From: Pseudomonadota bacterium | GTDB lineage: Bacteria > Pseudomonadota > Alphaproteobacteria > Caulobacterales > Hyphomonadaceae | Length of the DNA stretch: 64,000 nucleotides | Assembly: GCA_039033355.1 (NCBI GenBank) | Contig: JBCCCT010000001.1 | Span: forward strand, 5,893 to 69,892 | Direction of reading: 5' to 3' | In this document: one piece after another, positions 1-64,000 of the stretch | How the letters are laid out: every line of letters starts with the position of its first letter | Position numbering within the stretch: the first letter of the stretch is position 1 | Position numbers and translations under genes: made by a program | The notes under the pieces: model-generated | The model's database searches: none | Seen by the model: only the letters and a program-made list of their open reading frames with translations | What the model was told of the DNA's origin: nothing

Positions 1-303
1 ATTATTGCGGGGGCTGGCGGAGCAGCGCATCTTCCCGGCATGGCCGCGTCCATGACGCCGCTGCCGGTTTTGGGGGTTCCCGTCCAGTCCAAGGCGCTCA
101 ATGGGATCGACAGTCTGCTTTCCATCGCCCAGATGCCGAAAGGTATTCCCGTTGGCACATTGGCGATTGGCGAAGCCGGGGCCGCCAATGCCGGTCTTCT
201 CGCCGCCTCGATTATTGCGCTTGAACAGCCCGACGTCGCTGCGAAGCTCGATGCATTTCGGGCGGCCCAATCTGCGGCAGTGCAGGAGACACCTGATACA
301 TGA
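1..303 (+). CDS. purE: N5-carboxyaminoimidazole ribonucleotide mutase PurE, C-terminal part (5' end lies outside the window)
   Basis: Frame 1 is open from base 1: [14 protein letters not shown]...PVLGVPV...[20 protein letters not shown], typical of the PurE core. It overlaps purK by 4 nt (ATGA). Confidence 0.9.
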
Positions 304-1367
304 GTGCGCTGAAGGCTGGCGCAACGATTGGCATTCTCGGCGGTGGTCAGCTTGGCCGGATGCTGGCGATTGCGGCGGCGCAGCTGGGCTTTGACGTCTC
401 CATCTATTGCCCGGAGCTTGATTGCCCGGCGGCGCGTGTCGCGGCCCGTCATGTCGTGGGACCCTATGATGACCCCGATGCACTGCTGGCCTGGGCCCGG
501 ACATGCGACGTCGTCACTTATGAATTTGAGAATGTACCGGTCAGCGCTGCCGAAGCGCTGATTGCGGCCGGGATCAGCGTTCGCCCTGGCGCGAAACCGC
601 TGGAGGTCTCGCAGGACCGGTTTGTCGAGAAGTCCTTTCTGCAATCCTGCGGCATCGACACAGCAGGATTTGCGACAGTGGAACAGGCCAGCGACATCGC
701 TGCGCCGATTGAGCGTTTTGGCGGGCAGGGCATCCTGAAGACACGGCGCGATGGCTATGATGGCAAGGGCCAGGCGCGGCTGGGAGCCGGCGACGATTAT
801 GAAGCCGCGCACAAGTCGCTCGGACATGCGCCCTGCATTCTGGAAGCCATGGTGCCGTTTGCCTGCGAAATTTCCGTCATCATCGCGCGTGACGTAACCG
901 GCCAGTCCATCTGCTATGACGTGCCGCGCAATCAGCATGTGAACGGGATACTCCGCACGTCGACCGCGCCGGCAAATGTCGAACCGGATGTCGCCGAGCG
1001 CGCCTGTGCCGCCGCGAAAGCGCTGGCCGATGCGCTGGACTATGTCGGCGTTCTGGCGCTCGAGTTCTTTGTACTTGAGGATGGTGCATTACTGGCCAAT
1101 GAGTTTGCGCCGCGGGTTCACAATTCCGGACACTGGACACCTGAAGCCTGTGCGACCGGTCAGTTTGAGCAACATGTGCGTGCTGTTGCCGGATGGCCGC
1201 TCGGCGATGTGACCCGATATCATGACGTTGAGATGCTGAACCTGTTGGGCGAAGAGGCTCTGGCGCCGCCTGCCGACCTTCTGGAAGGGGCGGTATTGAC
1301 TTTATACGGAAAGCGCGACGCCAAGCCTGGCCGTAAGATGGGACATTTGATCAGGCGTTTGTCTTGA
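300..1367 (+). CDS. purK: N5-carboxyaminoimidazole ribonucleotide synthase PurK (ATP-grasp)
   Basis: The N-terminus reads [14 protein letters not shown]. It has ATP-grasp length and layout (355 aa) and sits directly after purE. Confidence 0.9.
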
Positions 1368-1752
1368 ACGCGAATTTCCGATAGCCGAAAAATGAGAGTC
1401 CGGTGGCGAAGCCGGTCGAGATCAAGACCGCCACTGCCGGTTGCAGCCCAGATATATTAAGGAGAAGCGCTGCATAGATTGCATAATTGCATGCGGCGAC
1501 AGCCATTGCGACCAGAAGATATCTCAGACCTTCACTGACCTGGCTGGTCGGACTGGGACCGAACGTCATGGCGCGATTCAAACGCCAGGTTGTCAGCATG
1601 GCCAGCACAATCGCGACGATACGGGCCAGTAGCGGATCGATTCCAAGAGCGATCAGCACCAGCGTGGTGCCCATATCGACAAAGAAGCCGATCGCGCCCA
1701 CAAATGCAAACCTTCCAAACTGCCCCAGCAGTTGATGATTCATTTGTTCCAA
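1351..1752 (-). CDS. GtrA-family small membrane protein (polyprenyl-phosphate-sugar translocation family)
   Basis: 133 aa with four hydrophobic segments and a GtrA-type N-terminus, FGRFAFVGAIGFFVDMGT. TTG start. It overlaps the upstream GT2 gene by 13 nt. Confidence 0.75.
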   Translation of the reverse strand: MEQMNHQLLGQFGRFAFVGAIGFFVDMGTTLVLIALGIDPLLARIVAIVLAMLTTWRLNRAMTFGPSPTSQVSEGLRYLLVAMAVAACNYAIYAALLLNISGLQPAVAVLISTGFATGLSFFGYRKFAFKTNA

Positions 1753-2717
1753 TCCGGGTTTTGCAGACTAAGGAAGACGGCGCGCTTGGCTTCGATACGC
1801 GCCCGCGCCAGACTATCGAGGATTAGGCCCGAAACCGCAAGTATGGTCGCCGTTATTACCAGACCGGTGGCCAGAATGGCGGTTGGAAAGCGCGGAACAA
1901 GCCCCGTCTGGGCATAAGTGGCCAGCAAGGGCACCGCCAGGATCGCGGCGAGCAGGACCAGACCCATGCCGATCGTCCCGAAGAAGGCTGCAGGTCGCGT
2001 TTCCTTTGCGAGCATCGCGAACATGCCGAGAATGCGAAATCCGTCGCGGAATGTGCGCAGCTTGGACTGGCTGTCTTCCGGCCGGACGCCGTAAACGGTC
2101 GGGCGCTCAAGCGTGGGGATGCCGAGCTGGCTGCAATGGACCGACATTTCCGTCTCGATCTCAAAACCGCTCGAGACAGCTGGAAAGGATTTGACGAAGC
2201 GACGGGTGAAGACGCGATACCCGGAAAAAATGTCGGAGAATTGCTTGCCGAACAGGCGGCCGTAAATCTTGTTGAACAGCTTGTTGCCAAAGGCGTGCCC
2301 GCCACGACCGGCATCCTTGGTCACGTCGGCGCGGGTGCCGACCACCATGTCGACATGATTGCGCTTCAGCAGTTCGACCAGGGTCGGGGCGATCGAGGCA
2401 TCATATGTATCATCGCCATCGACCATGAGATAGATATCGGCATCGACATCCGCGAACATGCGACGCACGACATGACCTTTGCCCTGACGTTGCTCCGTGC
2501 GGACAATTGCGCCAGCATCGCTTGCGACCTGCGCCGTATTGTCGGTCGAGTTATTGTCAAACACATAGATGTCCGCGTCGGGAAGGGCCGCGCGGAAATC
2601 GGCAATGACCTTGGCGATGGTCACGGCTTCATTATAGCACGGAATGGTCACGGCGATCCGCACCGGAGCGGGTTCAGCGAGCGCGACTGGCCGTGGGGCA
2701 TTTACGTCTTGCCTCAT
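1740..2717 (-). CDS. GT2 polyprenyl-phosphate glycosyltransferase (GtrB/DPM1-like)
   Basis: Motifs VTIPCYNEAVTI, VFDNNSTDNT and the DxD MVDGDDTYD, plus two C-terminal TM helices as in GtrB/ArnC-type enzymes. Confidence 0.8.
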   Translation of the reverse strand: MRQDVNAPRPVALAEPAPVRIAVTIPCYNEAVTIAKVIADFRAALPDADIYVFDNNSTDNTAQVASDAGAIVRTEQRQGKGHVVRRMFADVDADIYLMVDGDDTYDASIAPTLVELLKRNHVDMVVGTRADVTKDAGRGGHAFGNKLFNKIYGRLFGKQFSDIFSGYRVFTRRFVKSFPAVSSGFEIETEMSVHCSQLGIPTLERPTVYGVRPEDSQSKLRTFRDGFRILGMFAMLAKETRPAAFFGTIGMGLVLLAAILAVPLLATYAQTGLVPRFPTAILATGLVITATILAVSGLILDSLARARIEAKRAVFLSLQNPDWNK

Positions 2718-2798
2718 GGTCGAAGCCTTTCGGTAACTTCCATGTGTGATAGCTCGCTTAAGCTTAAAGACAGGTAAGGCTAAGGCGACAATTTCCTA

Positions 2799-4601
2799 AT
2801 GGCTTCTTCACTTTTCCGCCGGAATGGCGCGCTCGGCGATGGTAAATGGATCTTGTGGAGCTTCGCCATTGTGCCCATTGTCATCCTGTCTTTCCGAATC
2901 CCGGAATTGATGACCGGCGTGCTGGCCGGGCTCGACGATATGATGCGCCTGCAGCAAGTGCGCGATTTGCTCGCCGGCCAGGCCTGGTTCGATGTCGATC
3001 AAGCGCGCTTGCTGACGCCGGAAGGCGGCAATATGCATTGGTCGCGTTTGCCGGACCTGTTCCTGGCGGGCTTCATCTATGTGATGCAGCCACTGATTGG
3101 ACAATCAGCGGCCGAAGCCCTGGCGATTACGATCTGGCCTTTGATGCTGCTCGCCGCTGTGATCGCGCTGCTTTGCAGCATCATGCAGCGACTGGGCATT
3201 CGCCTGGCCGGGCTGGTCTGTGCGCTGTTCTTTTTCTTCGGCGCGGCGTCTTTTTTCAATTTCTGGCCCGGGCGGATCGATCATCACGGACTCGTCGCGG
3301 TTTTGGTCCTGGCCGGTTTGGCCGCGCTTGTGTCGAAGCAATATTCAGCGCGTTCAGGGATCATTCTGGCCGTCTGTATCGCCACAGCGTTCAGCATCGC
3401 GATTGAAGCCCTGCCATATGTGGTCGGCCTGATCGCCATTCTCGGCTTGTTCTGGATTGTCCGCGGACACAGGGAGGGGGTGCGCCTCGCCAGTTTCGGT
3501 CTTGCCTTGATGGTCTCCGCCACGCTGTTTCTAATTCTGGATGCGCCAGGGCTCGGGGACCGACGGATGGTTTGCGACGCCTATGGCACATCGCATTGGG
3601 CGGCCCTTGCGTCCGGCGGTATGCTCCTGACCCTGTTAGGGGTTTTTGGAGGTTGGCTCGATTCCTGGCCGAAACGGCTGGTCGCTGGTGCCCTGGCGGC
3701 GGGTCTGACTCTGGCAGTCTTCATCGCGGTGAACCCGGCTTGCTTCGGCGATCCTTATGCGGCCGTACCGGAATCCGTGCGCGCATCCTGGCTCAGCGCT
3801 GTGGCTGAAGCGCAGACCTTGCCGCAAATGCTGGAGGATGACCTCCCGCGTGTTCTGTGGGTGTATGGCTTCCTTGCGACGGCCAGCCTGGCCACTGTCT
3901 GGATGATTGTTCGGGCAGAACCGCAACAGCGATTGGCGCGCATTGGGGTCGGTCTGCTTCTGGCCCTCGCTTGCGCCGCCACGATTTGGCAATTGCGCGG
4001 GCAGTCCTTCTCGCACCTGTTCGCCCTGATTGGCGCGGGCTGGTTTGCGGGTGAACGATTCAATGACTGGCAGTCAAAACGTGGCGTCGGTCCCTTGCTG
4101 GTTTTCGCTGTCTCGGCCATGTTTCTGGCGCCCGCTGCCTGGCGCTATATCGGCAACGCAACGGAACAGCCGGTGACACAAGCCAGTGCCGAACGCGAGT
4201 CGCTGAGCAGCGAGTGCATTGTGCCAGAGAATTATGTCGCCATCGCAGAAATGCCGAAAATGCGGATCCACACGCCGATCGACCTGGGTATTCCGGTCCT
4301 TCTGCGGACGCCGCATGATGTGTTCGTTGGTCCCTATCATCGCAACGTCAAAGGGATTGAACGGGCCAATCTGGTCCTGATCGGGCCGCCTGAACTGGCC
4401 CAGGGCCGCTTGTTGGAAATGGGCGCGACCCATTTGGCGTATTGCTATCGATTGGGCGAGACCAATCGTTATGGCAACTTGTGGCCGGACAGTTTTGCCG
4501 CCCAATTGAATCGCGGCGATATCCCTGACTGGTTGGAGCCGGCGGATGATCTGACGGAACGCGACGGCGTGGTTCGTCTGTACCGCGTCATGCCCGATTG
4601 A
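2799..4601 (+). CDS. Large polytopic membrane protein, possible GT-C-type periplasmic glycosyltransferase partner of the GtrAB-like pair
   Basis: 600 aa with more than 10 hydrophobic helices, an acidic first loop (GLDDMMRLQQVRD) and a soluble C-terminal domain. It is divergent from the gtrB-like gene. The function is inferred from context only. Confidence 0.45.
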   Translation: MASSLFRRNGALGDGKWILWSFAIVPIVILSFRIPELMTGVLAGLDDMMRLQQVRDLLAGQAWFDVDQARLLTPEGGNMHWSRLPDLFLAGFIYVMQPLIGQSAAEALAITIWPLMLLAAVIALLCSIMQRLGIRLAGLVCALFFFFGAASFFNFWPGRIDHHGLVAVLVLAGLAALVSKQYSARSGIILAVCIATAFSIAIEALPYVVGLIAILGLFWIVRGHREGVRLASFGLALMVSATLFLILDAPGLGDRRMVCDAYGTSHWAALASGGMLLTLLGVFGGWLDSWPKRLVAGALAAGLTLAVFIAVNPACFGDPYAAVPESVRASWLSAVAEAQTLPQMLEDDLPRVLWVYGFLATASLATVWMIVRAEPQQRLARIGVGLLLALACAATIWQLRGQSFSHLFALIGAGWFAGERFNDWQSKRGVGPLLVFAVSAMFLAPAAWRYIGNATEQPVTQASAERESLSSECIVPENYVAIAEMPKMRIHTPIDLGIPVLLRTPHDVFVGPYHRNVKGIERANLVLIGPPELAQGRLLEMGATHLAYCYRLGETNRYGNLWPDSFAAQLNRGDIPDWLEPADDLTERDGVVRLYRVMPD

Positions 4602-4651
4602 GCGCCGGCCCGAGACGTTGACCCTGTCGCGGGTTTGCGTCAAAGGAGGCC

Positions 4652-6100
4652 ATGACAAAACTAAAAAATCCAAAAGACATAATCAGCGAGCTGGAAAAGC
4701 TCTACTCCCAGTCAGTCGAGGCCCTTTGCGCCGCGCTGCAAGACTATCTGCATGAAGGCAAAACGCCGGATCCGGACGCCCGGGCCAATGGCGCATTTTG
4801 CTATCCCGAACTGATCATCCGCTACAATCCGGATGGTCCGCCGCCGCCAATATCCCGGGCCTTCGGCAAAATGTCCGAGCCGGGCACCTATTCCACCACG
4901 GTGACCCAGCCGGAATTCTATCGGCATTATCTGATCGAACAGCTAGAGCCGCTTCTGCGCGACTATGACATTGAGGTGGAGGTCAAACGCTCTGTCGCCG
5001 AAATCCCGTACGCCTATGTCTGGGAACAGGGGCAGGCCAGCGGACTGGATGAAATCAACCCGGCTGAACTGGCCAAATGGTTCCCGGCCCCCGAACTCAG
5101 CGATATTGGTGATGAGATCGCGGATGGCGAACTCTACGAGCCCTTCGATCATCGACCGCTGGCGCTGTTCGATGGCCCGCGGACCGACTTTTCGCTCAAG
5201 CGTTTGCAGCACTATACCGGAACGCCGGTGGCGCATTTTCAGCGCTATTTGCTGTTCACCAATTACCATCGCTATGTCGATGCCTTTGTCGACTGGGGCC
5301 TGGACCAGTTACGCTCTGATAGCCGATATCAACAGCTTTCCGTCGCTGGCGGCCTGGTGGTCGACAAGACGACCGAAAATGCCCGTGAGCAAATTGACAA
5401 TGCGCCCTGGCGGCGCTTCCAGATGCCGGCTTATCACCTGACGGCCGAGAACGGGTCTGGGATCACGCTCGTCAATATTGGCGTTGGGCCATCCAATGCG
5501 AAGACGATTACCGACCACCTCGCGGTCCTGCGTCCCGAATGCTGGATCATGGTCGGTCATTGTGGTGGTCTGCGTCACAGCCAGGCGATTGGCGACTATG
5601 TTCTGGCACACGCTTACCTTCGGGATGATCATGTGCTCGACGATGTCCTGTCTCCGGATATCCCGATCCCGCCCATTGCTGAAGTCCAGATGGCTTTGCA
5701 GGAAGCTTCCGCGGAGGTCACGGGCGATACAGGCGAGGCGCTGAAAAAGCGTCTGCGCACAGGGACCGTCGTGACCACGGATGACCGCAATTGGGAGCTC
5801 CGCTTCTCTGACAGCGCCCGGCGGTTCAACCAGTCACGGGCGATCGCCATCGATATGGAAAGTGCCACCATCGCGGCCAACGGCTTTCGCTTGCGGGTGC
5901 CCTATGGCGTTCTGCTCTGCGTCTCGGACAAGCCGCTGCATGGCGAGATCAAGCTGCCCGGGGCAGCCAATAAATTCTATGAAAAGTCGATCGGTCAGCA
6001 TTTGCAGATCGGGGTCGCGACGCTGGAGAAACTTGCCAGCGGTGACGCCAAACTGCACAGCCGGAAACTGCGCGCCTTTGATGAACCGCCATTCCGCTGA
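4652..6100 (+). CDS. amn: AMP nucleosidase
   Basis: 482 aa. The N-terminal regulatory domain is followed by a PNP/UDP phosphorylase-type catalytic domain (VNIGVGPSNAKTITDHL, AIDMESATIAANG, CVSDKPLHGE). Confidence 0.85.
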   Translation: MTKLKNPKDIISELEKLYSQSVEALCAALQDYLHEGKTPDPDARANGAFCYPELIIRYNPDGPPPPISRAFGKMSEPGTYSTTVTQPEFYRHYLIEQLEPLLRDYDIEVEVKRSVAEIPYAYVWEQGQASGLDEINPAELAKWFPAPELSDIGDEIADGELYEPFDHRPLALFDGPRTDFSLKRLQHYTGTPVAHFQRYLLFTNYHRYVDAFVDWGLDQLRSDSRYQQLSVAGGLVVDKTTENAREQIDNAPWRRFQMPAYHLTAENGSGITLVNIGVGPSNAKTITDHLAVLRPECWIMVGHCGGLRHSQAIGDYVLAHAYLRDDHVLDDVLSPDIPIPPIAEVQMALQEASAEVTGDTGEALKKRLRTGTVVTTDDRNWELRFSDSARRFNQSRAIAIDMESATIAANGFRLRVPYGVLLCVSDKPLHGEIKLPGAANKFYEKSIGQHLQIGVATLEKLASGDAKLHSRKLRAFDEPPFR

Positions 6101-6792
6101 TGAGTGCATCGCCGACCTCATTTGATCTCGGTCGGGTTCTGTCTGGCTGGTGGTGGCTGCTGAATCGCGACGGTTTGCGGATCATGCGCTTTGCCGCCTT
6201 CTGGGTGCTGGTAACATTTGCACTCTACACGCTGGATCACATACTGGGGCTCAACCAGGGACTCGGCTTGTTCAGTACGACGATGTTGCTCGATCCTTTC
6301 TTCATTGGCGTGTTTTATCTGGTCGCGCTGAGTGATTATGGCGACGGTCCCATGCAGGTCGTGGGCGAAGCTAGTCGGCGCTATCCGGCGCTGCTGGTTC
6401 TGACCATTCTGGCCAATGTCGGGACTATTGCCGGATTTGTGATGCTCATCCTGCCCGGCATCGCGCTGGCCGTATTATGGGCCGTTTCCTTGCCGGTCAT
6501 GCTGGCCGAGAATAAAGGGCCGACGGATGCCTTGCGGTCGAGCTTTGACTATGTTCGCCCGCATTTCTGGCCGGTGCTGGGCGCTTACATGATCTATCTG
6601 GTCGGGCTTGTCGTCCTGATCATTTTTCTGCTTGTGGTTGGATTGAGCAGTGATGATGGCGCGCCGGGTCCATTGCTGGCTGTCGAGTCGCTGACAGAAG
6701 TCATCACGTCACTTATCGGTGTCTATCTCACGGCCGCCATCTATCGCGAACTGGCCTATACAGGCCGACATGATGTCGACGTGTTTAATTGA
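6100..6792 (+). CDS. Polytopic membrane protein of unknown function
   Basis: 230 aa with 5-6 hydrophobic helices. Its start overlaps the amn stop (TGATG), which suggests translational coupling. Confidence 0.6.
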   Translation: MSASPTSFDLGRVLSGWWWLLNRDGLRIMRFAAFWVLVTFALYTLDHILGLNQGLGLFSTTMLLDPFFIGVFYLVALSDYGDGPMQVVGEASRRYPALLVLTILANVGTIAGFVMLILPGIALAVLWAVSLPVMLAENKGPTDALRSSFDYVRPHFWPVLGAYMIYLVGLVVLIIFLLVVGLSSDDGAPGPLLAVESLTEVITSLIGVYLTAAIYRELAYTGRHDVDVFN

Positions 6793-6880
6793 GCCAAACC
6801 GCGCTGGCTTGCCTTGCGTCAGCGTGGACGCCCCGCAAGTTTCGCCCTAGTTCAGCGGCAGGACGCTCAGGAGCTCAAGC

Positions 6881-7663
6881 ATGCAGGATCGCGTAAAGAC
6901 GTTTGAGAATATTCGAAACTTCCGGGACTTTGGCGGCTATCAGGGCGCCGGTGGACGGTCCATTCGCACCGGCGCGTTGTTTCGCTCGGCCCAGTTTGGT
7001 GAGGCGAGCGAGTCCGACATGGCGGCTCTGGCCGTATACAATATCAAGGTCCAGGCCGATCTGCGTCGTCCGGATGAACGCGAGCGGCACGGCCATCGCT
7101 GGCCCGTAAATGGCGTTCAGGTGATCGCAAGCGACAAGGGCGAGGCGACACAGGCCCCGCATGTGCGATTCCTGACCGAAGTCGCCGTCGATGCCCCAAA
7201 GGCGCATGGCTGGATGGTCGACTATTATCGCGCCGCGCCGTACAAGGAACAGCATATCGAGACCTTCTCGGCCTGGTTCAAGGCGATTGCCGAACTGGCT
7301 TCGGATGAGGCGGCCGTGGTCAATTGCGCCGCTGGAAAAGACCGGACGGGCATTCTCTGCGCGTTGACCCATCATGTGCTTGGCGTTGATCGCGAAGCCA
7401 TATTTGCGGATTACGAGCTGACCAATCAGGCCGCCGATGTTGCCAGCCGCCTGCCGGAAATGGCGCGCCTGTTCAATGACCATATCGGCAAGGATTACGA
7501 CCACGCCGTCTATCACCCCTTTGTCGGGGTAGATGTTAGTTTTCTCGAAGCGGCTTTGGACAGTATTAGCCAACAGTCCGGCGACGTCGACACCTATTTG
7601 AGTGAAACGCTTGGGGTTGATGCTGCGCGCGTCGCAAATTTGCGGAATGCCTATCTGACCTAA
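6881..7663 (+). CDS. Tyrosine-protein phosphatase family protein (CX5R P-loop)
   Basis: The P-loop VNCAAGKDRTG matches the C-x5-R(S/T) signature of PTP-superfamily enzymes. 260 aa. Confidence 0.75.
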   Translation: MQDRVKTFENIRNFRDFGGYQGAGGRSIRTGALFRSAQFGEASESDMAALAVYNIKVQADLRRPDERERHGHRWPVNGVQVIASDKGEATQAPHVRFLTEVAVDAPKAHGWMVDYYRAAPYKEQHIETFSAWFKAIAELASDEAAVVNCAAGKDRTGILCALTHHVLGVDREAIFADYELTNQAADVASRLPEMARLFNDHIGKDYDHAVYHPFVGVDVSFLEAALDSISQQSGDVDTYLSETLGVDAARVANLRNAYLT

Positions 7664-7732
7664 TCATAAGGCTCTGATCACAGTTTTCGTGAGGCCCTTG
7701 TCTAGAGGCCTGCATCCAGCGTATCGGGACGC

Positions 7733-8671
7733 ATGACTGATACTGTTCGTTTGTGCGCCGTTCAGGCCGCACCCATCCTGTTCGACAAGCAAGCCAGCCT
7801 CGAGACCGCGATCAACTGGATCGACAAGGCGGCCAGGGAAAAGCCCGATATTATTGCCTTTGGCGAAGCCTGGCTGCCAGGCTATCCATTCTTCATTGAC
7901 AGTCCGCTGTCAGACACCTGGTGGAGCGCCGCGAGCGAGTTGCTCAAAAATGGTGTGCGGCTGGATGGGCCCGAAGTTGCGGCGTTGTGTCAGGCCGCCA
8001 AAGGCGCCAATTCGGATCTGGTCATAGGCGTCAATGAGCTCGACCCGCAAACCGAAGCGACCTTGTACTGCACCATGCTGACCATTGGGCGCGATGGCGA
8101 AATCCTGAACCGCCACCGCAAGCTGAAGCCCACGCATCATGAGCGCTCCGTCTGGGGCGACGGCGACGCCAAGGGGCTGAAGCCCGTGGCGCGAGACTGG
8201 GGCCGGCTTTCGGCCCTCAACTGCTGGGAACATAATGCCGTGCTGCCCGCCTATGCCTTGATGGCGCAAGGGGTCGATGTGCACGTGGCGGCCTGGCCTG
8301 GGCGAGAACCGCATCAGGCGCCGAGCCAGCCGGTCTGGGCCCGACAACTTCTCTTGAGCCGCGCCTTTGCCAGCCAGGCGGGCGCCTGGGTCATTTGCTC
8401 CGCAGGGCTACGTTTGCAAGGGAACGTGCCGGAGCGGTTCCAGTCGCTTTACGAGTTTGATCATAATGGTGGCAGCGCGATTATCGATCCACGTGGAGAA
8501 ATCGTCGCCGGGGTTCTGACAGATGAAGAGGGTATTCTGGTGGCTGATGCAGATCTGGCATTGGCGCGGGCCTGCAAGGTCGCGAGTGACCCGGCCGGCC
8601 ATTACTCACGCCCCGACCTGTTCCGTCTGGAGGTCGATGGGCGTGAGATTTATCCGGGAGAACGCGGCTAG
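7733..8671 (+). CDS. Nitrilase / carbon-nitrogen hydrolase
   Basis: The catalytic triad contexts FGEAWLPGYP (Glu), HRKLKPT (Lys) and LNCWEH (Cys) are all present. Confidence 0.85.
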   Translation: MTDTVRLCAVQAAPILFDKQASLETAINWIDKAAREKPDIIAFGEAWLPGYPFFIDSPLSDTWWSAASELLKNGVRLDGPEVAALCQAAKGANSDLVIGVNELDPQTEATLYCTMLTIGRDGEILNRHRKLKPTHHERSVWGDGDAKGLKPVARDWGRLSALNCWEHNAVLPAYALMAQGVDVHVAAWPGREPHQAPSQPVWARQLLLSRAFASQAGAWVICSAGLRLQGNVPERFQSLYEFDHNGGSAIIDPRGEIVAGVLTDEEGILVADADLALARACKVASDPAGHYSRPDLFRLEVDGREIYPGERG

Positions 8672-9144
8672 CTGTCGCTCAGCTGGTTCGCCATTTTGGT
8701 GGCGAAGCGTCGTGACGCCCGATTGGCATCGGTCCAGACACCTGATCCGACGACATCGCGCAGATTGTTTTCGAACCAGCCATATTCCTGTGACGCAATG
8801 ACATTGCCGTCAGCGTCATAGGCGGTGCCGACCAGTTCCATACCGCCGAGGGAAATCGAGCGGAACGCGTCCAGTCCGGGACGATCCGAAAGCTGTTCCA
8901 GAGTGGGTCGGTTGGGTTTGGCGTTGACGATCAGGACATCGACGCGGGCTGGCTCAACGCCGGCTTTTGCAAAGGCGCGATCGAGATCTTCGATAATCTC
9001 TTCGGTCAGGGTTTCGCCTTCACGCTCACCATAATTATCAGCCAATTCCTCAGCAAAATCATCGCTGTAGGTCACTGCGACTTCGGTGGCGGCAGCGGTC
9101 GGCAAAATGGCCAGAGCGCCGATGGCGGCAAAGATGGTTTTCAT
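8668..9144 (-). CDS. Secreted hypothetical protein
   Basis: The preferred start is ATG at 9144, preceded by AGGAG. It gives the signal peptide MKTIFAAIGALAILPTAAA. The track ORF extends to 9207. Confidence 0.6.
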   Translation of the reverse strand: MKTIFAAIGALAILPTAAATEVAVTYSDDFAEELADNYGEREGETLTEEIIEDLDRAFAKAGVEPARVDVLIVNAKPNRPTLEQLSDRPGLDAFRSISLGGMELVGTAYDADGNVIASQEYGWFENNLRDVVGSGVWTDANRASRRFATKMANQLSDS

Positions 9145-9229
9145 GGCGAGCTCCTTTTCATGATCGGAACAAGATAGAATATAGGGTAAAAATCCATCTT
9201 GTTCCAATCACAGGCTTGCGAGGCCAATC

Positions 9230-9925
9230 TTAAATCGTGTCAACAAACACGATTTCGGCATCCTCGACCCCAATCAGGGTCAGCTTTGTGCCACCTGAAA
9301 TGGCAGCGCCATCGCGGGTTTTCAGGACCTCGCCATTCAGTTCAATCGCGCCCGCGGCGAGGACGAGATAGCCATATCGACCAGACTTGACCTCATAGTC
9401 GAGACTCTCGCCCGCCTTCAGGGTCGCGCCGAGCACGGCCGCATCTTGGCGGATGGGGAGTGCTTCGGTCTCACCATGGCCACTGGCCAACACCGCCCAT
9501 TCGCCAGACCGGTCGGCCTTCGGGAAGGCTTTCGCGCCCCAGTCAGGTGCACCGCCGGTTTGAGCCGGTTCGATCCAGAGTTGGAAAATCGTCGTGTTCT
9601 CACCCTCGGCATTCCATTCGGAATGCTGCACCCCATTGCCAGCGCTCATCACTTGAACGTCCCCGGCGTCGGTGCGACCCTTATTGCCCATCGAATCCTG
9701 GTGCGTAATCGCGCCGGAACGGACATAGGTGATAATCTCCATGTCGCGATGGCCATGCGGCGGGAAGCCGGTATTCGGCTTGATCGTATCATCATTCCAG
9801 ACCCGCAATTTGCCATGGCCCATGCGGGCGGGGTCGTAATAGTGCGAGAAGGAAAAATGATAATGGGCATTCAGCCAGTCATTCTCGAATGTCCCAAGGT
9901 CGGAAAAACGTCTGATCTCAATCAT
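9230..9925 (-). CDS. Pirin-family bicupin protein
   Basis: FPPHGHRDMEIITYVRSG matches the pirin N-terminal cupin metal-site motif. 231 aa is typical of the short YhhW-like pirins. Confidence 0.85.
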   Translation of the reverse strand: MIEIRRFSDLGTFENDWLNAHYHFSFSHYYDPARMGHGKLRVWNDDTIKPNTGFPPHGHRDMEIITYVRSGAITHQDSMGNKGRTDAGDVQVMSAGNGVQHSEWNAEGENTTIFQLWIEPAQTGGAPDWGAKAFPKADRSGEWAVLASGHGETEALPIRQDAAVLGATLKAGESLDYEVKSGRYGYLVLAAGAIELNGEVLKTRDGAAISGGTKLTLIGVEDAEIVFVDTI

Positions 9926-10036
9926 GAGAGTCTCCTTTTCTGCTGCGTTGGGACCAAGATGGCGCCTCAGAGCTTCCTGAGTAGCGGGCCGCGCCTGAAT
10001 TCAATTATGCACAATCAGCATGGATGTTTCGCACAC

Positions 10037-10061
10037 AAAAAACCCCGCCCAGAAGGCGGGG
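10037..10061 (-). terminator. Rho-independent terminator downstream of the blaR1-like gene
   Basis: Stem CCCCGCC (10043-10049) pairs with GGCGGGG (10055-10061) around a 5-nt loop. On the minus strand it is followed by a U6 run (A37-A42 on the plus strand). Confidence 0.65.
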
Positions 10062-10122
10062 TTATCGCTCTCAAGAGAAACCTGTGCGTTTGGTTCCAGG
10101 GAGGAGAGCGGGTTTGTGTGGC

Positions 10123-12453
10123 CTAGCGGATGCGGACCGAGGCGCCGCTAGACTTGTCCGTGGTAACGTCGGTGGGCTTGCCGCTGACCGAAATCGACGA
10201 ACCGCTGGAAGCATCCACATTGACGCTTTGAGAGGCAAAGACCCGGATGGAAGAGCCACTTGATGCGTCGACAATGGCGGTCTCGCATTCCAGCTTGTCG
10301 AGTGAGATGCTGGACCCTGAAGAGGCGTCGAGATCAAGGCTCTTGCAAGCGCCTTCCATCGAGAGCGACGACCCGCTTGAGGCATCAATGTCGAGGTCTC
10401 CGGCAACCACATTACCTTTGAAGGAAGATCCAGACGAGGCGTCGACAGCGCTCAGGTTTGGCGATGCGGCGTAGACCGTAATGCGTGGACCATAGCGACC
10501 CCAATTGGAGTTCTTTTTCTTTCTGGCCACCAGCGTGTCACCTTCAACCATGATCTCTATCTGATCCCACTTGCCGCGCTCAAGCGTGGCTGTGACGGAG
10601 GCATTCGGGTCTTGGGTGTAGACCATGGAAATGCCGCTTCCGACGTCGATCTTGTTGAAGGACTTGGTGCCAAAGTCGCGGGTCTCGGGCGATGTGACGC
10701 CGTCATACGCGCCGCCATTATTGCCTTCGCCACGTGACCAGACCCAGCGGTTCTTTTGACCTGCGCGTGCTTCCGCACGTTCTCTGTTCCGCTCCGCGCG
10801 CTCCATCGCGCGGTCGGCTTGGGCTTCGGCGCGTTCAGCATCACGCTCAGCGCGTTCGACCATCAGTTCGATCTGGTTTTCCCAGCGATCTGATTGAGCA
10901 TCCGCCCAGGCCTCAATGCGAGGTTCCATTTCAGCCGACCAGGCTTCCGCACGCTCTTCGACAAGCTCGCCCCATTCTTCCATTTCTTCGCCCCAGGCTT
11001 CCATCTTGGCTTCCCATTCAGCGAATTCCGGGCTGTCTTCCATGGCCTGCAGCTTCTCGGTATCGAACTCCATGTGGAAGCTATTGCCATTCTGCTCGAA
11101 CACCATGCCATCAAAGGGCGGCATGGCTGGCATTGGCGGCATAGGCGGTAGGTCGGACATGTCGAAGGAGAAGGTCTCGCCATCAACGGTCACGGCAAAG
11201 CTCATGTCATGGTCGCCCTTCATGACGAAGACATTCTCGCCATCCTTGGTCACGATCGTCTCTTCTTGCGGAGCGCCTTCCAGTTCCTGAGCAACTGAAG
11301 ATGTGCAGGAAGCAGTGGCAAAGATTGCGCCAGCGCCGAGGGCGACCGCGAGGGTTCCGCCCATGAGTCGGCTGCGCAGGGTGGGAGTGGGGTGCGTCAT
11401 CATTATTAGTCTTTCTTTTATGGGATGAGCGAGGGTCAGGCTCGCCGCAGCGATGCGACGATCCGAGGGGCGGGCAAGGCGCGCGGCCTTGACCAGTGTC
11501 CGGCCATAAGCGGCAGGAGACAGTTTGGCGCGCGCGATCACGTCAGCGTCACACGCTGCTTCCTGATCGGTGCGGAAGGCCCGTAGCGCCGTATAAGCCA
11601 GGGGATTGAACCATTGTGTGGCAGCGACAATCCGCGCGGCCTGGAAGGCCCAGAGATCGCGGCGCTTGAGGTGCATCAATTCATGCACCAGAGCGTCACG
11701 ACGTTCAGCGGCTTCATAGTCTTCTTCAAACCACATCGGCAGGAGAATGACCGGCTTGGTCAGGCCAGTAACCAGCGGACCACTGCACAGCAGGCTGGCA
11801 CGGACATCCGGCACACGCTTGATGCCGAGTTGCTTGGCGATCCGTGTGGTCTCAGCGACCGTAGCGGCTTCGGCTGGCTCTGAATCCGCGGCGATCAATT
11901 CAAGGAATTGGCGCTGCTGATAGAAAGAGCGTCCAAGCCAGAGGACCACCCCGGTTATCCAGACACACGTCAGGATCAGGGGCGCCTGGGCCAGGGTGGC
12001 CTCTAGCAAGCTGGTTCCGGATGGCGCTGCAATGTCAGCAATCGGAGCCGGAGATGTGGTTGGCGCAGGAGATGTGGTGATCGACATTTCTTCAATCGTC
12101 GGCAGCACAGGTGGCGCTGCGCCGAGTTCGGCGGTGGGCACAGGTGTGAACCACACGCGCTCAGCAGGCACTGCGATGGCTTCAACGGCGACGAATGAGT
12201 TCGGCTCGCTTGTGACGTCAGGGCTTGGTGCCGGGCGGGAAAAGCCTAGCAGACCCGCCAGCGACCAGTTGCCGGGCAATGGCGGCGTGACAAAGCGCGC
12301 CAGCGGCAGGGCCCAGAGCAGATAGGCGGCTTTGGCGCCATAGCGTTTCGCAAACGGTTTGCGAATGACCAGGACCAGCAGAACCAGCAGGCCGACGGCC
12401 AATGTGGTCAGTGTGGCTTCCTGAATGAATGGGTGAAATTCTGTCCAGCTCAT
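10123..12453 (-). CDS. BlaR1/MecR1-like M56 peptidase signal transducer with an atypical C-terminal region
   Basis: The N-terminal TM helices carry the zinc motif HELMHLKRRD (HExxH). These are followed by another TM helix, a PPMPPMPAMPP stretch, a long acidic E/R/A/W-rich repeat region, and a C-terminal beta-helix-like region with DASSGSS repeated five times (plus a degenerate DKSSGAS copy). Confidence 0.8.
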   Translation of the reverse strand: MSWTEFHPFIQEATLTTLAVGLLVLLVLVIRKPFAKRYGAKAAYLLWALPLARFVTPPLPGNWSLAGLLGFSRPAPSPDVTSEPNSFVAVEAIAVPAERVWFTPVPTAELGAAPPVLPTIEEMSITTSPAPTTSPAPIADIAAPSGTSLLEATLAQAPLILTCVWITGVVLWLGRSFYQQRQFLELIAADSEPAEAATVAETTRIAKQLGIKRVPDVRASLLCSGPLVTGLTKPVILLPMWFEEDYEAAERRDALVHELMHLKRRDLWAFQAARIVAATQWFNPLAYTALRAFRTDQEAACDADVIARAKLSPAAYGRTLVKAARLARPSDRRIAAASLTLAHPIKERLIMMTHPTPTLRSRLMGGTLAVALGAGAIFATASCTSSVAQELEGAPQEETIVTKDGENVFVMKGDHDMSFAVTVDGETFSFDMSDLPPMPPMPAMPPFDGMVFEQNGNSFHMEFDTEKLQAMEDSPEFAEWEAKMEAWGEEMEEWGELVEERAEAWSAEMEPRIEAWADAQSDRWENQIELMVERAERDAERAEAQADRAMERAERNRERAEARAGQKNRWVWSRGEGNNGGAYDGVTSPETRDFGTKSFNKIDVGSGISMVYTQDPNASVTATLERGKWDQIEIMVEGDTLVARKKKNSNWGRYGPRITVYAASPNLSAVDASSGSSFKGNVVAGDLDIDASSGSSLSMEGACKSLDLDASSGSSISLDKLECETAIVDASSGSSIRVFASQSVNVDASSGSSISVSGKPTDVTTDKSSGASVRIR

Positions 12454-12821
12454 TGCTTCAGTCTCCCCAACAGAGCTTCGAGTTCTTCAATATCGTCATT
12501 GCTGAGCCCACGGGCATCAGCCAATTGCGCGACCAGTGGCGCCGCGCGTCCGCCAAACAGTTTATCGATCAACTGTCCGGCTTCTTTCTTTTGATAGTCA
12601 CGTTTGGCGATCAAGGGACGGTACAGATAGCGCCGTCCATCAGCGACCGTGTCCAGCGCGCCTTTCTCGACCAGGCGCGACAACAGGGTCTTCACCGTGC
12701 GCGGGCTCCAGTCCTGTTCACCGTCCAGGGCGTCGACAATTTCCGACGCGCCGATGCCAGGCCGTTTCCACAGCACTTTCATGATTTCCAATTCAGCAGG
12801 CGTAATTTGCAGACTCATCAT
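12450..12821 (-). CDS. BlaI/MecI/CopY-family winged-helix repressor
   Basis: 123 aa with ELEIMKVLW...TVKTLLSRLVEKGAL. It overlaps the downstream blaR1-like gene by 4 nt. Confidence 0.85.
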   Translation of the reverse strand: MMSLQITPAELEIMKVLWKRPGIGASEIVDALDGEQDWSPRTVKTLLSRLVEKGALDTVADGRRYLYRPLIAKRDYQKKEAGQLIDKLFGGRAAPLVAQLADARGLSNDDIEELEALLGRLKQ

Positions 12822-12830
12822 CTCACCTTT

Positions 12831-12877
12831 TGACTACAGTTGTGGTCAATAGCGATGACTACAAATGTGGTCAATAG
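12831..12877. promoter_or_regulatory. Tandem 22-bp operator-like direct repeats in the blaI-like / phosphatase divergent region
   Basis: TGACTACAGTTGTGGTCAATAG (12831-12852) and TGACTACAAATGTGGTCAATAG (12856-12877) match at 20 of 22 positions. Each contains a TACA..TGT dyad like those in BlaI/MecI operators. On the minus strand, TTGACC-N17-TATTGA promoter-like hexamers overlap them. Confidence 0.55.
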
Positions 12878-13012
12878 GGTAATTGTGACTCTTTTGTTAT
12901 TTTTTGGGGGTTGGAGCGATGAAACCGATCCCGCTTCGACATTGGTTGGTTTAAGTTCCTTGCCGGAGCGATAATTCTTTCAACCACCTGTGAACTGCCA
13001 GATTAGTCTTAC

Positions 13013-13729
13013 ATGGAACCAGCGCTTCAATCGATTCACTACGTCATCGGCGATATTCACGGCCAACGTGATCAGTTGTGCGCCTTGCTCGATGCCATTG
13101 AGGCCCGGCACCGCTGGAAGCATGCGGATCAAAAGGGCGTTCTCGTCTATTTGGGAGATTACATAGATCGTGGCTCAGATTCGCATGCCGTGATCGACCG
13201 CGTCATGGCCGGCGTGGACGGTTTCGAAAGTGTTTTCCTCAAAGGCAATCACGAGGAACTGCTGCTGAACTGCCTTGAGACGGAAGATCGCTCAGCCTGG
13301 AATGTGTGGATGGCTGTCGGGGGAGAGCCGACGCTGAAATCCTTCGGGTATGATCTCTTTTACGAGAAATATAATTCAGCGAAGTTAGCTGAAGTTCTCG
13401 GCCAGCGGGTTCTCAACTGGCTTGGTTCGCTTCAGCTCTTTTATCGACATGCCGATTTTCTGTGCGTGCATGCTGGGCTGTTACCAGGTGCCCTCCTGGA
13501 ACGTCAGAAGGAGAAAGACATGTTGTGGATCCGTCGGCAGTTTCTGGACAGCGATTATGATTTCGGATTTGGCGTGATCCATGGCCACACGCCGTCAGAC
13601 CGGCCGACGGTCAAACCAAATAGAATCGGCATTGATACCGGCGCAGGTCAGGATGGAGACCTCACGGCACTCGTCATTGATAGAGCATGGGCCGACCTGA
13701 TCCGTGAACCGACTTTCATTTCGGTATGA
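13013..13729 (+). CDS. PPP-family metallophosphoesterase (Ser/Thr-type protein phosphatase, PrpA/ApaH-like)
   Basis: GDIHG, GDYIDRG, GNHE and HGHTP motifs occur in canonical order. 238 aa. Confidence 0.8.
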   Translation: MEPALQSIHYVIGDIHGQRDQLCALLDAIEARHRWKHADQKGVLVYLGDYIDRGSDSHAVIDRVMAGVDGFESVFLKGNHEELLLNCLETEDRSAWNVWMAVGGEPTLKSFGYDLFYEKYNSAKLAEVLGQRVLNWLGSLQLFYRHADFLCVHAGLLPGALLERQKEKDMLWIRRQFLDSDYDFGFGVIHGHTPSDRPTVKPNRIGIDTGAGQDGDLTALVIDRAWADLIREPTFISV

Positions 13730-13809
13730 TCGCGGCGTTTTTGCTTTCCCGGAAGACATCGACCGGTAAATCCGTTAGCTAGCCTCCGATCGCTTCAGAG
13801 AGGCACGAC

Positions 13810-14520
13810 ATGTCGCTTACCGCACGGCGCGTTGCGAAAACCCATAAAGTCATCGGCCTGGTCGCGGGCGCCCTGCTTTTGTCCTGGACCGCGAGCGGCC
13901 TGTTCTTCTCGCTCTATCCGATTGAAGAAATTCGCGGCGACCCCTGGCGTCCCGTCATCGCGCATGGGGATCTTGCCGACATGTCGGTGCAGGTTCCGGC
14001 AACGGCAGCCATGGCGACTGCGAACGCGCCGGTCAGAACGCTGTCGCTGAAACCCTTTCTCGGCGCGCCAGTCTGGATGCTGCAAACCGAACGCGGCCAA
14101 ATCATGCTCGATGCGACGACCGGCGAGATCCGCTCGCCGCTCACCCAGGCGGATATCGATGCCCTGATCGCTCGCTTTGATGACAAACCGGACGGGCTCG
14201 GCGCTTTGACTGTCACTTACAAGATCAGCGAAAATCCGTTGCGGGAATATGGCGGGCCGCTGCCAGCCTGGGTGATTGAGTATGAGCCCCGCAAGCAAAG
14301 GATCTATATCGATGCAGCCTCTGGCGATATCCGCGCGGTGCGGACCACCAAATGGCGGATCTTCGACATTCTCTGGCGATTCCACATTCTGGATGTCACA
14401 GGCGATGACCGGTTCGATTCCTGGTGGCTGAAACTGGCTGCGTTTCTCGGCCTGGTCATGGTGCTTAGCGGATGGATCCTGCTGATCGACCGGCTGATCA
14501 AGGGGCGCCTGTTCAAATAG
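13810..14520 (+). CDS. PepSY domain-containing membrane protein
   Basis: It has an N-terminal TM (HKVIGLVAGALLLSWTASG), a periplasmic PepSY-like region, then WRFHILD and a C-terminal TM. The minus-strand ORF 13795..14385 is judged spurious. Confidence 0.7.
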   Translation: MSLTARRVAKTHKVIGLVAGALLLSWTASGLFFSLYPIEEIRGDPWRPVIAHGDLADMSVQVPATAAMATANAPVRTLSLKPFLGAPVWMLQTERGQIMLDATTGEIRSPLTQADIDALIARFDDKPDGLGALTVTYKISENPLREYGGPLPAWVIEYEPRKQRIYIDAASGDIRAVRTTKWRIFDILWRFHILDVTGDDRFDSWWLKLAAFLGLVMVLSGWILLIDRLIKGRLFK

Positions 14521-14546
14521 AGATCGACCCGGGTGCGAACCTGCTG

Positions 14547-15620
14547 CTAGCCGACGGATCGATGCTCCGCAGGCGTGTCAGCGTCCTGGCGTGTCTCGAT
14601 GCCGACGGTCTCGGCGACAATATAGAGCGGCCGGGCTTTGACCTCGGTGAAGATGCGCCCGAGATACTCGCCAATGACACCAATCCCGATCAGGGAAATA
14701 CCATTGAAGAACAGGATCACGCTCATCAATGAGGCATAGCCAGGCGTATCCAATCCAAAGACCAGGGCCTTGGTGACGGTAAATGCAAGATATGCGAGGG
14801 CAAACAGGCTGACGCCAAACCCGAGATAGGACCAGACCCGAAGCGGTAGCGATGAGAAGGACGTGATGCCATCAATCGCGAAATTCCACAGTTTCCAATA
14901 ATTCCACTTGGTTTCGCCAGCGCTGCGCTGTTCGCGGTCATATTCGACAATTTCAGGCTCATAGCCAACCCAGGTGAACAGGCCTTTCATAAACCGTGAG
15001 CGCTCTGGCAGGCGTTTGATGGCGTTGACGACATCGCGGTCCATCAGCCGGAAATCACCGACATTTTGAGGGATTTTCGGATGTGTGAGCTTCGAGAACA
15101 GCCAATAGGCCGCGTTCGCGGTCATCCGCTTGAGCCAGGTATCGCTGGACCGATCGCGGCGCTTTGCGAGGACGAGTTTCGCGCCGGCACGCCATTTGGC
15201 CAACATCAGTGGAATGACTTCAGGCGGGTCCTGCAAATCCGCATCAATCGGGACCACCGCAGCCCCAATCGCATGGTCGATGCCGGCAGACAGGGCGATT
15301 TCCTTGCCAAAGTTGCGCGACAGATTGACGATTTTGATGCGCGAATCTTGCTCGGCCTTGATGCGTAGCAGGCCAAGTGTTTTGTCGCGACTGCCATCAT
15401 TCACGCAAATGATCTCATAGGACTGTGTCACGGTCTGTAACGTCCGTAGCACACGTTTGAAAAAATCGTCGATGACGCTTTCCTCATTATACATAGGGAC
15501 GATGATTGAGAGAGTTGTCACGTTTCGTGTTCCGGTTTCGTCCAACCTGACTAAGGCAAAGAAGTTTCCAAAGGCTTTGCGAATGGGCCCAGTCGCATTG
15601 CGCGCGGAGCCATGAGCCAA
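14547..15620 (-). CDS. GT2 polyprenyl-phosphate glycosyltransferase (ArnC/GtrB-like)
   Basis: Motifs LSIIVPMYNEE, NDGSRD and PIDADLQDPPE, plus two C-terminal TM helices. The track start overlaps the upstream gene by 70 nt, so the true start is probably TTG at 15545 or GTG at 15521. Confidence 0.8.
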   Translation of the reverse strand: MAHGSARNATGPIRKAFGNFFALVRLDETGTRNVTTLSIIVPMYNEESVIDDFFKRVLRTLQTVTQSYEIICVNDGSRDKTLGLLRIKAEQDSRIKIVNLSRNFGKEIALSAGIDHAIGAAVVPIDADLQDPPEVIPLMLAKWRAGAKLVLAKRRDRSSDTWLKRMTANAAYWLFSKLTHPKIPQNVGDFRLMDRDVVNAIKRLPERSRFMKGLFTWVGYEPEIVEYDREQRSAGETKWNYWKLWNFAIDGITSFSSLPLRVWSYLGFGVSLFALAYLAFTVTKALVFGLDTPGYASLMSVILFFNGISLIGIGVIGEYLGRIFTEVKARPLYIVAETVGIETRQDADTPAEHRSVG

Positions 15621-17320
15621 ACAAGGAAGATGAAGAGCGCTCCAAGACTCAAGCTGGAGCCAATCTTCTGCGGCCGCGTTTCGATCAATTCCAGCGTGAT
15701 TTCGGAGACGCCTGCGGGCGCAGAGAGTTGGATAATGCCGAGATCCGGGTCTTCGGAAATCGACAATGGACGACCATCCTGACCATAAGCGCGCCAGTGC
15801 GGCCAGTACGGGACAGGAAGCCGAATCTCGCGTGCCGTGCTGCCGGGCAGCTGCAGCGTAAACCGATCATGGATTTCGGCCTGCAGCGTGGCGTTTGGAG
15901 CATCCTGTTCAAACGCGGCCTGCGCGTTTTGGAATCCGGCTTCGACCTCGTCAAAGAAGAAATAGAAGCGATCCGCGTTCGCGACGCCATCCAGATCCCG
16001 CGTCCGGAACCGCTCCAGGGCGCGCTGTTTGAAGGTGGGCGGAATATATTCCAGCGGCGCCACAGGAAGATAAGGCGACGCGTCTGCGCGGCTCTCCTGA
16101 ATGATTTGATGCGACTGACCTAATGGGAGCGCGAAGGCGGCTACAAAGGCGAAGCCAGTTGCCCCGAGCGCGACCTTGATCAGCAGGCTGCTCGCGCGCC
16201 AGGCGTGCGAGAGCGCATACTTGGTCAGAACAATTGCCGCCAGCGCGATGGACAGATCCGTGACCACCAGGGCGCGATCCGGGAACTGAACCTTGTTGAT
16301 GATCCAGAACTTCCACATCGGATAAGAGACAAAGGTCATGGCGAATGCCGCGAAAGCACTCGGGACCAGGATCCACAGTAACAGCATTGATGGGGTCCGC
16401 CGGGTTTTCAGCACGAGGCTCGCCGCGATCGCGGAAACAACCACAAGAATAAGGACAAGTTTGAACTTCTGCGTCTTGAACGGGTCATTCTCCGGCACGC
16501 CATCGAGCAATAGCCATCGCGTGGAGTCATAATAATCCGAGTACAGCATATCCGCGGATACGCTGCTCAACAGACCAATAGCAGGCATCCAGTAAAAGGC
16601 GCTCAGCGCAATCCCCAGCATGGTCCAGGGCAGAAAGCGGAAAAGAAGCGCAAATTGCTCGCGCCGCTCGCGGTATTTTGTCAGCGCGGTCCAAACCGCA
16701 AAGACCAGGATCAAGTGCGAGATGATCATGGTTGACGGCAAATGGCTCAGCGCGAGCGCCGCGAAACTGAAGGCGAAGAGCGGGCCGCCTTTCCTGTCTT
16801 CCACCATTTGGCAAATCGCGAGAGCAAGAATGGGCAGGATGGCTAGCGCCATGATCGCACCGATGGTCTGCCCGATATACCAGTTGATCAGATAGTGGAA
16901 TGGCAGGACGACGTAGAGCATCGCGCCAAATCCGGCCCATGCGGGCGCGAAGAAGCGGCGTGCGAAAATGAAAAAACTGATGCCGGACAGGATCAGCATC
17001 CAGGCGGCGGCGATCGAAAAGGCCTGACTTGTTCCGCAGCCCGGACAGCCAATCTCTCCAACGATGCTCGCGAACCAGAAAGGCAGCGGACCATAGAAGT
17101 AGAAGTCCAGTCCGCCATGGCCATACCAAAGCTCTGTGGTGTGCCGGGGATAGAGGTCACCTTGCCAGAAGGCGGTGCGAAAGGCTTCGAACCAGGACAG
17201 GTTGTAATCGAATGAGGCGCCCCGCGGCGTTTCGACGAGGCCGTGGAACAAGAGCAGGCTCAGACCAAACAGGCCTGCCATCATCGTTAAGCGCCAATGC
17301 GCCTTTATGCTTGTCATCAT
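15551..17320 (-). CDS. Large polytopic membrane protein, putative GT-C-like glycosyltransferase
   Basis: 589 aa with about 12 TM helices and a soluble C-terminal domain. The N-terminal loop is WYGHGGLDFYFYGPLPFW. It lies immediately upstream of the ArnC-like GT2. The function is inferred from context. Confidence 0.55.
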   Translation of the reverse strand: MMTSIKAHWRLTMMAGLFGLSLLLFHGLVETPRGASFDYNLSWFEAFRTAFWQGDLYPRHTTELWYGHGGLDFYFYGPLPFWFASIVGEIGCPGCGTSQAFSIAAAWMLILSGISFFIFARRFFAPAWAGFGAMLYVVLPFHYLINWYIGQTIGAIMALAILPILALAICQMVEDRKGGPLFAFSFAALALSHLPSTMIISHLILVFAVWTALTKYRERREQFALLFRFLPWTMLGIALSAFYWMPAIGLLSSVSADMLYSDYYDSTRWLLLDGVPENDPFKTQKFKLVLILVVVSAIAASLVLKTRRTPSMLLLWILVPSAFAAFAMTFVSYPMWKFWIINKVQFPDRALVVTDLSIALAAIVLTKYALSHAWRASSLLIKVALGATGFAFVAAFALPLGQSHQIIQESRADASPYLPVAPLEYIPPTFKQRALERFRTRDLDGVANADRFYFFFDEVEAGFQNAQAAFEQDAPNATLQAEIHDRFTLQLPGSTAREIRLPVPYWPHWRAYGQDGRPLSISEDPDLGIIQLSAPAGVSEITLELIETRPQKIGSSLSLGALFIFLVWLMAPRAMRLGPFAKPLETSLP

Positions 17321-17392
17321 GACGCCAATCCGCGAACTCGAACAAACGCTCTTAGCCGATTGAGATTAATACGAGTTTTATGGGCGGAGTTG

Positions 17393-18886
17393 TCACTCCG
17401 TCTCGTTTTTGTCGCGGGCCTTTACCATTTCGACCTTGAGTGTCGATCCCGGCGTGATCAAAACATCTTCGTGACGAAGCGGAATATCAATTCCGGCTTC
17501 CCGGAACTTGTCCCAGATGTTGAGCATGACTGCGGAAGAGACGTTGGAGACGCCATTCTCCGGATCATTGATCCAGAAACGAACTTCAATCTCGATGGCT
17601 TCATCGCCAAACTCCATGACCAGGCATTTGGGCGCCGGGCGGGCGAGCACGCGATCCGTCTCCATGGCGCCTTTCTGAACCAGGTCGACCGCCTGGCGCA
17701 GGTCGGTTTCATATTCGACGCGGAGACGTCGTTTCACGCGGACTTCCTTGTTCGAATAGGACCAGTTCACAACCTTGTCGGTGATCAGCATTTCATTGGG
17801 GATCAGGTGTTCCTTGCCATCGCGCGTGATCACCGAGGCATAGCGCAAGCCCAGCGACTTCACGACGCCATAGGTCTCGTCGACCTCGATCACATCATCC
17901 GGCTTGATCGATCGATCCGTCAGCAGGATCACGCCGGAGATGAAATTGGCAACGATTTGCTGCATGCCAAAGCCGAGGCCGACCCCGATGGCCCCGCCAA
18001 GGACGGCCAGGCCGGACAATGGAATGCCAAGGCCGGCCATTGCCAGCAAGGCCGCGCCAAAGAACAGGCCGACTTGAACCGCATTGCCCATCAGAATGCG
18101 CAAGGACGGTTCGACTTGAGGCAATTCGTCGACCCGGGTCTTCAATTTGCCGGCCAGCCAATTGGCGGCGAACATGAAGAGTGCCACCGTAGCGATCGCC
18201 TGCACCACGAAGACGGGACTGATAATGCGATCGCCAAAAGGCGGGCCGATACTGCTCAGCCAGGTCATTACTTCGTCGAGAATGCCGAAGGCGTAGAGCG
18301 CGGCGAAAATCCAGATCACCCAGCCGGCTGGTTTTCGGAAGCCTGCCGGCAGGAAGGTCGTGACCAAACGGATCAGCAACCAGGCCAGGGACAGCGAGGA
18401 CGCGATGCGCACCAGGGTGCTGTCCATCGCCCCGCCGGCCATGGCCGCCTGGCTGGCATAAAGCAAAGCTGCCCAGAGCGCCGGACGCACCAGGCGCGGG
18501 GCCGTCTCGCGCGCCAGCGGGCGCAGATTCTCCGGCAACCGTTCGACTCCGGACATCACCCAGTTGCGGACCTGGGGCGCGAACATCATGCCGAGGACCA
18601 GCGCGCCAAGTATGACGCCAACCTGGACCAGATACGGCCACATAAGCTCAGCGTTCAGCAGATATGTCTGGGCCCAGCCCACAGGATCTGCCAGGATCGG
18701 ATCAGTCCAACTGAACAGGCTGTTTGACTCGGGGTCTGCGGGTGCTGGCAATTCGGGTGCGGCGACGCCATCATCCGGGACCAGATAGAATTCACCATCA
18801 GGGCCCTGAACCAGTTTCATCGCCTGCGCGCCATCTGGCACGGTCTCGACCTGTTCAACCGGTTGCGCGGGCGTGGTGTCTTGCAT
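17393..18886 (-). CDS. Mechanosensitive ion channel family protein (MscS-like)
   Basis: Multiple N-terminal TM helices precede the MscS core, NFISGVILLTDRSIKPDDVIEVD...GVVKSLGLRYASVITRDGKEHLIPNE. Confidence 0.85.
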   Translation of the reverse strand: MQDTTPAQPVEQVETVPDGAQAMKLVQGPDGEFYLVPDDGVAAPELPAPADPESNSLFSWTDPILADPVGWAQTYLLNAELMWPYLVQVGVILGALVLGMMFAPQVRNWVMSGVERLPENLRPLARETAPRLVRPALWAALLYASQAAMAGGAMDSTLVRIASSLSLAWLLIRLVTTFLPAGFRKPAGWVIWIFAALYAFGILDEVMTWLSSIGPPFGDRIISPVFVVQAIATVALFMFAANWLAGKLKTRVDELPQVEPSLRILMGNAVQVGLFFGAALLAMAGLGIPLSGLAVLGGAIGVGLGFGMQQIVANFISGVILLTDRSIKPDDVIEVDETYGVVKSLGLRYASVITRDGKEHLIPNEMLITDKVVNWSYSNKEVRVKRRLRVEYETDLRQAVDLVQKGAMETDRVLARPAPKCLVMEFGDEAIEIEVRFWINDPENGVSNVSSAVMLNIWDKFREAGIDIPLRHEDVLITPGSTLKVEMVKARDKNETE

Positions 18887-18922
18887 TGTATCCTCAGCGA
18901 CGTCCTTGGTCGCGGGGATAGC

Positions 18923-19849
18923 TTAGACAGGCGGGTAAGGGAACACAGATGTTGTAGCGCCAAGATCCGTGAAACTGCCTTCCATGGCGCTAAAGCCCTG
19001 TTCTATTAGCGTCTCCGGGGTCCAACCTTCCAGACGTGACACAGATTTCACCGGCCGGGGCTGGTTGAACAGAACAACTTCATTGCCCCGGACACTGAAG
19101 ATCTGTCCCGAAACCTGCTTGGCGCCATCAGCGCAGAGCGTGACCGCGAGCTGCGCCACCTGATCGGCGCGCATGCCGGTTCGCATCCGCTCAACCCGTT
19201 CGGCGCCGGCTTCATCCTTGACCGGAATGGAGGCAATCATCCGTGTCCAGGCAAAGGGTGCGATAATGTTGGAGCGGACATTCTTGCGCGCCCCTTCCAT
19301 GGCGATGATGCGCGACAGTCCGGCAATGCCCATCTTGGCGGCGGCATAATTGGCCTGGCCGATATTGCCGATTAGTCCGGATGTCGAGGTGAAAAGGACA
19401 AAGCTGCCCTCTTCCTGCTCGCGAAAAAGTTCGATCGCGGCGCGGGTGACATTGAACGAGCCGTGCAAATGCACGTCGATCACGGATCGCCAGTCATCTT
19501 CGCTCATCTTGTGAAACATGCCATCGCGCAGAATGCCGGCGGGATTGATAATGCCGTGCAGACCGCCAAACGTGTCCTTGGCTTGCTCCACCATGCCCTG
19601 CACGGCGGTCATGTCGGTCACACTTTCAGAATTGGATGCGGCCTCGCCGCCCGCGGCGCGAATTTCCTGCGCGACCTGTTCCGCCAGTCCGGCATCGCCC
19701 GAGGCATCCCCGGCATCGGTCAGGGCACCGCCCAGATCATTGACCAGGATCTTGGCACCTTCTTTCGCGGCCAGCAGGGCGCACTCCTTGCCAATGCCAT
19801 TGCCGCCGCCTGTGATCAGAATGACCTTGCCGTCCAACACACCCATCAT
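18923..19849 (-). CDS. SDR-family NAD(P)-dependent oxidoreductase
   Basis: ITGGGNGIGKE (TGxxxGxG) and ANYAAAK (YxxxK). The track start at 19858 is TTG; ATG codons at 19849 and 19846 follow a GGAG. Confidence 0.85.
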   Translation of the reverse strand: MMGVLDGKVILITGGGNGIGKECALLAAKEGAKILVNDLGGALTDAGDASGDAGLAEQVAQEIRAAGGEAASNSESVTDMTAVQGMVEQAKDTFGGLHGIINPAGILRDGMFHKMSEDDWRSVIDVHLHGSFNVTRAAIELFREQEEGSFVLFTSTSGLIGNIGQANYAAAKMGIAGLSRIIAMEGARKNVRSNIIAPFAWTRMIASIPVKDEAGAERVERMRTGMRADQVAQLAVTLCADGAKQVSGQIFSVRGNEVVLFNQPRPVKSVSRLEGWTPETLIEQGFSAMEGSFTDLGATTSVFPYPPV

Positions 19850-19928
19850 GCTCTCCAAATGCTGTCTTCAAGAGGGCGAGACAGCATGGAATGCAGGGCT
19901 GAGCAAGGGTGCCGCGACGCGGACCTGA

Positions 19929-21659
19929 TCAAGCTTGTTCGAGCGGGGTCATGCCCTCATCGGTACGACGGCTGACATAGGCTATGACATCACTCGCCGT
20001 GAAGGTTTCGGCGCGGACATCAGTGACCTTTCGATAGTCCGCTCGAACGTCATCCGCAGTCAGCGTTACCAGAGTCCAGCCATTGCCATTCGCATCATGA
20101 TAATCGACCTCATCATTGGCGTCGGCGAATTGTGCGCCGATATCCGGGACGTCTTTCATATAAGTGCCAAACCCGGGTGAGGTGACGGACGTGCAACCGA
20201 ATTCGACCCCGCGCTGTTCATCATCGGCATCGCGCAGGGTGTTGGCCCAGGCCGTGTGCGTGTCGCCGGTGAGGGTTACAAGTCGTGCGCCGGCGGCCTT
20301 GGCACTTTCATACAGGCGGTCGCGCGCGGCCGGGAAGCCGTCCCATGCGTCGAGATTCCAAGGCAGGCCCAGCTGGCTGAACGGGATCAACTGCTGCACA
20401 TAACCAATATCCTGGGCGGCTTTCTGTTCATCGGTCAGCGTCCGCTCGAAATTGGGCGGACGGACGCGCGCCATGATGATCTGATTGGCGAGCACCTGCC
20501 ATGTTTTCGATTTCGCGGTTGAATCGTTCAGCTGCTGATCGAGCCAGGCTTCTTGTGCTGCGCCAAGCATTGTTCGATCTGGCGTTTGCACCCGCACCAT
20601 GGTGTTCATGGCCGCCACCGGTATCGCGCTTGCCTCCAATCCGCCAAGTTCGGTAAACCAGGAAATCTCGTCCGACCGTCCGGTCAGACGGGTCTCAAGA
20701 CAGATCACCGAGGCGACGTCGCCAAAGTCAAACCGGCGGTACAAAGCCTCACGGGCCTTGCCGACTTCCGGGTCGCGCACCGGCATCCATTCCAAATAGG
20801 CTTGAACGGCGGCTTGTTTGCGGTCCGTCCAATTGCCTTCGCCCGCCTCCGGATTGTGGTTTTCCGCGCCTGAGCGATAGGAATTGTTTGTGCTTTCGTG
20901 ATCATCCCAGGTGCAGATCCACGGCGCTGCGGCGTGTGCCGCTTGCAGGTCCGGATCGGTTTTATATTGCGCGTGCCGGGTGCGATAATCAGCCAGCGAG
21001 ATGATTTCCAGAGGCGGCTCGTGATTGCGATCGATTTCCTGACCGACACTGCCACCATAACCATCAATGCCATACTCATATATATAGTCGCCGAGATGTA
21101 CGACAGCATCGAGATCTGCAGTGTCGGCGATATCCCGATAGACGTGAAAACGACCGAACGGATAGTTGGAACAGGAAATCACAGCCAGCTTGACCGGCGC
21201 GGCGCCCGACGCGGCCGCTGTCTTTGTGCGTCCGACAGGTGAGCCGACATCTCCGGACGCGACATTGGCGATGAAGCGGAAATAATAGTCCTTGTCCGGC
21301 TCAAGGTCAGCAACGTTCACTTTGACGGTATAGTCGCGTTCGGCGAGAGCGTAGACCTGACCATATTTCACCGGTTGTTGCTGTTCGGCGTCTTCGAAAA
21401 TCCCATAACTCACCGGAACAGCTAGGTCCGGATAGGCCGCATCCGGTGTCACGCGGGTCCAGATGATGACGCTGTCCGGCAAGGGATCACCCGATGCGAC
21501 TCCATGGATGAAATTGACCACACCCGGATAGGCTGCGCGTTCGTCCGGGCTGACCGTGACGCGGGATTCCGGCTCGAGAAGGGGGTCGCGGCTACACGCT
21601 GTCAGTCCGATGACGCTGGTACTGGCCCCCAATAAGCCGCGTCGTGTAATCTTTCCCAT
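19929..21659 (-). CDS. phoD: Alkaline phosphatase D family (PhoD), Tat-exported
   Basis: Twin-arginine signal ITRRGLLGAST...LTAC, and PhoD-type metallophosphatase motifs (HLGDYIYEY, WDDHE). Confidence 0.85.
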   Translation of the reverse strand: MGKITRRGLLGASTSVIGLTACSRDPLLEPESRVTVSPDERAAYPGVVNFIHGVASGDPLPDSVIIWTRVTPDAAYPDLAVPVSYGIFEDAEQQQPVKYGQVYALAERDYTVKVNVADLEPDKDYYFRFIANVASGDVGSPVGRTKTAAASGAAPVKLAVISCSNYPFGRFHVYRDIADTADLDAVVHLGDYIYEYGIDGYGGSVGQEIDRNHEPPLEIISLADYRTRHAQYKTDPDLQAAHAAAPWICTWDDHESTNNSYRSGAENHNPEAGEGNWTDRKQAAVQAYLEWMPVRDPEVGKAREALYRRFDFGDVASVICLETRLTGRSDEISWFTELGGLEASAIPVAAMNTMVRVQTPDRTMLGAAQEAWLDQQLNDSTAKSKTWQVLANQIIMARVRPPNFERTLTDEQKAAQDIGYVQQLIPFSQLGLPWNLDAWDGFPAARDRLYESAKAAGARLVTLTGDTHTAWANTLRDADDEQRGVEFGCTSVTSPGFGTYMKDVPDIGAQFADANDEVDYHDANGNGWTLVTLTADDVRADYRKVTDVRAETFTASDVIAYVSRRTDEGMTPLEQA

Positions 21660-21736
21660 GAGCCGGGTTCTCCTCTTTGCACTGCAATTGCGATTGCAGC
21701 ATGACCTTCTCGCATCTGTCGGTTTATATGGTTCTT

Positions 21737-22747
21737 ATGACAGTCTTATCTGCTTTAGCAGGCGAAAACGATAAAGGAACCCGGCTCGACCGATTCTTGA
21801 GCGAGCAGATTGAGACTCTGTCTCGATCTCGCGCCAAGACTCTTGTGAAAGAGGGGCATGTGCGGGAACTGCGCGCCGGCGAGCAGGTCGTTCAAGATGA
21901 TCCGAGAGCGCCGGTCGCACCAGGTATCGAATATATTGTCGACATGCCGACGCCAGTGCCCGCCGTCCCGCAAGCCGAGGCTATTCCACTGGACATCCTG
22001 TTTGAGGATGAGCATCTGCTGCTGGTCAACAAGGCGGCCGGCATGGCCGTGCACCCGGCACCGGGCAGCTGGCAGGGCACATTAGTCAATGCATTGCTGC
22101 ATCATTGCCAGGGCGGCTTGCCCGGAATTGGCGGCGTCGAGCGACCCGGCATCGTTCATCGCATCGACAAGAATACGACAGGCGTTCTGGTCGTGGCGAA
22201 GACGGAACGCGCACATCAAGGCTTGTCTGACCTCTTCGCGCGGCATGATATTGACCGGACCTATCTGGCATTGGTGCGCGGGGCGCCGCGCCCTTTGGCG
22301 GGTTCAATTGAAACTGATATCGCGCGCAGCTCTCAGGATCGAAAGAAAATGGCGGTGGTCGAGTCCGGCATGGGGCGCCATGCGATCACACATTATCGCG
22401 CGCTTGAGACTTATGGAGAGATCAGCAAGGTCGAGGCACGCCCCGCGGCTTCACTTATAGAGTGCCGACTTGAAACCGGTCGCACACATCAAATTCGCGT
22501 GCATATGGCACACCTTGGTTGCTCATTGATTGGTGATCCGGTGTATGCGCGCCATCGCGGGATCAAGGCGAACGGTCGCGGTGACTCGTTTGATCGCGCC
22601 ACTCAATTGGCGACAAAGCTAACGCGTCAGGCCTTGCATGCTGCCAGCCTCTCATTCATCCATCCGGTCACCAGAGAAACCGTATCTGGCGAAGTGGCCT
22701 TGCCAGATGATCTGCGAGAATTGCGAACTGCATTGCAGGCAATGTAG
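21737..22747 (+). CDS. RluA-family 23S rRNA pseudouridine synthase (RluD-type)
   Basis: An S4-like N-terminus (TRLDRFLSEQ...SRSRAKTLVKEGHV) and the catalytic motif HRIDKNTTGVLVVAK. The track ORF starts at 21677; an internal ATG at 21728 or 21737 fits RluD length better. Confidence 0.85.
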   Translation: MTVLSALAGENDKGTRLDRFLSEQIETLSRSRAKTLVKEGHVRELRAGEQVVQDDPRAPVAPGIEYIVDMPTPVPAVPQAEAIPLDILFEDEHLLLVNKAAGMAVHPAPGSWQGTLVNALLHHCQGGLPGIGGVERPGIVHRIDKNTTGVLVVAKTERAHQGLSDLFARHDIDRTYLALVRGAPRPLAGSIETDIARSSQDRKKMAVVESGMGRHAITHYRALETYGEISKVEARPAASLIECRLETGRTHQIRVHMAHLGCSLIGDPVYARHRGIKANGRGDSFDRATQLATKLTRQALHAASLSFIHPVTRETVSGEVALPDDLRELRTALQAM

Positions 22748-23671
22748 TTAGTCGCGGACCATCTTCGGAGCGTCGCCCGAGCTGCGCTGTGCCAGGAAAG
22801 TGGCGAAACTCTCTGCCAGCCGCTTCACCTCATTCCGCAGACGGCCATATTTTCCTCGCATCGAATCATAGCTGTCGAGATCAGGACGATCCATGGCGCT
22901 GAGCGCTTGCACGGATTCGGGAATTGTCGGTCCGAATGTTCGATCCTTCAAATAGATTTCTTTCAACTCGCTTTCAGCATTGCGGGCGTATCGGGTGTTC
23001 TTGAAGCGTGTGATGACCACAAAGTTCCGACGCGCAAGATGCGGAGTGATCTCTGCTGTCACCCAATCGGTAAATTGCTTGGTGCCCCAAATTGAAACTG
23101 AGTCCGCGAGGGTCGGAGTCACATATGTGTTGGCGATGGCCAAACCTGCCCGCGCGATCGGAGACAAATAGGGTGGCGTGTCAATCAGTATAACGTCGTA
23201 TATGCCCGCCAAAGGCTCGATCGCCTTCTCCAGATGTCCGGCGAGATAGCTCGCCAGTCGGCTTGGCGCCATGCCTTTGGAATAGACTTTCTCTTCCAGG
23301 TCCATTTCTGTCAGACGCAATTGTGTGTGTGCCGGAAGAATGGAAATCCAGCCATTGCGTTCGTCACGTTCCTCGGCGCGTCGTAATTCTTCAAGTGTGA
23401 CGGCGTTTGGCAGAATCAGATTGGCAATATTGGGGGGTTGGTTCTCCATGAATTGATGGATCAAGTGATGGACGCCCTTGCCTTGTTTGAAGGCCATTTG
23501 CAAACCGCGATCGGTCAACAGCATCTGGCTGGAATTGGCTTGCGGATCGAAATCCACCACGAGGACATTGGCCCCATAGTAATAAGCCAGGCCATCTGCC
23601 AGCATTAGCGTCGTGGTCGACTTTCCGACTCCACCCTTCAGGTTCGCGATAGCCGCGATTGTTGCAGACAT
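22748..23671 (-). CDS. Orphan ParA/MinD-family P-loop ATPase
   Basis: Deviant Walker A ANLKGGVGKSTTT, then VVDFDPQAN, and the Walker B-like VILIDTPP. There is no ParB-like gene nearby. It lies 54 nt downstream of the O-antigen-ligase-like gene on the same strand. Confidence 0.8.
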   Translation of the reverse strand: MSATIAAIANLKGGVGKSTTTLMLADGLAYYYGANVLVVDFDPQANSSQMLLTDRGLQMAFKQGKGVHHLIHQFMENQPPNIANLILPNAVTLEELRRAEERDERNGWISILPAHTQLRLTEMDLEEKVYSKGMAPSRLASYLAGHLEKAIEPLAGIYDVILIDTPPYLSPIARAGLAIANTYVTPTLADSVSIWGTKQFTDWVTAEITPHLARRNFVVITRFKNTRYARNAESELKEIYLKDRTFGPTIPESVQALSAMDRPDLDSYDSMRGKYGRLRNEVKRLAESFATFLAQRSSGDAPKMVRD

Positions 23672-23725
23672 CCTATCCCTCTCAATCAGCGAGGTTCTGA
23701 CATATCTGCCGACAACTCGAAAGAG

Positions 23726-25027
23726 TTATTCGTCAGCAACCTCGGTCGACTTAACGGAAAGAGAGGTGGCAAATCCTGCCGCCAATCCCAGGATGTAAGA
23801 GTAAGTCCACATGACGCTCGGGATTTCGAGAGCATAGTCAACCAGGCCATGCGTGAATATGAGCAAGGATGCGGCGAGTGCAACACGCAGAAAAATTCTC
23901 GGCGTACTGACGGTCTTTCCGAAGGGACGTATAATCGTATTGAGGATGAGTCCAAGCACGGCGGCCATTGCGAGTAGCCCGACCAGGCCTTGTTGAACCA
24001 GCCATTGCAACGTGAAATTGTGCGCCGCGCCGATGGTGACCAAGTGCGCTGCATTGTTCAACGTCGTATGAGAATCGTTCAACATGTTAAAGCTGCCCAG
24101 GCCGTGACCGAAGAATGGGCGTTCCAGCCAAATCGAAACATAGGCGTCGTACAGAACCAATCGTGAAGATGAGTTCTGAAGGAGCGCTTCTGAATCATAT
24201 GGATTGATCTCGCCGGTTAGCGCTAGCGCCAGTACGGTGCCAAATACCAGGCCGACCGGAATCATGTATCTTTTCCGCCGAACAAATCGGAACATGTTCG
24301 AGCGCGACAAGCGAATGAATTCAACGATGACCAAACCGATGACGCTGGCCATACCAATGAAAATTCCAGCGCGCGAGACGGTCAGTAAGAGGCAGACCGC
24401 CGCGATGATCAACAAAGCGAAATTCGGATACTCGGCCTGCGCAAAATAGTAGATTTGATCCGGGCGGCTGAGCCGTGACAGTCTTGAATTATTCAATCGC
24501 AGCAGAAGCCTGCCCGTCGCCAATACAAGCGCCAAGCCAAATAGGGTGGCTGCCGTGTTGGGAGAACCGAACAAGGCTGACAAACGTCCGTCAAAATTGA
24601 TTGTCTCACTTGTGGGCGCGGCGCCGCTGCCAGACGAGAACGTGTAGATTGCGATCAGGCAAAAAGCTAACAAGCTCCAATTCAGCGCCATCCATGCAAA
24701 TGATAGAAGTTTTTTCTCGGACCCGATGAAATATCCGAGACCGACAATTGCGCCGGCGGCTGCCAGGACCTGTACGTCTTGCCGCGCGCTCGACCAGGGT
24801 CCAAACAAACCCAGTGCCAACCATGCACAAAATGCAATCGCAACCAGTGCCATGCCCAACGGAACAGATTTGCGACCAAAGGCGAGGAGCGAAAGCACGA
24901 ACGTGACCATTAAGCCGACGCTGTACACCGCCGCTGTGTCTCTTGCGTCTGCGCCACGGTCGAGATGGGCGAAGAGCATCCAGACAGGGGTCAGCACTGC
25001 AACAAGGCGCATCGACCAGAGACGCAC
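23726..25027 (-). CDS. O-antigen ligase / Wzy_C-family polytopic membrane protein
   Basis: 433 aa with about 10-12 TM helices and a large loop near LERPFFGHGLGSF, typical of Wzy_C-type proteins. The gene is visibly more AT-rich than its neighbours. Confidence 0.7.
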   Translation of the reverse strand: MRLWSMRLVAVLTPVWMLFAHLDRGADARDTAAVYSVGLMVTFVLSLLAFGRKSVPLGMALVAIAFCAWLALGLFGPWSSARQDVQVLAAAGAIVGLGYFIGSEKKLLSFAWMALNWSLLAFCLIAIYTFSSGSGAAPTSETINFDGRLSALFGSPNTAATLFGLALVLATGRLLLRLNNSRLSRLSRPDQIYYFAQAEYPNFALLIIAAVCLLLTVSRAGIFIGMASVIGLVIVEFIRLSRSNMFRFVRRKRYMIPVGLVFGTVLALALTGEINPYDSEALLQNSSSRLVLYDAYVSIWLERPFFGHGLGSFNMLNDSHTTLNNAAHLVTIGAAHNFTLQWLVQQGLVGLLAMAAVLGLILNTIIRPFGKTVSTPRIFLRVALAASLLIFTHGLVDYALEIPSVMWTYSYILGLAAGFATSLSVKSTEVADE

Positions 25028-25379
25028 TTTCTGAGTGAGCTCTGTATCAGTGGCCCGTATGTTACGAATCGATGCGATCGAATCACCTCCAAAAATTGAA
25101 GCTTGTGGTGGCTATATCCATGCTCGATTTGCGTGCAAATATTTTTTATTCGATGAACGTGGTGCCAAAAGTGCACAAATTTCGACCTGTAAGATTAACT
25201 TTCAGGTAATTTTTCCCCTGACAGGCGAAGACGTTTGCGTTCGCAGCAAAAGCGAGCGCATAAAGAACTCACGATTTGGTAGATTCTGGGTCATCAAACG
25301 ACAATTAACCTTTGGGTGGGGCTTGGCGTCCGGCTGGCAAGGAACTTGCAGTCATGTCGAGCATGCAAGGGTTAAGGCG

Positions 25380-26096
25380 ATGTTTGATGGAGAAGTGGGA
25401 CGTAAAATGGGATTTCAGTCTTACACGCGTGACTTGAAAAACGCGGATTATGCTGCAGTGCAAAATTTAGGCACCGAGAACCGGGCCAATGGCGCATTGA
25501 AGCGAATTACTGACTTTGCGGTCGCGGCTGCCGCCTTGATTTTCTTGCTGCCGATTATGCTGCCTTTAGCTATTTTCATCCGTCTGTCAGATGGTGGACC
25601 GGCCTTGTTTCGCCAGAAGCGCATTGGGCGCGATGGTCGGGAATTCTGGTGCTTCAAATTTCGTTCAATGGTTGTCGACGCCGATATTCGGTTGCAGCAA
25701 CTGCTGGAGACTGATCCGCGCGCACGCCGCGAATGGCAAGCCACGCAGAAACTCGAAAACGACCCCCGGATCACAGCGTTCGGCCATTTCTTGCGGAAAT
25801 CTTCGCTGGATGAGTTGCCGCAGCTGATCAACATTCTGAAGGGCGAAATGTCCATCGTCGGACCCCGACCAATCGTACAGAATGAAGTCGAGAAATACGG
25901 TGACTATTTCGGCCATTATTGTCAGGTTCGACCTGGTTTGACAGGGCTTTGGCAAGTCAGCGGTCGTAGCGATACGAGCTATGGTGAGCGTGTTGCGCTG
26001 GATGTCAAATATGTGTCCGACTGGTCCTATGTCAGCGACATCAAGATCATGGCCATGACCATTCCAGCCGTCTTGCTGTCTGACGGCGCTCGTTAA
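25380..26096 (+). CDS. Polyprenyl-phosphate hexose-1-phosphate transferase (bacterial sugar transferase; priming enzyme, ExoY/WbaP C-domain type)
   Basis: FRQKRIGRDGREFWCFKFRSM, KLENDPRIT, and DELPQLINILKGEMSIVGPRP. The track ORF (from 25035) has a non-homologous 115-aa extension; ATG at 25380 or 25407 fits the family. Confidence 0.85.
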   Translation: MFDGEVGRKMGFQSYTRDLKNADYAAVQNLGTENRANGALKRITDFAVAAAALIFLLPIMLPLAIFIRLSDGGPALFRQKRIGRDGREFWCFKFRSMVVDADIRLQQLLETDPRARREWQATQKLENDPRITAFGHFLRKSSLDELPQLINILKGEMSIVGPRPIVQNEVEKYGDYFGHYCQVRPGLTGLWQVSGRSDTSYGERVALDVKYVSDWSYVSDIKIMAMTIPAVLLSDGAR

Positions 26097-26194
26097 GGCG
26101 ACTTTCTCACAGCACGTTTACCGGGCGACAAACTCCTTCGTTTATCTGAGTACGGATTCAAAAGTTCCGAGTCCGGAACAGTATGGGAGACGGT

Positions 26195-27286
26195 ATGCGG
26201 GTCGCACTGGTACATTATTGGCTGACCAATATGCGCGGCGGCGAGCGCGTCCTCGAAGCGCTGTGCGAGATGTTTCCGCAAGCAACGATTTTCACCCATG
26301 TTGTTGATCGTTCCAAACTAAGCGCGACGGTCAACCGGCATGAGATAAAGACGACCTTCATTTCGAAGTTTCCGTTCGCAACATCGCAATATCAGAAACT
26401 GTTACCCTTCATGCCGCGCGCTCTGGAAGAGATTGATCTTTCTGAGTTCGATCTGGTCATCTCGTCCGAGTCCGGGCCGGCAAAGGGCGTGATCACGCGG
26501 CCGGATGCTTTTCATCTTTGTTACTGCCACTCTCCCATGCGCTACATTTGGGATCTCTACCCACACTATTTAGGCAGTGCTGGCTTTCTCGCCCGACAGG
26601 CATTCCCCGGAATCGCGCACCGTCTGCGAACCTGGGATGTGACCAGCGCTGCGCGGGTCGATCAGTTCGCGGCGAATTCAAATTTCGTGAAGCAGCGAAT
26701 TCGGAAATTTTATCGGCGCGACAGCGCGGTTATCCATCCGCCAGTCGCTGTCTCCGAATTCGCCCAAGCGCGTGTCGACGTGCCGGGCGACTATTTTTTG
26801 GCGGCAGGTGAGCTGGTTGGCTATAAACGCTTTGACCTGGTCGTCGATGTCTTCACCAAAATGGGCCTGCCATTGGTTGTGATTGGCGATGGCGAACAAA
26901 AGAAAGATCTGCAAAACCGCGCCGGACCAAATGTCGAATTTCTCGGGCGCGTGGATTTCACCGAGTTGAAGCGCCGGTTCGGTGAATGCAAAGCGCTGGT
27001 CTTTCCGGGTGAAGAAGACTTTGGCATCGTCCCAGTCGAAGTCATGGCCGCGGGTCGGCCTGTTATCGCCTATGGTCGCGGCGGCGCGCTGGACACGGTT
27101 GTTGATGGTCAGACCGGAATCCTGTTTGAAGAACAATCGGTCGACTCGCTGATTGAGGCCGTGTCGAAGTTTGAGAAAGTCTCTTTCGACAGTGATGCCA
27201 TCCATCAACATGCCACAGGCTTTTCCGGGCAGGTTTTCAAGGATGGTATTCGCGCCTTGCTGTCGCAGAACGGAATCGAGATTTAA
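26195..27286 (+). CDS. GT4-family glycosyltransferase
   Basis: The N-terminus is MRVALVHYWL. The C-terminal GT-B motif is GEEDFGIVPVEVMAAGRPVIAYGRGG (E-x7-E). Confidence 0.8.
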   Translation: MRVALVHYWLTNMRGGERVLEALCEMFPQATIFTHVVDRSKLSATVNRHEIKTTFISKFPFATSQYQKLLPFMPRALEEIDLSEFDLVISSESGPAKGVITRPDAFHLCYCHSPMRYIWDLYPHYLGSAGFLARQAFPGIAHRLRTWDVTSAARVDQFAANSNFVKQRIRKFYRRDSAVIHPPVAVSEFAQARVDVPGDYFLAAGELVGYKRFDLVVDVFTKMGLPLVVIGDGEQKKDLQNRAGPNVEFLGRVDFTELKRRFGECKALVFPGEEDFGIVPVEVMAAGRPVIAYGRGGALDTVVDGQTGILFEEQSVDSLIEAVSKFEKVSFDSDAIHQHATGFSGQVFKDGIRALLSQNGIEI

Positions 27287-27939
27287 TCCTGTCCCAGGCC
27301 AATCTCATTCGGACGGGCTGGGGTGTCGATTTTTCGGCGATAGGTGTCGAATGGAATATTGCGCGCCATAGCGGCCTGCCGCACGTCCTCCAGATAATCG
27401 TAATCAAGATGCCACCAACGGAGAAAGTCAGCGCCTGAAAAAGCATGCATCCTGTTTGCTTCGCTAACATCATCCCAATTCGCGAGGACGAACGTAAATC
27501 GCCAGCGCAACAGCGATTTGTCGCAATAAGGGCACGCCTCGAATGAGCGATTGAGATCTGCATCAACCGCGGCTGTGAACCGCTCAGTCGATTGCTGCCT
27601 GACAAAGGCCAGGAAGGCCCAAGCCTGGTAATCGCTCGGAGCGCTTGCCAGGGCGCGCTCCAAAAGTGTGATCGTCAACGCGGATTGTTCGGCGTCATTT
27701 GCATAAAGCGCGCGCGCAGTTGCTTCCCATTCGGCGGGATCTGCAACCCGAACCTGATCGGACAGGCGTTGCGCGTGTTCCAGAGGATTCATTTCTCCAC
27801 TCTTGATCGCCTGGATTCGCCCAACCGAGCGTTGGGTCGAGAGGGCCGACCAGATCGGCAGTAAAAGGGCTGCGAGAATCACAAGGGCATAGAGCGGAGA
27901 CAGGCGATCAGACATTAATTCTCTTGTAATCCAAGTCAT
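27283..27939 (-). CDS. Membrane-anchored hypothetical protein
   Basis: 218 aa with one N-terminal TM (LYALVILAALLLPIWSAL) and a helical soluble part. It is convergent with the GT4 gene, with a 4-nt overlap. Confidence 0.5.
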   Translation of the reverse strand: MTWITRELMSDRLSPLYALVILAALLLPIWSALSTQRSVGRIQAIKSGEMNPLEHAQRLSDQVRVADPAEWEATARALYANDAEQSALTITLLERALASAPSDYQAWAFLAFVRQQSTERFTAAVDADLNRSFEACPYCDKSLLRWRFTFVLANWDDVSEANRMHAFSGADFLRWWHLDYDYLEDVRQAAMARNIPFDTYRRKIDTPARPNEIGLGQD

Positions 27940-28413
27940 TACAGAAGTTTATATCCCCATCGACTGGAAACATGCTAGCTATGATATAGGTCACAGTTAA
28001 GCAGAAAACGGTTTCCGAGTTCTTTTTTGATTAATACGTCATCAACGACCGCACCTTACACTTCCTTCATAGCAGAGCCGGATGATACATGAATGAGCTT
28101 TTTCACGCGTCAGGAAGAAGTTAGATCAGGCACCGCGGGGACGCTGCGAACACGCGATGAACTCGTTTCAGAGCGGCAACCTCGATCGCGATCTAGCAAA
28201 TGGCCGTTGCGTTGGGTTACGCTGGCAGTCGTAACCCTGTGTAGTGCCTTCTGGATCACGTTTTTTGCGTTGATTTTCTAGCCTCAATATTAACATGGTA
28301 TAGACTATGCATGCCTGGCGTAGCCAGGGTGAAATGCAATGCTGACTTGCGGTGCCGTTTGACCCTGAAACACCTATAGGTATAGTCAAACCGGGGATTC
28401 TATCGGGCGCGAA

Positions 28414-29301
28414 ATGTTGAATTGGCCGCGAACCTTTTTTCGCTTTTTTAGGCGAAACCTCCAAGATTTGGTGGAACGGATTTCGCGTGCGACTCAACGC
28501 CGGCTGAATTTTGGCACTCCCACCTCGACCAAATCGCCGGACAAACCAGCCATCACCGCGCAAGTCTCGACCGAGGTGCCTGACGGAATTTTGGACGAGG
28601 CGACGCTGATCTATGCCATTGGCGATATCCATGGCCGGGCAGATTTATTGGCCAATCTACTCGACCGGATCGATCAGGATGCAACCGGTTTTTTGGGCGA
28701 CGTCCATATCGTTTTTCTAGGTGACTATATCGATCGGGGATTTCAATCACGTCAGGTCGTGGAAATCCTGCTGAGCGAGCGCTTGAATCCGTATCGAACA
28801 CACTTTCTGAAGGGCAATCATGAAGACGCGCTCCTTTCCTTCTTGTCGGATGCCGATTTCGGTCCGAAATGGGCCGCTTATGGCGGCCGCGAAACGATGG
28901 TGTCCTATGGTGTAAAGCCGCCGCGGAGCATGAGTCTGAATCCGGAATGGGAAACGGCGCATAACGAGTTTTTGAAGAGTTTTCCGAACGCTCACCTGCT
29001 TTTCTTCCGCGGCTTGCCCACGCGTGTGAAGATAGGTGGATATGGATTTGTGCATGCCGGTATGCGTCCGGGGCGTAGCTTTGATGAGCAAAACGATTAT
29101 GATCTTATGTGGATCAGGGACGAATTTTTGCGCGGGGACTCGACTTTTGACGTCAAAGTCGTCCACGGGCACACGCCAACGGATGCGCCGTACAATGATG
29201 CGCGACGAATTAATGTCGATACCGGCGCATATTTTACAGGCCGTTTGACGGCCGTGAAACTGACAGGACAAACGGTAGAATTTATCGCTACCCAAACTTG
29301 A
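28414..29301 (+). CDS. PPP-family metallophosphoesterase (second paralog) with a basic ~65-aa N-terminal extension
   Basis: GDIHG, GDYIDRG, GNHE and VHGHTP motifs. It lies directly upstream (24 nt) of the wza-like gene. The start is uncertain because there is no clear SD. Confidence 0.75.
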   Translation: MLNWPRTFFRFFRRNLQDLVERISRATQRRLNFGTPTSTKSPDKPAITAQVSTEVPDGILDEATLIYAIGDIHGRADLLANLLDRIDQDATGFLGDVHIVFLGDYIDRGFQSRQVVEILLSERLNPYRTHFLKGNHEDALLSFLSDADFGPKWAAYGGRETMVSYGVKPPRSMSLNPEWETAHNEFLKSFPNAHLLFFRGLPTRVKIGGYGFVHAGMRPGRSFDEQNDYDLMWIRDEFLRGDSTFDVKVVHGHTPTDAPYNDARRINVDTGAYFTGRLTAVKLTGQTVEFIATQT

Positions 29302-29325
29302 GGAATTGAGAGGAAGTACAGAAAG

Positions 29326-29898
29326 ATGCGCTTAGGAATCAGTATCGCACTTGCAACCATGTTGATTGTTGGCGCCTGCCAATCGAGCGCGCCTGCGCGC
29401 GATGTGAGCGGAAGTGACGCGATATCGCAGCGGGTTGTAGGTGACTATCGTCTCGGCGCTTCGGATCAGATCCGTATCACTGTGTTTGGTGAGCCCGAAC
29501 TCTCCGGGGAGTATCTTCTGGATGGCTCTGGTACGGTCTCCCTGCCCTTGATCGGCGAGGTCACCGCCCTGGATCTGACCATTCGCGAGTTCGAGGCGGC
29601 CATCGCGGACGGTTATTCGAATGGCTATTTACGGGATCCACGCGTGAATGCGGAAGTGATGAATTATCGGCCCTTCTACATTCTCGGCGAAGTCCGCACA
29701 CCAGGTGAATATCCCTATAGCAGTGGCCTGACCGTCTTGAACGCGGTGGCCACCGCCGGGGGTTTTACGTATCGCGCAAATGATGACGTGATCCTGATCC
29801 GCGGCGCTGATGATACGCAGGAAACTCGCGTCCGGCTGGATCCAAACACGCCGATTCTTCCAGGCGACACCATTCGCGTAATGGAGAAGTTTTTCTAG
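29326..29898 (+). CDS. Short outer-membrane polysaccharide export (OPX, Wza-like) lipoprotein
   Basis: Lipobox LIVGAC, a Poly_export region (YRLGASDQIRITVFGEPELSGEY..DGSGTVSLPLIG) and one SLBB-like domain (FYILGEVRTPGEYPY). At only 190 aa it has no room for a C-terminal OM-spanning helix. Confidence 0.85.
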   Translation: MRLGISIALATMLIVGACQSSAPARDVSGSDAISQRVVGDYRLGASDQIRITVFGEPELSGEYLLDGSGTVSLPLIGEVTALDLTIREFEAAIADGYSNGYLRDPRVNAEVMNYRPFYILGEVRTPGEYPYSSGLTVLNAVATAGGFTYRANDDVILIRGADDTQETRVRLDPNTPILPGDTIRVMEKFF

Positions 29899-29985
29899 GA
29901 CAGCTCGCGTCAATCGAGAGTCTCGTTTGGCCGGTGCGTCAAACTTGGTATTATGTAAGGTAGAGAATAAAGGGTGAACAGGATT

Positions 29986-30453
29986 ATGAGTAGAGTAATA
30001 GCATCTATAATAGTGGCATCGGGATTGACCTTGACAGCCTTGGCAGACCAGCCCGATCGCATCGAGCAGACGGGTGAAGCGCTGGCCTGGACAGTGGCGG
30101 CATATGGGTCTTGCGAAGATGAAAACCAATTGCAGGTGGATTTCAAACAGGAAGCAGCGACGCTCCAATCAGACTTCACCGAAGTCATGGCAGCCCTGGC
30201 CATTTTGTCTGACGCCAATAATGTTTGTGGCATGAAAACCACATTTGCGATCGACATGCAGCAGCTCGCGACGACTGATATGAAGTCGTTTGAAGCGAAA
30301 TTGTTGACCTTTGAAGATCCACCAGAGCCTGTCTTTGGTTCAGATCAACCGGAAGGAGCGGGCGAATCTCATGCGAGCGTCATTCTGGAGGCGGCGAGCA
30401 CACCTCCGCCAGAAAGCAGCGGCGCACCGTCCAGCGAGTCGGATTACCAGTGA
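29986..30453 (+). CDS. Secreted hypothetical protein
   Basis: Signal peptide MSRVIASIIVASGLTLTALA and a low-complexity P/S-rich C-terminus. The start is either GTG at 29974 or ATG at 29986. Confidence 0.5.
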   Translation: MSRVIASIIVASGLTLTALADQPDRIEQTGEALAWTVAAYGSCEDENQLQVDFKQEAATLQSDFTEVMAALAILSDANNVCGMKTTFAIDMQQLATTDMKSFEAKLLTFEDPPEPVFGSDQPEGAGESHASVILEAASTPPPESSGAPSSESDYQ

Positions 30454-30458
30454 TCTAG

Positions 30459-30485
30459 ATCCGGCCTTCGGGCCGGATATTTTTT
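30459..30485 (+). terminator. Rho-independent terminator
   Basis: ATCCGGCC-TTCG-GGCCGGAT (8-bp stem) followed by ATTTTTT, 6 nt after the stop of the preceding ORF. Confidence 0.65.
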
Positions 30486-30574
30486 AAGAATTCACTGGCA
30501 TTAAGAGCGTCGATACGTTTTTACGTCAAACCCAAGGCTGGGAATTGGGAAAATTAGAGTTAGGCACGAAACCA

Positions 30575-31840
30575 ATGACACACCGTGATATCAAATTTGG
30601 CGCTCTGATTGCGCTGAGCTTCGCTTTGGGGACTGGCACAGTCGCGGCGCAGGAAGACGAAGACTTCTTCATCCGGGATAAGTATGAAGCAGTTACCGAA
30701 CGGGCACAGCCCGAGTTCGATCCACTACCAGTTCGCGTGGGTGCATTCGAAGCGCGTCCGCAAGCTGGCTTCTCTGCTGGTTTTACCGACAACCTGTTCG
30801 CGACCACGGCAAACGAAACCGATGACACATTTGTCGGCTTCACCCCAAGTGTTGAGCTAGACTCAACCTGGAGCCGTCATGCACTCGGTTTCAATCTCGA
30901 TCTTGACCATCTCGAATATACTGATGTGAGTTCAGAGAGTCGGACAAATCTGGGGCTAGGCGCCGAAGGCCGCGTGGATGCGAGCAATGCAGTCGCCTTG
31001 TTTGGATCTGTGCGTTTCGATGATTTGACTGAACCACGCTCGAATATTGCAAGTTTGCAAAATGCGGCCGAGCCTGTTGAATTCAGCCGCGTTGGCGGCG
31101 AAGCCGGTTTTCTCTACCAATCCGGTCGAATCAGGATTCGCACCGCTGCAGGCCTGGTGACTTTCGACTTCGACGATATCGAACTCGATGGCGGCTTGAT
31201 CCAGGATCAGGATTTTCGCGATCGCGATGAAACCACCATCTCAAGTCGGTTCTCTTATGCGGTCGAACGGGACTGGGCAGTGTTCGCGGAAGCTGTTTAC
31301 ACCGATAATGACTATGACCCGCCAAATATCTTCAACGCGTTCAATCGTGACTCTCAAGGCACAGCATTGCGCGTTGGGTCGGATTTTGAACTCGCCAGTC
31401 TGTTGCGCGGCGATATCGGCGTGGGCTATCAGCAATATGAGTATGACGATCCGTCCTTCTCCGATGTTGATGGCGTTTCAGTTGTCGGCAATCTGCAATG
31501 GTTCGTGACACAACTCACAACGATCTCCGGCAATGCCCAGCGCAATGTTATCGATCCAGGCCTGGTGCTGAGTAACGCTGCGGTTGAAACCAGTATCTCT
31601 GGACGTGCCGATCATGAATTGCGACGCAACCTGATTCTCACGGGTGAAGCGCGATTCACCAATTTCGATTTCGAGAACATCGCCCGAGATGATGACAGAT
31701 TCACCGCCAGAGTTGGTGCAACCTGGAAAATTAACCCAAATATCTGGTTAGATGGCTCTTATGAGTTGACTGACCAATCCTCAAACGTGCAAGATTTCTC
31801 AGAAAATCGCGTGCTGTTTGGCCTGCGCATTTTCCCGTAA
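30575..31840 (+). CDS. Outer-membrane beta-barrel protein (Wzp-like candidate partner of the short OPX)
   Basis: Signal peptide MTHRDIKFGALIALSFALGTGTVAAQ. The sequence shows alternating amphipathic beta-strand patterning with many D/N/G turns, and an aromatic C-terminal strand (VLFGLRIFP). The track start (TTG at 30545) is less likely. Confidence 0.6.
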   Translation: MTHRDIKFGALIALSFALGTGTVAAQEDEDFFIRDKYEAVTERAQPEFDPLPVRVGAFEARPQAGFSAGFTDNLFATTANETDDTFVGFTPSVELDSTWSRHALGFNLDLDHLEYTDVSSESRTNLGLGAEGRVDASNAVALFGSVRFDDLTEPRSNIASLQNAAEPVEFSRVGGEAGFLYQSGRIRIRTAAGLVTFDFDDIELDGGLIQDQDFRDRDETTISSRFSYAVERDWAVFAEAVYTDNDYDPPNIFNAFNRDSQGTALRVGSDFELASLLRGDIGVGYQQYEYDDPSFSDVDGVSVVGNLQWFVTQLTTISGNAQRNVIDPGLVLSNAAVETSISGRADHELRRNLILTGEARFTNFDFENIARDDDRFTARVGATWKINPNIWLDGSYELTDQSSNVQDFSENRVLFGLRIFP

Positions 31841-31911
31841 GAGCAGGGTGTAATTTAGGCCCGAGTCTTGCTCATCAGAGCAAGACTCTGTGCCATTGAG
31901 GGAAGTAGATT

Positions 31912-34167
31912 GTGAACAAGCCGTTTCGCCTAGCCGCCCGTGATCAGTCGCGGGCGGTCTATCATTCAGAATATGGGCTCCCGAGCGAAGACAAGATCAC
32001 GGATCCTAATCAGGTTCTTCGTGCTTTTCGGCGACGCCTGCCCTTATTCTTCATCACCTTGCTCACAGTTTTTGGTGCGGTTGCAGCCTGGACGTTCCAG
32101 GCAACCCCGGTCTTCTCGACCAGTGCCTCTGTCATTATTGATGCCCGCGAAACCAATGTGGTCGATTTTGGCTCAGTTTTGTCCGGCTTGCCGCCAGACT
32201 CTGCAGTTGTCGATACGGAAGTTGAGATTATTCGATCGCGCACACTTGCTGAGAAAATCGTTCGACGTCTCGATCTCGTGAATTCGCCGGAATTTAACTC
32301 GCGCTTGCGTGAACCAGGTACAATGGATCAATTCCGGGCCGGGCTTAAGTCGGTCCTGAATGGGGTTTTTAGTGGTCCGGATGCGCCGGAAGCGCCAGTC
32401 GATTCCGAAACGGCGGCCCGCGCCGAGATGGATGGCGTGGTCGATGCATTCCTGTCCAGGACGGGCGCATATCGAATTGGCACGACTTACGGGATCGCCA
32501 TTTCAGCCAGCAGCACCAATCCTCGTTTGGCGGCTTCGATCGCGAATGAGGTTGCTGACCAATATCTGCTCGAACAGCTGGATGCGAAATATGAAGCGAC
32601 ACGACGCGCCAACGCCTGGATCGAGGATCGTTTGGCTGAGTTGCGTGAAGAGCTGAACAATGCCGAAAGTCTGGTCGAAGCCTATCGATCGGCATCCGGC
32701 CTGTTCACGTCTGGTGCCACAACGCTCAACGAACAACAGATGACGGACCTCAATGCGCAGTTGATTGTGCAGCGGGCGGACCTGGCCGAGCGCGAGGCAC
32801 GCCTGGAATCTGTGCGGCAGATCGCCCAGCGTGGTGGATCCGCCGCCGCGAGTTCTGAAGCCCTGCAGTCGCCAGTCATCGCAGACCTGCGTCGTCAGCA
32901 AGCCGAGATCAATCGCGAAAAGGCCGATCTGGAAAACCGCTATTTGCCGAACCACCCTGAGATCCAGCGGATCAATCAGGAAATCGCCAACGTGAATTCC
33001 GAGATCCAAAGTGAAATTCGCCGGATCGTCTCGAACCTGGAAAGCGAAGTTACAATTGCGCGCCAACGCCTGAACAGCCTGGAGCGAAACCTGTCCACCA
33101 TGCGAGCCACCCTCGCCGAGAATAATAGAGCCAGCGTGCGTTTGCGCGAGCTGGAGCGAAATGCAGAAGCGTCACGCACCACTTATGAGACTTATCTCGA
33201 ACGGTATAAGCAGATTGATGATCAGGAAGATCTGGCCCAGGCGGATGCACGTATTCTGTCGCGCGCTACGGTTCCCGGCGCACCTTCTTTCCCCAAAACG
33301 TCTTTGAATTTGGTGATCGGGGTGATCCTGGGCGGCATGTTTGGCATTCTTGTCGTCATCATCACGGAGTCTTTGAACAGTCAGATCAGTACCGGCGACG
33401 ATGTCGAAGCCAATTTCAAGGTTCCGTTCCTTGGCAATTTCCCGCAACTCAAGGGTCAGGGCCGAAAGGATCCGGCCGACTATCTCGTCAACAACCCGAT
33501 GTCGAGTTATGCGGAAGCTTTGCGAAACTTACGCGCCTCGCTTCTGTTTGCCGATCTGGATTCGACGATCAAGACCGTGGCCATCACCTCGTCGCAGCCC
33601 AATGAAGGTAAGTCGACTCTGACCTATGGGCTCGGTCGAATGTCCGCCATGTCGGGGACAAAAACCTTGATCATTGATGGCGACTTCCGTCGTCGCCAAT
33701 TGTCGGTCGCAACTGTAGGTGATGAGCCGGTCAATGGCTTCCTGGAATGTCTGTTTGGCGAATGCTCGCTGGAAGAGGCGATCATGAAAGACAACAAGAC
33801 TGACTTGCATATTCTTCCATTGACCGCCGACCGTCACACACCACGGGATGTATTCGGGTCTCGGGTCTTTGACGAGATTCTGGAGCGCCTGAAACAGGAA
33901 TATGATCTGATCATTTTTGACACAGGTCCAATTCTATTGATGGCTGAAACACGGGTCCTGACCAGCAAGGTGGATCAGGTTGTCGTCGTCGCACGCTGGT
34001 TGAAGACCAACCGTGCCGCGCTTAAGCAGACCCTGTCTATTCTCACTGATTTCGGTGCGACTGTGACCGGCATTGCGATCAATCGCGTCGATGTCGATAA
34101 GTACCATCGCCAAGGCTATGGTCACTCGGGATATCGATCATACTCGAAATATTACTCGAACGGCTAA
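31912..34167 (+). CDS. Polysaccharide co-polymerase / BY-type tyrosine autokinase (Wzc/ExoP/GumC-like)
   Basis: A Wzz-like N-terminal domain with two TM helices and a long coiled periplasmic region. The C-terminal P-loop domain carries Walker A SSQPNEGKST, A' LIIDGDFRRR and B LIIFDTGP, and ends in the tyrosine cluster YHRQGYGHSGYRSYSKYYSNG. GTG start. Confidence 0.85.
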   Translation: MNKPFRLAARDQSRAVYHSEYGLPSEDKITDPNQVLRAFRRRLPLFFITLLTVFGAVAAWTFQATPVFSTSASVIIDARETNVVDFGSVLSGLPPDSAVVDTEVEIIRSRTLAEKIVRRLDLVNSPEFNSRLREPGTMDQFRAGLKSVLNGVFSGPDAPEAPVDSETAARAEMDGVVDAFLSRTGAYRIGTTYGIAISASSTNPRLAASIANEVADQYLLEQLDAKYEATRRANAWIEDRLAELREELNNAESLVEAYRSASGLFTSGATTLNEQQMTDLNAQLIVQRADLAEREARLESVRQIAQRGGSAAASSEALQSPVIADLRRQQAEINREKADLENRYLPNHPEIQRINQEIANVNSEIQSEIRRIVSNLESEVTIARQRLNSLERNLSTMRATLAENNRASVRLRELERNAEASRTTYETYLERYKQIDDQEDLAQADARILSRATVPGAPSFPKTSLNLVIGVILGGMFGILVVIITESLNSQISTGDDVEANFKVPFLGNFPQLKGQGRKDPADYLVNNPMSSYAEALRNLRASLLFADLDSTIKTVAITSSQPNEGKSTLTYGLGRMSAMSGTKTLIIDGDFRRRQLSVATVGDEPVNGFLECLFGECSLEEAIMKDNKTDLHILPLTADRHTPRDVFGSRVFDEILERLKQEYDLIIFDTGPILLMAETRVLTSKVDQVVVVARWLKTNRAALKQTLSILTDFGATVTGIAINRVDVDKYHRQGYGHSGYRSYSKYYSNG

Positions 34168-34232
34168 AGGCGGTTTCAATGGCGGGAGGCTTGCATGCTT
34201 CCTGTCACTGAATGCAATTTTGAGGCACGGCA

Positions 34233-35120
34233 ATGGGTGAACAATCAACGATCGTAGTGGGTGTTGCGACCCTGGGGCGGCCAGATGATGTCGCCGATCT
34301 GCTCGAGGGCTTGCAGAAGCAAACCCGTATGGCCACCAAGGTCGTCCTTTCCGTCACAGATATGGAAAAAGACGCACCACCGGAAGAAAAGCGCTTTGGC
34401 GCCGAGGTCCTGATTGGCAGCAAGGGATTGTGTGCGCAGCGCAATCGAATTCTCGAAAAAGTCGGCCACGATTACGACTATCTGGTCTTCTTTGATGATG
34501 ATTACATTCCATCAAAATCGGCCATTGAAGGTGTGATCGACTTCTTCGATACCAATCCTGACGTGGTTGGCATTACGGGTCACTTGCTGGCGGATGGTAT
34601 TCTCGGACCAGGCATTACGCGCGATGAGGCCGTTGCTCTAATCGAGGCGTTTGATGCTGAGCCAGCCCCCGCGCCGACGCGGGTCAATGGCCTGCGCGGT
34701 TTGTATGGCTGTAACATGGCCTACCGTCTGTCAGCGATCGAAACCGAAAGGTTCGATGAAAAACTGCCACTCTATGGCTGGCAGGAAGATGTGGATTTTT
34801 CGAACCGTTTGATGGCGAAAGGTGATCTGGTGGAAACCAATGCGTTTGTCGGCGTGCATCGCGGCACCAAACGCTCGCGTTCACCAGGCAAGAAATTGGG
34901 CTATTCGCAAGTCGCCAACCCGCTTTACCTCGTCAAGAAAGGGTCCATGAGTCGAGGCCGCGCCTATAAACTGATGATCAAGAACCTGATCGCCAATCAT
35001 GTGAAAATCATGACTCCGGAGCCATGGGTCGATCGCGTCGGTCGCGCAAATGGCAATTGGCATGCCTTGTTTGATCTGCTGCGCGGCAAAATGGACCCGC
35101 AAAAGATCAACTCGCTCTGA
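34233..35120 (+). CDS. GT2-like glycosyltransferase
   Basis: IVVGVATLGRPD and the DxD context LVFFDDDYIP. 295 aa, soluble. Confidence 0.7.
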   Translation: MGEQSTIVVGVATLGRPDDVADLLEGLQKQTRMATKVVLSVTDMEKDAPPEEKRFGAEVLIGSKGLCAQRNRILEKVGHDYDYLVFFDDDYIPSKSAIEGVIDFFDTNPDVVGITGHLLADGILGPGITRDEAVALIEAFDAEPAPAPTRVNGLRGLYGCNMAYRLSAIETERFDEKLPLYGWQEDVDFSNRLMAKGDLVETNAFVGVHRGTKRSRSPGKKLGYSQVANPLYLVKKGSMSRGRAYKLMIKNLIANHVKIMTPEPWVDRVGRANGNWHALFDLLRGKMDPQKINSL

Positions 35121-35179
35121 CATCTGATGATGCTGCGTCCTTCTCTGCTGTCCCGAATTGAACCGATCGGAGTCACCCT

Positions 35180-36661
35180 GTGTCTCTGATTGGACTGATC
35201 TTTATCGCTTTGGCCGCAGCAGCGGTCTTCCGCTCACAGATGGCGGCGCTGTCTGTGATGGGTATCGCCGCCTTGTTTCAAGCTGCGACGGTCATGGATC
35301 TGGGCATGGCCACCATTCCGCCCGGCCATGTGACACTGGCCTTTTTTATTCTGGCTGTAGTATTGCGGGTCAATGGTCTTGGGGTGGCGGTGTCAGCTCT
35401 GGTCTATCCAAGGGCCGGTTTCTTCCTCGCCATGCTGGTGGGGTGGGCGGTGATTTCAGGCTTTGTCCTGCCGCGTGCCTTTGCCGGCATGGTTCAGGTC
35501 ATCCCGCTGAACCTGATTGGCGACTATTTCGTCAAAGTGCCGCTCTTCCCCCGGTCCGCAAACTTGAATCAATCGGTCTATTTCATCGGTAATCTTTGTG
35601 CATTCCTGTTTGTCTTCGGGATGATGAAAAGCCCGGGCATGTTGAAAAAGGCGGCTGGTGCAGGGTTGATCATTTGCGGGGCCAATATGGCGATTGCGGT
35701 TCTCGACTCATTTACGTTTGCCATCGGTCAGCCCAACCTCCTGGATTTCATGCGGAACGCTGGTTACTCGCAATTATTCGGTGCGACCGTTATGGGTCTC
35801 AAGAGAATGACCGGGTCCTTCACCGAGGCTTCAGCCTTCTCGGCCATGGCGGTTGGCCTGTTCGCCTTCGCGTTCCGATTGTGGCGCGGCGGTGTTTACA
35901 CAAAATGGTCCGGCCCGCTTGCCATGGCTTTGGCCCTGGGCGTGGTGCTCGCCTTTTCGTCGACCGGATTTGTCGCCTTCGGAGTCTATTTCATTGTCAC
36001 GTACTCCCTGAACCTCGTTTCGCAAGAAGGTGGCGGCGGAATTGCCGGCGCGCAATCACGCCGCATGTTCTTCGTGTCTCTGGCGCCGATTGGCGCTCTG
36101 GCGATCGCCGTCCTGGTCGCACTGCGGCCGGATGTGCTGGACCCTGTGGTTGAACTGTTTGACAGTTCCATCGTCACCAAGTTGTCGAGTGCCAGCGGTC
36201 AGGAGCGGATGGCCTGGAATCTGAGCGGGATCAGCAACTTTTTCAGCACCTTTGGCCTTGGTGTGGGTCTCGGATCGGTGCGGACGTCGAGCTTCCTGGT
36301 CTCCGTGCCGGCCAATCTCGGCGTGATCGGCATCCTGCTCTATGGTGCTTTCTTTTATCGGCTCTTCTTCTCGTCCAATGGACAACGCTGGGGTCATATC
36401 GACCCTGAGAGTGAGCAGATCGTTGCCGCCGCCCGATCCTCCTGTTTTGCCCTGTTGATCGCCGCTGCTGTATCGTCTTCGACGATGGATCTCGGCCTGA
36501 TCTTTCACATAATGGCAGGCATTGCCTGTTCATCACCGGCCTATTTCCTGCGCCAGAGCGCGCGTGGCCCGGGCCCCGTTGAGGCGGCGGAGTATGACGG
36601 CTTGGGGAATGTCCAAGGCCTCGATGGCTATCCAGGTAACTTCAATCAACCGCCGCGTTAG
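35180..36661 (+). CDS. Polytopic membrane protein, second Wzy-type polymerase candidate
   Basis: 493 aa with about 11-12 hydrophobic helices. GTG start. I saw no recognisable catalytic motif, so the call rests on topology and context only. Confidence 0.5.
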   Translation: MSLIGLIFIALAAAAVFRSQMAALSVMGIAALFQAATVMDLGMATIPPGHVTLAFFILAVVLRVNGLGVAVSALVYPRAGFFLAMLVGWAVISGFVLPRAFAGMVQVIPLNLIGDYFVKVPLFPRSANLNQSVYFIGNLCAFLFVFGMMKSPGMLKKAAGAGLIICGANMAIAVLDSFTFAIGQPNLLDFMRNAGYSQLFGATVMGLKRMTGSFTEASAFSAMAVGLFAFAFRLWRGGVYTKWSGPLAMALALGVVLAFSSTGFVAFGVYFIVTYSLNLVSQEGGGGIAGAQSRRMFFVSLAPIGALAIAVLVALRPDVLDPVVELFDSSIVTKLSSASGQERMAWNLSGISNFFSTFGLGVGLGSVRTSSFLVSVPANLGVIGILLYGAFFYRLFFSSNGQRWGHIDPESEQIVAAARSSCFALLIAAAVSSSTMDLGLIFHIMAGIACSSPAYFLRQSARGPGPVEAAEYDGLGNVQGLDGYPGNFNQPPR

Positions 36662-36751
36662 GTCACGACGCTGGTTCTGACCGCGACGGTTTCCCGTTTG
36701 AAGGCATAACTGTAAACTCTATGCGACTGAGCGCCAGCGGTGATATCTGGT

Positions 36752-38503
36752 TTAGCTGAGCTCTTGCTTCAGATGATCAGCCAAACGAATGGCGACAGAC
36801 GTGATCATCAAAGTCGGGTTTGCATGTCCACATGTCGGCAGAACCGAGCCGCCAGCAACATAGACGCCCTGACAATGCCGGACCTTGCAATTCTCATCGA
36901 CAACGCCGGTCGTTTCGTCCGTGGACATCCGCGTCGTGCCTGAAGTATGCGCCGTGTCGATGATTGGCACGGCACTCAGATCACCCGCAGTGATCCAATC
37001 TTCAAGGAGAGGTTCCGGCAGGCCGGCCTTGATGAATTGCTCGCGGATCAGCTCACCCATCCGCATCAGCGTACGCAAGGGCCGCTCGCCTGGTTCCCAG
37101 GTAACTTGCGGTAAAAACTCGCCAAGCGAATTTTTCTGATCGCTCAATTGGATGCGATTATGAGCCAGCGGTTCCTGTTCAACAATCGCGTCAAACCCGC
37201 AGCTGATCAATTTGTGGGGTACGCCCTGGGTCTGATATTCCTCGACTACGAAATTCGGCATCATGCGCACCATGACATTGACAATGGCATTGCGCAGACC
37301 GCGTGGCACGCGGTCGCTTTGGAGGAAGAGGCGGCCGGCGCCGGTAAACATCATGCCTGGCGCTTTCAGGATTGAGAGCACATCGCGAATAACCGACTCA
37401 CTCTGTCCGCGCAGCAATCCCGCCAGCGCGCCCCAGGGATCATCTTCGGAGCGATCGGCGACGCAATAGGCGCCGCAATTGTTTAAGCCTTCTTCCGCCT
37501 GAATAGGCATATTCAATCCCAGACCATGCATATACATGTCGACGCGATTGTTTGACTGCAGCCCAAAGAAACCAAATTGATAAGTGATCTGTTTGATATA
37601 TTTCGGATCAAACTTTACGACCGGCGCGTTCATATGGTCCATCAGATAACGGCCGACCTGATCGCGATCATTGCCCAGCCCATTCGGATTTTTGGTTGTC
37701 GATGCCAGCAAGAGCCGCGCATTTTCCAGAGCTCCGCAAGAAATGACGACTTTCTTGGCGCGGACTTTTGCAGACCCGCCACCAAGACCGATAAAGTCCG
37801 CCTCGACCATCTCGGTGCTCGCGTCTTCGATCGGCGTGACACATTTCGCAGTGGCGTTGACCAACACGCGAATATTATCTTCCTTCTCCATCATGAAGTC
37901 AGGGCCCATGCGCATCATGCTGACTGGATTGTTTCGCGAACGCGCGAATTGCCAAAGGAATGACGAGAAGACGTCGGGATCAAGATTTGGCTTGGTCGCC
38001 TTGCCAGTGTAGCGATCCCAGAAATCGTCGCCGTAAGAACCCTCGCCCAGATTCAGTCGTTTCTCGGCGCGGCGGATAAAGGGCTCAAGATCATTCTCGT
38101 CGAACGGCCAACCCGATTCCGGTAACCAGTCGCGCTTGGCAAAGTCATGCGGTGAGAAGGGCGCAGACTTCCCGGCCCAGGCCGCAGTCGACCCGCCCAG
38201 GCCACGACAGCGCACGCCGAAGCGCTGAACATCGGCCGACCATTTCTCAGCCTGGTGTCCGTGATATTCGCGGCGTCGTGAAATCCATGTTTCCGGGACG
38301 GTGTCACTTTCGAGGATGACTTCGTTCAGTCTCTCGTGTTCGTCCGTCTGTTCCGTATCGCCGCTTTCCGCGATCAGGACTTTCACCGAGGTGCCAAAAA
38401 ACTCTCGTGCAATGGTCAGGCCGGCAGCGCCGCCACCAATGATCAGCAAATCAGTTTCGAAGATCTCGCCTTCGGGAAACGAATTGAGGTTCTTAATGTC
38501 CAT
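36752..38503 (-). CDS. GMC-family FAD-dependent oxidoreductase
   Basis: FAD-binding motif DLLIIGGGAAGLT at the N-terminus. The C-terminal GMC signature is HTSGTTRMS...VVDENCKVRHCQGVYVAGGSVLPTCGHANPTLMI. No signal peptide. Confidence 0.85.
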   Translation of the reverse strand: MDIKNLNSFPEGEIFETDLLIIGGGAAGLTIAREFFGTSVKVLIAESGDTEQTDEHERLNEVILESDTVPETWISRRREYHGHQAEKWSADVQRFGVRCRGLGGSTAAWAGKSAPFSPHDFAKRDWLPESGWPFDENDLEPFIRRAEKRLNLGEGSYGDDFWDRYTGKATKPNLDPDVFSSFLWQFARSRNNPVSMMRMGPDFMMEKEDNIRVLVNATAKCVTPIEDASTEMVEADFIGLGGGSAKVRAKKVVISCGALENARLLLASTTKNPNGLGNDRDQVGRYLMDHMNAPVVKFDPKYIKQITYQFGFFGLQSNNRVDMYMHGLGLNMPIQAEEGLNNCGAYCVADRSEDDPWGALAGLLRGQSESVIRDVLSILKAPGMMFTGAGRLFLQSDRVPRGLRNAIVNVMVRMMPNFVVEEYQTQGVPHKLISCGFDAIVEQEPLAHNRIQLSDQKNSLGEFLPQVTWEPGERPLRTLMRMGELIREQFIKAGLPEPLLEDWITAGDLSAVPIIDTAHTSGTTRMSTDETTGVVDENCKVRHCQGVYVAGGSVLPTCGHANPTLMITSVAIRLADHLKQELS

Positions 38504-38577
38504 GGATCACTCGTTGTGGCGGGTTAAAGCTGTTCATCGACAATCGCCGTGCAAGCTTCTTGCCGATTATTCTGTGG

Positions 38578-39522
38578 TCAGGTCGCGGTTTCTGCGGGGG
38601 TGCTATATTTCTCAATCAATCGGTCAACAAGGGCGCGGGTTGCATGTGTTCCGGCGATTTCGTTCATTCCGGTGCCTTCGAATTCAAGTCCGAGATAACC
38701 GCGGAAATCGGACTCGATCACCTGCTTCATCATGCCTTCGAAATCGAGCGTGTTTTCATTGCCATCAGCGTCGAAGCCAAACGCTTTGACGCTGACCCCC
38801 TTGGCATAGGGCATCAATTCCTGAACGCCTTTAACGCCATCATATTTACTGCCATCCGGCAGTTTGAAATTCCCGAAATCGGGCAAGGTGCCGATATGTG
38901 GCGAGTTGGCCTTTTTCATCAGGTCCGCCAGCCAGCCACCATGTTGAGAGAAGCCGCCTTTGTTTTCGATGACCAGGTTCATGCCTTGTTGAGAGGCATA
39001 GGCTTCCAGTTGATGCAAGCCATCAAGCACCAGCTTGTGCTGTTCTTCAAATGGCAGGTCATTGTCAGTTTCAGCGATCACGCGGATGGCATGACAGCCA
39101 AGGAAGGCTGCGACATCGACCCATTTCCGATGGTTGATTGCGGTCTGCATACGGGCATCTGCGTCAGGGTCACCGATCGCGCCTTCGCCATCGACCATGA
39201 TCAAGACGCTATCGACGCCAGCGCCGTCAGCCCGTTTCTTGAGTTCGGTCCAATACGCCATGTCTTCGCCGAGCCCGCGATAAAAGGTGCTGACATATTC
39301 TACTGCACCTATATCGAATGTCTCGCGGACGAATTCCGGGAAGTGTAGCGGATTGAGCGGCACCTGAAAGAAGTCCGAGAACCGCTCGGTCAACGCAAAA
39401 TGCAGGCGCTTGGCGTGACGGCGAAAGATCGAACCGCCACTGCCAATCTTCCGATGCAAGGCATATTGCGCGAAAGAGTATTTGAACCGGGGCTCTGAGC
39501 TATTGGCTAAAGGCGAACTCAT
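38578..39522 (-). CDS. Xylose-isomerase-like TIM-barrel protein (sugar phosphate isomerase/epimerase family), cytoplasmic paralog
   Basis: It is clearly paralogous to 41425..42387 (shared blocks DIGAVEYV, GDPD, IENxGG, GTLPDFGNF, ELMPYAxGVSxKxFGFD). The preferred start, ATG at 39522, lies 13 nt after the wzx stop. No signal peptide. Confidence 0.75.
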   Translation of the reverse strand: MSSPLANSSEPRFKYSFAQYALHRKIGSGGSIFRRHAKRLHFALTERFSDFFQVPLNPLHFPEFVRETFDIGAVEYVSTFYRGLGEDMAYWTELKKRADGAGVDSVLIMVDGEGAIGDPDADARMQTAINHRKWVDVAAFLGCHAIRVIAETDNDLPFEEQHKLVLDGLHQLEAYASQQGMNLVIENKGGFSQHGGWLADLMKKANSPHIGTLPDFGNFKLPDGSKYDGVKGVQELMPYAKGVSVKAFGFDADGNENTLDFEGMMKQVIESDFRGYLGLEFEGTGMNEIAGTHATRALVDRLIEKYSTPAETAT

Positions 39523-39535
39523 CTTGGCAGAATCC

Positions 39536-41053
39536 TCAATCTTGGCTTTCGACGGACGGGGCGGGTGGGGTCGCAACAGGTTTGCCGCGTTTCAGAATTT
39601 TCCGCAGCAGCCCCGCAATCGCAGACTCAATGCCTTCTGGCTCACCGCTCAGCTTCCACAATGTGGCAACCGTCGCGCAATAAGCGATCATGCCGGCGCT
39701 GCCCAGCATGGCTGAGGTCCAGACGATCGAGAGCGGCGAATCATAGCTGAGGAAGGGACGCAGCAGATAGACAATCGCGGCCAGAACCGCCATGCCGGCA
39801 AAGGGGCGCAACATGGAAAAGGCTTGATCTCTCAGCCGCAAGCCGATCAGGTGGCGGACAATGAAAGCACCGGCAATGGTCCACGCCGTGACCCCGATCA
39901 GCAGTCCGACCAGAAATCCATTCACGCCAGCCAGGTGCCAGCCAATGAACAGACACGGCACTTTCACGACCAGACCGCTCGCGGCTTGCAGTGCATTGTA
40001 TCGGGCTTTGTCCAGTGCCAGGACGACACTCGGCACGGGCTGGGATGGCAGCTGGATGATGGCGGACAGGGACAGAACCGCCAGGAACAAAGAGGCTCCT
40101 GACCAGCTGTCATTAAAGGCGAGGGTGACAATTGGCTCCGCCAATGACGCCACCAAAGCCAGCACCGGGGCGACGGCGACAACGACCGCCGTCGATGCGG
40201 TCAAGTATCCAGGCCGGATCGCTTCCGGGGTCCGTAATTCAGCAAAGGCGGCAATAAAGGGTCGGATGATCGGAATAACCAGAACCTGAAACGGCGCGCC
40301 CGCCAGCGTTTGGGATATCGAGTATTGCCCAACCATATCTTTGCGGGCGTTCAGACCCAGAACAAAGATGTCGGCCTGCCAATTTGCTGCGACAAAGAAT
40401 TGCGACACCGTGGTCCAGCTAATCATGTCGGAAAAGACCGGCCAGTCTTTTAGCGACAAGCGGGGGCGATAAGGTGCAAAGATGTAAGATCCGATAATCA
40501 TCGAAACCGGGGTCAGAACGGTCATGATGGCCAGGGACCAATAGCTTTTTGTCCACAGCGCCAGCGGGATAGCGATACAGGCCGTGACGATCTTGGCCAG
40601 CGTGTCGATGATGGCTTCCGGGAAGTAGTTCAGGCGGCGCGCATACATGACCAGTTTCGGATTGACCAGACCACGCAAGGCCGGCGACATGGCCAGGAAG
40701 ACCATCAGCAGGCCGAGTCGCGGCTCGTCATAAATATGCATCGCGACAGGAGCCATCGCAATCACGAGACCGGTGACAAGCAGTGCCCGAATAGCGGATA
40801 TCGTAAACGCCGTATCGAGCATGGAATCCGTGACGGTCGGCGTTCGGATCAAGGCTTGAATGACCGGGATCTCGGTGACGGATTCGGTGAACTGGATAAA
40901 GATCATCGCGATCGCGACCAGGGCGAAATCCTCTGGCACCAGAATCCAGGCCAGAATCAGGATCAGAGCCAGGTCAACGAATTTGACAAATATCCGCGCA
41001 CCAAGAAGCGCAGCGCTGGCAAATGCCGTCCGCTTTGTCACATCTTGAGCCAT
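39536..41053 (-). CDS. Wzx-type oligosaccharide flippase (MOP superfamily polysaccharide biosynthesis protein)
   Basis: 505 aa with about 12-14 TM helices and a typical Wzx-like N-terminus (AFASAALLGARIFVKFVDLALILILAWIL). Confidence 0.8.
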   Translation of the reverse strand: MAQDVTKRTAFASAALLGARIFVKFVDLALILILAWILVPEDFALVAIAMIFIQFTESVTEIPVIQALIRTPTVTDSMLDTAFTISAIRALLVTGLVIAMAPVAMHIYDEPRLGLLMVFLAMSPALRGLVNPKLVMYARRLNYFPEAIIDTLAKIVTACIAIPLALWTKSYWSLAIMTVLTPVSMIIGSYIFAPYRPRLSLKDWPVFSDMISWTTVSQFFVAANWQADIFVLGLNARKDMVGQYSISQTLAGAPFQVLVIPIIRPFIAAFAELRTPEAIRPGYLTASTAVVVAVAPVLALVASLAEPIVTLAFNDSWSGASLFLAVLSLSAIIQLPSQPVPSVVLALDKARYNALQAASGLVVKVPCLFIGWHLAGVNGFLVGLLIGVTAWTIAGAFIVRHLIGLRLRDQAFSMLRPFAGMAVLAAIVYLLRPFLSYDSPLSIVWTSAMLGSAGMIAYCATVATLWKLSGEPEGIESAIAGLLRKILKRGKPVATPPAPSVESQD

Positions 41054-41424
41054 TCTACGTCATCCCCTCGCCAAACGCGTTGCGAGCTATACTGTCCCCA
41101 AAATGGCGTTGCGCCGACACCCGGTTTGAACCCGCGTGCGCGCGCCACGACGCCAGACATTTCCCTAGCATCGAAGCTGCGGCGATCAACGGGGGAAACG
41201 CTGCCTGAGGCGTTACGTCTCTGTTTGTGTCTGTTTGGTACGCAGTTTCGGTCTTGCTGCCCGCGATCGAAGACATGCCTGCCGCGAATGTTGGGCATGG
41301 TGCAGGCAGGATCGACAAAAAGGCGGACATGTTTGGAAGGCTCCGAAACGCGATGCGTGGACAGGGATGCATGAAATGTGCGAGATTAACTGCAAGAGAC
41401 TTGCCAATTTGACGGGGACTAAAA

Positions 41425-42387
41425 GTGGTTAATTCAACGCGTCGACAAGCCCTGCTCTGGGGCGGAGCTATGATCGGAACTATGGCCGTGTCAGGCTGTG
41501 CGGATGCGCAAGCCCCGGACCCGGTTTCTGAGCCAAATGCAGACCCGGAATTATTCAAGATTTCGCTGGCGCAATGGTCACTTCATCGCGCGCTTTATGC
41601 CGACAGGAATGATCCAAATCATTTGCCGCCCCTGATGTTCCCGGTGAAAGCGCGGCGGGATTTCGATATCGGGGCCGTCGAATATGTGAACTCATTCTAT
41701 CGCGATACCGTGCGCAATGAATCCTTCCTCAACCAGCTCAAGAATGTCGCCGATAATGAAGGGGTGAAAAGCCAGCTCATCATGTGCGATGGCGAAGGCC
41801 GGCTTGGGGATCCTGATCCGCAGGCGCGCACTCAGTCGATCGAGAATCACTACAAGTGGGCCGACATGGCGGCGCATCTGGGCTGTAAGTCCATTCGCGT
41901 GAATGCGTTCAGCGCGGGCAGTTTCGAAGACCAGCAATTCTATGCCGCGGACGGCCTGGTGCGCCTGTCCGAATATACCCGACAGTATGATATTTCAGTG
42001 ATTGTCGAGAATCATGGCGGCTGGTCCAGCCACGGCGCCTGGCTGGCTGGTGTCATGAAGTTTGCCGATAGCAAATGGGTCGGCACCTTGCCGGATTTTG
42101 GCAATTTCACCTATGGTGACGGCGCAAAATATGATCCTTATCAGGGCGTTGAAGAGTTAATGCCGTATGCGCATGGCGTCAGCGCCAAGAGTTTCGGATT
42201 CGATCGCAATGGTGATGAAAGCCGTTTCGATTATGAGCGTATGCTCCGCATCGTTCTCGACGCCGGCTTCCGGGGCTTTATTGGCGTTGAATATGAAGGC
42301 AATCAGGTCAGCGAACCCGAAGGCATTCGAAAGACCAAGGCACTGCTTGAGCGGTTGCGCACACAGCTCGCGCCCGAATATGCCTAG
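41425..42387 (+). CDS. Xylose-isomerase-like TIM-barrel protein, Tat-exported lipoprotein paralog
   Basis: GTG start. It carries the twin-arginine motif STRRQALLWG followed by the lipobox AVSGC. The remainder is paralogous to 38578..39522. Confidence 0.75.
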   Translation: MVNSTRRQALLWGGAMIGTMAVSGCADAQAPDPVSEPNADPELFKISLAQWSLHRALYADRNDPNHLPPLMFPVKARRDFDIGAVEYVNSFYRDTVRNESFLNQLKNVADNEGVKSQLIMCDGEGRLGDPDPQARTQSIENHYKWADMAAHLGCKSIRVNAFSAGSFEDQQFYAADGLVRLSEYTRQYDISVIVENHGGWSSHGAWLAGVMKFADSKWVGTLPDFGNFTYGDGAKYDPYQGVEELMPYAHGVSAKSFGFDRNGDESRFDYERMLRIVLDAGFRGFIGVEYEGNQVSEPEGIRKTKALLERLRTQLAPEYA

Positions 42388-42388
42388 A

Positions 42389-43534
42389 TCATTCGTCTGA
42401 AGCGTCCAAACCCAGCAGTTCGCGACTGATCTCGACATGTTGTTCGATGAATCGATCGGCATTCAATTCGCCATTACGAATCGGAATCTGTGCCCGTTTG
42501 GCACGCTCCATAGCGTTCTGAGGATCTGATAATAGGTCAATTGCGGCCGCCCGTAGAGCTTCTGGATCCTGTGACGGAACAAACGTCACCGCATCTTTCG
42601 CATAATAGGCATCGAGCCCCCCTGCATCGCTGACAATGAGCGGCACACCATGGATGATCGCTTCCTGAGAAACTGTCGCGCCGCTGGCGTGCAGATTCGG
42701 GATAAGCGGTACCACCATGATCGATGCGGCAGCGATTTCCTGTTTCAGCTCCTGATCCGTCTTCAATCCCCGTATTTCAACATTCGTGGCCCCTTTTGCG
42801 AATTTCGCTTTCAGCTTTGTTGAAAAGATTTTCAGCTCAATCCCGGGCTGATTGGCGAAAGCGTCGATTGCGGTTTGCCAATCGCGATGACGGTCATTGC
42901 CGATACAGACAATGCGATGCGGTGTGTTTTTTCGCAAAACCGGGGCTTCCATCCCCTCATGCGGTATTCCAAATCGCACCAGATCCACGCGCTTGTTCGG
43001 AAAGAGGTTTCGGGCAATCTCCAGATTGAGCGGCGAATGCACCGTTAGGACATCGACATATTTGACCAGATACCGGTATAGGGCTCGCCGCAGCGGATCG
43101 ACGCCAGGCCATTTATCGTACAGCCAGACGCTTTGCCCCAATAGTTTTGGACGAGGTTTCTTCTTGCCGCGCAAGGCCATGATCATAGCCATGGCGAGAA
43201 ATTGCGACTCCGTGTGGGTCCAGACGATGTCGGCGGCCATGGCCTTTTCAGCATTATTTCGGGCATGAATATAATCGAAGCCAAAGATGACCCTAAAGGC
43301 GCCGCGGAACAGATTGAGGATGGGCGCATTCTTGATTTTCAGAGAAAAATCGACATCACACCCCATGTCCCGGGCCCGGTGATAGCCGTAGGGCGTGGGA
43401 TCACATATCCCGACAAGACTGCCTTCTGACCACATCTTCTCCCAGGCGATCACATCCTGCCCATGCGCCAGGTGAACAAAGACCTTGATCCGGTCTTCAG
43501 ACGGCTCTTTCGCGGCTGGTTCAGTTTGTGTCAT
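42389..43534 (-). CDS. GT4/GT1-type glycosyltransferase
   Basis: GT-B C-terminal region (PNLHASGATVSQEAIIHGVPLIVSDAGG). The preferred start is ATG at 43534, which overlaps the TAA of the upstream acyltransferase by 1 nt. The track ORF extends to 43675. Confidence 0.8.
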   Translation of the reverse strand: MTQTEPAAKEPSEDRIKVFVHLAHGQDVIAWEKMWSEGSLVGICDPTPYGYHRARDMGCDVDFSLKIKNAPILNLFRGAFRVIFGFDYIHARNNAEKAMAADIVWTHTESQFLAMAMIMALRGKKKPRPKLLGQSVWLYDKWPGVDPLRRALYRYLVKYVDVLTVHSPLNLEIARNLFPNKRVDLVRFGIPHEGMEAPVLRKNTPHRIVCIGNDRHRDWQTAIDAFANQPGIELKIFSTKLKAKFAKGATNVEIRGLKTDQELKQEIAAASIMVVPLIPNLHASGATVSQEAIIHGVPLIVSDAGGLDAYYAKDAVTFVPSQDPEALRAAAIDLLSDPQNAMERAKRAQIPIRNGELNADRFIEQHVEISRELLGLDASDE

Positions 43535-44655
43535 TAACTCGAGTGTCCCGTGGCGGCGCATTTTAGCTTGGTTCGCCTTGAGTTTAGCAAACGCCGGACC
43601 GGTCGGTCGAACGCAATCAGCGCGATCCAGGAGCCGGCGACGACAACCGCAAGATGAAGCGCAATCAGCATCCATACAGGCAAAGCCAGATCAAGGAACT
43701 GCGTTATGCCATTGGACCATGCAAATAGTGGAAAGTGCATCACATAGAGCGGATAGGAGAGTTCACCGCCAACCCGTGACAGATTGAAGGCCTGTCCTGT
43801 TAGTTTGATATCCGCCGCACAAAGGATGAGAAGCGGCGCCCACGCGAAAACAAAGATCGCATCACAGATCACAGACAAGTTTGCATTGTCGCCACGCGGA
43901 ATCAGCAATGGGATGATCAAACCGAGGGCCACCACCCAGAACGGTAGACGCCGCGGAAATGCAGCGTGTTTGTGCACTGCATAGACGATTAAACCCGCAG
44001 CGAACGAGATCCCGACGCGTGGAATGCCCCAAAAGAAATCCAAAGTCCGATCACCCAGCAAGAGATCGCCATATGCGAATCCGGCACTCAGGAGTGTGAC
44101 TGCACAAAGGATGGCAATCCCGACGGTGCGTCGGAACGTGAGAAGGGCAAATGCAGCGGCCCAAGCAAAATTGATCAAAAGCTCATAGAACAGGGACCAT
44201 AATGGTCCATTGATCGGGAACACTTCCAGCGGGCCGCTTAGCGCTATTGTCTCACCTAGATAGGGCAAGACGAACAGCCCAAGTGCGCTGGCAATCAGGA
44301 CCTCGGACAGCATGACATCGTCATTACCGAGTAGAAACTTACTGAGGAAATAGCTCGCCGCGACAATGACCGACAAAGCCATCAGCGGATAGAGCCGGAT
44401 CATCCGCGTGAGGGCGAAGTCTCCGAGTTGCAGATCGCGCCCGATGCGGTCTCCATAGGCGTGCGCCATCACAAAACCGCTCAGGCAGAAAAAGAAATCA
44501 ACCGCCAGATCCCCGCGCGGGACGAATACATAAGTGTCAGTCCAGTTACTCAGATGAAAAAAGACCACAGCGAAGGCGGCAAGCCCGCGCAAGGCGTCGA
44601 GGGCGGCATAGAAGGTCTTTGTCCGACCCGGATTGGGCTGTACTCTTTCCGACAT
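43534..44655 (-). CDS. Acyltransferase family 3 (membrane O-acyltransferase, OafA/YrhL-like)
   Basis: LDALRGLAAFAVVFFH near the N-terminus and about 10 TM helices. The preferred start is ATG at 44655; the track ORF starts at 44757. Confidence 0.8.
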   Translation of the reverse strand: MSERVQPNPGRTKTFYAALDALRGLAAFAVVFFHLSNWTDTYVFVPRGDLAVDFFFCLSGFVMAHAYGDRIGRDLQLGDFALTRMIRLYPLMALSVIVAASYFLSKFLLGNDDVMLSEVLIASALGLFVLPYLGETIALSGPLEVFPINGPLWSLFYELLINFAWAAAFALLTFRRTVGIAILCAVTLLSAGFAYGDLLLGDRTLDFFWGIPRVGISFAAGLIVYAVHKHAAFPRRLPFWVVALGLIIPLLIPRGDNANLSVICDAIFVFAWAPLLILCAADIKLTGQAFNLSRVGGELSYPLYVMHFPLFAWSNGITQFLDLALPVWMLIALHLAVVVAGSWIALIAFDRPVRRLLNSRRTKLKCAATGHSS

Positions 44656-44891
44656 CACCCCTTGTCCCAGCCTGACTTGATGGACCGAGACCCTAGCACA
44701 CGGGACCGAGACACGTGTGAAGAACCGCATTTCATTGTTGCGCGCGCACAAGGTCACGCATTCCGTACGCTGTTTTACTCACAGTTGCTTGAAATTAAAG
44801 CATGTTTATCACCTTCCATCGTGCAATTCACTTGCACGAGAGCGGGAGTCAATCGAGACTGTTCAGGGTCGGTCTGAGACGAGGAGATCAA

Positions 44892-45239
44892 ATGGACAAG
44901 GATGCGATTGAAGCCCTCGACGATTTTCTCGAGGTGCTCCGCCGAGAATTTCGAGAGAATCCGGAATTTGCCCTTCGCGCCGTAAAAGCGCTGGGAGGGA
45001 GCGTGGAATTCAGAGGGGAAAATACAGCGAACCTGGTCAATCCGCTCGAACTGGTCGCCGCCAATGGAATTGACGGGGCCAGTCAGTCGCTGGCATCTTT
45101 CTCGGCCACAGAATTGAAAAAGATCGCAAAAAATCACGGCCTGGCGACCCCGATTGATGTTAAGGGCAAGACGGCGACAGAGCTATCTGATCTGATTGTT
45201 CAGAGGGCCGCTCGCAAAATTGCCGAGCGTCAATCCTGA
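44892..45239 (+). CDS. Small hypothetical protein
   Basis: ATG at 44892 is preceded by AGGAG with 5-nt spacing. 115 aa and soluble, with a helix-hairpin-like segment (SATELKKIAKNHGLA). No family was recognised. Confidence 0.45.
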   Translation: MDKDAIEALDDFLEVLRREFRENPEFALRAVKALGGSVEFRGENTANLVNPLELVAANGIDGASQSLASFSATELKKIAKNHGLATPIDVKGKTATELSDLIVQRAARKIAERQS

Positions 45240-45352
45240 TCTCGCATCAGCGTACACAAGTGAATGCGCATGTTCGCGCATAGACAAGATTTGTTCTGCG
45301 TGGTGAAAGCGGTCTAATTCAAAGTCTGGCGATCGATTCGGAGCATTCGAAC

Positions 45353-46360
45353 ATGGCAAAAGGTTTGGTGACGCTGTTTGGCGGGTCTGGGTTTATCGGG
45401 CGATATGCCGCGCGAACCCTCGTCAAGGCAGGCTATCGCGTTCGCATTGCGGTGCGCCGCCCGCATCTGGCGGGTGACGTGCGTCTGGCGGGCGCCCCTG
45501 GTTGGGTCGATATTGTTCAGGCCAATGTTCGCGATGAACAGTCAGTGGCAAGAGCGATTGACGGCGCCACAGCCGTCGTCAATCTGGTCGGCATCCTGTA
45601 CGAAAAAGGCAAACAGACCTTCGAGGCTGCTCAGCGCGATGGCGCGATCAATGTCGCCAAAGCGTGCGCCGATGCTGGCATCGACCGTCTGGTGCATGTC
45701 TCCGCGATCGGTGCTTCCGGAGAGGCAAAGGCCGACTATGCAGAAACCAAGGGCGACGCCGAACAAGGGGTTCGTGAATGCCTGCCATCTGCCGCCATTC
45801 TGCGGCCATCTATCGTGTTTGGACCTGAGGATGAGTTCTTCAATCGGTTCGCGGCGCTGGCGTCGCATCCGCTGACCACGATCGCTCCATTCCTGCCAGC
45901 AATAGGTGGTGGTCAAACCAGAGTGCAGCCGGTCTATGCCGGTAATGTCGCGGAAGCCATTGCCGCTGCTGTTTCGCAAGACGATGCACAGGGCAAGACC
46001 TTTGAGCTTGGTGGACCGAGCACTTATTCTTTTCTCGAATTGTACGATTTCATCGGGCAGACGATTGATCGCAAACGCTATGCATTGCCGTTACCATTTG
46101 CGATCGCAAAACCGATTGGTCTGGCGATAGGAACGCTGTTTCGCTATGTTTGGCCCTTGTCCTCTGGCATTCTCGGCGCGCCGCCAATTACCGGCAATCA
46201 AGTCGAACTCTTAAAGTCAGATAATGTTGTCTCTGACGACGCGCTGACCTTGTCAGACCTGGGGGTCACCGAACTGGAATCGATCGAAGCGATTGTGCCC
46301 AGCTACCTGTATCGCTTCCGGCTTTACGGGCAGTATCATCAGCAGAACGAAGCTTCTTGA
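45353..46360 (+). CDS. NAD(P)-binding extended SDR (complex I NDUFA9-like family)
   Basis: Rossmann motif TLFGGSGFIGRY. The length (335 aa) and overall pattern match NDUFA9/NmrA-like SDRs. Confidence 0.8.
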   Translation: MAKGLVTLFGGSGFIGRYAARTLVKAGYRVRIAVRRPHLAGDVRLAGAPGWVDIVQANVRDEQSVARAIDGATAVVNLVGILYEKGKQTFEAAQRDGAINVAKACADAGIDRLVHVSAIGASGEAKADYAETKGDAEQGVRECLPSAAILRPSIVFGPEDEFFNRFAALASHPLTTIAPFLPAIGGGQTRVQPVYAGNVAEAIAAAVSQDDAQGKTFELGGPSTYSFLELYDFIGQTIDRKRYALPLPFAIAKPIGLAIGTLFRYVWPLSSGILGAPPITGNQVELLKSDNVVSDDALTLSDLGVTELESIEAIVPSYLYRFRLYGQYHQQNEAS

Positions 46361-46367
46361 TAGCGGG

Positions 46368-47627
46368 TCAGGCCGTCGCCAGCTCGTCAATTCTGTTTTC
46401 GAACTTTTCAATGTGTGCGTCGATCCAGGTTTCGGGCGTGTGGCACAGCTCTTTCGCATGTTCAAACCCGGCAACGCTCATTCGCTTGATCAGCGCATGA
46501 TCCGCTGCAAACGCCTTGATTGTAGAGGGTAATTCTTTGCTATTGCGAATGGCGAACCGCCTGCCAAATCCAAGCCGTTCAACATCATCCGCGAGCGCCG
46601 CCCGGCGCGTCACGATCACTGGCAATCCGCTAATCGCTGCTTCCAGAATGACCAGGCCAAACGGTTCATTCACACGACTGGGAACGATAAGCGCCCGGGA
46701 CTGACGCGCAATTTCGGCAATCTCGCCCGGTTGTTTCCAGCCGACAAATGTCGCGTTCGGATAGAATGCCGCCCCGTTTTGCGACAGCTCACCTTCACCA
46801 ATGACGGTTAGCGGTTCGCCAATTTCGGTTGTCGCCGCCAAAGCGAGATCAGCGCCCTTATCGCCCGAGACACGCCCAACAAAAAGGAACCCGGAATTGT
46901 TCTCCGCCTTGATCCGGTCGTGCGTCCATGGCCGGACCGGATTGGGTATTGTCTCGCCATCCGAGCGCGGAAATCCAGCCTGTTCAAAGCGCTCCTTCAT
47001 GCGATCATGAATATAGGTGAACATAAAGCGCCGGCTGCCAAACTCGGAAATGGTATTGAGATGTCTTTGCCGGGCGAACCGCCAGATCTTGTGCAAGTGA
47101 CTGCGCCGATCGCATGCGCTCATCAAACAGGCCGTCGAGCCTGGCTTAAGATCGCAGGGCAACGTTTTCCTGAAATTCATGAAAGCGCCATTTGGGCAGA
47201 CATTGAAAAAATCATGACAGGTGACGATCGTGCGCTCTGCGACGGCCTTCAAGGCGATAAAGATGGAGGGTGACAGCATTTGCGACCAATTGTGCAAATG
47301 ATAGACGGTGCCCGGCGTATCATGCGCCGCAATCCAGTCTCGCACCAGATCCAGTGCGGCGCTGTTGTGATACCCTTGTCGAAAGGCCTCTATCGCTGAG
47401 ATCTCAAGCAGTGGCTTGGAATTGAGTCCGACGACGTCGACATTCAGATTGTCCAGTTCCGGTGTGCTGGCTTCCCCCGTGAGAAAGGTCACCGGCAATC
47501 CGCGCGAGACATATTGCCGTATGCATTCAGCCGTTAGAATCCCGGCACCCCCTTCGGGTTTGGAAAAATCGTGGATGACCACGACACGTTCTATGCCACT
47601 CACGTGTGGGTCCCTTCTATGGTTCAA
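46368..47627 (-). CDS. GT4-family glycosyltransferase
   Basis: C-terminal GT-B motif PSRVNEPFGLVILEAAISGLPVIV (E-x7-E). 419 aa. Confidence 0.8.
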   Translation of the reverse strand: MNHRRDPHVSGIERVVVIHDFSKPEGGAGILTAECIRQYVSRGLPVTFLTGEASTPELDNLNVDVVGLNSKPLLEISAIEAFRQGYHNSAALDLVRDWIAAHDTPGTVYHLHNWSQMLSPSIFIALKAVAERTIVTCHDFFNVCPNGAFMNFRKTLPCDLKPGSTACLMSACDRRSHLHKIWRFARQRHLNTISEFGSRRFMFTYIHDRMKERFEQAGFPRSDGETIPNPVRPWTHDRIKAENNSGFLFVGRVSGDKGADLALAATTEIGEPLTVIGEGELSQNGAAFYPNATFVGWKQPGEIAEIARQSRALIVPSRVNEPFGLVILEAAISGLPVIVTRRAALADDVERLGFGRRFAIRNSKELPSTIKAFAADHALIKRMSVAGFEHAKELCHTPETWIDAHIEKFENRIDELATA

Positions 47628-47660
47628 TCCTGCACGAATGCCCGTTTCATGGCAGTCTAT

Positions 47661-49292
47661 TCAAAATGAATGCCGTGGCTGTTTTTGTGGCTTCTCACTC
47701 GATCGCAGCCGGAATCCGCCGACGCGTTTACGTACATCCATGACCACCATTCCGGCGCGCGAATCCATATGATGGCTGCCGATAATACCGGATTGAAAAT
47801 CGGGTTCGATCTTGCGGGTCAAGGATTCTTCATAAGCATCCATCGAGATTGTCTCAATCTTCATTGCGTTCACGCCATAACCGTACAGTCCGCGTGAATT
47901 ATCTTGAGACATCCGATAATAGGCACCATCGCTGTGGATCACGCGTCCACCATTTCGCGCGGTTCGCGTATCAAACACGACCGGGTTCAGCGGGTGCGGT
48001 GTCAGCTCCGACAATCCGGGGCCATCCACTTTATAGACGTGCAATTCCGAACTCATCTCACCAAACGGATCATTCGACATATTGGTGAAAAGCCACCAAT
48101 CATCACGGATTTTGACCAGGCTGCTATCGGCGGCGATGACATCATCAATGACGGTTTGCACCCGCTCCCACTGGTTGGGAAAGGAGGTACACTTCCAGGT
48201 TTCGATCCGTTTCTGACTGCAGACTTCCGGCATCATCAACAGCGTGCCATCATTGTCCTCGAACAAGAACGGGAATGACATGTGATAATCGGTCTGAACG
48301 GCAGGCTCGATATCGATCAGCGCGCCGTCGACGAGACGTCCGACGGCGATGTAACCAGTATCCTTCGCATAGTTGTAAACTTCGAAGAAACAAAACATCT
48401 CGCCGTCACGTTCCCATAAGAAGGGATCGGCGAAATATCCATTCGCAGTGGAATGATGCTCCTGCATGGTCGCCGGATCGACCGTGAGCATATCCGTTTT
48501 CGAGGTCTTGAGAAAAAACTCACCTGGTCGGAAATGAAGCTTGCTGGCCTGGACTTCGATGAACCTGGTTGCCGTCCGGCGTAAAAACCCGAACGCGTAG
48601 CGGGTCATGGTCCAAAGGCCTGGCCGTTTGAGCGGCATCAAATCCGCAGCGCCTTCTTCATGCGCTACGCCGGTCAGCTTGATGCGATTGAGCTCACGCA
48701 CAATCAGCGTGACGGCTTTTTCGCACATGAAGGAATGTTGCAGGCTAGCAAACAGTTTGAGATTCAAAACCGCGCCCGCAACCCGCCTGGGTAACTTTCC
48801 GCTGGCTGCCGCTCGGCAGAGTTTCACTTCATAGAATGGCGCATTATTGGCGATGGCGCGAATACTGCTGGTTCCGGTGGCAGCTGTGAGGAAATTGAGA
48901 AACCAGACACCATAGGACGACGCGGTTGGATCAAGACCTTGTCCCCGCAAGCTTGTCAGGTCGATGATCACGTCTGCACCGAGTTCGCTGATGCCGAGTT
49001 TGTCTTCGCATCTTAGAGTCGGGAGCGTTGGGTGGATCTCGTCAAAGCGCGGCGTCGCTGTCTTTATTGGTTTGGCGACGACTTTCGACTCTACTTGCCA
49101 CCACAGGCGATGCGACAGAGCCATTTTGGCGGGCCCCGGTTTTTCGTCCCGTTCAATCAGAGCGATCAAATTCAGATGATCGGTCGTGCAAATGCGTTCC
49201 GCGAGGCGCGCCATCCAGGGCTGAACTGGTTCCTCCGAATAGCACACAAGCGCAATGCTCAGACTTGCAATTTGCACGGTCCTGTTCCCCAA
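47661..49292 (-). CDS. Two-domain hypothetical protein (N-terminal alpha/beta domain plus C-terminal beta-rich, propeller-like domain)
   Basis: 543 aa with no TM helix. The C-terminal half (YFADPFLWERDGEMFCFFEVY...SFPFLFEDNDGTLLMMPE...DDWWLFTN) has the repeated aromatic/acidic beta-strand pattern seen in five-bladed propeller glycosidase/transferase-like folds. The family assignment is not secure. Confidence 0.5.
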   Translation of the reverse strand: MGNRTVQIASLSIALVCYSEEPVQPWMARLAERICTTDHLNLIALIERDEKPGPAKMALSHRLWWQVESKVVAKPIKTATPRFDEIHPTLPTLRCEDKLGISELGADVIIDLTSLRGQGLDPTASSYGVWFLNFLTAATGTSSIRAIANNAPFYEVKLCRAAASGKLPRRVAGAVLNLKLFASLQHSFMCEKAVTLIVRELNRIKLTGVAHEEGAADLMPLKRPGLWTMTRYAFGFLRRTATRFIEVQASKLHFRPGEFFLKTSKTDMLTVDPATMQEHHSTANGYFADPFLWERDGEMFCFFEVYNYAKDTGYIAVGRLVDGALIDIEPAVQTDYHMSFPFLFEDNDGTLLMMPEVCSQKRIETWKCTSFPNQWERVQTVIDDVIAADSSLVKIRDDWWLFTNMSNDPFGEMSSELHVYKVDGPGLSELTPHPLNPVVFDTRTARNGGRVIHSDGAYYRMSQDNSRGLYGYGVNAMKIETISMDAYEESLTRKIEPDFQSGIIGSHHMDSRAGMVVMDVRKRVGGFRLRSSEKPQKQPRHSF

Positions 49293-49644
49293 AAACTCTA
49301 CAAACCCAACTGGGTTTCGCGTCCCATAATCGTCGCAACGTTAGCAACCTGATCGCAAGATGCAATTTCTATTCTCAAAATCACGCGACGTTGCGCCGAT
49401 TGCGCGATTGTTGAGCCGGTCTTTCCCTTATCAGGTGCAACTTGCTCTAATACCGATAAAAACTTGGGAAGAGCTTGGCGAATTCTCTTGCTGAGGCCTG
49501 CTCAAAATCATACAAGAAAGTGGGTGATATTCGGCATCTGGATTGCACTGGGACGCGAGCATGGATCAAACATGCTCGGGACTGTGCCAATATCAACCTG
49601 GGTGAGTCGAGCGGGGTGGGTTTCCCTTCGGCGGTAGAGTTGAA

Positions 49645-50340
49645 ATGAAGGGGAAACAAATGGTTTTCAAATATGACCCTGGTGACGCGCGGGAAGAGTT
49701 CAAGACGCGCGGCTTCGTGCATCTGAAAGATCTGATGACCGATGACTTTCTGAGTCATCTCGGCGCGTTCTATCAAGAGAGTCAGGCGTCCGCTCAGAAC
49801 GAGCAGGAAGACTGGAAAATTTACGGCAAGAAGCGACAGTATCTTTTTGACTTCTCGTCGGATGAAGCTGCGATCGAGTTTCGTGATGGCATGGCGCGTC
49901 TGCTCGACTATGAACCGGACGCCTTGACGATTTCGGAACGACACCTGAAAGTCTATGATGAAGACGCGATGCCATGGCCGGCACCGCACAAGGACCGGGC
50001 CGCATCGGCGGTGTCGATTGGGTTACCCATCCATTTGCCCGAAGGCTCGACCGTTTGTGTCTTCCCGGAACTGGAATTTGGTCCCAATGAGGAAGAACGC
50101 GCGGTCTTTATGACCGACCGTGACCATCCCGACCTTGAGCATATCTATGCCAAGGAAAAAGCCGTGATGTTGCATGAGCGTGTCGGCGACCTGGTCGTGT
50201 TCCTCGGCTCTTCCATTTATCATGAGCGCGTGAAAGCTGGCGGCGCCGCCATTCTGTACGTCAAAGTGAATGACGATGGCCGCGACCCGTTGGGGGAGAA
50301 TATCTTCGGTAAAAAGCCAGATGTCGCGCCTGCCGAGTAG
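49645..50340 (+). CDS. Cupin / Fe(II)-2-oxoglutarate-oxygenase-like protein (tentative)
   Basis: A possible H-x-D...H facial triad (PHKDRA ... SSIYHERV). 231 aa, first gene of a six-gene operon. The assignment is tentative. Confidence 0.45.
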   Translation: MKGKQMVFKYDPGDAREEFKTRGFVHLKDLMTDDFLSHLGAFYQESQASAQNEQEDWKIYGKKRQYLFDFSSDEAAIEFRDGMARLLDYEPDALTISERHLKVYDEDAMPWPAPHKDRAASAVSIGLPIHLPEGSTVCVFPELEFGPNEEERAVFMTDRDHPDLEHIYAKEKAVMLHERVGDLVVFLGSSIYHERVKAGGAAILYVKVNDDGRDPLGENIFGKKPDVAPAE

Positions 50341-50373
50341 CGCAGTCTTGAAGTAGAGTAGGAAAACAAACCG

Positions 50374-51084
50374 ATGGCTGAGAAACTGAAATCAGCGGAA
50401 ATGACCCCGGGACCAGGCTTCATGATTCGAAGCGATTTTGAGCGTCCGGATCAGGCTCTGATTGATGGCTTCGCGGAGTTCGAAACAGCCGATGTTTCGG
50501 ATGCCATGAACCGGCTGTACGCGATGAGCGGCGAGATCAAGAACCTCTCAAATGACAAAGAATTATTGGGTGCGGCCTGCACGGTGAAACTCTATCCGGG
50601 CGACAATCTGATGATCCACAAGACCTTGGACATCGCCAAGCCGGGCGACGTCGTTGTGGTCGATTGCAGTGGGGCGATGACAAATGCGGTGTTCGGCGAT
50701 CTGGTTGCCAATAAGGCTACGCATCGCGGCATTGGCGGCTACATAATTGATGGCCTGATCCGCGATCTCGACGGCGTCAAAGAGACCGGATTGCCGGTCT
50801 ATGCGCGCGGTGTGACGCCATTTGGCCCCCTGCATCGCGGACCTGGCGAAGTTAATACACCGATCAGCTGCGGCGGCGTCGTGGTCAATCCGGGCGATAT
50901 TATTAAAGCGGACTCAACCGGAATTGCGGTTGTCCCGCGGGCCTATGCACAGGAAATCCTAGACCGCCTGCGCGAAAGCAAAGCCAAACAGGCAGCTTAT
51001 GTCGAAAGCGTCAAACGCGGCGATTTCTCCAATGCCTGGGTGGACGAACAATTAAGCGATACAGGTTGCTTTATCACGTCATAG
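50374..51084 (+). CDS. RraA-family protein (HMG/CHA aldolase / oxaloacetate decarboxylase-like)
   Basis: ADVSDAMNRL and GDLVANKATHRGIGGYIIDGLIRD are typical RraA-like blocks. 236 aa. Confidence 0.8.
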   Translation: MAEKLKSAEMTPGPGFMIRSDFERPDQALIDGFAEFETADVSDAMNRLYAMSGEIKNLSNDKELLGAACTVKLYPGDNLMIHKTLDIAKPGDVVVVDCSGAMTNAVFGDLVANKATHRGIGGYIIDGLIRDLDGVKETGLPVYARGVTPFGPLHRGPGEVNTPISCGGVVVNPGDIIKADSTGIAVVPRAYAQEILDRLRESKAKQAAYVESVKRGDFSNAWVDEQLSDTGCFITS

Positions 51085-51098
51085 GCACCTGACCCGCC

Positions 51099-52190
51099 TT
51101 GGAGGCGCGCATTCTGCCCCAACCGATCAACTCTCTCTGGTTACGCAACAAACGCCGCGTCCTCAGCTTTCAGGCCGGCATCGCTCGGCGGCGGTTGCGT
51201 CATGTTCGCAGCGCGTTTTATGACCGCCTGTGGCGCGACGCCGCGACCCAAGTCGATGCCACGGTTGCGTCGCGCCCGAACGGATTGCTGCAAATTTCGT
51301 CCGGATCGCGGGCGACCTTTGTCTCACAATCGGATTTAATGCTCGATAGCGACCTCATGCTGCGCTTCATGGCGAATAAGGCCCTGACTTATGAATTCAT
51401 GGCGAATAAGCGGATCCGATTGCCGAGACATGCCAAATTCGATCTTAACAGTTTAGACGTCGCGACCGATTTCCTGCGGGATCAGGATGGACCAATTGTC
51501 ATCAAACCGGCGGACGGAACCGGCGGGGGCCGCGGGGTGACGACCGGTATTACGACCGCAAACGCGCTCTTGTCCGCGGCGCGGCATGCGGCCGGGTTCA
51601 ACACGCGTCTTCTGGCCGAGGAACAGCTGACCGGCGCCTCTTACCGCTTGCTTTATATCGATGGTCAGTTCCTGGACGCGGTGCGCCGCGATTCCCCGAT
51701 CGTGATCGGCGATGGGCAAGCAACGGTTCGGGAATTGGTCAAGCGCGAGAATGTGGCGCGCCAGTCGACGGACCCGATTGCTGCGCTCAGCCCATTATTG
51801 ATCGATCAGGAGGCGCGAAACACGCTCAACGCGGCCGGCCATTCCCCCAATTATGTGCCATCCCAAGGGGAAACCGTACAGGTCAAGCTCGCCGTCAATG
51901 AGAATAGCGCAGCGCAGAACCATGTGGTTCGTGATCAGGTTCATCCTGAAATTATCGAGACCGGTGCCGATCTGGTCAGAGCCTTCGGGATCCGGTTTGC
52001 AGGTCTGGACGTGACCGCGGATGATATATCCGTATCGGTTTCGGATGAACGGGTGATCTTCAACGAGATCAACGTCAATCCAGGGATCCATCATCATTAT
52101 CTGGTCTCCGATTTGACCCAGCAAGCCGATGTGGCCCCGAAACTGCTGGACCATATGTTCCGGACCAAACAGGGGACGATTGAATTATGA
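51099..52190 (+). CDS. ATP-grasp ligase, cyanophycin-synthetase-like G-domain type (stand-alone)
   Basis: The blocks IVIKPADGTGGGRGVT, YRLLYIDGQFLDAV, GDGQATVRELV, FAGLDVTADDIS and FNEINVNPGIHHH run collinear with the CphA-type ATP-grasp domain. TTG start, 14 nt after the previous stop. Confidence 0.7.
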   Translation: MEARILPQPINSLWLRNKRRVLSFQAGIARRRLRHVRSAFYDRLWRDAATQVDATVASRPNGLLQISSGSRATFVSQSDLMLDSDLMLRFMANKALTYEFMANKRIRLPRHAKFDLNSLDVATDFLRDQDGPIVIKPADGTGGGRGVTTGITTANALLSAARHAAGFNTRLLAEEQLTGASYRLLYIDGQFLDAVRRDSPIVIGDGQATVRELVKRENVARQSTDPIAALSPLLIDQEARNTLNAAGHSPNYVPSQGETVQVKLAVNENSAAQNHVVRDQVHPEIIETGADLVRAFGIRFAGLDVTADDISVSVSDERVIFNEINVNPGIHHHYLVSDLTQQADVAPKLLDHMFRTKQGTIEL

Positions 52191-53389
52191 GTGCCTTAGA
52201 CACCTCCACGCCCGTGCTTCTTCTGGGCGGCCGAGAGAATGCGCTCGCAGTGGCCCGAAATCTCGGCCGGCTTGGTGTGACCATTTATTCGAGTGGCAAG
52301 TCGGGCAGCCGATCGATGGATTCGAAATATTGCACGCAGGCGTTCATCGTTCCGGACGAAACGGATGCCGCTGACCATTGGCGCGACCTGCTCCTGGCCC
52401 ATAAGTCCCCGCAACTGCAAGGCTGTATCATCTTTGCCTGTTGCGATGAGTCGCTGAATTTCCTGCAATCGAACCGCGATCAACTCGCCGCTCATTATAA
52501 GCTGGAAGAGTTTGTACCTGAACAGAGACGGACCATGCTCAACAAGCAGGCGACTCTGGATATCGCGGGTAAGATTGGGGTCCCGGCGCCCGCCTATTGG
52601 GAAATCAATTCGGACGAGGATGTCGAAAAAATCCGCGATGATGTCAGGCTACCTGTCATGGTCAAGCCGTTGGATTCCTTTGCTTTCGTGCACGAGTTTG
52701 GGGCCAAGCTTTTCATTGTCGATACTGACTTTGATGAGGTCGTCGAGAAAGTGAAGCTAGCCAGGTCACGTGGTCAGGACGTGATGGTCGTCGAAATGAT
52801 ACCAGGCCCGGATGATCTTCTAACCTCCTATTATACCTATCGGACCGCGGATGGCCGCCGCTTGTATGATTACACCAAGAGCGTCATTCGGCGTTGGCCG
52901 GTTAATCGTGGCGGCGCCTGTTTCCATCAGTCGGAATGGTTGCCGGAAACCGCAGAAATGGGACAGAAACTGTTTGACGGAGTCGACTGGAACGGCATTG
53001 GCAATGTCGAATTCAAGCGCGATACGCGCGACGGGCGGTTAAAAATTATCGAAGTAAATGCACGCTTCACCGCCGCGCATCGCCTGGTGACGGCGGCCGG
53101 TGCGCCGATTGACGAGATCATTTACCGGCACCTGTCAGACCAGGACATTCCGACTTTTGACTCCTATTCAAATACGTTGCGAATGATCTATCCGATCGGC
53201 GATTTCATGGCCTATCTGGAATTGCGACGGTCAAAACAACTGAGTTTTTTCGGTTGGTTGAAAACCGTCTTTGCTCAACCGGTTGTGGTTCCGGATTTCA
53301 GTTTCGGGGATCCTTATCCGGCTCTGGCGGAGTGGGGATTGATCGCGCGTCGTGGATTTGGGAAAGTCTTCGGCATCTTCCGTCGGTAA
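52187..53389 (+). CDS. ATP-grasp domain protein (carboxylate-amine ligase-like)
   Basis: A pre-ATP-grasp Rossmann-like N-terminus (PVLLLGGRENALAVARNLGRLGV), the central block PVMVKPLDS, and NVEFKRDTRDGRLKIIEVNARF. It overlaps the previous gene by 4 nt (ATGA). Confidence 0.7.
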   Translation: MSALDTSTPVLLLGGRENALAVARNLGRLGVTIYSSGKSGSRSMDSKYCTQAFIVPDETDAADHWRDLLLAHKSPQLQGCIIFACCDESLNFLQSNRDQLAAHYKLEEFVPEQRRTMLNKQATLDIAGKIGVPAPAYWEINSDEDVEKIRDDVRLPVMVKPLDSFAFVHEFGAKLFIVDTDFDEVVEKVKLARSRGQDVMVVEMIPGPDDLLTSYYTYRTADGRRLYDYTKSVIRRWPVNRGGACFHQSEWLPETAEMGQKLFDGVDWNGIGNVEFKRDTRDGRLKIIEVNARFTAAHRLVTAAGAPIDEIIYRHLSDQDIPTFDSYSNTLRMIYPIGDFMAYLELRRSKQLSFFGWLKTVFAQPVVVPDFSFGDPYPALAEWGLIARRGFGKVFGIFRR

Positions 53390-53394
53390 CGCTT

Positions 53395-54453
53395 ATGCGC
53401 ATTGAACCAGGTGATCTCACGACATTTTGCCGCCAGTTGGTGCGGGCGGCGGGGGTCGATCATGCCCAGGCAGAATCCCTGACCGACAATCTGGTCTGGT
53501 GTGATATGGCCGGGCGCCGCAATCACGGTGTTGAGAGATTGCCAATATTGCTCAAACATGTCGAAGCAAAAACGATCAAATGCCCCAGCACACCGCGACT
53601 GAAACCACTCGGAGATTCGCTCGCGCTTCTCGATGCCGATCAATCATTCGGGCATCATGCGGGCCGAATCGCCATCGATCAGGCATGCGATATCGCTGCC
53701 GCGAACGGAGTCGGGATCGTTGGTGTGACCAACAGCAATTTCTTCGGTGCCGGTGCTTATTACGCCAACCGCGCTGCGGAGCGCGGCATGATCAGCCTGG
53801 TCCTGAGCAATTCTTTCCCCAAGGTCGCGGCGCCTGGCGGTCTGCATGCCTTGCTGGGGACCAACCCGTTCACGTTCGGCGCCCCGCGCCGAGCCGGTCG
53901 CGCCTTATTGGTGGATATGTCGACCGCCTCCGTCGCTGGATCGACCGTGCGCGAAAAGGCTCAAAAAGGTGAGCGTTTCCCGGAAGGAGTGGCGATTGAT
54001 GAGTGGGGCAACCCCATCCATGATCCCAACCAGGTATTGAAGGGAACATTGCTGTCCGCCGCCGGTCCGAAAGGGTTTGGCATTGCTTTGCTTGTCGAGA
54101 TATTGAGCGCCGCCCTGACAGGCGCCGCAATGTCTCAACAGGTTGGATCCATGTATAAGAATTTTGATCGGCCGGGCGCCAATGGGCATTTCATGATGGC
54201 GCTTGACGTTTCGCGCTGGATGCCGGTTGAGGATTTCTTCGATCGCATGAACCTGCTGGTGCAATTTGCTGACGCATCTGCCGCGGATGGCGCGGTCCGA
54301 ATGCCGGGCGATGCCCGCTGGATCGCTTATCGAGACAGTTTGGAAAACGGCATCGCGCTGGAGCCGGCCACCATGGCAAACGTCGGCGATCTGGCGCACA
54401 AATATGGGCTTACGGCGCCGTGGGAGTCCGCCAACCGTCCGGTTCACAAATGA
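53395..54453 (+). CDS. Ldh_2-family (malate/L-lactate dehydrogenase type 2) NAD(P)H oxidoreductase
   Basis: The blocks GRRNHGVERLP, SFGHHAG, GVTNSNFFGAGAYY, NPFTFGAP and KGFGIALLVEILS are typical of Ldh_2. ATG at 53395 lies 5 nt after the previous stop; the track ORF from 53254 overlaps the previous gene. Confidence 0.8.
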   Translation: MRIEPGDLTTFCRQLVRAAGVDHAQAESLTDNLVWCDMAGRRNHGVERLPILLKHVEAKTIKCPSTPRLKPLGDSLALLDADQSFGHHAGRIAIDQACDIAAANGVGIVGVTNSNFFGAGAYYANRAAERGMISLVLSNSFPKVAAPGGLHALLGTNPFTFGAPRRAGRALLVDMSTASVAGSTVREKAQKGERFPEGVAIDEWGNPIHDPNQVLKGTLLSAAGPKGFGIALLVEILSAALTGAAMSQQVGSMYKNFDRPGANGHFMMALDVSRWMPVEDFFDRMNLLVQFADASAADGAVRMPGDARWIAYRDSLENGIALEPATMANVGDLAHKYGLTAPWESANRPVHK

Positions 54454-55457
54454 GCCAGACGCCAACCTCTCCGTCCCGGTTGGCGCATATCGATGCCGCC
54501 AAGGGCGTGAGCATCTTTCTGGTCGTCTATTGGCACGCCGTAGATGCAAGGCTGATCTTCAATGAAGCCTTGTGGATGCTGCGCATGCCGCTCTTCTTCT
54601 TCGTGTCGGGCCTGTTCGCCGCCAAGGCGCTGGACCTGGATTGGCGCGCATTTCTGACCCAAAAGGTCGGCAATATTCTCTACCTCTACGTGTTCTGGAC
54701 CTTCCTCGTTTTTGCCTCGACCATTCTCGTGGCGCAGGTCTTCGGACCTGATCCGATCAATTGGCAACAACCTTTCATGCTATTTGTCGAACCGCCACGA
54801 ACGCTTTGGTTCATGTACGCACTGGCTGTCTCCTTCGCTCTGGCAAAACTGCTAAAACCACTGCCGCCTCTCTTCGTGTTCGCAGCGCTGTTCGCGCTCT
54901 ACAGTTGGAGTATTTCGGGAGGGGACTGGCGTACCGTGCCCTTTTTCGAAAAGGTCATACGCTTGTTCCCGTTCTTCTACCTCGCTATGTGGATCAAGCA
55001 GCCTTTCCTGGAGTGTGTGGAGCGACACCATAAATTCGGATGGCTGGCCCTCATCCTGTTTACCGCCAGCGCCTTGGCCCTGTTTCTGAGCCCGGTCGCG
55101 AATTGGGGCATCCTCACTTTCGCCGTCGGCCTCACTGGCGTGTTCGGGGTGACAATGAGCTTTCGATCCGCGCCGAACAATCGATTCACGTCGCTGATGG
55201 CGAACATCGGCAACCGCTCCCTGCTGGTCTATGTCATGCACCGCATTCCACTATTCTACATGGAAAATGCGATGGAGGTGCTCGATGTGCCGGTGAATGC
55301 GACCACGATGTCCATCGCTGCGGTGATTGCCACCTGGCTCTGTCTGGTGATCGGCGAGCGACTGTTGCTGCCGCTCTTCTACTGGCTGTTTGATGCGCCC
55401 TGGTTGGGTCCAAAGGCGCGGCTCGGCGAACGCCTGTCCAATTATAGGACAGGCTAA
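54450..55457 (+). CDS. Acyltransferase family 3 membrane protein (second copy)
   Basis: HIDAAKGVSIFLVVYWH followed by about 10 TM helices. ATG at 54450 overlaps the Ldh_2 stop (ATGA). Confidence 0.75.
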   Translation: MSQTPTSPSRLAHIDAAKGVSIFLVVYWHAVDARLIFNEALWMLRMPLFFFVSGLFAAKALDLDWRAFLTQKVGNILYLYVFWTFLVFASTILVAQVFGPDPINWQQPFMLFVEPPRTLWFMYALAVSFALAKLLKPLPPLFVFAALFALYSWSISGGDWRTVPFFEKVIRLFPFFYLAMWIKQPFLECVERHHKFGWLALILFTASALALFLSPVANWGILTFAVGLTGVFGVTMSFRSAPNNRFTSLMANIGNRSLLVYVMHRIPLFYMENAMEVLDVPVNATTMSIAAVIATWLCLVIGERLLLPLFYWLFDAPWLGPKARLGERLSNYRTG

Positions 55458-55470
55458 ACGCTGAGTCCGC

Positions 55471-55790
55471 CTAGTCATCGATGGGGGGCAGCAAAGGCGG
55501 GATCTCATTTCCCTCCGTATCCATCACAACATAAACCAGAGGATAAACGACGCCCTTGCGCGCGACGGCTTTGCCGTCAACGTTTTTTTGGTGCGAATTT
55601 CAGTGTTGCCACCGCATTTCGTGATGAGTTCACAAAGCCGGGGTGGCCGCACTTAACGTCCAGATTGGTGACATTGCCTTTGGGCGTCACAAAAGCCCAC
55701 CTCCCACCGGCATGAAAACCGAAAGCCCGTTCATACGCCAGACTTTTCCTGTCCGGACAGGCCTTCGGTGTCCGTTTTCCGCTTCGATGA
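55471..55790 (-). pseudogene. TonB C-terminal-domain-like gene remnant, frameshifted at a homopolymer
   Basis: My own minus-strand translation gives ...AFVTPKGNVTNLDVKCGHPGFVNSSRNAVATLKFAPKK, then a stop. In the next frame it continues NVDGKAVARKGVVYPLVYVVMDTEGNEIPPLLPPIDD*. The frames join at the T7 run 55583-55589. There is no start codon, TM or Pro-rich region upstream. Confidence 0.4.
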
Positions 55791-55800
55791 ACGAGACCAA

Positions 55801-56532
55801 CTATTCCTCGGTCTCGGTTTCGTCGTCTTTCAAGATGATTTTCTTTATCTCAATGTCGATGTCTTCGTCGATGCCGGCTTCGCCCAGCGCTTCTTCGATC
55901 AGGACATCCAGATCCGCCTCGGTGAGTTCATCGCCGGAATCGATCCGCTTGACGATAACTTTCTTGTGCGACTCGACTTTGACTTCGCCGTGAATTTCGC
56001 CGCCGGCTTCATCGTTAAAGGTGAGCACTTTAACGACTTTCTTGGTCACGATTTCACCGTCCTCGCCTGTCTCGTCATCTGTCTGAATGATCTCGATCCG
56101 ATTGCCGGCTGCTTCCAACTCTTCCCGGCTGACGCCGCCAGAGCCATCCGTGTCGAGCTTGGCGATAATGTCCGCATCATATCCGGGCGCGATTTCGCCC
56201 TCGGTGATGAGGCCATCATTATTCTTGTCGAGTGCGTCGAATGGCGTTGAATCGGCTGCCGATGGCAGAGCGGTGACGGAAAAGACGCCGAGCGCGGCGC
56301 CAGCGGCGGTCGCGATCGATTTGAAGCGGTGACGTGCGAGGGTCATGGTGATCTCCTGGACCTTGTTCGGTTGTTCTTCCAGTCGAGCTTCCTCGATATA
56401 GGTGGAGATGAACCGTCGAAGCGCTTGCGACGCGGTTTCGTCGCGTTGCCTGGTCGCCGCCATGAAGTCTTGCTTCTGCTGATACGGCAACCGGATGTCC
56501 AAGCTTTCGCTCTTCTTTTCTCGACGTTTCAT
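55801..56532 (-). CDS. EF-hand calcium-binding protein, secreted or membrane-anchored (start ambiguous)
   Basis: Two canonical EF loops, DKNNDGLITEGE and DTDGSGGVSREE, and an acidic C-terminus. The internal ATG at 56346 has AGGAG 6 nt upstream and yields a classic signal peptide (MTLARHRFKSIATAAGAALGVFSVTALPSAA). The long form adds a 62-aa RHH-like N-terminus. Confidence 0.7.
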   Translation of the reverse strand: MKRREKKSESLDIRLPYQQKQDFMAATRQRDETASQALRRFISTYIEEARLEEQPNKVQEITMTLARHRFKSIATAAGAALGVFSVTALPSAADSTPFDALDKNNDGLITEGEIAPGYDADIIAKLDTDGSGGVSREELEAAGNRIEIIQTDDETGEDGEIVTKKVVKVLTFNDEAGGEIHGEVKVESHKKVIVKRIDSGDELTEADLDVLIEEALGEAGIDEDIDIEIKKIILKDDETETEE

Positions 56533-56649
56533 GTCTCACCCGATCAAATTGGCCGGACCAGTGCCCGCACATTCAAAAACCTGCTTCAATATAAAAGGAC
56601 GATTGTGCCAAGACGCCACCAGAAAAGTGTCAGGACACGTGATTTTTGG

Positions 56650-57501
56650 TCAAATCAGGCCCAGAACCGGGGCCGCTGCGATCAGCCCAATGCCCAGTAT
56701 CAATCGGTAAATCACGAAGGGCAGGAAGGTCATGCGCTTCAATAGCGTCATCAAGGCGTGGATGGAGGCGATCCCTGAAAGGAAGGCGATCACCGCGACG
56801 ATCATACCGTCCTGCAGCGTGACCAGACCGCCGGTCGAATCGGCGTCCAGCAGGCCCAGAGCCCCGTACAGACCTGCCGCGGCCAGGATCGGTGCGCCGA
56901 TCAGCATCGAAAAGCGGGCGGCCTCGGTGCGTTCATAGCCCAGCGCGCGCGCGGCTGTCATGGTGATGCCGGAACGGCTCGTTCCGGGGATCAGGGCGGC
57001 GATGGCCTGGGTCGCGCCAATCAGGGTGGCGTGGCCCAGCGTCATGTCCGCTTCGGTGCGGTCTTTGCCGCCCGCGACATCGGCCCACCAGAGTAACAGG
57101 CCAAAGCCAATCGTCGCGCCAGCCACGGTCCACACGCTGCGCAAATGCGCTTGCACGGCTTCCGGCACGAACATCTCGTGCGCAATGGCCGCGATCAGTG
57201 CGATCGGGGTCGCAACGATGATGCACAAGGCCAGGTTTGCGCCCCGTGACAGTGGCGCCTTGCGAAAACCTGCGCCGAGGAGCTCAAATCCGCCGGCGAC
57301 TGCCGCGACCACATCCTTGCGAAAGTAGATCAACATGGCCGCCAGCGTGCCGAGATTGGAGACCGCATTGATCAAAAGCTCGTCCCGGCCTTCCAGCGTG
57401 AAATAGTTGGCCGCCAGGAGCACATGCCCGGACGAGGAGATGGGCAGCCACTCGGTCAGGCCCTGAACGATTGCGATGATGGCAAGCTGTAGAAACGACA
57501 T
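56650..57501 (-). CDS. uppP: Undecaprenyl-diphosphate phosphatase (BacA/UppP)
   Basis: GLTEWLPISSSGH and PGTSRSG motifs. 283 aa with 8 TM helices. Confidence 0.9.
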   Translation of the reverse strand: MSFLQLAIIAIVQGLTEWLPISSSGHVLLAANYFTLEGRDELLINAVSNLGTLAAMLIYFRKDVVAAVAGGFELLGAGFRKAPLSRGANLALCIIVATPIALIAAIAHEMFVPEAVQAHLRSVWTVAGATIGFGLLLWWADVAGGKDRTEADMTLGHATLIGATQAIAALIPGTSRSGITMTAARALGYERTEAARFSMLIGAPILAAAGLYGALGLLDADSTGGLVTLQDGMIVAVIAFLSGIASIHALMTLLKRMTFLPFVIYRLILGIGLIAAAPVLGLI

Positions 57502-57736
57502 TCACGGGTCCAAGATGAGAATTGATCTCTCGCCTCTGACATAAATCATGCCAATACGCACCCGGAAATATAGAATATCAAAATGATACAAATACTATAC
57601 CCCCGGCTCCGAGCGAGAAATGAACTGCAGTTTCCCGGGGTGGATATATATCACAATAATATGCAGTGGATAGATTTCCCCTTGTGGCGCTATATTCCAT
57701 CCCTCATAAGCAAGGCTCCACCCTCAGGAGCTCGAT

Positions 57737-59182
57737 ATGGCAGAAAAAATGCTGCAATTCATCAAAGTCGAACGTGCCATGCCGAAAAAGCGGGCGGCCA
57801 AGATGCGCAAGGGTGACTTTAACGAGATTTACGGTGATTACGCTGCAAAAGCGGCCAAATCGCAAGCATCACGCTGTTCGCAATGCGGTGTACCTTTCTG
57901 TCAGCAAGGCTGCCCGCTCTCGAACAATATACCCGATTGGCTGAAGCTCGCCGCCGAAGACCGGCTGGAGGAGGCTTATGCCGCGTCCAGCGCGACCAAT
58001 AATATGCCAGAGATTTGCGGTCGCATCTGCCCGCAGGATCGCTTGTGCGAAGGCATTTGCACGATTGAGCAATCCGGACATGGCACGGTCACGATTGGTT
58101 CGATAGAGCGATACATCACAGACACGGCCTGGGAACAGGGCTGGGTGAAACCCATCAATCCGCCGCGTGAGCGCACGCAATCCGCCGGGATTATCGGTGC
58201 TGGCCCAGGTGGCCTGGCGGCGGCGGAACAGCTGCGCCGCAAAGGCTATCAGGTCACCGTCTACGACCGCTATGATCGCGGTGGTGGCCTGCTGGTCTAT
58301 GGCATTCCGGGCTTCAAGCTCGAAAAGGATATTGTCGAGCGTCGCATCCAACACCTGGAAGCGGGCGGCATCACGTTCCGGTTCAATTGCGATGTCGGAC
58401 GCGACATCACGCTCAATGATATTCGCGACCAGCACGATACGGTTCTGATCGCCACCGGCGTCTATAAAGCGCGCGATCTGAAAGTCCCCGGCATTGGCGC
58501 CGACGGCGTTCACGCCGCGCTTGATTTCCTGACGGCGTCCAATCGCGTCGGGTTCGGCGACACAGTCGAGGCATTTAGCGACGGCACTCTGAATGCCGAT
58601 GGCAAACGGGTGGTCGTGATAGGCGGCGGCGATACCGCGATGGACTGTGTCCGAACCGCGGTCCGTCAGGGCGCAAAATCCGTGACCTGCCTGTATCGCC
58701 GCGACCGCGCCAATATGCCGGGCTCGCAGCGCGAAGTGGCCAATGCTGAAGAAGAAGGCGTCAAGTTTGAGTGGCTGTCCGGGCCAGAAGCCGTGCTGCA
58801 CAACAAGTCCAACACCGTGAATGGCGTGAAGGTTCGGCTGATGAAGCTCGGCGCGCCGGATGCATCCGGACGCCAATCACCGGAAAAGACGGATGAGACG
58901 GTCGATCTGAAAGCTGACATGGTGATCAAGGCGCTCGGCTTTGACCCGGAAGACCTGCCGGTCCTGTTCGACGAGTCCGCTTTGCGGGTCAATCGCTGGG
59001 GCGCGATCCAGGTCGATTTCAAGACCATGGAAACCAGTCTGCCTGGCGTCTATGCGGCCGGCGATATTGTCCGCGGCGCGTCGCTCGTCGTCTGGGCCAT
59101 TGTCGATGGGCGTGAGGCTGCCGAGCACATGCACAAGGCGATGCGCGCTGTAGCGCGTGAGCGCAAGGTCGCAGCGGAGTAG
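57737..59182 (+). CDS. gltD: Glutamate synthase (NADPH) small subunit
   Basis: Fe-S cysteine clusters (CSQCGVPFCQQGCP, CGRICP..CEGIC) and the dinucleotide motifs IIGAGPGGLAAA and VIGGGDTAMDC. Confidence 0.9.
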   Translation: MAEKMLQFIKVERAMPKKRAAKMRKGDFNEIYGDYAAKAAKSQASRCSQCGVPFCQQGCPLSNNIPDWLKLAAEDRLEEAYAASSATNNMPEICGRICPQDRLCEGICTIEQSGHGTVTIGSIERYITDTAWEQGWVKPINPPRERTQSAGIIGAGPGGLAAAEQLRRKGYQVTVYDRYDRGGGLLVYGIPGFKLEKDIVERRIQHLEAGGITFRFNCDVGRDITLNDIRDQHDTVLIATGVYKARDLKVPGIGADGVHAALDFLTASNRVGFGDTVEAFSDGTLNADGKRVVVIGGGDTAMDCVRTAVRQGAKSVTCLYRRDRANMPGSQREVANAEEEGVKFEWLSGPEAVLHNKSNTVNGVKVRLMKLGAPDASGRQSPEKTDETVDLKADMVIKALGFDPEDLPVLFDESALRVNRWGAIQVDFKTMETSLPGVYAAGDIVRGASLVVWAIVDGREAAEHMHKAMRAVARERKVAAE

Positions 59183-59185
59183 GCC

Positions 59186-59557
59186 ATGCACATCAGTTTC
59201 AAACCCGACGCCCCGCCAATGCCCGAGATCAGTTTCGATGACTTTCTGTCCGTCGATATTCGCATGGGCACCGTGCTTGAAGCCACGCCACTCGAGGGCG
59301 CGCGTACGCCGTCTATCCGAATGCTGATCGATTTCGGCGCGACGATCGGACAGAAGAAAAGCGCGGCGCAGATTACCGAGCATTATGATGCGGACGGCCT
59401 GGTCGGACGCCAGGTCATGGGTGTGGTCAATTTCCCGCCGCGCCAGATCGGCAAATTCATGTCGGAAGTCCTGACCCTCGGTTTCGCAGATGCTGACGGG
59501 GCGATCCGGCTCGCAGGTCCGGACGCACCGATCGCCAATGGCACGAGGATGAGTTGA
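59186..59557 (+). CDS. tRNA-binding domain protein (CsaA/YgjH-like)
   Basis: 123 aa with the blocks FLSVDIRMGTVLEA and VVNFPPRQIGKFMSEVL, typical of EMAP/CsaA OB-fold proteins. Confidence 0.8.
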   Translation: MHISFKPDAPPMPEISFDDFLSVDIRMGTVLEATPLEGARTPSIRMLIDFGATIGQKKSAAQITEHYDADGLVGRQVMGVVNFPPRQIGKFMSEVLTLGFADADGAIRLAGPDAPIANGTRMS

Positions 59558-59558
59558 G

Positions 59559-60002
59559 ATGACTGAGATTTATAAAGGCCATTGTCTTTGCGGCGCCGTG
59601 CAACTGGAAGGTCGGGGCGCGCCCAAGCTCGAAATCTGTCATTGCAGCATGTGCCGCCAATGGCATGGCAGCCCGGCCATGGCGGCTTCCTTTGAGCACG
59701 GCGTGCACATTGTCGCCGGCAAGGAGCACATAAATGCCTATCAAAGCTCAGACTGGGCTGAGCGGGCGTTTTGCAGCAAATGCGGCACGACCCTGTATTA
59801 TCATCTGACCGATTCAGATGTCATCCATAGCAGCCAGGCCGGCCTGTTTGACTTGCCGTCCGACCTCAAGATTCACGAAGAAATCTTCGTGGACGAACAA
59901 CCCGATTATTATCGCTTCGACACAGATGCGCCGCGTATCACCAGTGCGGAAATGTTCGAGCGTTTCGAAAAATACCAAGCAGAGCAACAAAACGATGACT
60001 GA
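59559..60002 (+). CDS. GFA-family (CENP-V/glutathione-dependent formaldehyde-activating-like) zinc protein
   Basis: The cysteine pattern GHCLCGAV...CHCSMC...CSKCG is characteristic of the GFA domain. Confidence 0.8.
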   Translation: MTEIYKGHCLCGAVQLEGRGAPKLEICHCSMCRQWHGSPAMAASFEHGVHIVAGKEHINAYQSSDWAERAFCSKCGTTLYYHLTDSDVIHSSQAGLFDLPSDLKIHEEIFVDEQPDYYRFDTDAPRITSAEMFERFEKYQAEQQNDD

Positions 60003-63000
60003 TTTTGTTCAGAACTATCTCGCCAATCGCCAGCGTCTGATCGATGGCCATGCCTATAATCCCGAAGACGAGCACAGCGCCTGCGGCGTTGGTCTGGTCG
60101 CTGCGCTGGATGGTCAGCCGCGCCGGGAAATCGTTGAAATGGGCATCAAGGCGCTGAAAAATGTCTGGCACCGCGGCGCGGTGGATGCGGACGGCAAGAC
60201 GGGCGATGGCGCCGGTATTCGGGTCGAAGTACCTCAGGAATTCTTCCGCTATCAGGTCTCCCGCTGTGGTCACAAGCCGACAGATGATCCGATCTGCGTC
60301 GGTCAGATCTTCCTGCCGCGTACCGATCTGGGACAGCAGGAAGCGGCCCGCGCGATTGTCGAAACCGAGATCCTGCATTTCGGCTTCTATATCTATGGCT
60401 GGCGGCAGCCGCCCGTGGATGTTTCCATCATTGGTCAAAAAGCACAGGACACAAGGCCCGAGATCGAACAGGTCATGTTCCGCGATGATCGCGCCCGCGA
60501 TCCGGAAGAGCTGGAACGTGCGCTTTATATCTGTCGCCGCCGGATTGAACGCCGCGCTCGCGAAGCTGGTATTCCCGGCTTCTATGTCTGTTCGCTCAGC
60601 CACAAGTCGCTGATCTATAAGGGCATGTTCCTGGCCGAGGATATCGACAATTTCTATCTCGATCTGCGGGACGAGCGGTTTGAGTCGGCCGTTGCCATCT
60701 ACCACCAGCGTTATTCCACCAACACGTTTCCGCAATGGGCCCTGGCCCAGCCCTTCCGCATGTTGGCGCATAATGGCGAGATCAACACGCTGCGCGGCAA
60801 TCTGAACTGGATGAAGAGCCATGAGATCAAAATGGTCTCCGGCACGTTTGGCGACTATGTCGACGATGTAAAGCCGGTCGCGCCGCAAGGCAGTTCGGAT
60901 TCCGGCGCGCTTGATGCGGTGTTCGAGATCCTCTGCAAGGCGGGTCGCACAGCCCCGATGACCAAGGCGCTGCTGATTCCGGAAGCCTGGTCGAAGCGGG
61001 CCTCGATCATGCCGGAAAAGCATGCGGCCCTTTACGCCTATTGCAACTCGGTGATGGAACCGTGGGACGGTCCTGCTGCGATCTGCGCCTATGATGGACG
61101 CTGGGCGGTGGCCGGTCTCGACCGCAATGGCTTGCGGCCGCTGCGCTATGCCCTGACCGGCGATGGCATTCTGGCCGTCGGCTCAGAGACCGGCATGTGT
61201 CCGCTGTCCGGGCATGACGTCGTCCGCCGCGGTCATGTTCAGGCGGGCGGCATGATCGCCGCCGACCTACAGACCGGCAAATTCTATGAACATGGCGAGA
61301 TTGTCGACGAGCTCGCTGCCAAGCATCCCTATGAGGACTGGCTGAAAAATGTCCGCGACCTGGATCCCGAAATCGGGCCGGGTCCGGAACCACGCTTGTT
61401 TGACACGGAGTCCATGCTGCGTCGTCAAAAAGTCGCCGGCTTCACGATGGAAACACTGGAACTGATCCTGGCGCCAATGGCCGAGAATGGCAAAGAGGCG
61501 ATCGGGTCGATGGGAGATGACAGCCCGGTCGCGGTCCTGTCGGAAAAATTCCGGCCGCTGTCGCATTTCTTCCGCCAGAATTTCAGCCAGGTGACCAACC
61601 CGCCGGTCGACCCGCTGCGCGAAGACCGCGTGATGAGTCTGAAAACCCGGTTCAAGAATCTCGGCAATGTGCTGACCACGGATGAAACCCAACAGGATGT
61701 GTTTGTTCTGGAGAGCCCGGTCCTGTCGACAGGCATGTATAATCGCCTGGTCAATATGCTGGAGGAAGGTGTTCAGAAGATTGACTGTACGTTCGATCTT
61801 GGCGCCAGCGTCGGGGATGGCCGTGCCCTCAAACAGGCTTTGGCCCGGATCCGTCAGGAAGCCGAAGATGCCGTACGCGCCGGCCGTGAACACATTGTCC
61901 TGACCGATGAACATCAAGGCGATGAGCGCGTTGCCATTCCGATGATTCTGGCCACAGGTGCGGTGCATAGCCATCTGGTCGCGCAAGGCCTGCGGACCTT
62001 CTGTTCGCTTACGGTCCGCTCAGCTGAATGTATCGACACGCACTATTTTGCGGTCCTGATCGGAGTGGGTGCGACCTGCGTCAATGCCTATCTCGCCCAG
62101 GATGCGATCGCCGATCGACATGCCCGCGATTTACTGGGCGATGTCAGCATTGGCGAGGTTGTTCTGAACTTCAAGAAGGCGATCGAGGCCGGCTTGCTTA
62201 AAATCATGTCCAAGATGGGCATTTCGGTCATCTCATCTTATCGCGGGGGCTATAATTTCGAAGCGCTTGGCCTGTCGCGCGCGCTGGTTGCGGACTATTT
62301 CCCGGGCCTGTCCAGCCGCATTTCCGGGCTTGGCCTGGCAGGCATTGAAGAGAATGCCGTGCGACGGCACGAAGACGCGTTTGATGAAGATGTCATCGCC
62401 TTGCCGGTCGGTGGCTTCTATCGCCTTCGGGCCCGGTCGGAGCCGCATGCGCTGGATGGCAATCTGATCCATATGCTGCAGGCGGCCTGCGATCGCGGCG
62501 ACTATTCCGTGTTCGAGAAGTATGCTGATGCGGTCAATCATCGAGATCAACCGATCCAGCTGCGCGACCTGCTCGACTTCAAGCCGGCGGGTCCGAAAGA
62601 ACCGCTTGAGCGGGTGCAATCGGTCAACGAAATCCGCAAGCGCTTCGTTACGCCGGGCATGTCGCTCGGCGCGCTCAGCCCGGAAGCGCATGGCACGCTG
62701 AATGTGGCGATGAACCGGATCGGCGCCAAATCGGTTTCCGGCGAAGGCGGCGAGGTGCGCGAGCGCTATCGCCCACTGCCCAATGGTGACAATATGAACT
62801 CGGCTGTGAAACAGGTTGCGTCCGGTCGCTTTGGCGTCACGGCGGAGTATCTGAACCATTGCCGCGAAGTGGAAATCAAGGTGGCCCAAGGCGCAAAGCC
62901 TGGCGAAGGTGGTCAGCTGCCTGGCTTCAAAGTCACTGAATTCATTGCGAAAAACCGGCATTCGACGCCGGGCGTGACGCTGATCAGTCCGCCGCCGCAT

Positions 63001-64000
63001 CACGACATCTATTCGATCGAGGATCTGGCCCAGCTGATCTATGACCTTAAACAGATCAATCCGGATTGCCGGGTCTGTGTGAAACTGGTTGCTCAGTCTG
63101 GAGTCGGTACGGTCGCGGCTGGCGTCGCCAAGGCGAAGGCGGATGTCATCCTGATTGCTGGCGGTGTCGGCGGCACAGGGGCCTCACCGCAGACCAGTAT
63201 CAAATATGCTGGCCTGCCCTGGGAACTGGGTCTGGCAGAAGCACACCAGGTGCTCAGCCTCAACAATTTGCGCGACAAGGTTACCCTGCGCACCGATGGC
63301 GGTCTGCGCACCGGGCGCGACATTGTCATTGCCGCGATGCTCGGCGCAGAGGAATATGGCATTGGCACAGCTTCCCTCGTCGCGATGGGCTGTATCATGG
63401 TGCGCCAGTGTCATTCCAATACATGCCCGGTCGGGGTCTGTACGCAGGACGAGTCGCTGCGCGCGAAATTCACCGGTACGGCCGACAAGGTCATCAATCT
63501 GATGAGTTTCATCGCTGAGGATGTGCGCCGCATTCTGGCCTCGCTCGGCCTGAACTCTCTGGATGAAGCCATCGGTCGGACGGACCTCCTGGCTCAGGTC
63601 TCACGTGGTGCGCCGCACCTTGATGACCTCGATCTCAACCCGCTTCTGGTTCAGGTCGATACAGCGACAGCGGTGGAGTACAAGCCCGATCATCGCGAAG
63701 AAGTACCTGATACCCTCGACGCCCAGATCCTGCGCGATGGCGAACCTTTCTTTGCCCGTGGCGAAAAAATGCAGCTGACTTATGAAGTGCAGAACGTACA
63801 GCGCACGATTGGCGCGCGGTGCAGTTCCGCCATTGTTCGCAAGTTTGGTGAGAAAGCCCTGCCGGAAGGCCGTCTACATATTCGCCTGACTGGCAGTGCG
63901 GGCCAGTCGCTCGGCGCGTTCAGTGTTCAGGGTCTGCTGCTCGACGTCATTGGCGATGCCAATGATTATGTCGGCAAGGGCCTGTCTGGCGCGACTCTGC
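59995..64000 (+). CDS. gltB: Glutamate synthase large subunit, N-terminal ~1335 codons (3' end lies outside the window)
   Basis: It is absent from the ORF track because there is no stop in the window. My own translation from ATG at 59995 reads MTDFVQNYLANRQRLIDGHAYNPEDEHSACGVGLVAAL (Ntn Cys). The in-frame FMN-domain motif VAQGAKPGEGGQLPG is at 62881. It overlaps the gfa-like gene by 8 nt. Confidence 0.9.
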   Translation, partial: MTDFVQNYLANRQRLIDGHAYNPEDEHSACGVGLVAALDGQPRREIVEMGIKALKNVWHRGAVDADGKTGDGAGIRVEVPQEFFRYQVSRCGHKPTDDPICVGQIFLPRTDLGQQEAARAIVETEILHFGFYIYGWRQPPVDVSIIGQKAQDTRPEIEQVMFRDDRARDPEELERALYICRRRIERRAREAGIPGFYVCSLSHKSLIYKGMFLAEDIDNFYLDLRDERFESAVAIYHQRYSTNTFPQWALAQPFRMLAHNGEINTLRGNLNWMKSHEIKMVSGTFGDYVDDVKPVAPQGSSDSGALDAVFEILCKAGRTAPMTKALLIPEAWSKRASIMPEKHAALYAYCNSVMEPWDGPAAICAYDGRWAVAGLDRNGLRPLRYALTGDGILAVGSETGMCPLSGHDVVRRGHVQAGGMIAADLQTGKFYEHGEIVDELAAKHPYEDWLKNVRDLDPEIGPGPEPRLFDTESMLRRQKVAGFTMETLELILAPMAENGKEAIGSMGDDSPVAVLSEKFRPLSHFFRQNFSQVTNPPVDPLREDRVMSLKTRFKNLGNVLTTDETQQDVFVLESPVLSTGMYNRLVNMLEEGVQKIDCTFDLGASVGDGRALKQALARIRQEAEDAVRAGREHIVLTDEHQGDERVAIPMILATGAVHSHLVAQGLRTFCSLTVRSAECIDTHYFAVLIGVGATCVNAYLAQDAIADRHARDLLGDVSIGEVVLNFKKAIEAGLLKIMSKMGISVISSYRGGYNFEALGLSRALVADYFPGLSSRISGLGLAGIEENAVRRHEDAFDEDVIALPVGGFYRLRARSEPHALDGNLIHMLQAACDRGDYSVFEKYADAVNHRDQPIQLRDLLDFKPAGPKEPLERVQSVNEIRKRFVTPGMSLGALSPEAHGTLNVAMNRIGAKSVSGEGGEVRERYRPLPNGDNMNSAVKQVASGRFGVTAEYLNHCREVEIKVAQGAKPGEGGQLPGFKVTEFIAKNRHSTPGVTLISPPPHHDIYSIEDLAQLIYDLKQINPDCRVCVKLVAQSGVGTVAAGVAKAKADVILIAGGVGGTGASPQTSIKYAGLPWELGLAEAHQVLSLNNLRDKVTLRTDGGLRTGRDIVIAAMLGAEEYGIGTASLVAMGCIMVRQCHSNTCPVGVCTQDESLRAKFTGTADKVINLMSFIAEDVRRILASLGLNSLDEAIGRTDLLAQVSRGAPHLDDLDLNPLLVQVDTATAVEYKPDHREEVPDTLDAQILRDGEPFFARGEKMQLTYEVQNVQRTIGARCSSAIVRKFGEKALPEGRLHIRLTGSAGQSLGAFSVQGLLLDVIGDANDYVGKGLSGATL

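Follow-up and report, generated by a model that had tools for sequence, protein, structure and literature searches.

A PPP-family metallophosphatase encoded beside the Wza- and Wzc-like proteins of alphaproteobacterial polysaccharide export loci

Gene content of the locus

The window, which is the whole 64-kb stretch of DNA that was analysed, contains a co-directional polysaccharide export cluster (Table 1). The gene order read in the initial annotation (PPP phosphatase, short wza, secreted ORF, outer membrane (OM) barrel and wzc) was confirmed for all five ORFs, which lie at the coordinates given there, all on the + strand, and span 28414-34167.

Table 1. Features of the export locus and of the surrounding window.
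Feature	Coordinates	Strand	Description
Y_phosphatase3 (PF13350) protein, CX5R	6881-7663		ORF 21 kb upstream of the phosphatase
Phosphatase paralogue	13013-13729		238 aa; 36% identical to the 295-aa phosphatase
Initiating phosphoglycosyl transferase, Bac_transf	25035..26096	+	Pfam E = 1.9e-66
Membrane-anchored protein, conserved	27283..27939	-	218 aa; divergent from the phosphatase gene; one N-terminal TM segment
Small ORF	28093..28281	+	62 aa; C-terminal TM segment; intergenic, 5' of the phosphatase
Promoter-like site TTGACC-16-TATAGT	28359..28386	+	27 nt 5' of the phosphatase start codon; consensus scan, 10/12 matches
PPP metallophosphatase	28414..29301	+	295 aa; Pfam Metallophos E = 1.6e-15; opens the co-directional export cluster
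N-terminal extension of the phosphatase, aa 1-65	28414..28608	+	Predicted basic amphipathic helix, then disordered linker
Short OPX lipoprotein, Wza-like	29326..29898	+	190 aa; Pfam/NCBIfam matches Poly_export and SLBB
Small secreted protein	29974..30453	+	159 aa; between the OPX and barrel genes
Terminator-like hairpin	30459..30478	+	8 bp stem, 6 G-C pairs, T-run; directly 3' of the secreted-protein gene; consensus scan
OM beta-barrel, BBP2_2 (PF10082)	30545..31840	+	431 aa; Pfam E = 1e-91
PCP-2a / BY-kinase, Wzc-like	31912..34167	+	751 aa; Pfam Wzz, GNVR and AAA_31
GT2 glycosyltransferase	34233..35120	+	Pfam Glycos_transf_2; downstream, co-directional
Hydrophobic protein	35180..36661	+	493 aa; downstream, co-directional

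Only 24 nt separate the phosphatase stop codon from the OPX start. The OPX protein carries a lipobox (IVGAC), is too short for the Wza D4 helix and lacks an OM-spanning C-terminal helix; its OM pore partner is presumed to be the BBP2_2 barrel, and in 77/80 kinase-anchored loci a homologue of that barrel was found directly 5' of Wzc. The 159-aa protein, with a signal peptide or N-terminal hydrophobic segment and an acidic, Pro/Ser-rich tail, matched no family in Pfam or NCBIfam. Its sequence homologues were restricted to close relatives (6/80 kinase-anchored loci), and positional analogues of 134-165 aa were present in loci L043 and L167. Judged from its sequence, the hairpin that follows this gene may divide transcription between phosphatase-OPX-orf159 and barrel-kinase transcripts.

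The Wzc-like protein matched NCBIfam TIGR01005 (E = 2.7e-101) and also TIGR01007, and comprises two TM segments, a periplasmic coiled-coil domain and a cytoplasmic P-loop kinase domain. As described in the initial annotation, the Walker set is full, with Walker A at 561 (SQPNEGKS), Walker A' at 586 (LIIDGDFR) and Walker B at 666 (LIIFDTGP); an ExxRxxR motif is found at 535. The C-terminal cluster, previously given as seven tyrosines, contains six (Y731, 736, 741, 744, 747 and 748).

Upstream of the phosphatase, the promoter-like site is positional evidence only, because the regional count of such sites was not above shuffled expectation. The divergent 218-aa protein has no reliable match to any Pfam or NCBIfam family; homologues were present in 26/80 kinase-anchored loci, and in the Caulobacteraceae locus L043 a divergent ORF of similar size sits between phosphatase and Wza. 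The 62-aa ORF shares 38-47% amino-acid identity with ORFs that occupy the corresponding place in L098, L089 and L090. The Bac_transf domain covers aa 156-347 of its ORF, and therefore the true start is probably further downstream. On the other side of the cluster, intergenic gaps among the downstream genes are 59-65 nt, and the 493-aa hydrophobic protein, for which Pfam gave no family match, is possibly a polymerase or ligase.

The phosphatase and its N-terminal extension

Every catalytic motif ascribed to the enzyme in the initial annotation is present: GDIHG (D71, H73), GDYIDRG (D104, R108), GNHE (N135, H136) and HGHTP (H251, H253), together with HAG (H214), WIR (R235) and VDTG. The metal- and phosphate-binding residues are complete and invariant across 64 homologues. 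The AlphaFold2 model has a mean pLDDT of 89.6, with values >90 across the catalytic domain (residues ~60-295). Neither a signal peptide nor a TM segment was detected, and the enzyme is thus cytoplasmic and out of reach of periplasmic undecaprenyl pyrophosphate.

Searches by sequence, profile and Foldseek gave RLPH2, the PnkP phosphatase domain and lambda phosphatase (lambda PP) as the best PDB relatives. RLPH2 (PDB 5VJV) was the best match by sequence (1.6e-10) and by profile (4.6e-19) and was among the top Foldseek matches, with ~20% identity in the Foldseek alignment. Its profile lead is marginal, since lambda PP and PnkP follow about two orders of magnitude behind (the competing E-values are 5.8e-17 and 7.9e-17), and this counts against reading the enzyme as the cognate phosphatase of Wzc. 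So does the promiscuity of the PPP class, as relatives include Ap4A hydrolases as well as the PnkP phosphatase domain. Foldseek also matched lambda PP (E = 1e-12) and the Shewanella cold-active tyrosine phosphatase (1V73/2Z72). Lambda phosphatase, PrpA/PrpB and the Shewanella enzyme hydrolyse phosphotyrosine as well as phosphoserine and phosphothreonine. They share the compact bacterial PPP fold of the window protein, but none is known from a polysaccharide export locus or is known to carry a basic N-terminal extension.

Alphaproteobacterial 'group I' PPPs are related to the plant Rhilphs (Andreeva & Kutuzov 2004, PMC535813), among which RLPH2 of Arabidopsis is phosphotyrosine-specific (PMC12817480). 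Two features are common to the window protein and these enzymes: the (I/L/V)D(S/T)G motif of bacterial type and, separating GNHE from HAG, an insert that contains a PxxH motif (P191 and H194, both invariant). RLPH2, whose substrates are plant MAP kinases, differs in having a longer insert and no N-terminal extension.

The basic extension of ~65 aa, noted in the initial annotation as absent from the paralogue at 13013-13729, is real, and the paralogue indeed lacks it. AlphaFold2 models an amphipathic helix at aa 4-29 (block-mean pLDDT 63-81) followed by a linker, with residues 33-54 below 50, and the hydrophobic moment calculated for FFRFFRRNLQDLVERISR within the extension was 0.80. Extensions of 20-115 aa were present in 62 of the 63 homologues measured and net positive in 53 of these 62; their character is kept among relatives, while the sequence is not conserved. 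From the modelled helix we infer that the extension may target the enzyme to the membrane or to Wzc.

Conservation of the linkage among relatives

The synteny survey proposed with the initial annotation linked the PPP gene to wza, barrel or wzc genes in many relatives. Across 80 loci from different species, each centred on a phosphatase homologue, Wza, BBP2_2 or Wzc lay within 10 kb in 35, and in 29/52 when only well-flanked loci (8 kb or more on each side) were counted. A Wza homologue was directly downstream on the same strand in 19/80. Export-linked loci are scattered over the entire family tree, in Hyphomonadaceae, Caulobacteraceae, Parvibaculum, Kordiimonas, Bradyrhizobium, Ancylobacter, Micropepsaceae, Ferrovibrio, Geminicoccaceae, Azospirillum and Roseobacteraceae. 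On plasmid p1 of Azospirillum sp. TSH100 the metallophosphoesterase and BY-kinase coding sequences overlap by 25 nt. Among relatives the gene order recurs far above chance, and the PPP gene is supported as a conserved component of such Wzx/Wzy export loci in many alphaproteobacterial orders.

Two observations from the same survey count against a dedicated Wzc phosphatase: ~40% of well-flanked phosphatase loci lack an export gene inside 10 kb, and in L081-L084 Bac_transf is the sole polysaccharide gene next to the phosphatase. When metagenome loci were anchored on the kinase instead, PPP was found in 33/80 (19/34 well-flanked) and was the only type recovered of the four searched, with LMW-PTP, PHP and Y_phosphatase3 each at 0 of 80. 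The remaining 15/34 well-flanked kinase loci have no nearby PPP, yet the Wzc tail there is tyrosine-rich; PPP presence therefore does not track the tyrosine cluster, which again counts against the cognate reading.

The canonical BY-kinase phosphatases are E. coli Wzb (LMW-PTP) and S. pneumoniae CpsB (PHP). Their genes, like that of the window PPP, lie beside OPX and BY-kinase genes, and the job proposed for the PPP is the same as theirs, dephosphorylation of the tyrosine cluster so that the kinase can cycle. They are nevertheless unrelated to it in sequence or fold, and their chemistry differs (a Cys-X5-Arg thiol in Wzb and a PHP trinuclear site in CpsB, against a binuclear metal centre in the PPP). 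With the Wzb and CpsB sequences (validated against PDB) as queries, tblastn over the whole 64-kb window returned nothing better than noise (E above 1), and phmmer, run at E <= 1 on every stop-to-stop ORF of 50 aa or longer, found no LMW-PTP or PHP. The absence of both types that was first remarked for the locus thus holds across the window. It extends to the 84 phosphatase-anchored loci, where neither LMW-PTP nor PHP was found, and no canonical Wzb or CpsB was met in the 164 related loci scanned.

Candidate substrates and proposed role

The initial annotation implied that a PPP/BY-kinase pairing would be novel, but precedents exist in Caulobacter CCNA_00167 (PMC4241560) and Rhizobium PssZ (PMC6071215). 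In the capsule locus CCNA_00162-00168, CCNA_00167 was named a 'Wzb-like metallophosphatase' by Ardissone et al. 2014 (eLife); it adjoins the Wza-like CCNA_00168 (~198 aa) and the Wzc-like CCNA_00163, and its deletion gives non-capsulated C. crescentus cells, a phenotype that was complemented (PMC4241560). Metallophosphatase, short OPX and a PCP with a Tyr-rich tail are shared with the window. Peptides encoded by the published primers (PMC4241560) resemble window sequences (LLWIRNDF vs LMWIRDEF; YRKYYAD vs YSKYYSNG; and RIGERFF of CCNA_00168 vs IRVMEKFF at the OPX C-terminus), and a Caulobacteraceae-type contig has the order BTLCP, PPP, Bac_transf, 198-aa Wza, BBP2_2, PCP. Caulobacteraceae homologues are nearer to the 295-aa phosphatase (45-46% identity, ~200 bits) than to the paralogue (40-42%, ~145 bits). 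On these peptides and contigs, CCNA_00167 would be an orthologue of the window enzyme. The Caulobacteraceae phosphatases differ in length (~260 aa, with an extension of 20-30 aa against 65), and the Caulobacter locus also carries the BTLCP regulator HvyA.

It appears probable that the tyrosine cluster of Wzc has its cognate phosphatase in the window PPP, as the initial annotation suggested. Conserved linkage, an intact active site and the lack of a canonical rival nearby speak for this, as do the tyrosine-directed enzymes among the nearest solved relatives and the loss of capsule or EPS in the Caulobacter and Rhizobium mutants; that Wzc phosphotyrosine is the substrate is inferred here. The literature found contains no biochemistry for any member of this bacterial PPP group.

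A Ser/Thr or dual-specificity phosphatase of the polysaccharide pathway that acts not on the Wzc tyrosines but on another component or regulator (for instance a glycosyltransferase, the phosphoglycosyl transferase that initiates synthesis, or a protein of transcription or signalling that controls the locus) is rather unlikely, although several observations fit it. Bac_transf is the immediate neighbour in 11/80 phosphatase loci and stands alone beside the enzyme in L081-L084, and NCBIfam and Pfam similarity is to PrpA/PrpB-type Ser/Thr phosphatases. Furthermore, PssZ, the PPP phosphatase of the Pss-I cluster of Rhizobium leguminosarum bv. trifolii, was taken by those who described it for a Ser/Thr phosphatase that has global regulatory effects, which counts against the cognate reading: the pssZ::Tn5 mutant lacks EPS, is pleiotropic and has nearly all Pss-I genes transcriptionally silenced (Lipa et al. 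2018, PMC6071215). From its published description, PssZ (263 aa) resembles the window protein as a PPP of an alphaproteobacterial EPS cluster that is needed for EPS, and differs in its variant first motif, SDVHG. Against a Ser/Thr substrate, neither the window nor the 164 related loci showed a Hanks-type kinase motif, the BY-kinase is the only protein kinase detected beside the phosphatase, with overlapping genes in Azospirillum, and the closest solved plant relative is tyrosine-specific.

It is improbable that the enzyme merely looks like a protein phosphatase and hydrolyses a non-protein phosphoester of glycan assembly or signalling, such as a dinucleoside polyphosphate, a nucleotide or a phosphorylated sugar or lipid intermediate. 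Kinship to ApaH-/PrpE-type Ap4A hydrolases and the PnkP phosphatase domain is consistent with this, and a lipid-linked substrate might likewise fit the modelled membrane-seeking helix. However, all of these equivalogs score far under their NCBIfam cut-offs (e.g. PrpE, 49.5 bits vs 340), the cytoplasmic location excludes access to periplasmic undecaprenyl pyrophosphate, and the conserved BY-kinase pairing is left unexplained.

We give little credence to the phosphatase being a mere neighbour, with Wzc served by an LMW-PTP outside the window, by the CX5R Y_phosphatase3 protein or by no dedicated phosphatase: the search covered 64 kb of this genome, that protein lies within it and some kinase loci have no nearby PPP, but the linkage recurs in many alphaproteobacterial orders in several rearranged forms, Y_phosphatase3 was never met in the 164 loci, and loss of the putative Caulobacter orthologue abolishes the capsule (PMC4241560).

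Under the cognate reading, the phosphatase would be a cytoplasmic two-metal PPP dedicated to the adjacent Wzx/Wzy-type exopolysaccharide or capsule machine of short OPX lipoprotein, BBP2_2 barrel and PCP-2a BY-kinase. The basic amphipathic helix and flexible linker would tether the catalytic domain to the cytoplasmic membrane on its inner side, close to the Wzc kinase ring, where it would strip phosphate from the six-tyrosine C-terminal cluster. Wzc could thereby alternate between a phosphorylated, disassembled state and a dephosphorylated, octameric one, as needed for polymerisation and export, and the PPP would do what Wzb (LMW-PTP) does in E. coli and CpsB (PHP) in streptococci. The PPP/BY-kinase pairing is common in Alphaproteobacteria and is already known genetically from Caulobacter.

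Gene organisation around the phosphatase

Between 28414 and 36661, seven co-directional ORFs follow one another with gaps of 24 to 91 nt, beginning with the PPP-type metallophosphatase (the phosphatase) and including the genes for the Wza-type export lipoprotein (OPX), a BBP2_2 outer membrane barrel and the Wzc-type kinase. Bac_transf, GT1, Wzy_C and Wzx-type genes flank this run on both sides, and ∼22.7 to 45 kb of the window is therefore a Wzx/Wzy-type polysaccharide locus. The kinase has two transmembrane (TM) segments, Walker A, A′ and B motifs, an ExxRxxR motif and a C-terminal tyrosine cluster, as found in BY-kinases of the PCP-2a type. The initial annotation had counted seven tyrosines in this cluster; we count six, all within the last 21 residues. 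The OPX protein is of the short (class-3) type and its gene lies alongside that of the barrel, an arrangement in which an OPX protein of ∼200 aa without an OM-spanning helix is accompanied by an OM β-barrel protein (PMC9601211, PMC9603273). A text search of one paper on such short-OPX/barrel translocons found no mention of a phosphatase.

Features of the polysaccharide locus and of related genes elsewhere in the window
Feature	Position	Strand	Basis
Y_phosphatase3 (PF13350) protein, CX5R	6881-7663	+	E = 7.8e-57
PPP paralogue, 238 aa	13013-13729	+	36% identical to phosphatase
GT2 gene near paralogue	14547-15620	−	
ParA/MinD-type ATPase	22748-23671	−	KGGVGKS Walker A
Bac_transf ORF	25035-26096	+	
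Single-TM protein, 218 aa	27283-27939	−	no family assignment
ORF of 62 aa, C-terminal TM segment	28093-28281	+	
Metallophos protein (phosphatase), 295 aa	28414-29301	+	Pfam E = 1.6e-15
Poly_export + SLBB protein (OPX), 190 aa, with lipobox	29326-29898	+	domain and lipobox matches
Signal-peptide protein, 159 aa	29974-30453	+	no match in family searches
Terminator-like hairpin and T-run	30459-30478	+	
BBP2_2 barrel, 431 aa	30545-31840	+	Pfam E = 1e-91
Wzz + GNVR + AAA_31 protein (kinase), 751 aa	31912-34167	+	domain matches
GT2 glycosyltransferase	34233-35120	+	domain match
Hydrophobic protein, 493 aa	35180-36661	+	ORF call, domain search

A promoter scan placed the end of a promoter-like site 27 nt 5′ of the phosphatase start codon; such sites showed no enrichment over shuffles, and the site is weak, positional evidence. 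The strong terminator-like hairpin directly 3′ of the small secreted-protein gene is likewise weak and positional, and suggests that phosphatase-OPX-orf159 and barrel-kinase-GT are perhaps two separate transcripts.

A small secreted protein of 134–165 aa is encoded between the short OPX and BBP2_2 genes in the window and in two Caulobacteraceae-type contigs, L043 (12556-13053) and L167 (13566-13970); conserved in sequence among close relatives only, it could serve the OPX/barrel translocon as an accessory component. Since the 62-aa ORF, flanked by the divergent 218-aa gene and the phosphatase gene, is conserved in position and sequence (38–47% aa identity) in three related metagenome loci, it probably encodes a real small membrane protein. 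The 218-aa protein recurs in 26 of 80 kinase-anchored loci, an ORF of similar size is divergently placed in L043 (11187-11858), and the protein may be a so far uncharacterised part of the export module. About 150 N-terminal residues of the Bac_transf ORF fall outside the domain, and translation probably starts well downstream of 25035. The ParA/MinD-type ATPase gene adjoins the Wzy_C gene, a pair also seen in three other loci (L003, L005 and L006); its Walker A motif and the lack of a Tyr tail ruled it out as a second BY-kinase. Finally, a metagenome contig (L087, ERZ1740072 NODE-189) shares 88.7% DNA identity with window positions 28705-35000 and encodes a 98% identical Wzc, which, judged by these identities, places a close relative of the source organism in that sample.

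Catalytic site, fold and location of the phosphatase

The phosphatase has the full PPP set of metal- and phosphate-binding residues (D71, H73, D104, R108, N135, H136, H214, R235, H251 and H253), which are invariant in 64 homologues. Its Metallophos match, together with GDxHG, GDxxDRG and GNH(E/D) motifs and downstream His residues for the binding of two metal ions, places it in the PPP family (PF00149, MPP_PPP). The AlphaFold2 model, with a mean pLDDT of 89.6 and a confident catalytic domain, supports a calcineurin-like α/β sandwich, and Foldseek gave a probability of 1.00 against lambda PP, RLPH2, PP5, PP1 and PP2A. The signature of bacterial-like PPPs, (I/L/V)D(S/T)G close to the C-terminus (Andreeva and Kutuzov, 2004), is found as V268-D269-T270-G271, in which D269, T270 and G271 are invariant, and the eukaryotic SAPNY motif is absent from the 295-aa sequence. 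Group I, Rhilph-related PPPs are recognised by LxxAxPxxH in the GNHE-HAG insert and by closest similarity to plant RLPH; here the insert reads FLKSFPNAH, with P191 and H194 invariant and with F in place of L and S in place of A. Unlike the LMW-PTP Wzb, the phosphatase is of a metalloenzyme class, and it showed no similarity to E. coli Wzb, whose type is marked by an N-terminal C-X5-R-(S/T) P-loop, a DP motif and the LMW-PTP fold.

Sequence, profile and fold comparisons with proteins of known structure gave as nearest matches Arabidopsis RLPH2, lambda phosphatase, the PnkP phosphatase domain, an ApaH-like protein and a cold-active tyrosine phosphatase from Shewanella. RLPH2 ranked first by sequence and profile, but with a marginal lead of about two orders of magnitude in E-value. 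This plant enzyme is a phosphotyrosine-specific PPP (PMC12817480) and was first defined through similarity to alphaproteobacterial PPPs (Andreeva and Kutuzov, 2004; PMC535813).

Preceding the catalytic domain, residues 4–29 are modelled by AlphaFold2 with moderate confidence as a helix, strongly amphipathic and basic, followed by a disordered linker (residues 33–54). The extensions of relatives span 20–115 residues and are mostly net positive, with no conservation of sequence; consistent with this, tblastn with the 65-aa extension alone returned no match in the loci. Because neither a signal peptide nor a TM segment was detected, the phosphatase is predicted to be cytoplasmic.

The window encodes a second PPP, which, as the initial annotation had described, is without the N-terminal extension. 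Since it is 40–42% identical to Caulobacteraceae capsule-locus phosphatases, this paralogue can be assigned by sequence to the same family. It is preceded by a gene for a BlaR1-like protein and followed, after ∼0.8 kb, by a GT2 gene of opposite orientation.

Linkage of phosphatase and export genes in Alphaproteobacteria

A phosphatase-anchored scan of one genome per species yielded 80 loci from different alphaproteobacterial species. Wza, BBP2_2 or Wzc was encoded within 10 kb of the phosphatase homologue in 35 of these, and in 29 of the 52 loci flanked by 8 kb or more on each side; Wza lay directly downstream on the same strand in 19 of the 80. Such genomes carry a few export loci in several megabases, and a rough expectation for linkage by chance would be a few per cent. 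Export-linked loci are scattered across the whole neighbour-joining tree of the phosphatase family, which indicates that the association is old and not an accident of one clade. The reciprocal scan was anchored on the kinase, and was rerun with six Wzc sequences as the first alignment, of 15, was too divergent. A PPP was present in 33 of 80 metagenome loci (19 of the 34 well-flanked), in every case together with Wza. The synteny survey for which the initial annotation had called thus found the PPP-export linkage to recur in both directions.

Annotated plasmid records contribute independent cases, in several arrangements. On plasmid p1 of Azospirillum sp. TSH100 (L085, 8884-12023) the metallophosphoesterase and tyrosine autokinase CDSs share a 25-nt overlap, suggesting that the two are translationally coupled, and in a Pseudosulfitobacter plasmid record the phosphatase gene is flanked by those for a full-length OPX and a tyrosine autokinase. 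The homologue on Phaeobacter inhibens pP72_a (L169, 4605-9654) is divergent from a group-4-capsule-like yjbH-yjbF-OPX operon; the E. coli operon of this kind carries the LMW-PTP Etp. No export genes adjoin the pSymB-type homologue of Sinorhizobium (S. meliloti), which has 219 aa and no N-terminal extension, and therefore not every family member is EPS-linked. Taken together, the gene order in the window, the two reciprocal surveys and the Azospirillum overlap place the phosphatase among genes encoded with BY-kinases and OPX proteins. By our own estimate, which was not computed, the phosphatase gene very likely has a function within the polysaccharide locus.

The presence of a PPP did not correlate with a Tyr-rich Wzc tail (mean of 5.4 Tyr in the last 25 residues with PPP, 5.8 without), a comparison that lends no support either way to a cognate role. 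A conserved non-Tyr end (…VQTPPE… or …VQVPPSKA…), with no Tyr in the last 25 residues, was seen in the Wzc of loci L105, L106, L110 and L143 and of loci L108, L115, L124 and L127, in which the Y-cluster is internal or missing.

Canonical phosphatases were sought with E. coli Wzb and S. pneumoniae CpsB, both queries having been confirmed by PDB entries 2FEK (330 bits) and 2WJD (535 bits), respectively. In 16,146 stop-to-stop ORFs of at least 50 aa from the window and 84 phosphatase-anchored loci, phmmer at E ≤ 1 returned no match to either query, and none was obtained in the 80 kinase-anchored loci at E ≤ 1e-3. The lack of an LMW-PTP or PHP-type phosphatase, reported previously from inspection of the locus, therefore holds for the window with these queries, and no similarity to CpsB-type tyrosine phosphatases, which are marked by a PHP domain with His/Asp metal motifs, was found anywhere in it. 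Likewise, no Hanks-type kinase signature was detected in the window or in 164 loci. The Y_phosphatase3 protein was rejected as a locus component, because its gene lies at a distance of 21 kb with unrelated neighbours (CN_hydrolase, pirin) and no homologue of it occurs in the 164 related loci.

Relation to known capsule and EPS phosphatases and possible substrate

The capsule locus of C. crescentus encodes a Wzc-like protein (CCNA_00163), a Wza-like protein (CCNA_00168) and CCNA_00167, named a putative ‘Wzb-like metallophosphatase’, in-frame deletion of which gives non-capsulated cells and is complemented (Ardissone et al., 2014; PMC4241560). This locus was compared through translated cloning primers from the supplement of the eLife paper, and through a related contig. 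The CCNA_00167 peptide LLWIRNDF, ending at residue 208, corresponds to LMWIRDEF at residues 231–238 of the window protein, and the C-terminal peptides RIGERFF (CCNA_00168) and YRKYYAD (CCNA_00163) to IRVMEKFF and YSKYYSNG. In the contig with the exact LLWIRNDF peptide (L167) the gene order is Peptidase_C93 (HvyA family), PPP, Bac_transf, a 198-aa Wza, a small ORF, BBP2_2 and PCP; the neighbourhood in L043 is similar, and both hold the same module with a BTLCP gene. Caulobacteraceae phosphatases are closer to the phosphatase than to its paralogue. Sequence relationship and the accompanying short OPX, BBP2_2 and Tyr-tailed PCP thus make it a CCNA_00167-type enzyme, an assignment resting on primer-derived peptides and related contigs. 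In Rhizobium, PssZ is a further PPP phosphatase, encoded in an EPS cluster, and its loss abolishes EPS (PMC6071215). As the group has already been flagged genetically in Caulobacter and Rhizobium, the window gene is not of a new kind; it counts as an orthologue-level member of that group, for which a gene has been described before, and the window brings no new system.

A 2022 JBC review names LMW-PTP and PHP enzymes, and no others, as partner phosphatases of BY-kinases. The best supported reading of our comparative evidence, and by analogy a reasonably probable one, is that the phosphatase is the locus's own protein phosphatase in the role of Wzb, as the initial annotation proposed. Its inferred target would be the Wzc tyrosine cluster, reached from the cytoplasmic face of the membrane. 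We found no substrate test in the literature for any of these Caulobacter- or Rhizobium-type enzymes.

PssZ was read by its authors as a Ser/Thr phosphatase with regulatory effects (PMC6071215). A Bac_transf gene is adjacent to the phosphatase homologue in 11 of the 80 phosphatase-anchored loci, and some contigs hold the Bac_transf-PPP pair only; the gene overlapped in Azospirillum is that of the kinase. That the enzyme acts on another protein of the pathway, such as the phosphoglycosyl transferase or a regulator, appears unlikely to us. A non-protein phosphoester substrate, for an enzyme whose structural neighbours include an ApaH-like protein as well as tyrosine phosphatases, is more doubtful still. 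That the gene is simply a neighbour, and the true phosphatase is encoded elsewhere, is just as improbable.

Beyond a Wzb-like role of the phosphatase in this locus, the alphaproteobacterial PPP group might tentatively be seen as a third family of phosphatases cognate to BY-kinases, lineage-wide and standing beside LMW-PTP and PHP enzymes, directed at phosphotyrosine, tethered near Wzc by the basic amphipathic N-terminal helix, and the stock of plant RLPH2. Descent of RLPH2, the plant ‘Rhizobiales-like’ phosphatase, from such bacterial enzymes would account for the tyrosine specificity of a PPP-fold protein.

In the Wzc-type loci of many Alphaproteobacteria, our surveys find a PPP metalloenzyme as the sole recurrent phosphatase of the four types sought, and no canonical one. 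To the genetics of Caulobacter and Rhizobium, in which such genes are required for capsule or EPS, they add breadth across many orders and several locus architectures, the lack of canonical phosphatases and Hanks kinases nearby and a possible tie to RLPH2. For the BY-kinase specialist this is noteworthy and testable, not startling. If the phosphatase does dephosphorylate Wzc, it would be a third way, unrelated in mechanism to the other two, of running the kinase/phosphatase cycle by which polysaccharide export is gated. It might also help to explain the tyrosine specificity of RLPH2, and would provide a point of entry to the control of EPS and capsule in alphaproteobacteria from marine and plant-associated habitats.

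Follow-up and report, generated by a model that had tools for sequence, protein, structure and literature searches.

What do a GMC-family flavoenzyme and two related TIM-barrel proteins, only one of which is exported, contribute to an EPS locus in which they are gathered around the flippase gene? In the 64,000-nucleotide stretch of DNA analyzed here (the window), wzx (39536..41053, minus strand) encodes a 505-residue Wzx-type MOP oligosaccharide flippase (Pfam Polysacc_synt_3, E = 3e-41; NCBIfam MOP flippase) and is followed on the same strand by the TIM-barrel gene TIM1 (38578..39522) and the GMC gene (36752..38503), with the second TIM-barrel gene, TIM2 (41425..42387, plus strand), divergent from wzx. 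The first-pass annotation had given this same minus-strand order with gaps of 13 and 74 nt, and its coordinates agree with ours. At the 13-nt wzx/TIM1 junction (39523..39535, minus strand), identified by reading the sequence and by its retained adjacency in eight lineages, the Shine-Dalgarno sequence GAGGA sits over the wzx stop codon, so that wzx and TIM1 are likely to be translationally coupled.

The core Wzx/Wzy export and assembly block (29326..36661, plus strand; Pfam and ORF list), which is kept in L004, L081 and L171, lies beyond the GMC gene. It is composed of a Poly_export-like lipoprotein (29326..29898; named by its syntenic position, the L081 gene being Pfam-marked as Poly_export), an unnamed 159-residue ORF (29974..30453), a BBP2_2 porin (30545..31840), a Wzz/tyrosine-kinase (31912..34167), a GT2 (34233..35120) and a Wzy-like membrane protein (35180..36661). 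Beyond TIM2, the GT4 glycosyltransferase GT4a (42389..43675, minus strand; Pfam) accompanies the TIM2-wzx-TIM1 module, which it also adjoins in L003, L004, L081, L082, L084 and L171. An NAD(P) SDR (45353..46360, plus strand; Pfam Epimerase/3Beta_HSD; NDUFA9-like in the source annotation) is retained within the locus in L004 and L171, and is followed on the minus strand by the glycosyltransferase GT4b (46368..47627; Pfam) and a GINT1_N-domain protein (47661..49292; Pfam), both of which co-occur with the GMC clade in alphaproteobacterial EPS loci (L023, L029-L038, L054, L064). Literature searches found no published study of such loci.

The GMC protein is an FAD oxidoreductase of 583 residues (Pfam GMC_oxred_N and GMC_oxred_C above cut-off) and, as had been noted for both it and TIM1, has no signal peptide. 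Its FAD-type GxGxxG (residues 23-28; GGGAAG, 38420..38437), the catalytic-type HxxGTxRM (36926..36949) and GHANPT (36812..36829), all on the minus strand, have motif residues that are invariant across the 20 homologues compared. By sequence, its neighbors in the PDB are the FAD-GDH alpha and fructose DH large subunits. The AF2 model (pLDDT 86) adds pyranose 2-oxidase and C-glycoside oxidase to fructose DH and FAD-GDH as predicted fold neighbors; these are sugar-ring oxidoreductases throughout, which argues for the keto-sugar tailoring role preferred below.

The genomic company of this enzyme was followed across 80 genome loci. Orthologues are located in the Wzx/Wzy loci of many Alphaproteobacteria, where counterparts of the EPS genes of the window (Wzx, GT2, GT4b, PTK, Wzy-like and GINT1_N) recur nearby. 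Immediate neighbors by Pfam include DegT aminotransferase (14 loci), Epimerase/SDR (7), GT4 (7), Wzx (6) and AP_endonuc_2 (4), and DegT lies within 3 kb of the GMC gene in 16 loci. An SDR is fused to the GMC protein in L025, L028, L033, L047 and P0025 or encoded 10-26 nt downstream of it in L013, L032 and L060, and a Hyi-like TIM barrel adjoins it in L015, L065, L066 and L068. DegT, the NAD(P) SDR and this different TIM barrel are three partner types that each process keto sugars, a pattern consistent with the earlier suggestion that a keto or rare sugar is introduced into the repeat unit. Because of the fused NAD(P) domain and the PLP partners, the GMC protein is assigned to the cytoplasm, as is its whole clade, which is a repeated component of Wzx/Wzy EPS loci in Alphaproteobacteria. 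The clade of the window enzyme is nested amid DegT-associated clades; neither DegT nor a Gluconate_2-dh3 subunit is present within the window. The GMC-TIM coupling is lineage-specific, most GMC loci being without a TIM barrel.

Both TIM1 and TIM2 are assigned to Pfam AP_endonuc_2 (PF01261, xylose-isomerase-like TIM barrel) and share 47% identity over 296 residues (E = 2e-90). Judged from this alignment the similarity is not due to chance, in keeping with their first description as clear paralogs, and they are no recent duplicate pair. The shared blocks then quoted are found in both proteins, except that "IENxGG" reads IENKGG in TIM1 and VENHGG in TIM2. Both fall in the biochemically uncharacterized family of PDB 4OVX, a xylose-isomerase-domain protein of Planctopirus limnophila from structural genomics with no assigned function, to which they are related at E = 1e-74 to 1e-94 and TM 0.94, with all family-invariant residues in common. 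As a rule, members of this family are exported by the Tat route, and periplasmic dehydrogenases are frequent partners; elsewhere, they sit with Tat-type Gfo/Idh/MocA dehydrogenases in 26 of 84 loci, and another context is a DUF1080-GMC-Gluconate_2-dh3-TIM cassette. The next-nearest relatives are the alpha subunits of C-glycoside deglycosidases (CarBC/DgpBC), with E-x-H, PDFG-F and EYE as common motifs, and the nearest characterized relatives act on 3-keto-glycosides. The Mn ligands and catalytic His of the glycoside eliminases have been described (PMC10628242, PMC8563793). The canonical His metal ligand is replaced by an invariant Ser in the 4OVX family, so that the metal site is non-canonical, which counts against the preferred reading.

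The two paralogs differ in compartment and active site. TIM2 (320 residues; 4OVX, E = 3e-94) begins with the Tat-lipoprotein signal MVNSTRRQALLWGGAMIGTMAVSGC (41425..41499), in which the twin arginines are residues 6-7 (41440..41445) and the lipobox VSGC ends in Cys25 (41497..41499). Among window proteins of at least 150 residues, such an N-terminus is found only in TIM2 and in PhoD, a classic Tat substrate. The RR motif is kept in TIM2 orthologues and in 85 of 101 Tat-type family matches, which upholds the twin-arginine signal and lipobox first read here; several MAG annotations start TIM2 at an internal ATG (305 residues), and the motif is thereby lost. With its ENHGG (42007..42021) and GTLPDFGNF (42082..42108) motifs, and nested among the Tat-type members, TIM2 is by its sequence a canonical member of the 4OVX family. 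TIM1 (314 residues; 4OVX, E = 1.6e-74), for which the mechanical ORF begins at TTG 39576 and orthologues begin at ATG 39522, belongs to a signal-less ENK clade of 21 sequences. Its model (AF2 pLDDT 93.4) superposes on 4OVX with TM 0.94, and it retains GTLPDFGNF (38866..38892). It differs from 4OVX, a typical ENH member, by loss of the signal, by an extra helical segment (residues 25-60, 39343..39450, mostly a clade-specific insertion) and by His188Lys within ENKGG (38953..38967). The active sites of TIM1 and TIM2 thus diverge where the eliminase catalytic His aligns, and with Lys at that position TIM1 could have a different chemistry, or none.

Among known systems, the comparators first proposed, the C-glycoside 3-oxidase CarA and the deglycosidase CarBC/DgpBC, are indeed the nearest characterized relatives but are distant, at an identity of only about 13-19%, the O-glycoside beta-eliminase AtOGE included. 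As here, these systems pair a GMC flavoenzyme with a xylose-isomerase-like TIM barrel (PMC8563793, PMC10628242), and CarA (7DVE) is among the fold neighbors of the window GMC protein. They are, however, catabolic and act on small aromatic glycosides (PMC8563793, PMC10628242), whereas the window genes belong to an EPS assembly locus, with their products divided between two compartments. Further, the C-glycoside deglycosidase needs a beta subunit, and the window family has Ser for the His metal ligand, with TIM1 also lacking the catalytic His. The TIM fold list also includes the 3-keto-glucoside 4-epimerase YcjR (PDB 6WN6). In Escherichia coli, YcjS and YcjR are a glycoside 3-dehydrogenase and a 3-keto-D-glucoside 4-epimerase; a glycoside is oxidized to its 3-keto form and a TIM barrel then epimerizes the neighboring carbon. 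The likeness is one of fold and logic (16% identity), and that system is catabolic, with an NAD-dependent Gfo/Idh/MocA dehydrogenase in place of GMC. In the decaprenyl-phospho-ribose pathway, the flavin oxidase DprE1 converts a lipid-linked sugar to a keto intermediate, which the NAD(P)H SDR DprE2 reduces. The same logic appears in the GMC-SDR fusions and pairs above, although DprE1 has the VAO fold, no TIM barrel is involved and in the window no SDR has a firm link with the GMC protein. The GMC-DegT pairs of 14-16 related EPS loci match, by reaction logic, GenQ/GenB1 (and NeoQ/NeoB) of aminoglycoside biosynthesis, a secondary-metabolite pathway in which a flavin-linked dehydrogenase oxidizes a glycoside hydroxyl and an aminotransferase aminates it (PMC4039129); the window lost or never had the aminotransferase. 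Finally, the periplasmic glucoside-3-dehydrogenase-type cassette exemplified by L088 has a TIM that is Tat-exported like TIM2 and 53% identical to it, along with a DUF1080 3-keto-disaccharide hydrolase and a GMC protein that rides a small Gluconate_2-dh3 Tat subunit. That GMC protein is only about 25% identical to ours, and the window has neither the small subunit nor DUF1080.

The arrangement itself recurs in eight lineages at 52-95% identity, with wzx and EPS genes every time and never with transporters beside it. TIM1 directly follows wzx in all eight lineages examined, making wzx-TIM1 the invariant pair, and wzx-TIM1-GMC forms an operon in the four closest (at least 72% identical). This part of the module placed at wzx by the first-pass annotation stands, but GMC is not a constant neighbor: of the four more distant lineages, three (L003, L081 and L084) have it away from TIM1 and the fourth, L082, carries the island GT4a-TIM-wzx-TIM-TIM1 and lacks GMC within 10 kb, both of which weigh against the preferred reading. 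In L084, TIM2 is absent from its usual slot between GT4a and wzx. GMC is found within 10 kb in seven of the eight TIM1 lineages, and TIM barrels are lacking in most GMC loci.

The reading that we favor, at slightly short of an even chance, is that GMC, TIM1 and TIM2 are accessory keto-sugar tailoring enzymes of a Wzx/Wzy EPS locus, with a further step, or else a cleavage, following in the periplasm. From its homology and partners we infer that the cytoplasmic GMC enzyme would convert one sugar hydroxyl into a keto or aldehyde group; its substrate would be a precursor of the repeat unit, more probably an undecaprenyl-PP-linked oligosaccharide than a nucleotide sugar. In most relatives DegT would then transaminate this carbonyl or an SDR reduce it; in the window lineage TIM1 would take it instead. 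TIM1, made together with Wzx, derives from a metal-dependent family that is usually exported and whose nearest characterized relatives enolize 3-keto-glycosides, but has no signal itself; it would probably isomerize, epimerize or dehydrate the keto sugar while this still faces the cytoplasm, ahead of the flip. The lipid-anchored TIM2, with its Glu-x-His intact, may meet the same sugar in the periplasm and either finish the modification or cut beside it by beta-elimination. The trio may act on both sides of the membrane, whether in tailoring or in trimming. Counting against this, TIM1 has Lys at the position of the eliminase His, the window encodes no periplasmic oxidant, so that TIM2 depends on the keto group surviving the flip, and no reductase is firmly assigned; the window SDR is a candidate keto-reductase partner, with only 22-28% identity to the SDRs that other loci encode fused to GMC or next to it.

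Periplasmic depolymerases are encoded by many EPS loci, and the Pfam scan, over those locus genes that it covered, showed no other depolymerase-like gene. TIM2 might be the "glycanase" of the locus (for chain length, release or clearance), a beta-eliminase that cuts the chain non-hydrolytically where GMC has marked a 3-keto sugar, with TIM1 as a cytoplasmic safeguard or altered-function copy. The Glu-x-His, PDFG-F and EYE motifs that TIM2 shares with C- and O-glycoside beta-eliminases (PMC10628242) favor this, as does its closeness to the TIM of the L088-type cassette. We nevertheless regard it as unlikely: the GMC-clade partners elsewhere are biosynthetic (aminotransferase, reductase), the eliminase metal ligand is Ser in this family, L084 lacks TIM2 in the usual slot and the invariant wzx-TIM1 coupling would be left unexplained. 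Slightly less probable is that the TIMs work with Wzx and GT4a on a lipid-linked sugar already bearing a carbonyl (for example a 4-keto-6-deoxy sugar, a ketose or a reducing end), and that GMC has a separate tailoring role. The L082 island, the displaced GMC genes of L003, L081 and L084 and the many TIM-less GMC loci all speak for such independence, but GMC keeps within 10 kb in all but one TIM1 lineage and within one operon in the four closest, a different TIM-barrel subfamily has been found independently beside the GMC clade and, in other contexts, members of the wider TIM family have dehydrogenase partners.

That all the oxidative chemistry takes place outside the cytoplasm, with GMC exported as a passenger of TIM2 and its Tat signal, is improbable. 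The closest solved relatives of GMC, the FAD-GDH and fructose DH alpha subunits, do ride a small Tat subunit, and only TIM2, not GMC, has a signal; yet the GMC orthologues have cytoplasmic partners, either a fused NAD(P) SDR domain or a neighboring PLP aminotransferase, L084 has GMC and TIM1 with no TIM2 at that position and TIM2 is missing from most GMC loci. Least probable of all is a sugar-catabolic cassette placed beside wzx by chance, although outside this clade the TIM family occurs mostly in catabolic-looking periplasmic contexts. The first-pass annotation had raised this possibility against itself, and we reject it: the arrangement is kept in eight lineages down to 52% identity, always surrounded by EPS genes, and transporters, kinases and regulators are absent.

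Keto-sugar tailoring remains the reading that we prefer. For this uncultured marine-type proteobacterium, it would mean that the EPS cluster most likely equips its polymer with an unusual, keto-derived sugar, and does not serve sugar breakdown.

The flavin oxidoreductase gene GMC (36752-38503, minus strand), the gene of the signal-less xylose-isomerase-like TIM barrel TIM1 (38578-39522, minus), the flippase gene wzx (39536-41053, minus) and the gene of TIM2, the exported paralogue of TIM1 (41425-42387, plus), all lie within a Wzx/Wzy-type exopolysaccharide (EPS) locus that occupies approximately 22.7-55.5 kb of the window. The window is itself part of a 73.9-kb MAG contig from an uncultured Pseudomonadota bacterium. 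The left edge of this locus (22748-25027, minus) encodes a MinD/ParA-like ATPase and a Wzy_C (O-antigen ligase-type) protein, and the left part continues with a Bac_transf initiating transferase, a GT4, a metallophosphatase, a Poly_export-like lipoprotein (29326-29898), a BBP2_2 porin, a Wzz/tyrosine-kinase (PTK), a GT2 and a Wzy-like membrane protein (35180-36661). With the Wzy_C and Wzy-like proteins, two polymerase/ligase-like membrane proteins are found within one locus. The right part comprises the glycosyltransferase GT4a, an acyltransferase-3, an SDR, a second glycosyltransferase, GT4b, and a 543-aa protein (47661-49292, minus) whose sole Pfam match is GINT1_N, the N-terminal domain of plant glucosamine inositolphosphorylceramide transferase; GINT1_N proteins also co-occur with the GMC clade in at least ten other EPS loci. 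At the right end (49645-55457, plus) are two proteins without a Pfam match, an RraA-like aldolase-type protein, an ATP-grasp, an Ldh_2 (malate/L-lactate dehydrogenase-type) protein and a second acyltransferase-3, the product of which may be a non-sugar substituent.

The wzx product is a Wzx flippase of the MOP type, with the Pfam Polysacc_synt domain (E = 3e-41), a match to the NCBIfam MOP flippase model that falls under the curated cut-off (E = 9e-28), and Wzz/PTK, Wzy-like and glycosyltransferase genes as neighbours. The coordinates and the gaps first read from the sequence, 13 nt between wzx and TIM1 and 74 nt between TIM1 and GMC, proved right. A ribosome-binding site (GAGGA) coincides in part with the stop codon of wzx, and wzx and TIM1 are thus probably translationally coupled. 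A promoter and terminator scan of 36.4-42.6 kb returned counts no higher than the shuffle level.

The arrangement was compared across eight lineages of the TIM1 clade differing by more than 10%, namely the window group, L171, L172, the P0132 contig, L003, L081, L084 and L082. TIM1 lies directly downstream of wzx in all eight, and TIM2 is divergent from wzx in six. The order wzx-TIM1-GMC is kept in the four closest lineages (at least 72% identity), and in L003, L081 and L084 GMC is found elsewhere within the same locus. L082 carries a five-gene island (5728-10969) of GT4a-TIM-wzx-TIM-TIM1, in which both TIMs other than TIM1 are of the Tat type; it is flanked by unrelated genes, with no GMC or other EPS gene within 10 kb. 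The first-pass annotation had joined GMC and the two TIM barrels in a single keto-sugar module, and this association holds at the level of a shared locus in seven of the eight lineages but not, within 10 kb, in L082. The invariant unit is wzx-TIM1, usually with TIM2 and GT4a, and GMC is a frequent but non-obligatory neighbour of it.

GMC itself retains the hallmarks of its superfamily, including the FAD motif GGGAAG (GxGxxG; residues 23-28), Pfam matches over cut-off to GMC_oxred_C (73 bits) and GMC_oxred_N (34 bits), and the conserved motifs HxxGTxRM and GHANPT. Across 20 homologues there is no variation at H519, G522, T524, R525, M526, H560 or N562, and the His pair presumably corresponds to the catalytic His516/His559 of glucose oxidase. 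The protein has no signal peptide, and the fold neighbours of its AF2 model are GMC enzymes. The nearest solved relatives are the FAD-glucose dehydrogenase (FAD-GDH) alpha subunit and the fructose dehydrogenase (DH) large subunit (E = 1e-22), followed by pyranose oxidases and C-glycoside oxidase, and the structural match to solved relatives (TM only ~0.55-0.62) places GMC in a distant subfamily. An entry named "6'''-hydroxyparomomycin C oxidase" in the PDB sequence search, 7DVE, bears the title "FAD-dependent C-glycoside oxidase" and was not used as evidence. Unlike the membrane-bound FAD-GDH and fructose DH complexes, which have a small Tat subunit, a cytochrome c subunit and a 3Fe-4S Cys site, GMC is surrounded by EPS genes; no Gluconate_2-dh3 homologue is found in the window, and the Cys cluster is absent, just C99 and C539 being conserved in 20 homologues. 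Five consecutive helices at residues ~356-425, modelled at lower confidence (pLDDT ~68-80), may form a cap or a membrane- or lipid-binding element.

The wider GMC clade was sampled by scanning one genome per species, which gave 80 loci; ORFs were called by simple greedy length, and some neighbour ORFs are consequently over-extended or spurious. Orthologues 35-48% identical to GMC occur in Rhizobium, Ensifer, Chelativorans, Novosphingobium, Croceibacterium, Marinibacterium and others, surrounded by homologues of the Wzx, GT2, GT4b, PTK, Wzy-like and GINT1_N genes of the window. The 134 immediate neighbours of GMC include, by Pfam, 14 DegT aminotransferases, seven Epimerase/SDR proteins, seven GT4, six Wzx and four AP_endonuc_2 proteins, and a DegT gene lies within 3 kb of GMC in 16 loci. 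The GMC orthologue carries an NAD(P) SDR fused at its C-terminus in the acetic acid bacteria Gluconacetobacter johannae and Acetobacter conturbans, in two Methylobacterium genomes and in P0025, and an SDR follows 10-26 nt downstream of GMC in three further loci. The fusion proteins (L025, L028, L033, L047; P0025) are of 893-970 aa with an SDR of the epimerase/dehydratase type; in the four loci the GMC match spans ~10001-11700 and the ORF ends at ~12600-12760. A hydroxypyruvate-isomerase-like TIM barrel of another subfamily adjoins GMC in Rhizobium terricola and three Rhodospirillaceae-type MAGs. Aminotransferases, reductases and enolising TIM barrels represent three of the standard routes by which a sugar carbonyl is put to use. 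The single-polypeptide oxidase-reductase of the fusions calls to mind DprE1/DprE2, in which a flavin oxidase and a dedicated NAD(P)H keto-reductase act on one sugar. The SDR of the window locus (45353-46360, NDUFA9-like), a candidate reductase partner, is only 22-28% identical to these fused or adjacent SDRs. The PLP- and NAD(P)-dependent partners indicate that the GMC clade is cytoplasmic. The clade of the window is nested among DegT-associated clades, but no DegT is found in the window, its role here being apparently filled by the TIM barrels.

A conserved EPS locus of Rhizobium, Ensifer and Chelativorans (L029-L038, L054, L064) combines GMC and a DegT aminotransferase with NRPS-type C-A-PCP and C-PCP-TE proteins, a 4'-phosphopantetheinyl transferase, a GINT1_N protein, Wzx, GT4, GT2 and PTK. 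The combination suggests an amino sugar whose N-acyl group derives from an acid activated by the NRPS proteins.

TIM1 and TIM2 both match PF01261 and are 47% identical (E = 2e-90), which bears out their proposed paralogy. Both belong to the family of PDB entry 4OVX (E = 1e-74 and 1e-94, respectively), a Planctopirus limnophila protein that was solved by structural genomics and assigned no function, onto which the AlphaFold model of TIM1 (pLDDT 93.4) superposes with a TM of 0.94. This family is very large, since 5876 of the candidates that were scored reach E ≤ 1e-10; motifs and signals were counted over the best 120. Among these, the TIM1 clade comprises 21 sequences with identity down to 46%, every one signal-less and every one with an extra helical segment following AQYALHRK. 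In a neighbour-joining tree without support values, the TIM1 and TIM2 clades are each monophyletic and not sisters, and TIM2 is nested within ordinary Tat-type members, to which it is 52-55% identical as against 47% to TIM1. A recent local duplication is thus unsupported; from this placement, TIM2 is best read as a typical family member recruited to the locus and TIM1 as an older, derived cytoplasmic form. The commonest neighbour in the wider family is a Tat-signal Gfo/Idh/MocA oxidoreductase (26 of 84 loci), and the Caulobacterales locus L088 encodes consecutively DUF1080, GMC, a Gluconate_2-dh3 Tat subunit and a TIM barrel 53% identical to TIM2. DUF1080 is a 3-keto-disaccharide hydrolase. 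Pairing with a sugar dehydrogenase is accordingly the rule for this family, and across the 84 loci wzx is a neighbour solely in the clade under study.

The N-terminus of TIM2, MVNSTRRQALLWGGAMIGTMAVSGC, fits the pattern of a Tat lipoprotein, running from STRRQALL through the hydrophobic core LLWGGAMIGTMAV to VSGC, which matches the lipobox pattern [LVI][ASTVI][GAS]C. The twin-arginine and lipobox noted in the first-pass annotation are thus present at the level of a pattern match, and TIM2 is a predicted Tat-exported lipoprotein. Its orthologues keep the RR; the closer ones also have the lipobox, which the L003/L081 lineage lacks. An RR N-terminus was counted in 85 of 101 Tat-type family matches from the best 120. 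At the start of the gene (window 41425-41470), public MAG annotations often begin TIM2 orthologues at an internal ATG (305 aa), which removes the RR motif, and the conservation of residues upstream of that ATG argues for the longer GTG-start form. When every ORF of 150 aa or more in the window was scanned for the pattern, one other Tat-type N-terminus emerged, that of a PhoD-like phosphatase (19929-21659, minus), whose Tat motif and lipobox, TRRGLLGASTSVIGLTAC, offer a useful internal comparison for the signal layout. PhoD is a classic Tat substrate.

In a PDB search with the family profile, 4OVX is followed by the alpha subunits of C-glycoside deglycosidases (DgpC1 and DgpC/CarB-type; E = 6e-12 to 5e-8), and then by ketose 3-epimerases and UlaE. 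The family motif V-E-N-H/K aligns with I-E-V-H and L-E-I-H of the deglycosidases, GTLPDFGNF with GLIPDFGCF, AVSAK with HMHGK, and EYEG with SEYEE. The family therefore shares with the 3-keto-glycoside beta-eliminases three of four metal ligands and, outside the TIM1 clade, the catalytic His, which in the eliminases lies two residues after the first metal ligand (E/H-x-H). The Glu, Asp and Glu of the eliminase Mn site align with Glu, Asp (PDFG) and Glu (EYE), but the His ligand (HMHGK) is replaced by an invariant Ser244 (AVSAK), and in this respect the site departs from that of the eliminases. Both TIM1 and TIM2 hold the family-invariant E75, E113, H131, D167, E186, D215, S244, K246, E280 and E282 (TIM1 numbering). 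The two differ at the eliminase-type catalytic His, which is found as ENH in TIM2 and in 105 of 105 other family matches showing the motif, and in every sequence outside the TIM1 clade among the best 120. The TIM1 clade has instead 20 ENK and one ENT, with Lys188 in TIM1, and the remaining family-invariant residues are retained by both proteins. Among the locus genes scanned with Pfam, no candidate for a deglycosidase beta subunit (DgpB/CarC) was found. YcjR, a 3-keto-D-glucoside 4-epimerase, is among the fold neighbours of TIM1. Eliminases, epimerases and YcjR all enolise a sugar carbonyl.

The best-supported model, held tentatively and at somewhat under an even chance, is one of biosynthetic tailoring, in which a sugar would be oxidised in the cytoplasm by GMC to a keto (or aldehyde) form, processed by TIM1 prior to flipping and, once flipped, worked on by TIM2. 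A reading in which TIM2 is a periplasmic eliminase that cleaves the chain where it has been oxidised agrees with the same initial oxidation by GMC, and is considered unlikely. Slightly less probable again is a function of the TIM barrels, Wzx and GT4a independent of GMC, as suggested by the L082 island. That GMC is itself exported by hitch-hiking is very improbable, given orthologues with NAD(P) SDR and PLP aminotransferase partners, and a catabolic cassette landing here by chance is the least credible reading, effectively ruled out by the conservation of the arrangement across lineages. The probability left over falls to something not considered.

A more far-reaching reading, held as unlikely, is two-compartment editing of a keto sugar around the flippase. 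Here the flavin oxidase would act on the lipid-linked repeat unit to give the keto sugar; TIM1, cytoplasmic, coupled to Wzx and altered from His to Lys, would convert or hold this sugar for flipping; and beyond the cytoplasm the Tat lipoprotein TIM2 would catalyse a beta-elimination or an epimerisation that depends on metal. Oxidation-primed, non-hydrolytic chemistry would thereby determine the final sugar of the polymer, or else its chain length or release. On a wider view, the GMC clade would represent a general flavin-dependent "keto-sugar generator" in the tailoring of polysaccharides, with interchangeable aminotransferase, reductase or TIM partners.

The components, and the logic of a dehydrogenase plus a TIM barrel, are already known from catabolism, and DprE1/DprE2 and GenQ/GenB1 provide precedent for a flavin oxidase paired with a reductase or aminotransferase. 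Searches of open-access text found no paper that places either GMC enzymes or TIM barrels of the 4OVX type in a Wzx/Wzy locus, and none on GMC enzymes near EPS or flippase genes. What is new is the recruitment of these components into an EPS assembly locus, along with the cytoplasmic/exported split of TIM barrels around a flippase and the attachment to wzx of a clade with the His-to-Lys change.

The usual explanation for the rare and amino sugars of bacterial polysaccharides is that nucleotide sugars undergo NAD-dependent chemistry. In Wzx/Wzy loci, a GMC flavin oxidase that recurs with exchangeable partners for the keto sugar would represent an alternative to this, and may act on the lipid-linked unit in the manner of DprE1/DprE2. 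For the 4OVX family, mostly predicted to be exported, the link of this pair to EPS and its well-defined gene surroundings offer a handle on function, and the cytoplasmic and periplasmic copies around the flippase are a testable case of one chemistry on both faces of a membrane. If TIM2 does cleave at oxidised residues, it would define a new class of EPS-processing enzyme.

Follow-up and report, generated by a model that had tools for sequence, protein, structure and literature searches.

What does the six-gene array at the edge of a polysaccharide locus in this Hyphomonadaceae genome produce, and are the six genes together the unit that has to be explained? The window analysed here is a stretch of 64,000 nucleotides, and an earlier note on it had proposed that the array makes a small hydroxy- or amino-acid-derived unit and ligates it onto the neighbouring polysaccharide or onto a free metabolite. 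The genes, their relatives in other genomes and their neighbourhoods point to a smaller, widespread cassette, which probably modifies a surface sugar polymer with a side group, either a small acid or a peptide-like moiety.

Results

Organization of the gene array

The six same-strand genes and the junctions of 33, 14, -4 (ATGA), 5 and -4 (ATGA) nt that had been read between them, from g1 to g6, were reproduced exactly by the ORF list and by reading of the sequence (49660-55457); the six co-directional genes are thus real. In the two 4-nt overlaps, the start of g4 overlaps the stop codon of g3, and that of g6 the stop codon of g5. The features of the array and its surroundings are as follows.

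46368..47627, minus strand: u2, 419 aa, GT4 glycosyltransferase, downstream of u1
47661..49292, minus strand: u1, 543 aa, two-domain GINT1_N protein, divergent from g1; recurrent alphaproteobacterial partner
49293..49659: 367-nt intergenic region separating the divergent GINT1_N gene (minus) and g1 (plus)
49660..50340, plus strand: g1, 226 aa, predicted Fe(II)/2-oxoglutarate-dependent oxygenase; cassette accessory
50374..51084, plus strand: g2, 236 aa, RraA-like class II pyruvate aldolase / oxaloacetate decarboxylase homologue; core
51099..52190, plus strand: g3, 363 aa, TTG start, stand-alone ATP-grasp ligase; core
52187..53389, plus strand: g4, 400 aa, COG3919-type ATP-grasp ligase; core
53395..54453, plus strand: g5, 352 aa, Ldh_2-family NAD(P)H-dependent oxidoreductase; core reductase
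54450..55457, plus strand: g6, 335 aa, Acyl_transf_3 integral-membrane acyltransferase; lineage-specific accessory
55564..55585, plus strand: terminator-like hairpin GACGGCTTTGCCGTC (55564-55578) followed by a T7 run, from a consensus scan and sequence reading

The start of g1, placed at 49645 in the earlier note, is revised here to 49660, because the ATG at 49645 is not kept in the closest relatives (ATA in L007, absent in L009), the homologues are 220-226 aa long, and a conserved Shine-Dalgarno sequence, AAGGGGAA, precedes the ATG at 49660. The TTG start of g3 is supported by its homologues, which span 96-100% of its length, and g5 starts at an internal ATG within a longer ORF (53254-54453 in the ORF list).

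The untranslated divergent region upstream of g1 is indeed present, but its length of 350 nt becomes 367 nt with the revised start. It presumably comprises the promoter and 5' leader of the predicted operon, and it is conserved like the flanking coding DNA (75-84% versus 74-89% identity in the three closest genomes). Two candidate leader hairpins occupy 49558-49576 and 49606-49632; of the two that RNAalifold recovered, one shows 3 compensatory pairs and the other is invariant. Neither the Rfam search nor the sigma-70 consensus scan of 49293..49659 gave a match, and the leader motif is restricted to L007-L009. At the other end, the terminator-like hairpin starts 107 nt past the g6 stop codon and probably marks the predicted end of the operon; the region contains no more sites of this kind than shuffling would lead one to expect, and it is the position alone that is suggestive.

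A conserved core in several phyla

A search for neighbourhoods combining RraA-like, Ldh_2 and two ATP-grasp genes, as had been suggested, found the combination to be recurrent. An RraA gene followed by the two ATP-grasp genes stands colinearly in 41 of the 80 best species-level loci, and in 30 of the 80 Ldh_2 joins them as the fourth gene. Carriers of the core belong to at least six phyla, with Alpha- and Gammaproteobacteria, Acidobacteriota, Planctomycetota and Actinomycetota among the groups represented. The 4-nt overlap of g3 and g4 (ATGA/GTGA) is kept in 22 of 37 loci, including those of Actinomycetota and Planctomycetota. Conservation of the trio in several phyla, together with that of the overlap, shows that the gene order exceeds chance.

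Taken singly, the g2-type RraA-like gene occurs in 59, g3 in 62 and Ldh_2 in 44 of the same 80 loci, while the g1-type oxygenase is found in 22 and the acyltransferase in 4, so the six-gene block treated earlier as the unit is not an evolutionary one. The conserved unit consists of the RraA-like gene, the two ATP-grasp genes and the reductase; the oxygenase, the acyltransferase, the GT4 glycosyltransferase and the GINT1_N protein are lineage-specific additions. Even the aldolase step is not always needed, since RraA is missing from some loci that carry g3, g4 and Ldh_2 (e.g., L050-L053). The reduction step, on the other hand, is integral to the cassette, because two other reductase families replace Ldh_2 where it is absent: an NAD_binding_2/DUF1932 reductase adjoins the cassette in 9 loci, and a D-2-hydroxyacid dehydrogenase (VanH/GhrB-like) in L043 and L054.

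Enzymes of the cassette

The family assignments of the earlier note hold in Pfam, NCBIfam and Foldseek (for g1, by fold), and none of the five soluble enzymes passed a curated equivalog model of NCBIfam. The g2 protein matches PF03737 (RraA-like, E = 2.8e-46) and, at 244 bits, exceeds the 231-bit cut-off of NF004850, an uncharacterised subfamily of NCBIfam. Its best solved relative is the HMG/CHA aldolase 3noj, whose Arg-Asp catalytic pair aligns in g2; assignment as an HMG/CHA aldolase or RraA equivalog was rejected, as g2 failed the NCBIfam cut-offs for both. The g5 protein belongs to PF02615 (Ldh_2, E = 1.9e-92). It is most closely related among solved structures to the type-2 malate/lactate dehydrogenase 1vbi (E = 5e-57), and DpkA (1wtj) is also among its relatives (E = 2e-34). 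Sulfolactate, ureidoglycolate, malate/lactate and diketogulonate dehydrogenases were considered for g5 and discarded, all these NCBIfam equivalogs remaining under cut-off.

The two ligases differ in type. The g3 protein shares homology with the cyanophycin-synthetase G domain and with the ligase domains of GshAB and Ngg, and has 7ta5, 7lgm and 8fxh as PDB relatives. Its match to the NCBIfam cyanophycin synthetase model (E = 1e-44) is confined to model positions 184-479, the G-domain region, and reaches 152 bits against a cut-off of 850-877. The g4 protein is of the COG3919 type, named 'D-aspartate ligase' or 'carboxylate-amine ligase' in the sources, with relatives in at least 574 species. In Pfam and NCBIfam it gave weak ATP-grasp matches alone, all well under cut-off, a sequence search for solved relatives found none, and its family profile matches VanA over the ATP-binding part only. 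Residues K160, E289-x-N291 and R293 of g4, characteristic of ATP-grasp enzymes that are active, are invariant, and both g2 (Arg-Asp pair) and g4 (ATP-grasp Lys, E-x-N) look active. Neither ligase reached the cut-off of any curated NCBIfam model, with Ddl, RimK, CphA and GshAB far under, and neither matched the Pfam TupA-like family.

The accessory genes flank this core. The g1 protein has no match in Pfam or NCBIfam, and its assignment as an Fe(II)/2OG oxygenase is by fold alone: its AlphaFold2 model (pLDDT 90.8) finds SnoN, GriE, EctD, HalB and proline hydroxylases as top Foldseek matches (E ~1e-7), and the H-x-D...H triad (H110, D112, H188) is invariant across 32 homologues. Oxygenases of two unrelated families occur upstream of the cassette, the g1 type in 12 loci and TauD in 3. 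The g6 protein (PF01757, Acyl_transf_3, E = 6.9e-31) carries several hydrophobic segments, and its linkage to the cassette was seen only in the window and in L007-L010.

Glycan context and partner genes

The proposed tie to the polysaccharide locus is upheld by the window, where a Wzx/Wzy-type locus extends over 22.7-55.5 kb, and by the alphaproteobacterial neighbourhoods. In Henriciella, Rhodovulum and Qipengyuania the cassette lies amid Wzz, Bac_transf, GT2, GT4 and Wzx genes, and in L044 a single strand encodes Wza, Wzc, a polysaccharide deacetylase, the cassette, GT4, a beta-helix protein, a sulfatase and Wzx. A Wzx-like flippase is located directly behind Ldh_2 in L040, L033 and L034. The cassette is found within ABC-type glycan loci as well; the actinomycete loci L078 and L081 contain GT2, GT4, Wzm/Wzt, AsnB-like amidotransferase and beta-helix genes. 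A screen kept insensitive on purpose found recognisable polysaccharide genes at most 10 kb away in at least 46 of 83 loci, and none within that distance in about a third of the loci; there the acceptor could be something else or be encoded elsewhere. Among the Pfam-scanned ORFs of the window locus there is no recognisable sugar aminotransferase or N-deacetylase as a source of amine, nor a UDP-sugar dehydrogenase as a source of uronate.

Two partners, u1 and u2, lie beyond the coordinates considered earlier and on the opposite strand in the window. The u1 protein matches PF24793 (GINT1_N, E = 6e-32). In its AlphaFold2 model (pLDDT 90.3), the N-terminal domain resembles Met-tRNA formyltransferases and the C-terminal domain, the GINT1_N five-bladed beta-propeller, resembles GH43/GH159/GH130 propellers; no deacetylase fold was detected by Foldseek. 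Homologues of u1 occur in 17 of the 80 scan loci (19 in the clustering that adds L002, L006 and the window) and are operon-linked to the cassette in 10, with u1 directly behind Ldh_2 in L002 and L006. The u2 protein (Glycos_transf_1 and Glyco_trans_1_4, E ~1e-14) has orthologues that follow u1 in L002, L006 and L010-L014, and in Henriciella, Qipengyuania and other Alphaproteobacteria both genes come directly after the cassette on the same strand. In Alphaproteobacteria, u2 is the dedicated glycosyltransferase partner; in other phyla, GT4 genes of a second clade are operon-linked to the cassette. Operon linkage of a GT4 was found in 13 loci. None of g1-g5, u1 and u2 has membrane segments, and the core chemistry is thus cytoplasmic, all four core enzymes being soluble.

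Discussion

We favour, with moderate confidence, the view that the predicted operon carries a widespread modular cassette which decorates a glycan with a reduced unit derived from a 2-oxo acid, through two ATP-dependent bonds. The g2 enzyme would supply the 2-oxo acid, most economically a 4-hydroxy-2-oxo dicarboxylate formed by aldol addition to pyruvate, and g5 would reduce a carbonyl group of the resulting unit, which, or whose amino-acid partner, g1 may hydroxylate in the lineages carrying it. The ligases g3 and g4 would each activate a carboxylate as an acyl-phosphate, yielding two amide (or ester) bonds that may couple the acid with an amino acid, with a sugar of a repeat unit that is still nucleotide- or lipid-linked, or with both. 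The acceptor sugar would be installed by the GT4 enzyme (u2) together with the GINT1_N protein (u1), and g6 would O-acylate the polymer after export. In this scheme we infer the substrates, the direction of the aldolase, the order of steps and the polysaccharide as acceptor.

Glycan decoration would also result if the reductase were an imine reductase instead of a 2-oxo-acid reductase, which we consider somewhat unlikely. Either the enzyme would couple a 2-oxo acid (pyruvate from g2) reductively with an amine, giving an opine-like N-(1-carboxyalkyl) substituent, or it would reduce a cyclic ketimine, itself formed after an amino-aldehyde has undergone aldol addition, to a proline- or pipecolate-like imino acid; in both variants the ligases would afterwards couple the resulting unit. 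The Ldh_2 member DpkA is a delta1-piperideine/pyrroline-2-carboxylate reductase and N-methyl-amino-acid dehydrogenase, and its place among the relatives of g5 favours such chemistry, yet g5 is nearer to 1vbi by the E-values given above. The replacement reductases point in both directions: the NAD_binding_2/F420_oxidored fold is also that of imine reductases and P5C reductase, whereas the D-2-hydroxyacid dehydrogenases of L043 and L054 belong to a family known for reducing 2-oxo acids, not imines. Use of amino acids is suggested by the structural neighbours of g1 (GriE, EctD, HalB and proline hydroxylases act on free amino acids) and by the relatives of g3 (CphA, GshAB, Ngg) and g4 (D-Asp ligase), all of which use them. 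OCD/mu-crystallin proteins form the other family of ketimine reductases. An enzyme of that family is encoded in the C. difficile peptidylamido-glycan locus (PMC5207246).

That the core yields a free low-molecular-weight product, such as a pseudo-dipeptide or a bacillithiol/mycothiol-style glycoside, and not a polymer substituent, is unlikely; the presence of the core among polysaccharide genes would in that case be due to co-regulation, or to the product serving as a glycosyl acceptor. Bacillithiol and mycothiol are made by a combination of GT4, deacetylase and ligase, and distant g4 homologues on Bacillaceae plasmids stand in an operon of PIG-L deacetylase, GT4 and ATP-grasp genes. The GT4 partners match BshA and MshA too, but weakly and well under cut-off. 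Although the solubility of the core enzymes, the free peptides made by the g3 relatives GshAB and Ngg, and the third of loci lacking recognisable polysaccharide genes within 10 kb are consistent with a free product, genes for export and polymerisation are interspersed with the cassette on one strand (L044, L078, L081 and the alphaproteobacterial loci), Wzx-like flippases follow the cassette directly in three loci, and it has no consistent efflux or amidotransferase partner. It is quite improbable that the ligases build a short, cyanophycin-like poly- or oligo-(amino acid) chain, possibly anchored to a glycan, with g3 making the backbone and g4 the side branches. Homology of g3 to the G domain that extends the backbone in CphA1 and CphA2, the group name of g4 (D-aspartate ligase attaches aspartate through its beta-carboxyl to a side-chain amine) and the tight g3-g4 coupling would suit such a two-activity machine. 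In g3, however, two parts of CphA are missing, the N-terminal primer-binding domain and the Mur-ligase-like M domain, and the g3 score is far below the cyanophycin-synthetase cut-off (152 against 850 bits). Such chain building would also leave the aldolase-like and reductase genes, conserved as they are, without a role. That the genes form an ordinary cluster of catabolism or primary metabolism which just happens to adjoin the polysaccharide locus (degrading aromatics or hydroxy acids by an HMG/CHA-type aldolase with a malate/lactate-type dehydrogenase, or encoding housekeeping ligases of the Ddl/RimK type) is barely credible. Catabolic clusters often contain RraA-like aldolases and Ldh_2 dehydrogenases, and g2 partially matches the LigK/PcmE models, but all equivalogs failed (LigK 146 versus 304, Ddl 27 versus 246, RimK 18 versus 143 bits). 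Catabolism has no place for two ATP-consuming ligases, the linked genes include no transporter or regulator of the kind usual in catabolic operons, and synteny with GT4, Wzx, Wzc and Wzt recurs in several phyla.

The glycan-decorating cassette favoured here is, as far as checked, an undescribed pathway, as the earlier note had supposed: no ligase cut-off was reached, and a literature search found no paper combining RraA with ATP-grasp. It belongs with the ATP-grasp glycan amidoligases and the peptidylamido-glycans, for which two precedents can be named. Cj1438C is an ATP-grasp amidoligase acting on capsular glucuronate (PMC11800379), and the C. difficile type B flagellin locus, which encodes a glycosyltransferase, a FemAB-like protein, an ATP-grasp enzyme, an OCD-like reductase and an aminotransferase, produces a peptide-capped Fuc3N (PMC5207246, PMC5207245).

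Operon structure and the conserved core

The list of open reading frames and the junction sequences agree with the earlier note: six genes run in one direction, separated by 33, 14, -4, 5 and -4 nt. The real unit is a four-gene core and not this six-gene block. The core, referred to here as the cassette, comprises an RraA-like gene (g2), two ATP-grasp ligase genes (g3 and g4) and a reductase gene (g5 in the window).

Features of the operon, in window coordinates (g1 to g6 lie on the same strand)
49660-50340, g1, predicted Fe(II)/2OG oxygenase (fold match and iron triad)
50374-51084, g2, RraA-like aldolase/decarboxylase (PF03737, E = 2.8e-46)
51099-52190, g3, stand-alone ATP-grasp ligase, homologous to the CphA G domain and the GshAB/Ngg ligase domains
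52187-53389, g4, COG3919-type ATP-grasp ligase (automatic homologue names, ATP-grasp residues)
53395-54453, g5, Ldh_2 oxidoreductase (PF02615, E = 1.9e-92)
54450-55457, g6, Acyl_transf_3 membrane acyltransferase (PF01757, E = 6.9e-31)
55564-55578, terminator-like hairpin followed by T7, 107 nt past the last stop codon

The six genes form a putative single operon with the hairpin downstream. The start of g1 had been placed at 49645, and that ATG is not kept in the closest relatives; the homologues are 220-226 aa long, and the AAGGGGAA Shine-Dalgarno sequence ahead of the ATG at 49660 is conserved, so that g1 is assigned to 49660-50340. With this new start the divergent untranslated region, formerly given as 350 nt, becomes 49293-49659 (367 nt). 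Across the three closest genomes this region retains 75-84% DNA identity, compared with 74-89% in the flanking coding DNA. RNAalifold folds within it a hairpin with three compensatory pairs (49558-49576) and an invariant hairpin just 5' of the Shine-Dalgarno sequence (49606-49632), and a search for a riboswitch or other known RNA gave no Rfam match at E <= 1. The motif is found only in the three closest genomes, and more distant carriers (L010, L002) lack it; the region may serve as a regulatory leader particular to this lineage.

In Henriciella, Rhodovulum and Qipengyuania the core recurs within polysaccharide loci in the order RraA-like gene, CphA-like ATP-grasp gene, g4, Ldh_2 gene. Relatives of g4 occur in at least 574 species in a scan of one genome per species, and the carriers include Alpha- and Gammaproteobacteria, Acidobacteriota (Vicinamibacterales), Planctomycetota, Actinomycetota, and Gemmatimonadota-like and other MAGs.

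Conservation of the core in the 80 best loci (lower bounds, several contigs being incomplete)
g3 present: 62/80
RraA-like gene present: 59/80
Ldh_2 gene present: 44/80
RraA-like gene, g3 and g4 colinear: 41/80
Colinear quartet including the Ldh_2 gene: 30/80

The cassette probably moves horizontally, since in a gammaproteobacterial MAG (L021, 8172-12228) its four genes have a GC3 of 0.52-0.57 within flanks of 0.24-0.40. This contrast reads as a clear signature of recent horizontal gain of the cassette as a block. The literature search, whose coverage did not extend to the amidoligase survey of Iyer et al. 2009, found no paper joining RraA or HMG aldolase with ATP-grasp enzymes, with or without polysaccharide, and the combination of "D-aspartate ligase" with "exopolysaccharide" returned only peptidoglycan and D-amino-acid reviews.

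The two ATP-grasp ligases

The family calls made earlier for the six genes hold in Pfam and NCBIfam profile searches and, for g1, in AlphaFold2 and Foldseek analyses. The product of g3 (363 aa) matches cyanophycin synthetase with E = 1e-44 (PDB relatives 7ta5, 7lgm and 8fxh), aligning with the CphA G domain and the GshAB ligase domain over ~290 residues. It falls short of the cyanophycin synthetase models TIGR02068 and NF010623, scoring 152 bits where 850 and 877 are required, and covers model positions 181-479 only, full CphA being composed of N, G and M domains (~870 aa); its scores for GshAB and Ngg are likewise well short of the cut-offs. Homologues of g4 are named automatically (JGI and NCBI names only) as "D-aspartate ligase" or "carboxylate-amine ligase"; the libraries searched with g4 returned no curated D-aspartate-ligase model, and its context is not one of peptidoglycan synthesis, in which the enterococcal D-aspartate ligase (Aslfm) adds D-Asp to the precursor. 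A sequence search of solved structures with g4 gave no meaningful match, and its family profile reached VanA and CPSase only in their generic ATP-binding segments. Residues K160, E289, N291 and R293 are invariant in 22 homologues, supplying the ATP-grasp lysine and the Mg-binding E-x-N motif.

That the ligases might be ordinary Ddl or RimK enzymes, a reading which the earlier note named as a refutation, is opposed by NCBIfam scores far below every cut-off: for g3, at best 27 bits against 246 (Ddl) and 18 against 143 (RimK), and for g4, at best 19 against 243 (Ddl). The Campylobacter amidoligases cited in the earlier note belong to another family: the Pfam matches of g3 and g4 at E <= 0.01 comprise GARS_A, Dala_Dala_lig_C, CPSase_L_D2, ATPgrasp_Ter and ATP-grasp only, and TupA-like (PF14305) is absent from them. 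In 22 of 37 loci, some from Actinomycetota and Planctomycetota among them, g3 and g4 still share the ATGA/GTGA overlap, which points to coupled expression and perhaps to a complex of the two predicted ligases.

Accessory and core enzymes

Searches of Pfam, NCBIfam and PDB sequences gave no match for g1. Its AlphaFold2 model (pLDDT 90.8) retrieves SnoN, GriE, EctD, HalB and proline hydroxylases in Foldseek, the first four with a probability of 1.00 and TM-scores of 0.5-0.63. The modeled double-stranded beta-helix, together with an H110-x-D112...H188 iron triad that is invariant across the family, identifies g1 as a probable Fe(II)/2OG oxygenase.

The RraA-like protein g2 exceeds the PF03737 cut-off by a wide margin (157.9 against 24.5 bits) and keeps the catalytic Arg-Asp pair, its "irD" aligning with "vrD" (R123-D124) of the HMG/CHA aldolase 3noj. 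It remains below the HMG/CHA aldolase equivalogs (TIGR02798 LigK/PcmE, 146.5 against 304.5 bits; NF006731, 160 against 179) and the RraA regulator model NF006875 (95.7 against 136), and passes that of the uncharacterised subfamily NF004850 (244.1 against 231). The reductase g5 matches PF02615 over residues 6-328, its full length (310.4 bits, cut-off 38.8), and lies below the equivalogs for sulfolactate (205 against 500 bits), ureidoglycolate (189 against 356), malate/lactate (150 against 336) and 2,3-diketogulonate (120 against 316) dehydrogenases. The acyltransferase g6 matches PF01757 with 107.9 bits (cut-off 31) and has at least 5 strongly hydrophobic segments, in keeping with a polytopic membrane protein, while no membrane segments were found in g1-g5.

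Replacement of the reductase and the oxygenase

Clustering of all genes of the loci revealed that the reductase is exchangeable. In nine loci lacking Ldh_2 a NAD_binding_2/DUF1932 reductase adjoins the cassette, and in two others without Ldh_2 (L043 and L054) a VanH/GhrB-type D-2-hydroxyacid dehydrogenase directly follows g4. The cassette is thus accompanied by three unrelated NAD(P)H reductase families, two of which stand in where Ldh_2 is missing. The reduction step is predicted to be integral to the cassette, and since three unrelated families accompany it, a carbonyl, most simply that of a 2-oxo acid, is probably what becomes reduced. This clean natural experiment would settle a single pathway step on genomic grounds, and the reduction of a carbonyl is the strongest purely genomic statement that can be made on the chemistry of the cassette. 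The oxygenases are likewise interchangeable: 12 loci have the g1 type in operon linkage and 3 have a TauD type.

Polysaccharide context and partner genes

The link of the operon to polysaccharide, proposed from the window, was strengthened by the other genomes, in many of which the cassette also lies inside glycan loci. The region at 22.7-55.5 kb of the window is a Wzx/Wzy-type exopolysaccharide locus with Wzy_C, Bac_transf, several GT4, GT2, a Wzc-like kinase, a BBP2 porin, a Wzx flippase, a second Acyl_transf_3 and an epimerase. The G+C of the window at 22000-56000 is 0.52-0.57, below that of its housekeeping flanks (0.58-0.61); lower G+C is typical of exchangeable surface-polysaccharide loci.

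Neighbouring genes in the window
35180-36661 (+), 493-aa protein with at least 10 hydrophobic segments, no Pfam match
36752-38503 (-), GMC oxidoreductase
38578-39576 (-) and 41425-42387 (+), xylose-isomerase-like TIM-barrel proteins
46368-47627 (-), u2, GT4 glycosyltransferase
47661-49292 (-), u1, GINT1_N protein
55801-56532 (-), very acidic 243-aa EF-hand protein, convergent with and immediately downstream of the operon
56650-57501, UppP/BacA, after the EF-hand protein

The cassette stands in mid-operon in L044, a distant MAG (41% identity), in the order Wza, Wzc, polysaccharide deacetylase, cassette, GT4, beta-helix protein, sulfatase, Wzx. A Wzx-like flippase lies directly 3' of Ldh_2 in three further loci (L040, L033, L034), and two actinomycete loci (L078, L081) combine GT2, GT4, a Wzm/Wzt ABC exporter, AsnB-like amidotransferases and beta-helix proteins. 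A phmmer screen, kept coarse on purpose, placed polysaccharide genes within 10 kb of the cassette in 46 of 83 loci, and loci that it scored as empty were found on inspection to contain such genes. A first Pfam-count census of distant loci gave a heterogeneous picture and had suggested no glycan link; locus-by-locus checks overturned this impression.

A GT4 gene is operon-linked to the cassette in 13 loci and belongs to two different GT4 clades. In Alphaproteobacteria the partners are u1 and u2, a pair which in Henriciella, Qipengyuania and others comes immediately after the cassette. In u1 a Met-tRNA-formyltransferase-like domain (~residues 10-250) is fused to a five-bladed beta-propeller, which in the model appears to resemble GH43, GH159 and GH130 enzymes. 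The model supplies a fold for GINT1_N (PF24793), for which Pfam offered no functional clue here; a literature search on GINT1 in bacteria returned plant papers only. Canonical formyltransferase activity is doubtful, since no His is among the invariant residues of the N-domain. The notion of u1 as the sugar N-deacetylase of the alphaproteobacterial loci was ruled out by its formyltransferase-like domain and GH43/GH130-like propeller fold.

Polysaccharide N-deacetylases occur beside the cassette, or beside g4 alone, in ~10 loci. Distant g4 relatives in the plasmid collection (22-27% identity, Bacillota only) are analogues and not members of the cassette; on Bacillaceae plasmids they lie within operons of PIG-L deacetylase, GT4 and ATP-grasp genes, which by analogy hints at a freed hexosamine amine as one type of acceptor. 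Two such operons, L087 (7043-11240, Priestia megaterium plasmid NC_017139) and L088 (5011-10543), sit among spore-coat genes in the order PIG-L deacetylase, GT4, g4-like ATP-grasp (annotated "carbamoyl-phosphate synthase") and CotS-like kinase. Each looks like an uncharacterised spore-surface glycan modification whose genes follow the logic of mycothiol and bacillithiol synthesis.

A FemAB-like Acetyltransf_6 gene is near the cassette in 8 alphaproteobacterial loci (L006, L011, L012, L016, L019, L025, L032, L036). In Sphingomonadales (L006, 5395-7868; L011, L012, L014, L016, L041) the cassette is preceded by a conserved group of Poly_export, a response regulator and Hydrolase_2 (a SleB-like cell-wall hydrolase), and in L006, L011, L012 and L016 the FemAB-like gene is also upstream. 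These families are otherwise tied to peptidoglycan peptide chemistry.

Several further genes of the window merit attention. The GMC oxidoreductase and the xylose-isomerase-like proteins flank the Wzx flippase within the exopolysaccharide locus, and the cassette likewise has a GMC oxidoreductase close by in L019 and in Rhodovulum (L004/L005), which suggests a step of sugar oxidation or isomerisation (keto-sugar formation) in such loci. The 493-aa protein has phmmer homologues in six related polysaccharide loci (L002, L013, L015, L025, L032, L036), and Rhodovulum L004 has a 492-aa protein without Pfam match in the corresponding position, alike in size and place only; the 493-aa protein is a candidate for an unrecognised Wzy-type polymerase or ligase. 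The EF-hand protein has weak matches to lanmodulin and XopAW models, and the presence of a Ca- or lanthanide-binding protein beside an anionic-polymer locus may be more than coincidence.

Proposed chemistry and its alternatives

The chemistry of the cassette is put forward as a testable hypothesis. The RraA-like enzyme would supply a 2-oxo acid and, acting in the biosynthetic aldol direction, could form a 4-hydroxy-2-oxo dicarboxylate, whose two carboxylates would neatly explain the two ligases. The 2-oxo acid would then be reduced by g5 and, where g1 is carried, hydroxylated. Working through acyl-phosphates, the two ligases would form two bonds that link it with an amino acid and/or a sugar of a cytoplasmic precursor, and g6 would O-acylate the polymer once exported. 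Although we consider the reading in its entirety rather unlikely, the core may be an unrecognised, horizontally mobile pathway, spread over hundreds of species in at least six phyla. It would make a non-proteinogenic unit, namely a branched hydroxy-dicarboxylic acid from a biosynthetic aldol reaction of the HMG type or an N-(carboxyalkyl) acid resembling an opine, and by two separate acyl-phosphate ligations would attach it to exopolysaccharides, O-antigens and other glycans, where it forms a pseudo-peptide side chain.

As the chief chemical alternative, the reductase would act on an imine and yield a unit that is either opine-like or a cyclic imino acid. DpkA belongs to the Ldh_2 family, the enzymes nearest to g1 in structure are hydroxylases of free amino acids, and the peptidylamido-glycan locus of C. 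difficile employs an OCD-like enzyme (PMC5207246); against this alternative, a D-2-hydroxyacid dehydrogenase is able to replace Ldh_2. Less well supported are a free metabolite or glycoside as the product, against which the place of the cassette inside glycan loci speaks; a cyanophycin-like oligomer, for which the kinship of g3 to CphA speaks and its low model scores do not; and a role in catabolism, which the family of g2 would allow and its scores against the aldolase equivalogs disfavor.

Non-sugar substituents of bacterial surface polysaccharides set charge, recognition by phages and antibodies, biofilm properties and metal binding, and to our knowledge the enzymes for most of them have not been described. 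Unusual acyl and amino-acid substituents have long been reported from structural work on bacterial polysaccharides, among them hydroxylated methyl-glutamate or pyroglutamate derivatives and carboxyethyl-amino acids, and the core, if the proposed reading is true, could supply the missing genetics of such groups. We know of no ATP-grasp family other than TupA-like that has so far been tied to glycan decoration, and g3 and g4 fall outside it. The cassette is compact and portable, and resides in Wzx/Wzy-type and ABC-type glycan loci of distant phyla. Should its function be confirmed, it would represent a new enzymatic route of glycan tailoring and a genomic marker for an unusual substituent in hundreds of uncultured organisms, and would give a biosynthetic role to the NF004850 subfamily and to an uncharacterised Ldh_2 subfamily.

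Comparison with known systems

Several known systems resemble the cassette in part. The HMG/CHA aldolase - oxaloacetate decarboxylases (3noj of Pseudomonas putida, LigK) have the fold and the Arg-Asp pair in common with g2, which nevertheless scores below the LigK/PcmE and PRK09262 equivalogs and stands in a biosynthetic context rather than one of aromatic-ring catabolism. The CphA1/CphA2 G domain, GshAB and Ngg are homologous to g3 across the entire ligase domain; in these ligases the alpha-carboxylate of an amino acid or peptide is activated and then joined to the amine of an amino acid. Unlike CphA, g3 has no N and M domains, and no cyanophycinase or storage-polymer context accompanies it. 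In VanH-VanA, a 2-oxo-acid reductase (a D-2-hydroxyacid dehydrogenase) feeds an adjacent ATP-grasp depsipeptide ligase, and two cassette loci have a reductase of the VanH/GhrB type. VanA is the best solved match of the g4 family profile, but over only ~90 residues of the ATP-binding part; g4 is far below all Van/Ddl cut-offs, and its context is polysaccharide rather than peptidoglycan-precursor remodelling.

The type B flagellin locus of C. difficile (GT3, CDR20291_0244-0247) makes a "sulfonated peptidylamido-glycan", in which a terminal sugar bears a peptide-like cap (PMC5207246, PMC5207245). It encodes a dedicated glycosyltransferase, an ATP-grasp carboxylate-amine ligase, an NAD(P) enzyme of the OCD-like family, which includes ketimine reductases, and a FemAB-like protein. 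Comparable gene types occur in cassette loci: the window has GT4, two ATP-grasp enzymes and a reductase, whereas the FemAB-like protein appears only in related loci. The amine in C. difficile comes from the FdtB aminotransferase, and no recognisable aminotransferase occurs among the genes of the window locus scanned against Pfam. That system has one ATP-grasp enzyme instead of two, an OCD-like enzyme instead of Ldh_2 and no RraA-like protein; the proteins are not orthologous, and its target is a flagellin O-glycan and not an exported polysaccharide.

The Campylobacter jejuni amidoligases include HS19.11 and the C-terminal domain of Cj1438 (Cj1438C), which amidates the C6 carboxylate of glucuronate (PMC11800379), and the TupA-like family (TupA, WemR) is described as placing amino-acid decorations on surface polymers (PMC12632600). 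These amidoligases resemble the cassette in that ATP-grasp genes lie in capsule or O-antigen loci; there an ATP-dependent amide bond is made on a polymer sugar, and the genomic context suggests that the cassette may do likewise. Campylobacter relies on a separate serinol-phosphate pathway, while the cassette has two coupled ligases of other ATP-grasp clades along with an aldolase-like enzyme and a reductase for the unit. Glycan decoration by ATP-grasp enzymes is already known; the cassette differs in its use of two other clades, in their tight coupling, and in having an aldolase-like enzyme and a reductase of its own.
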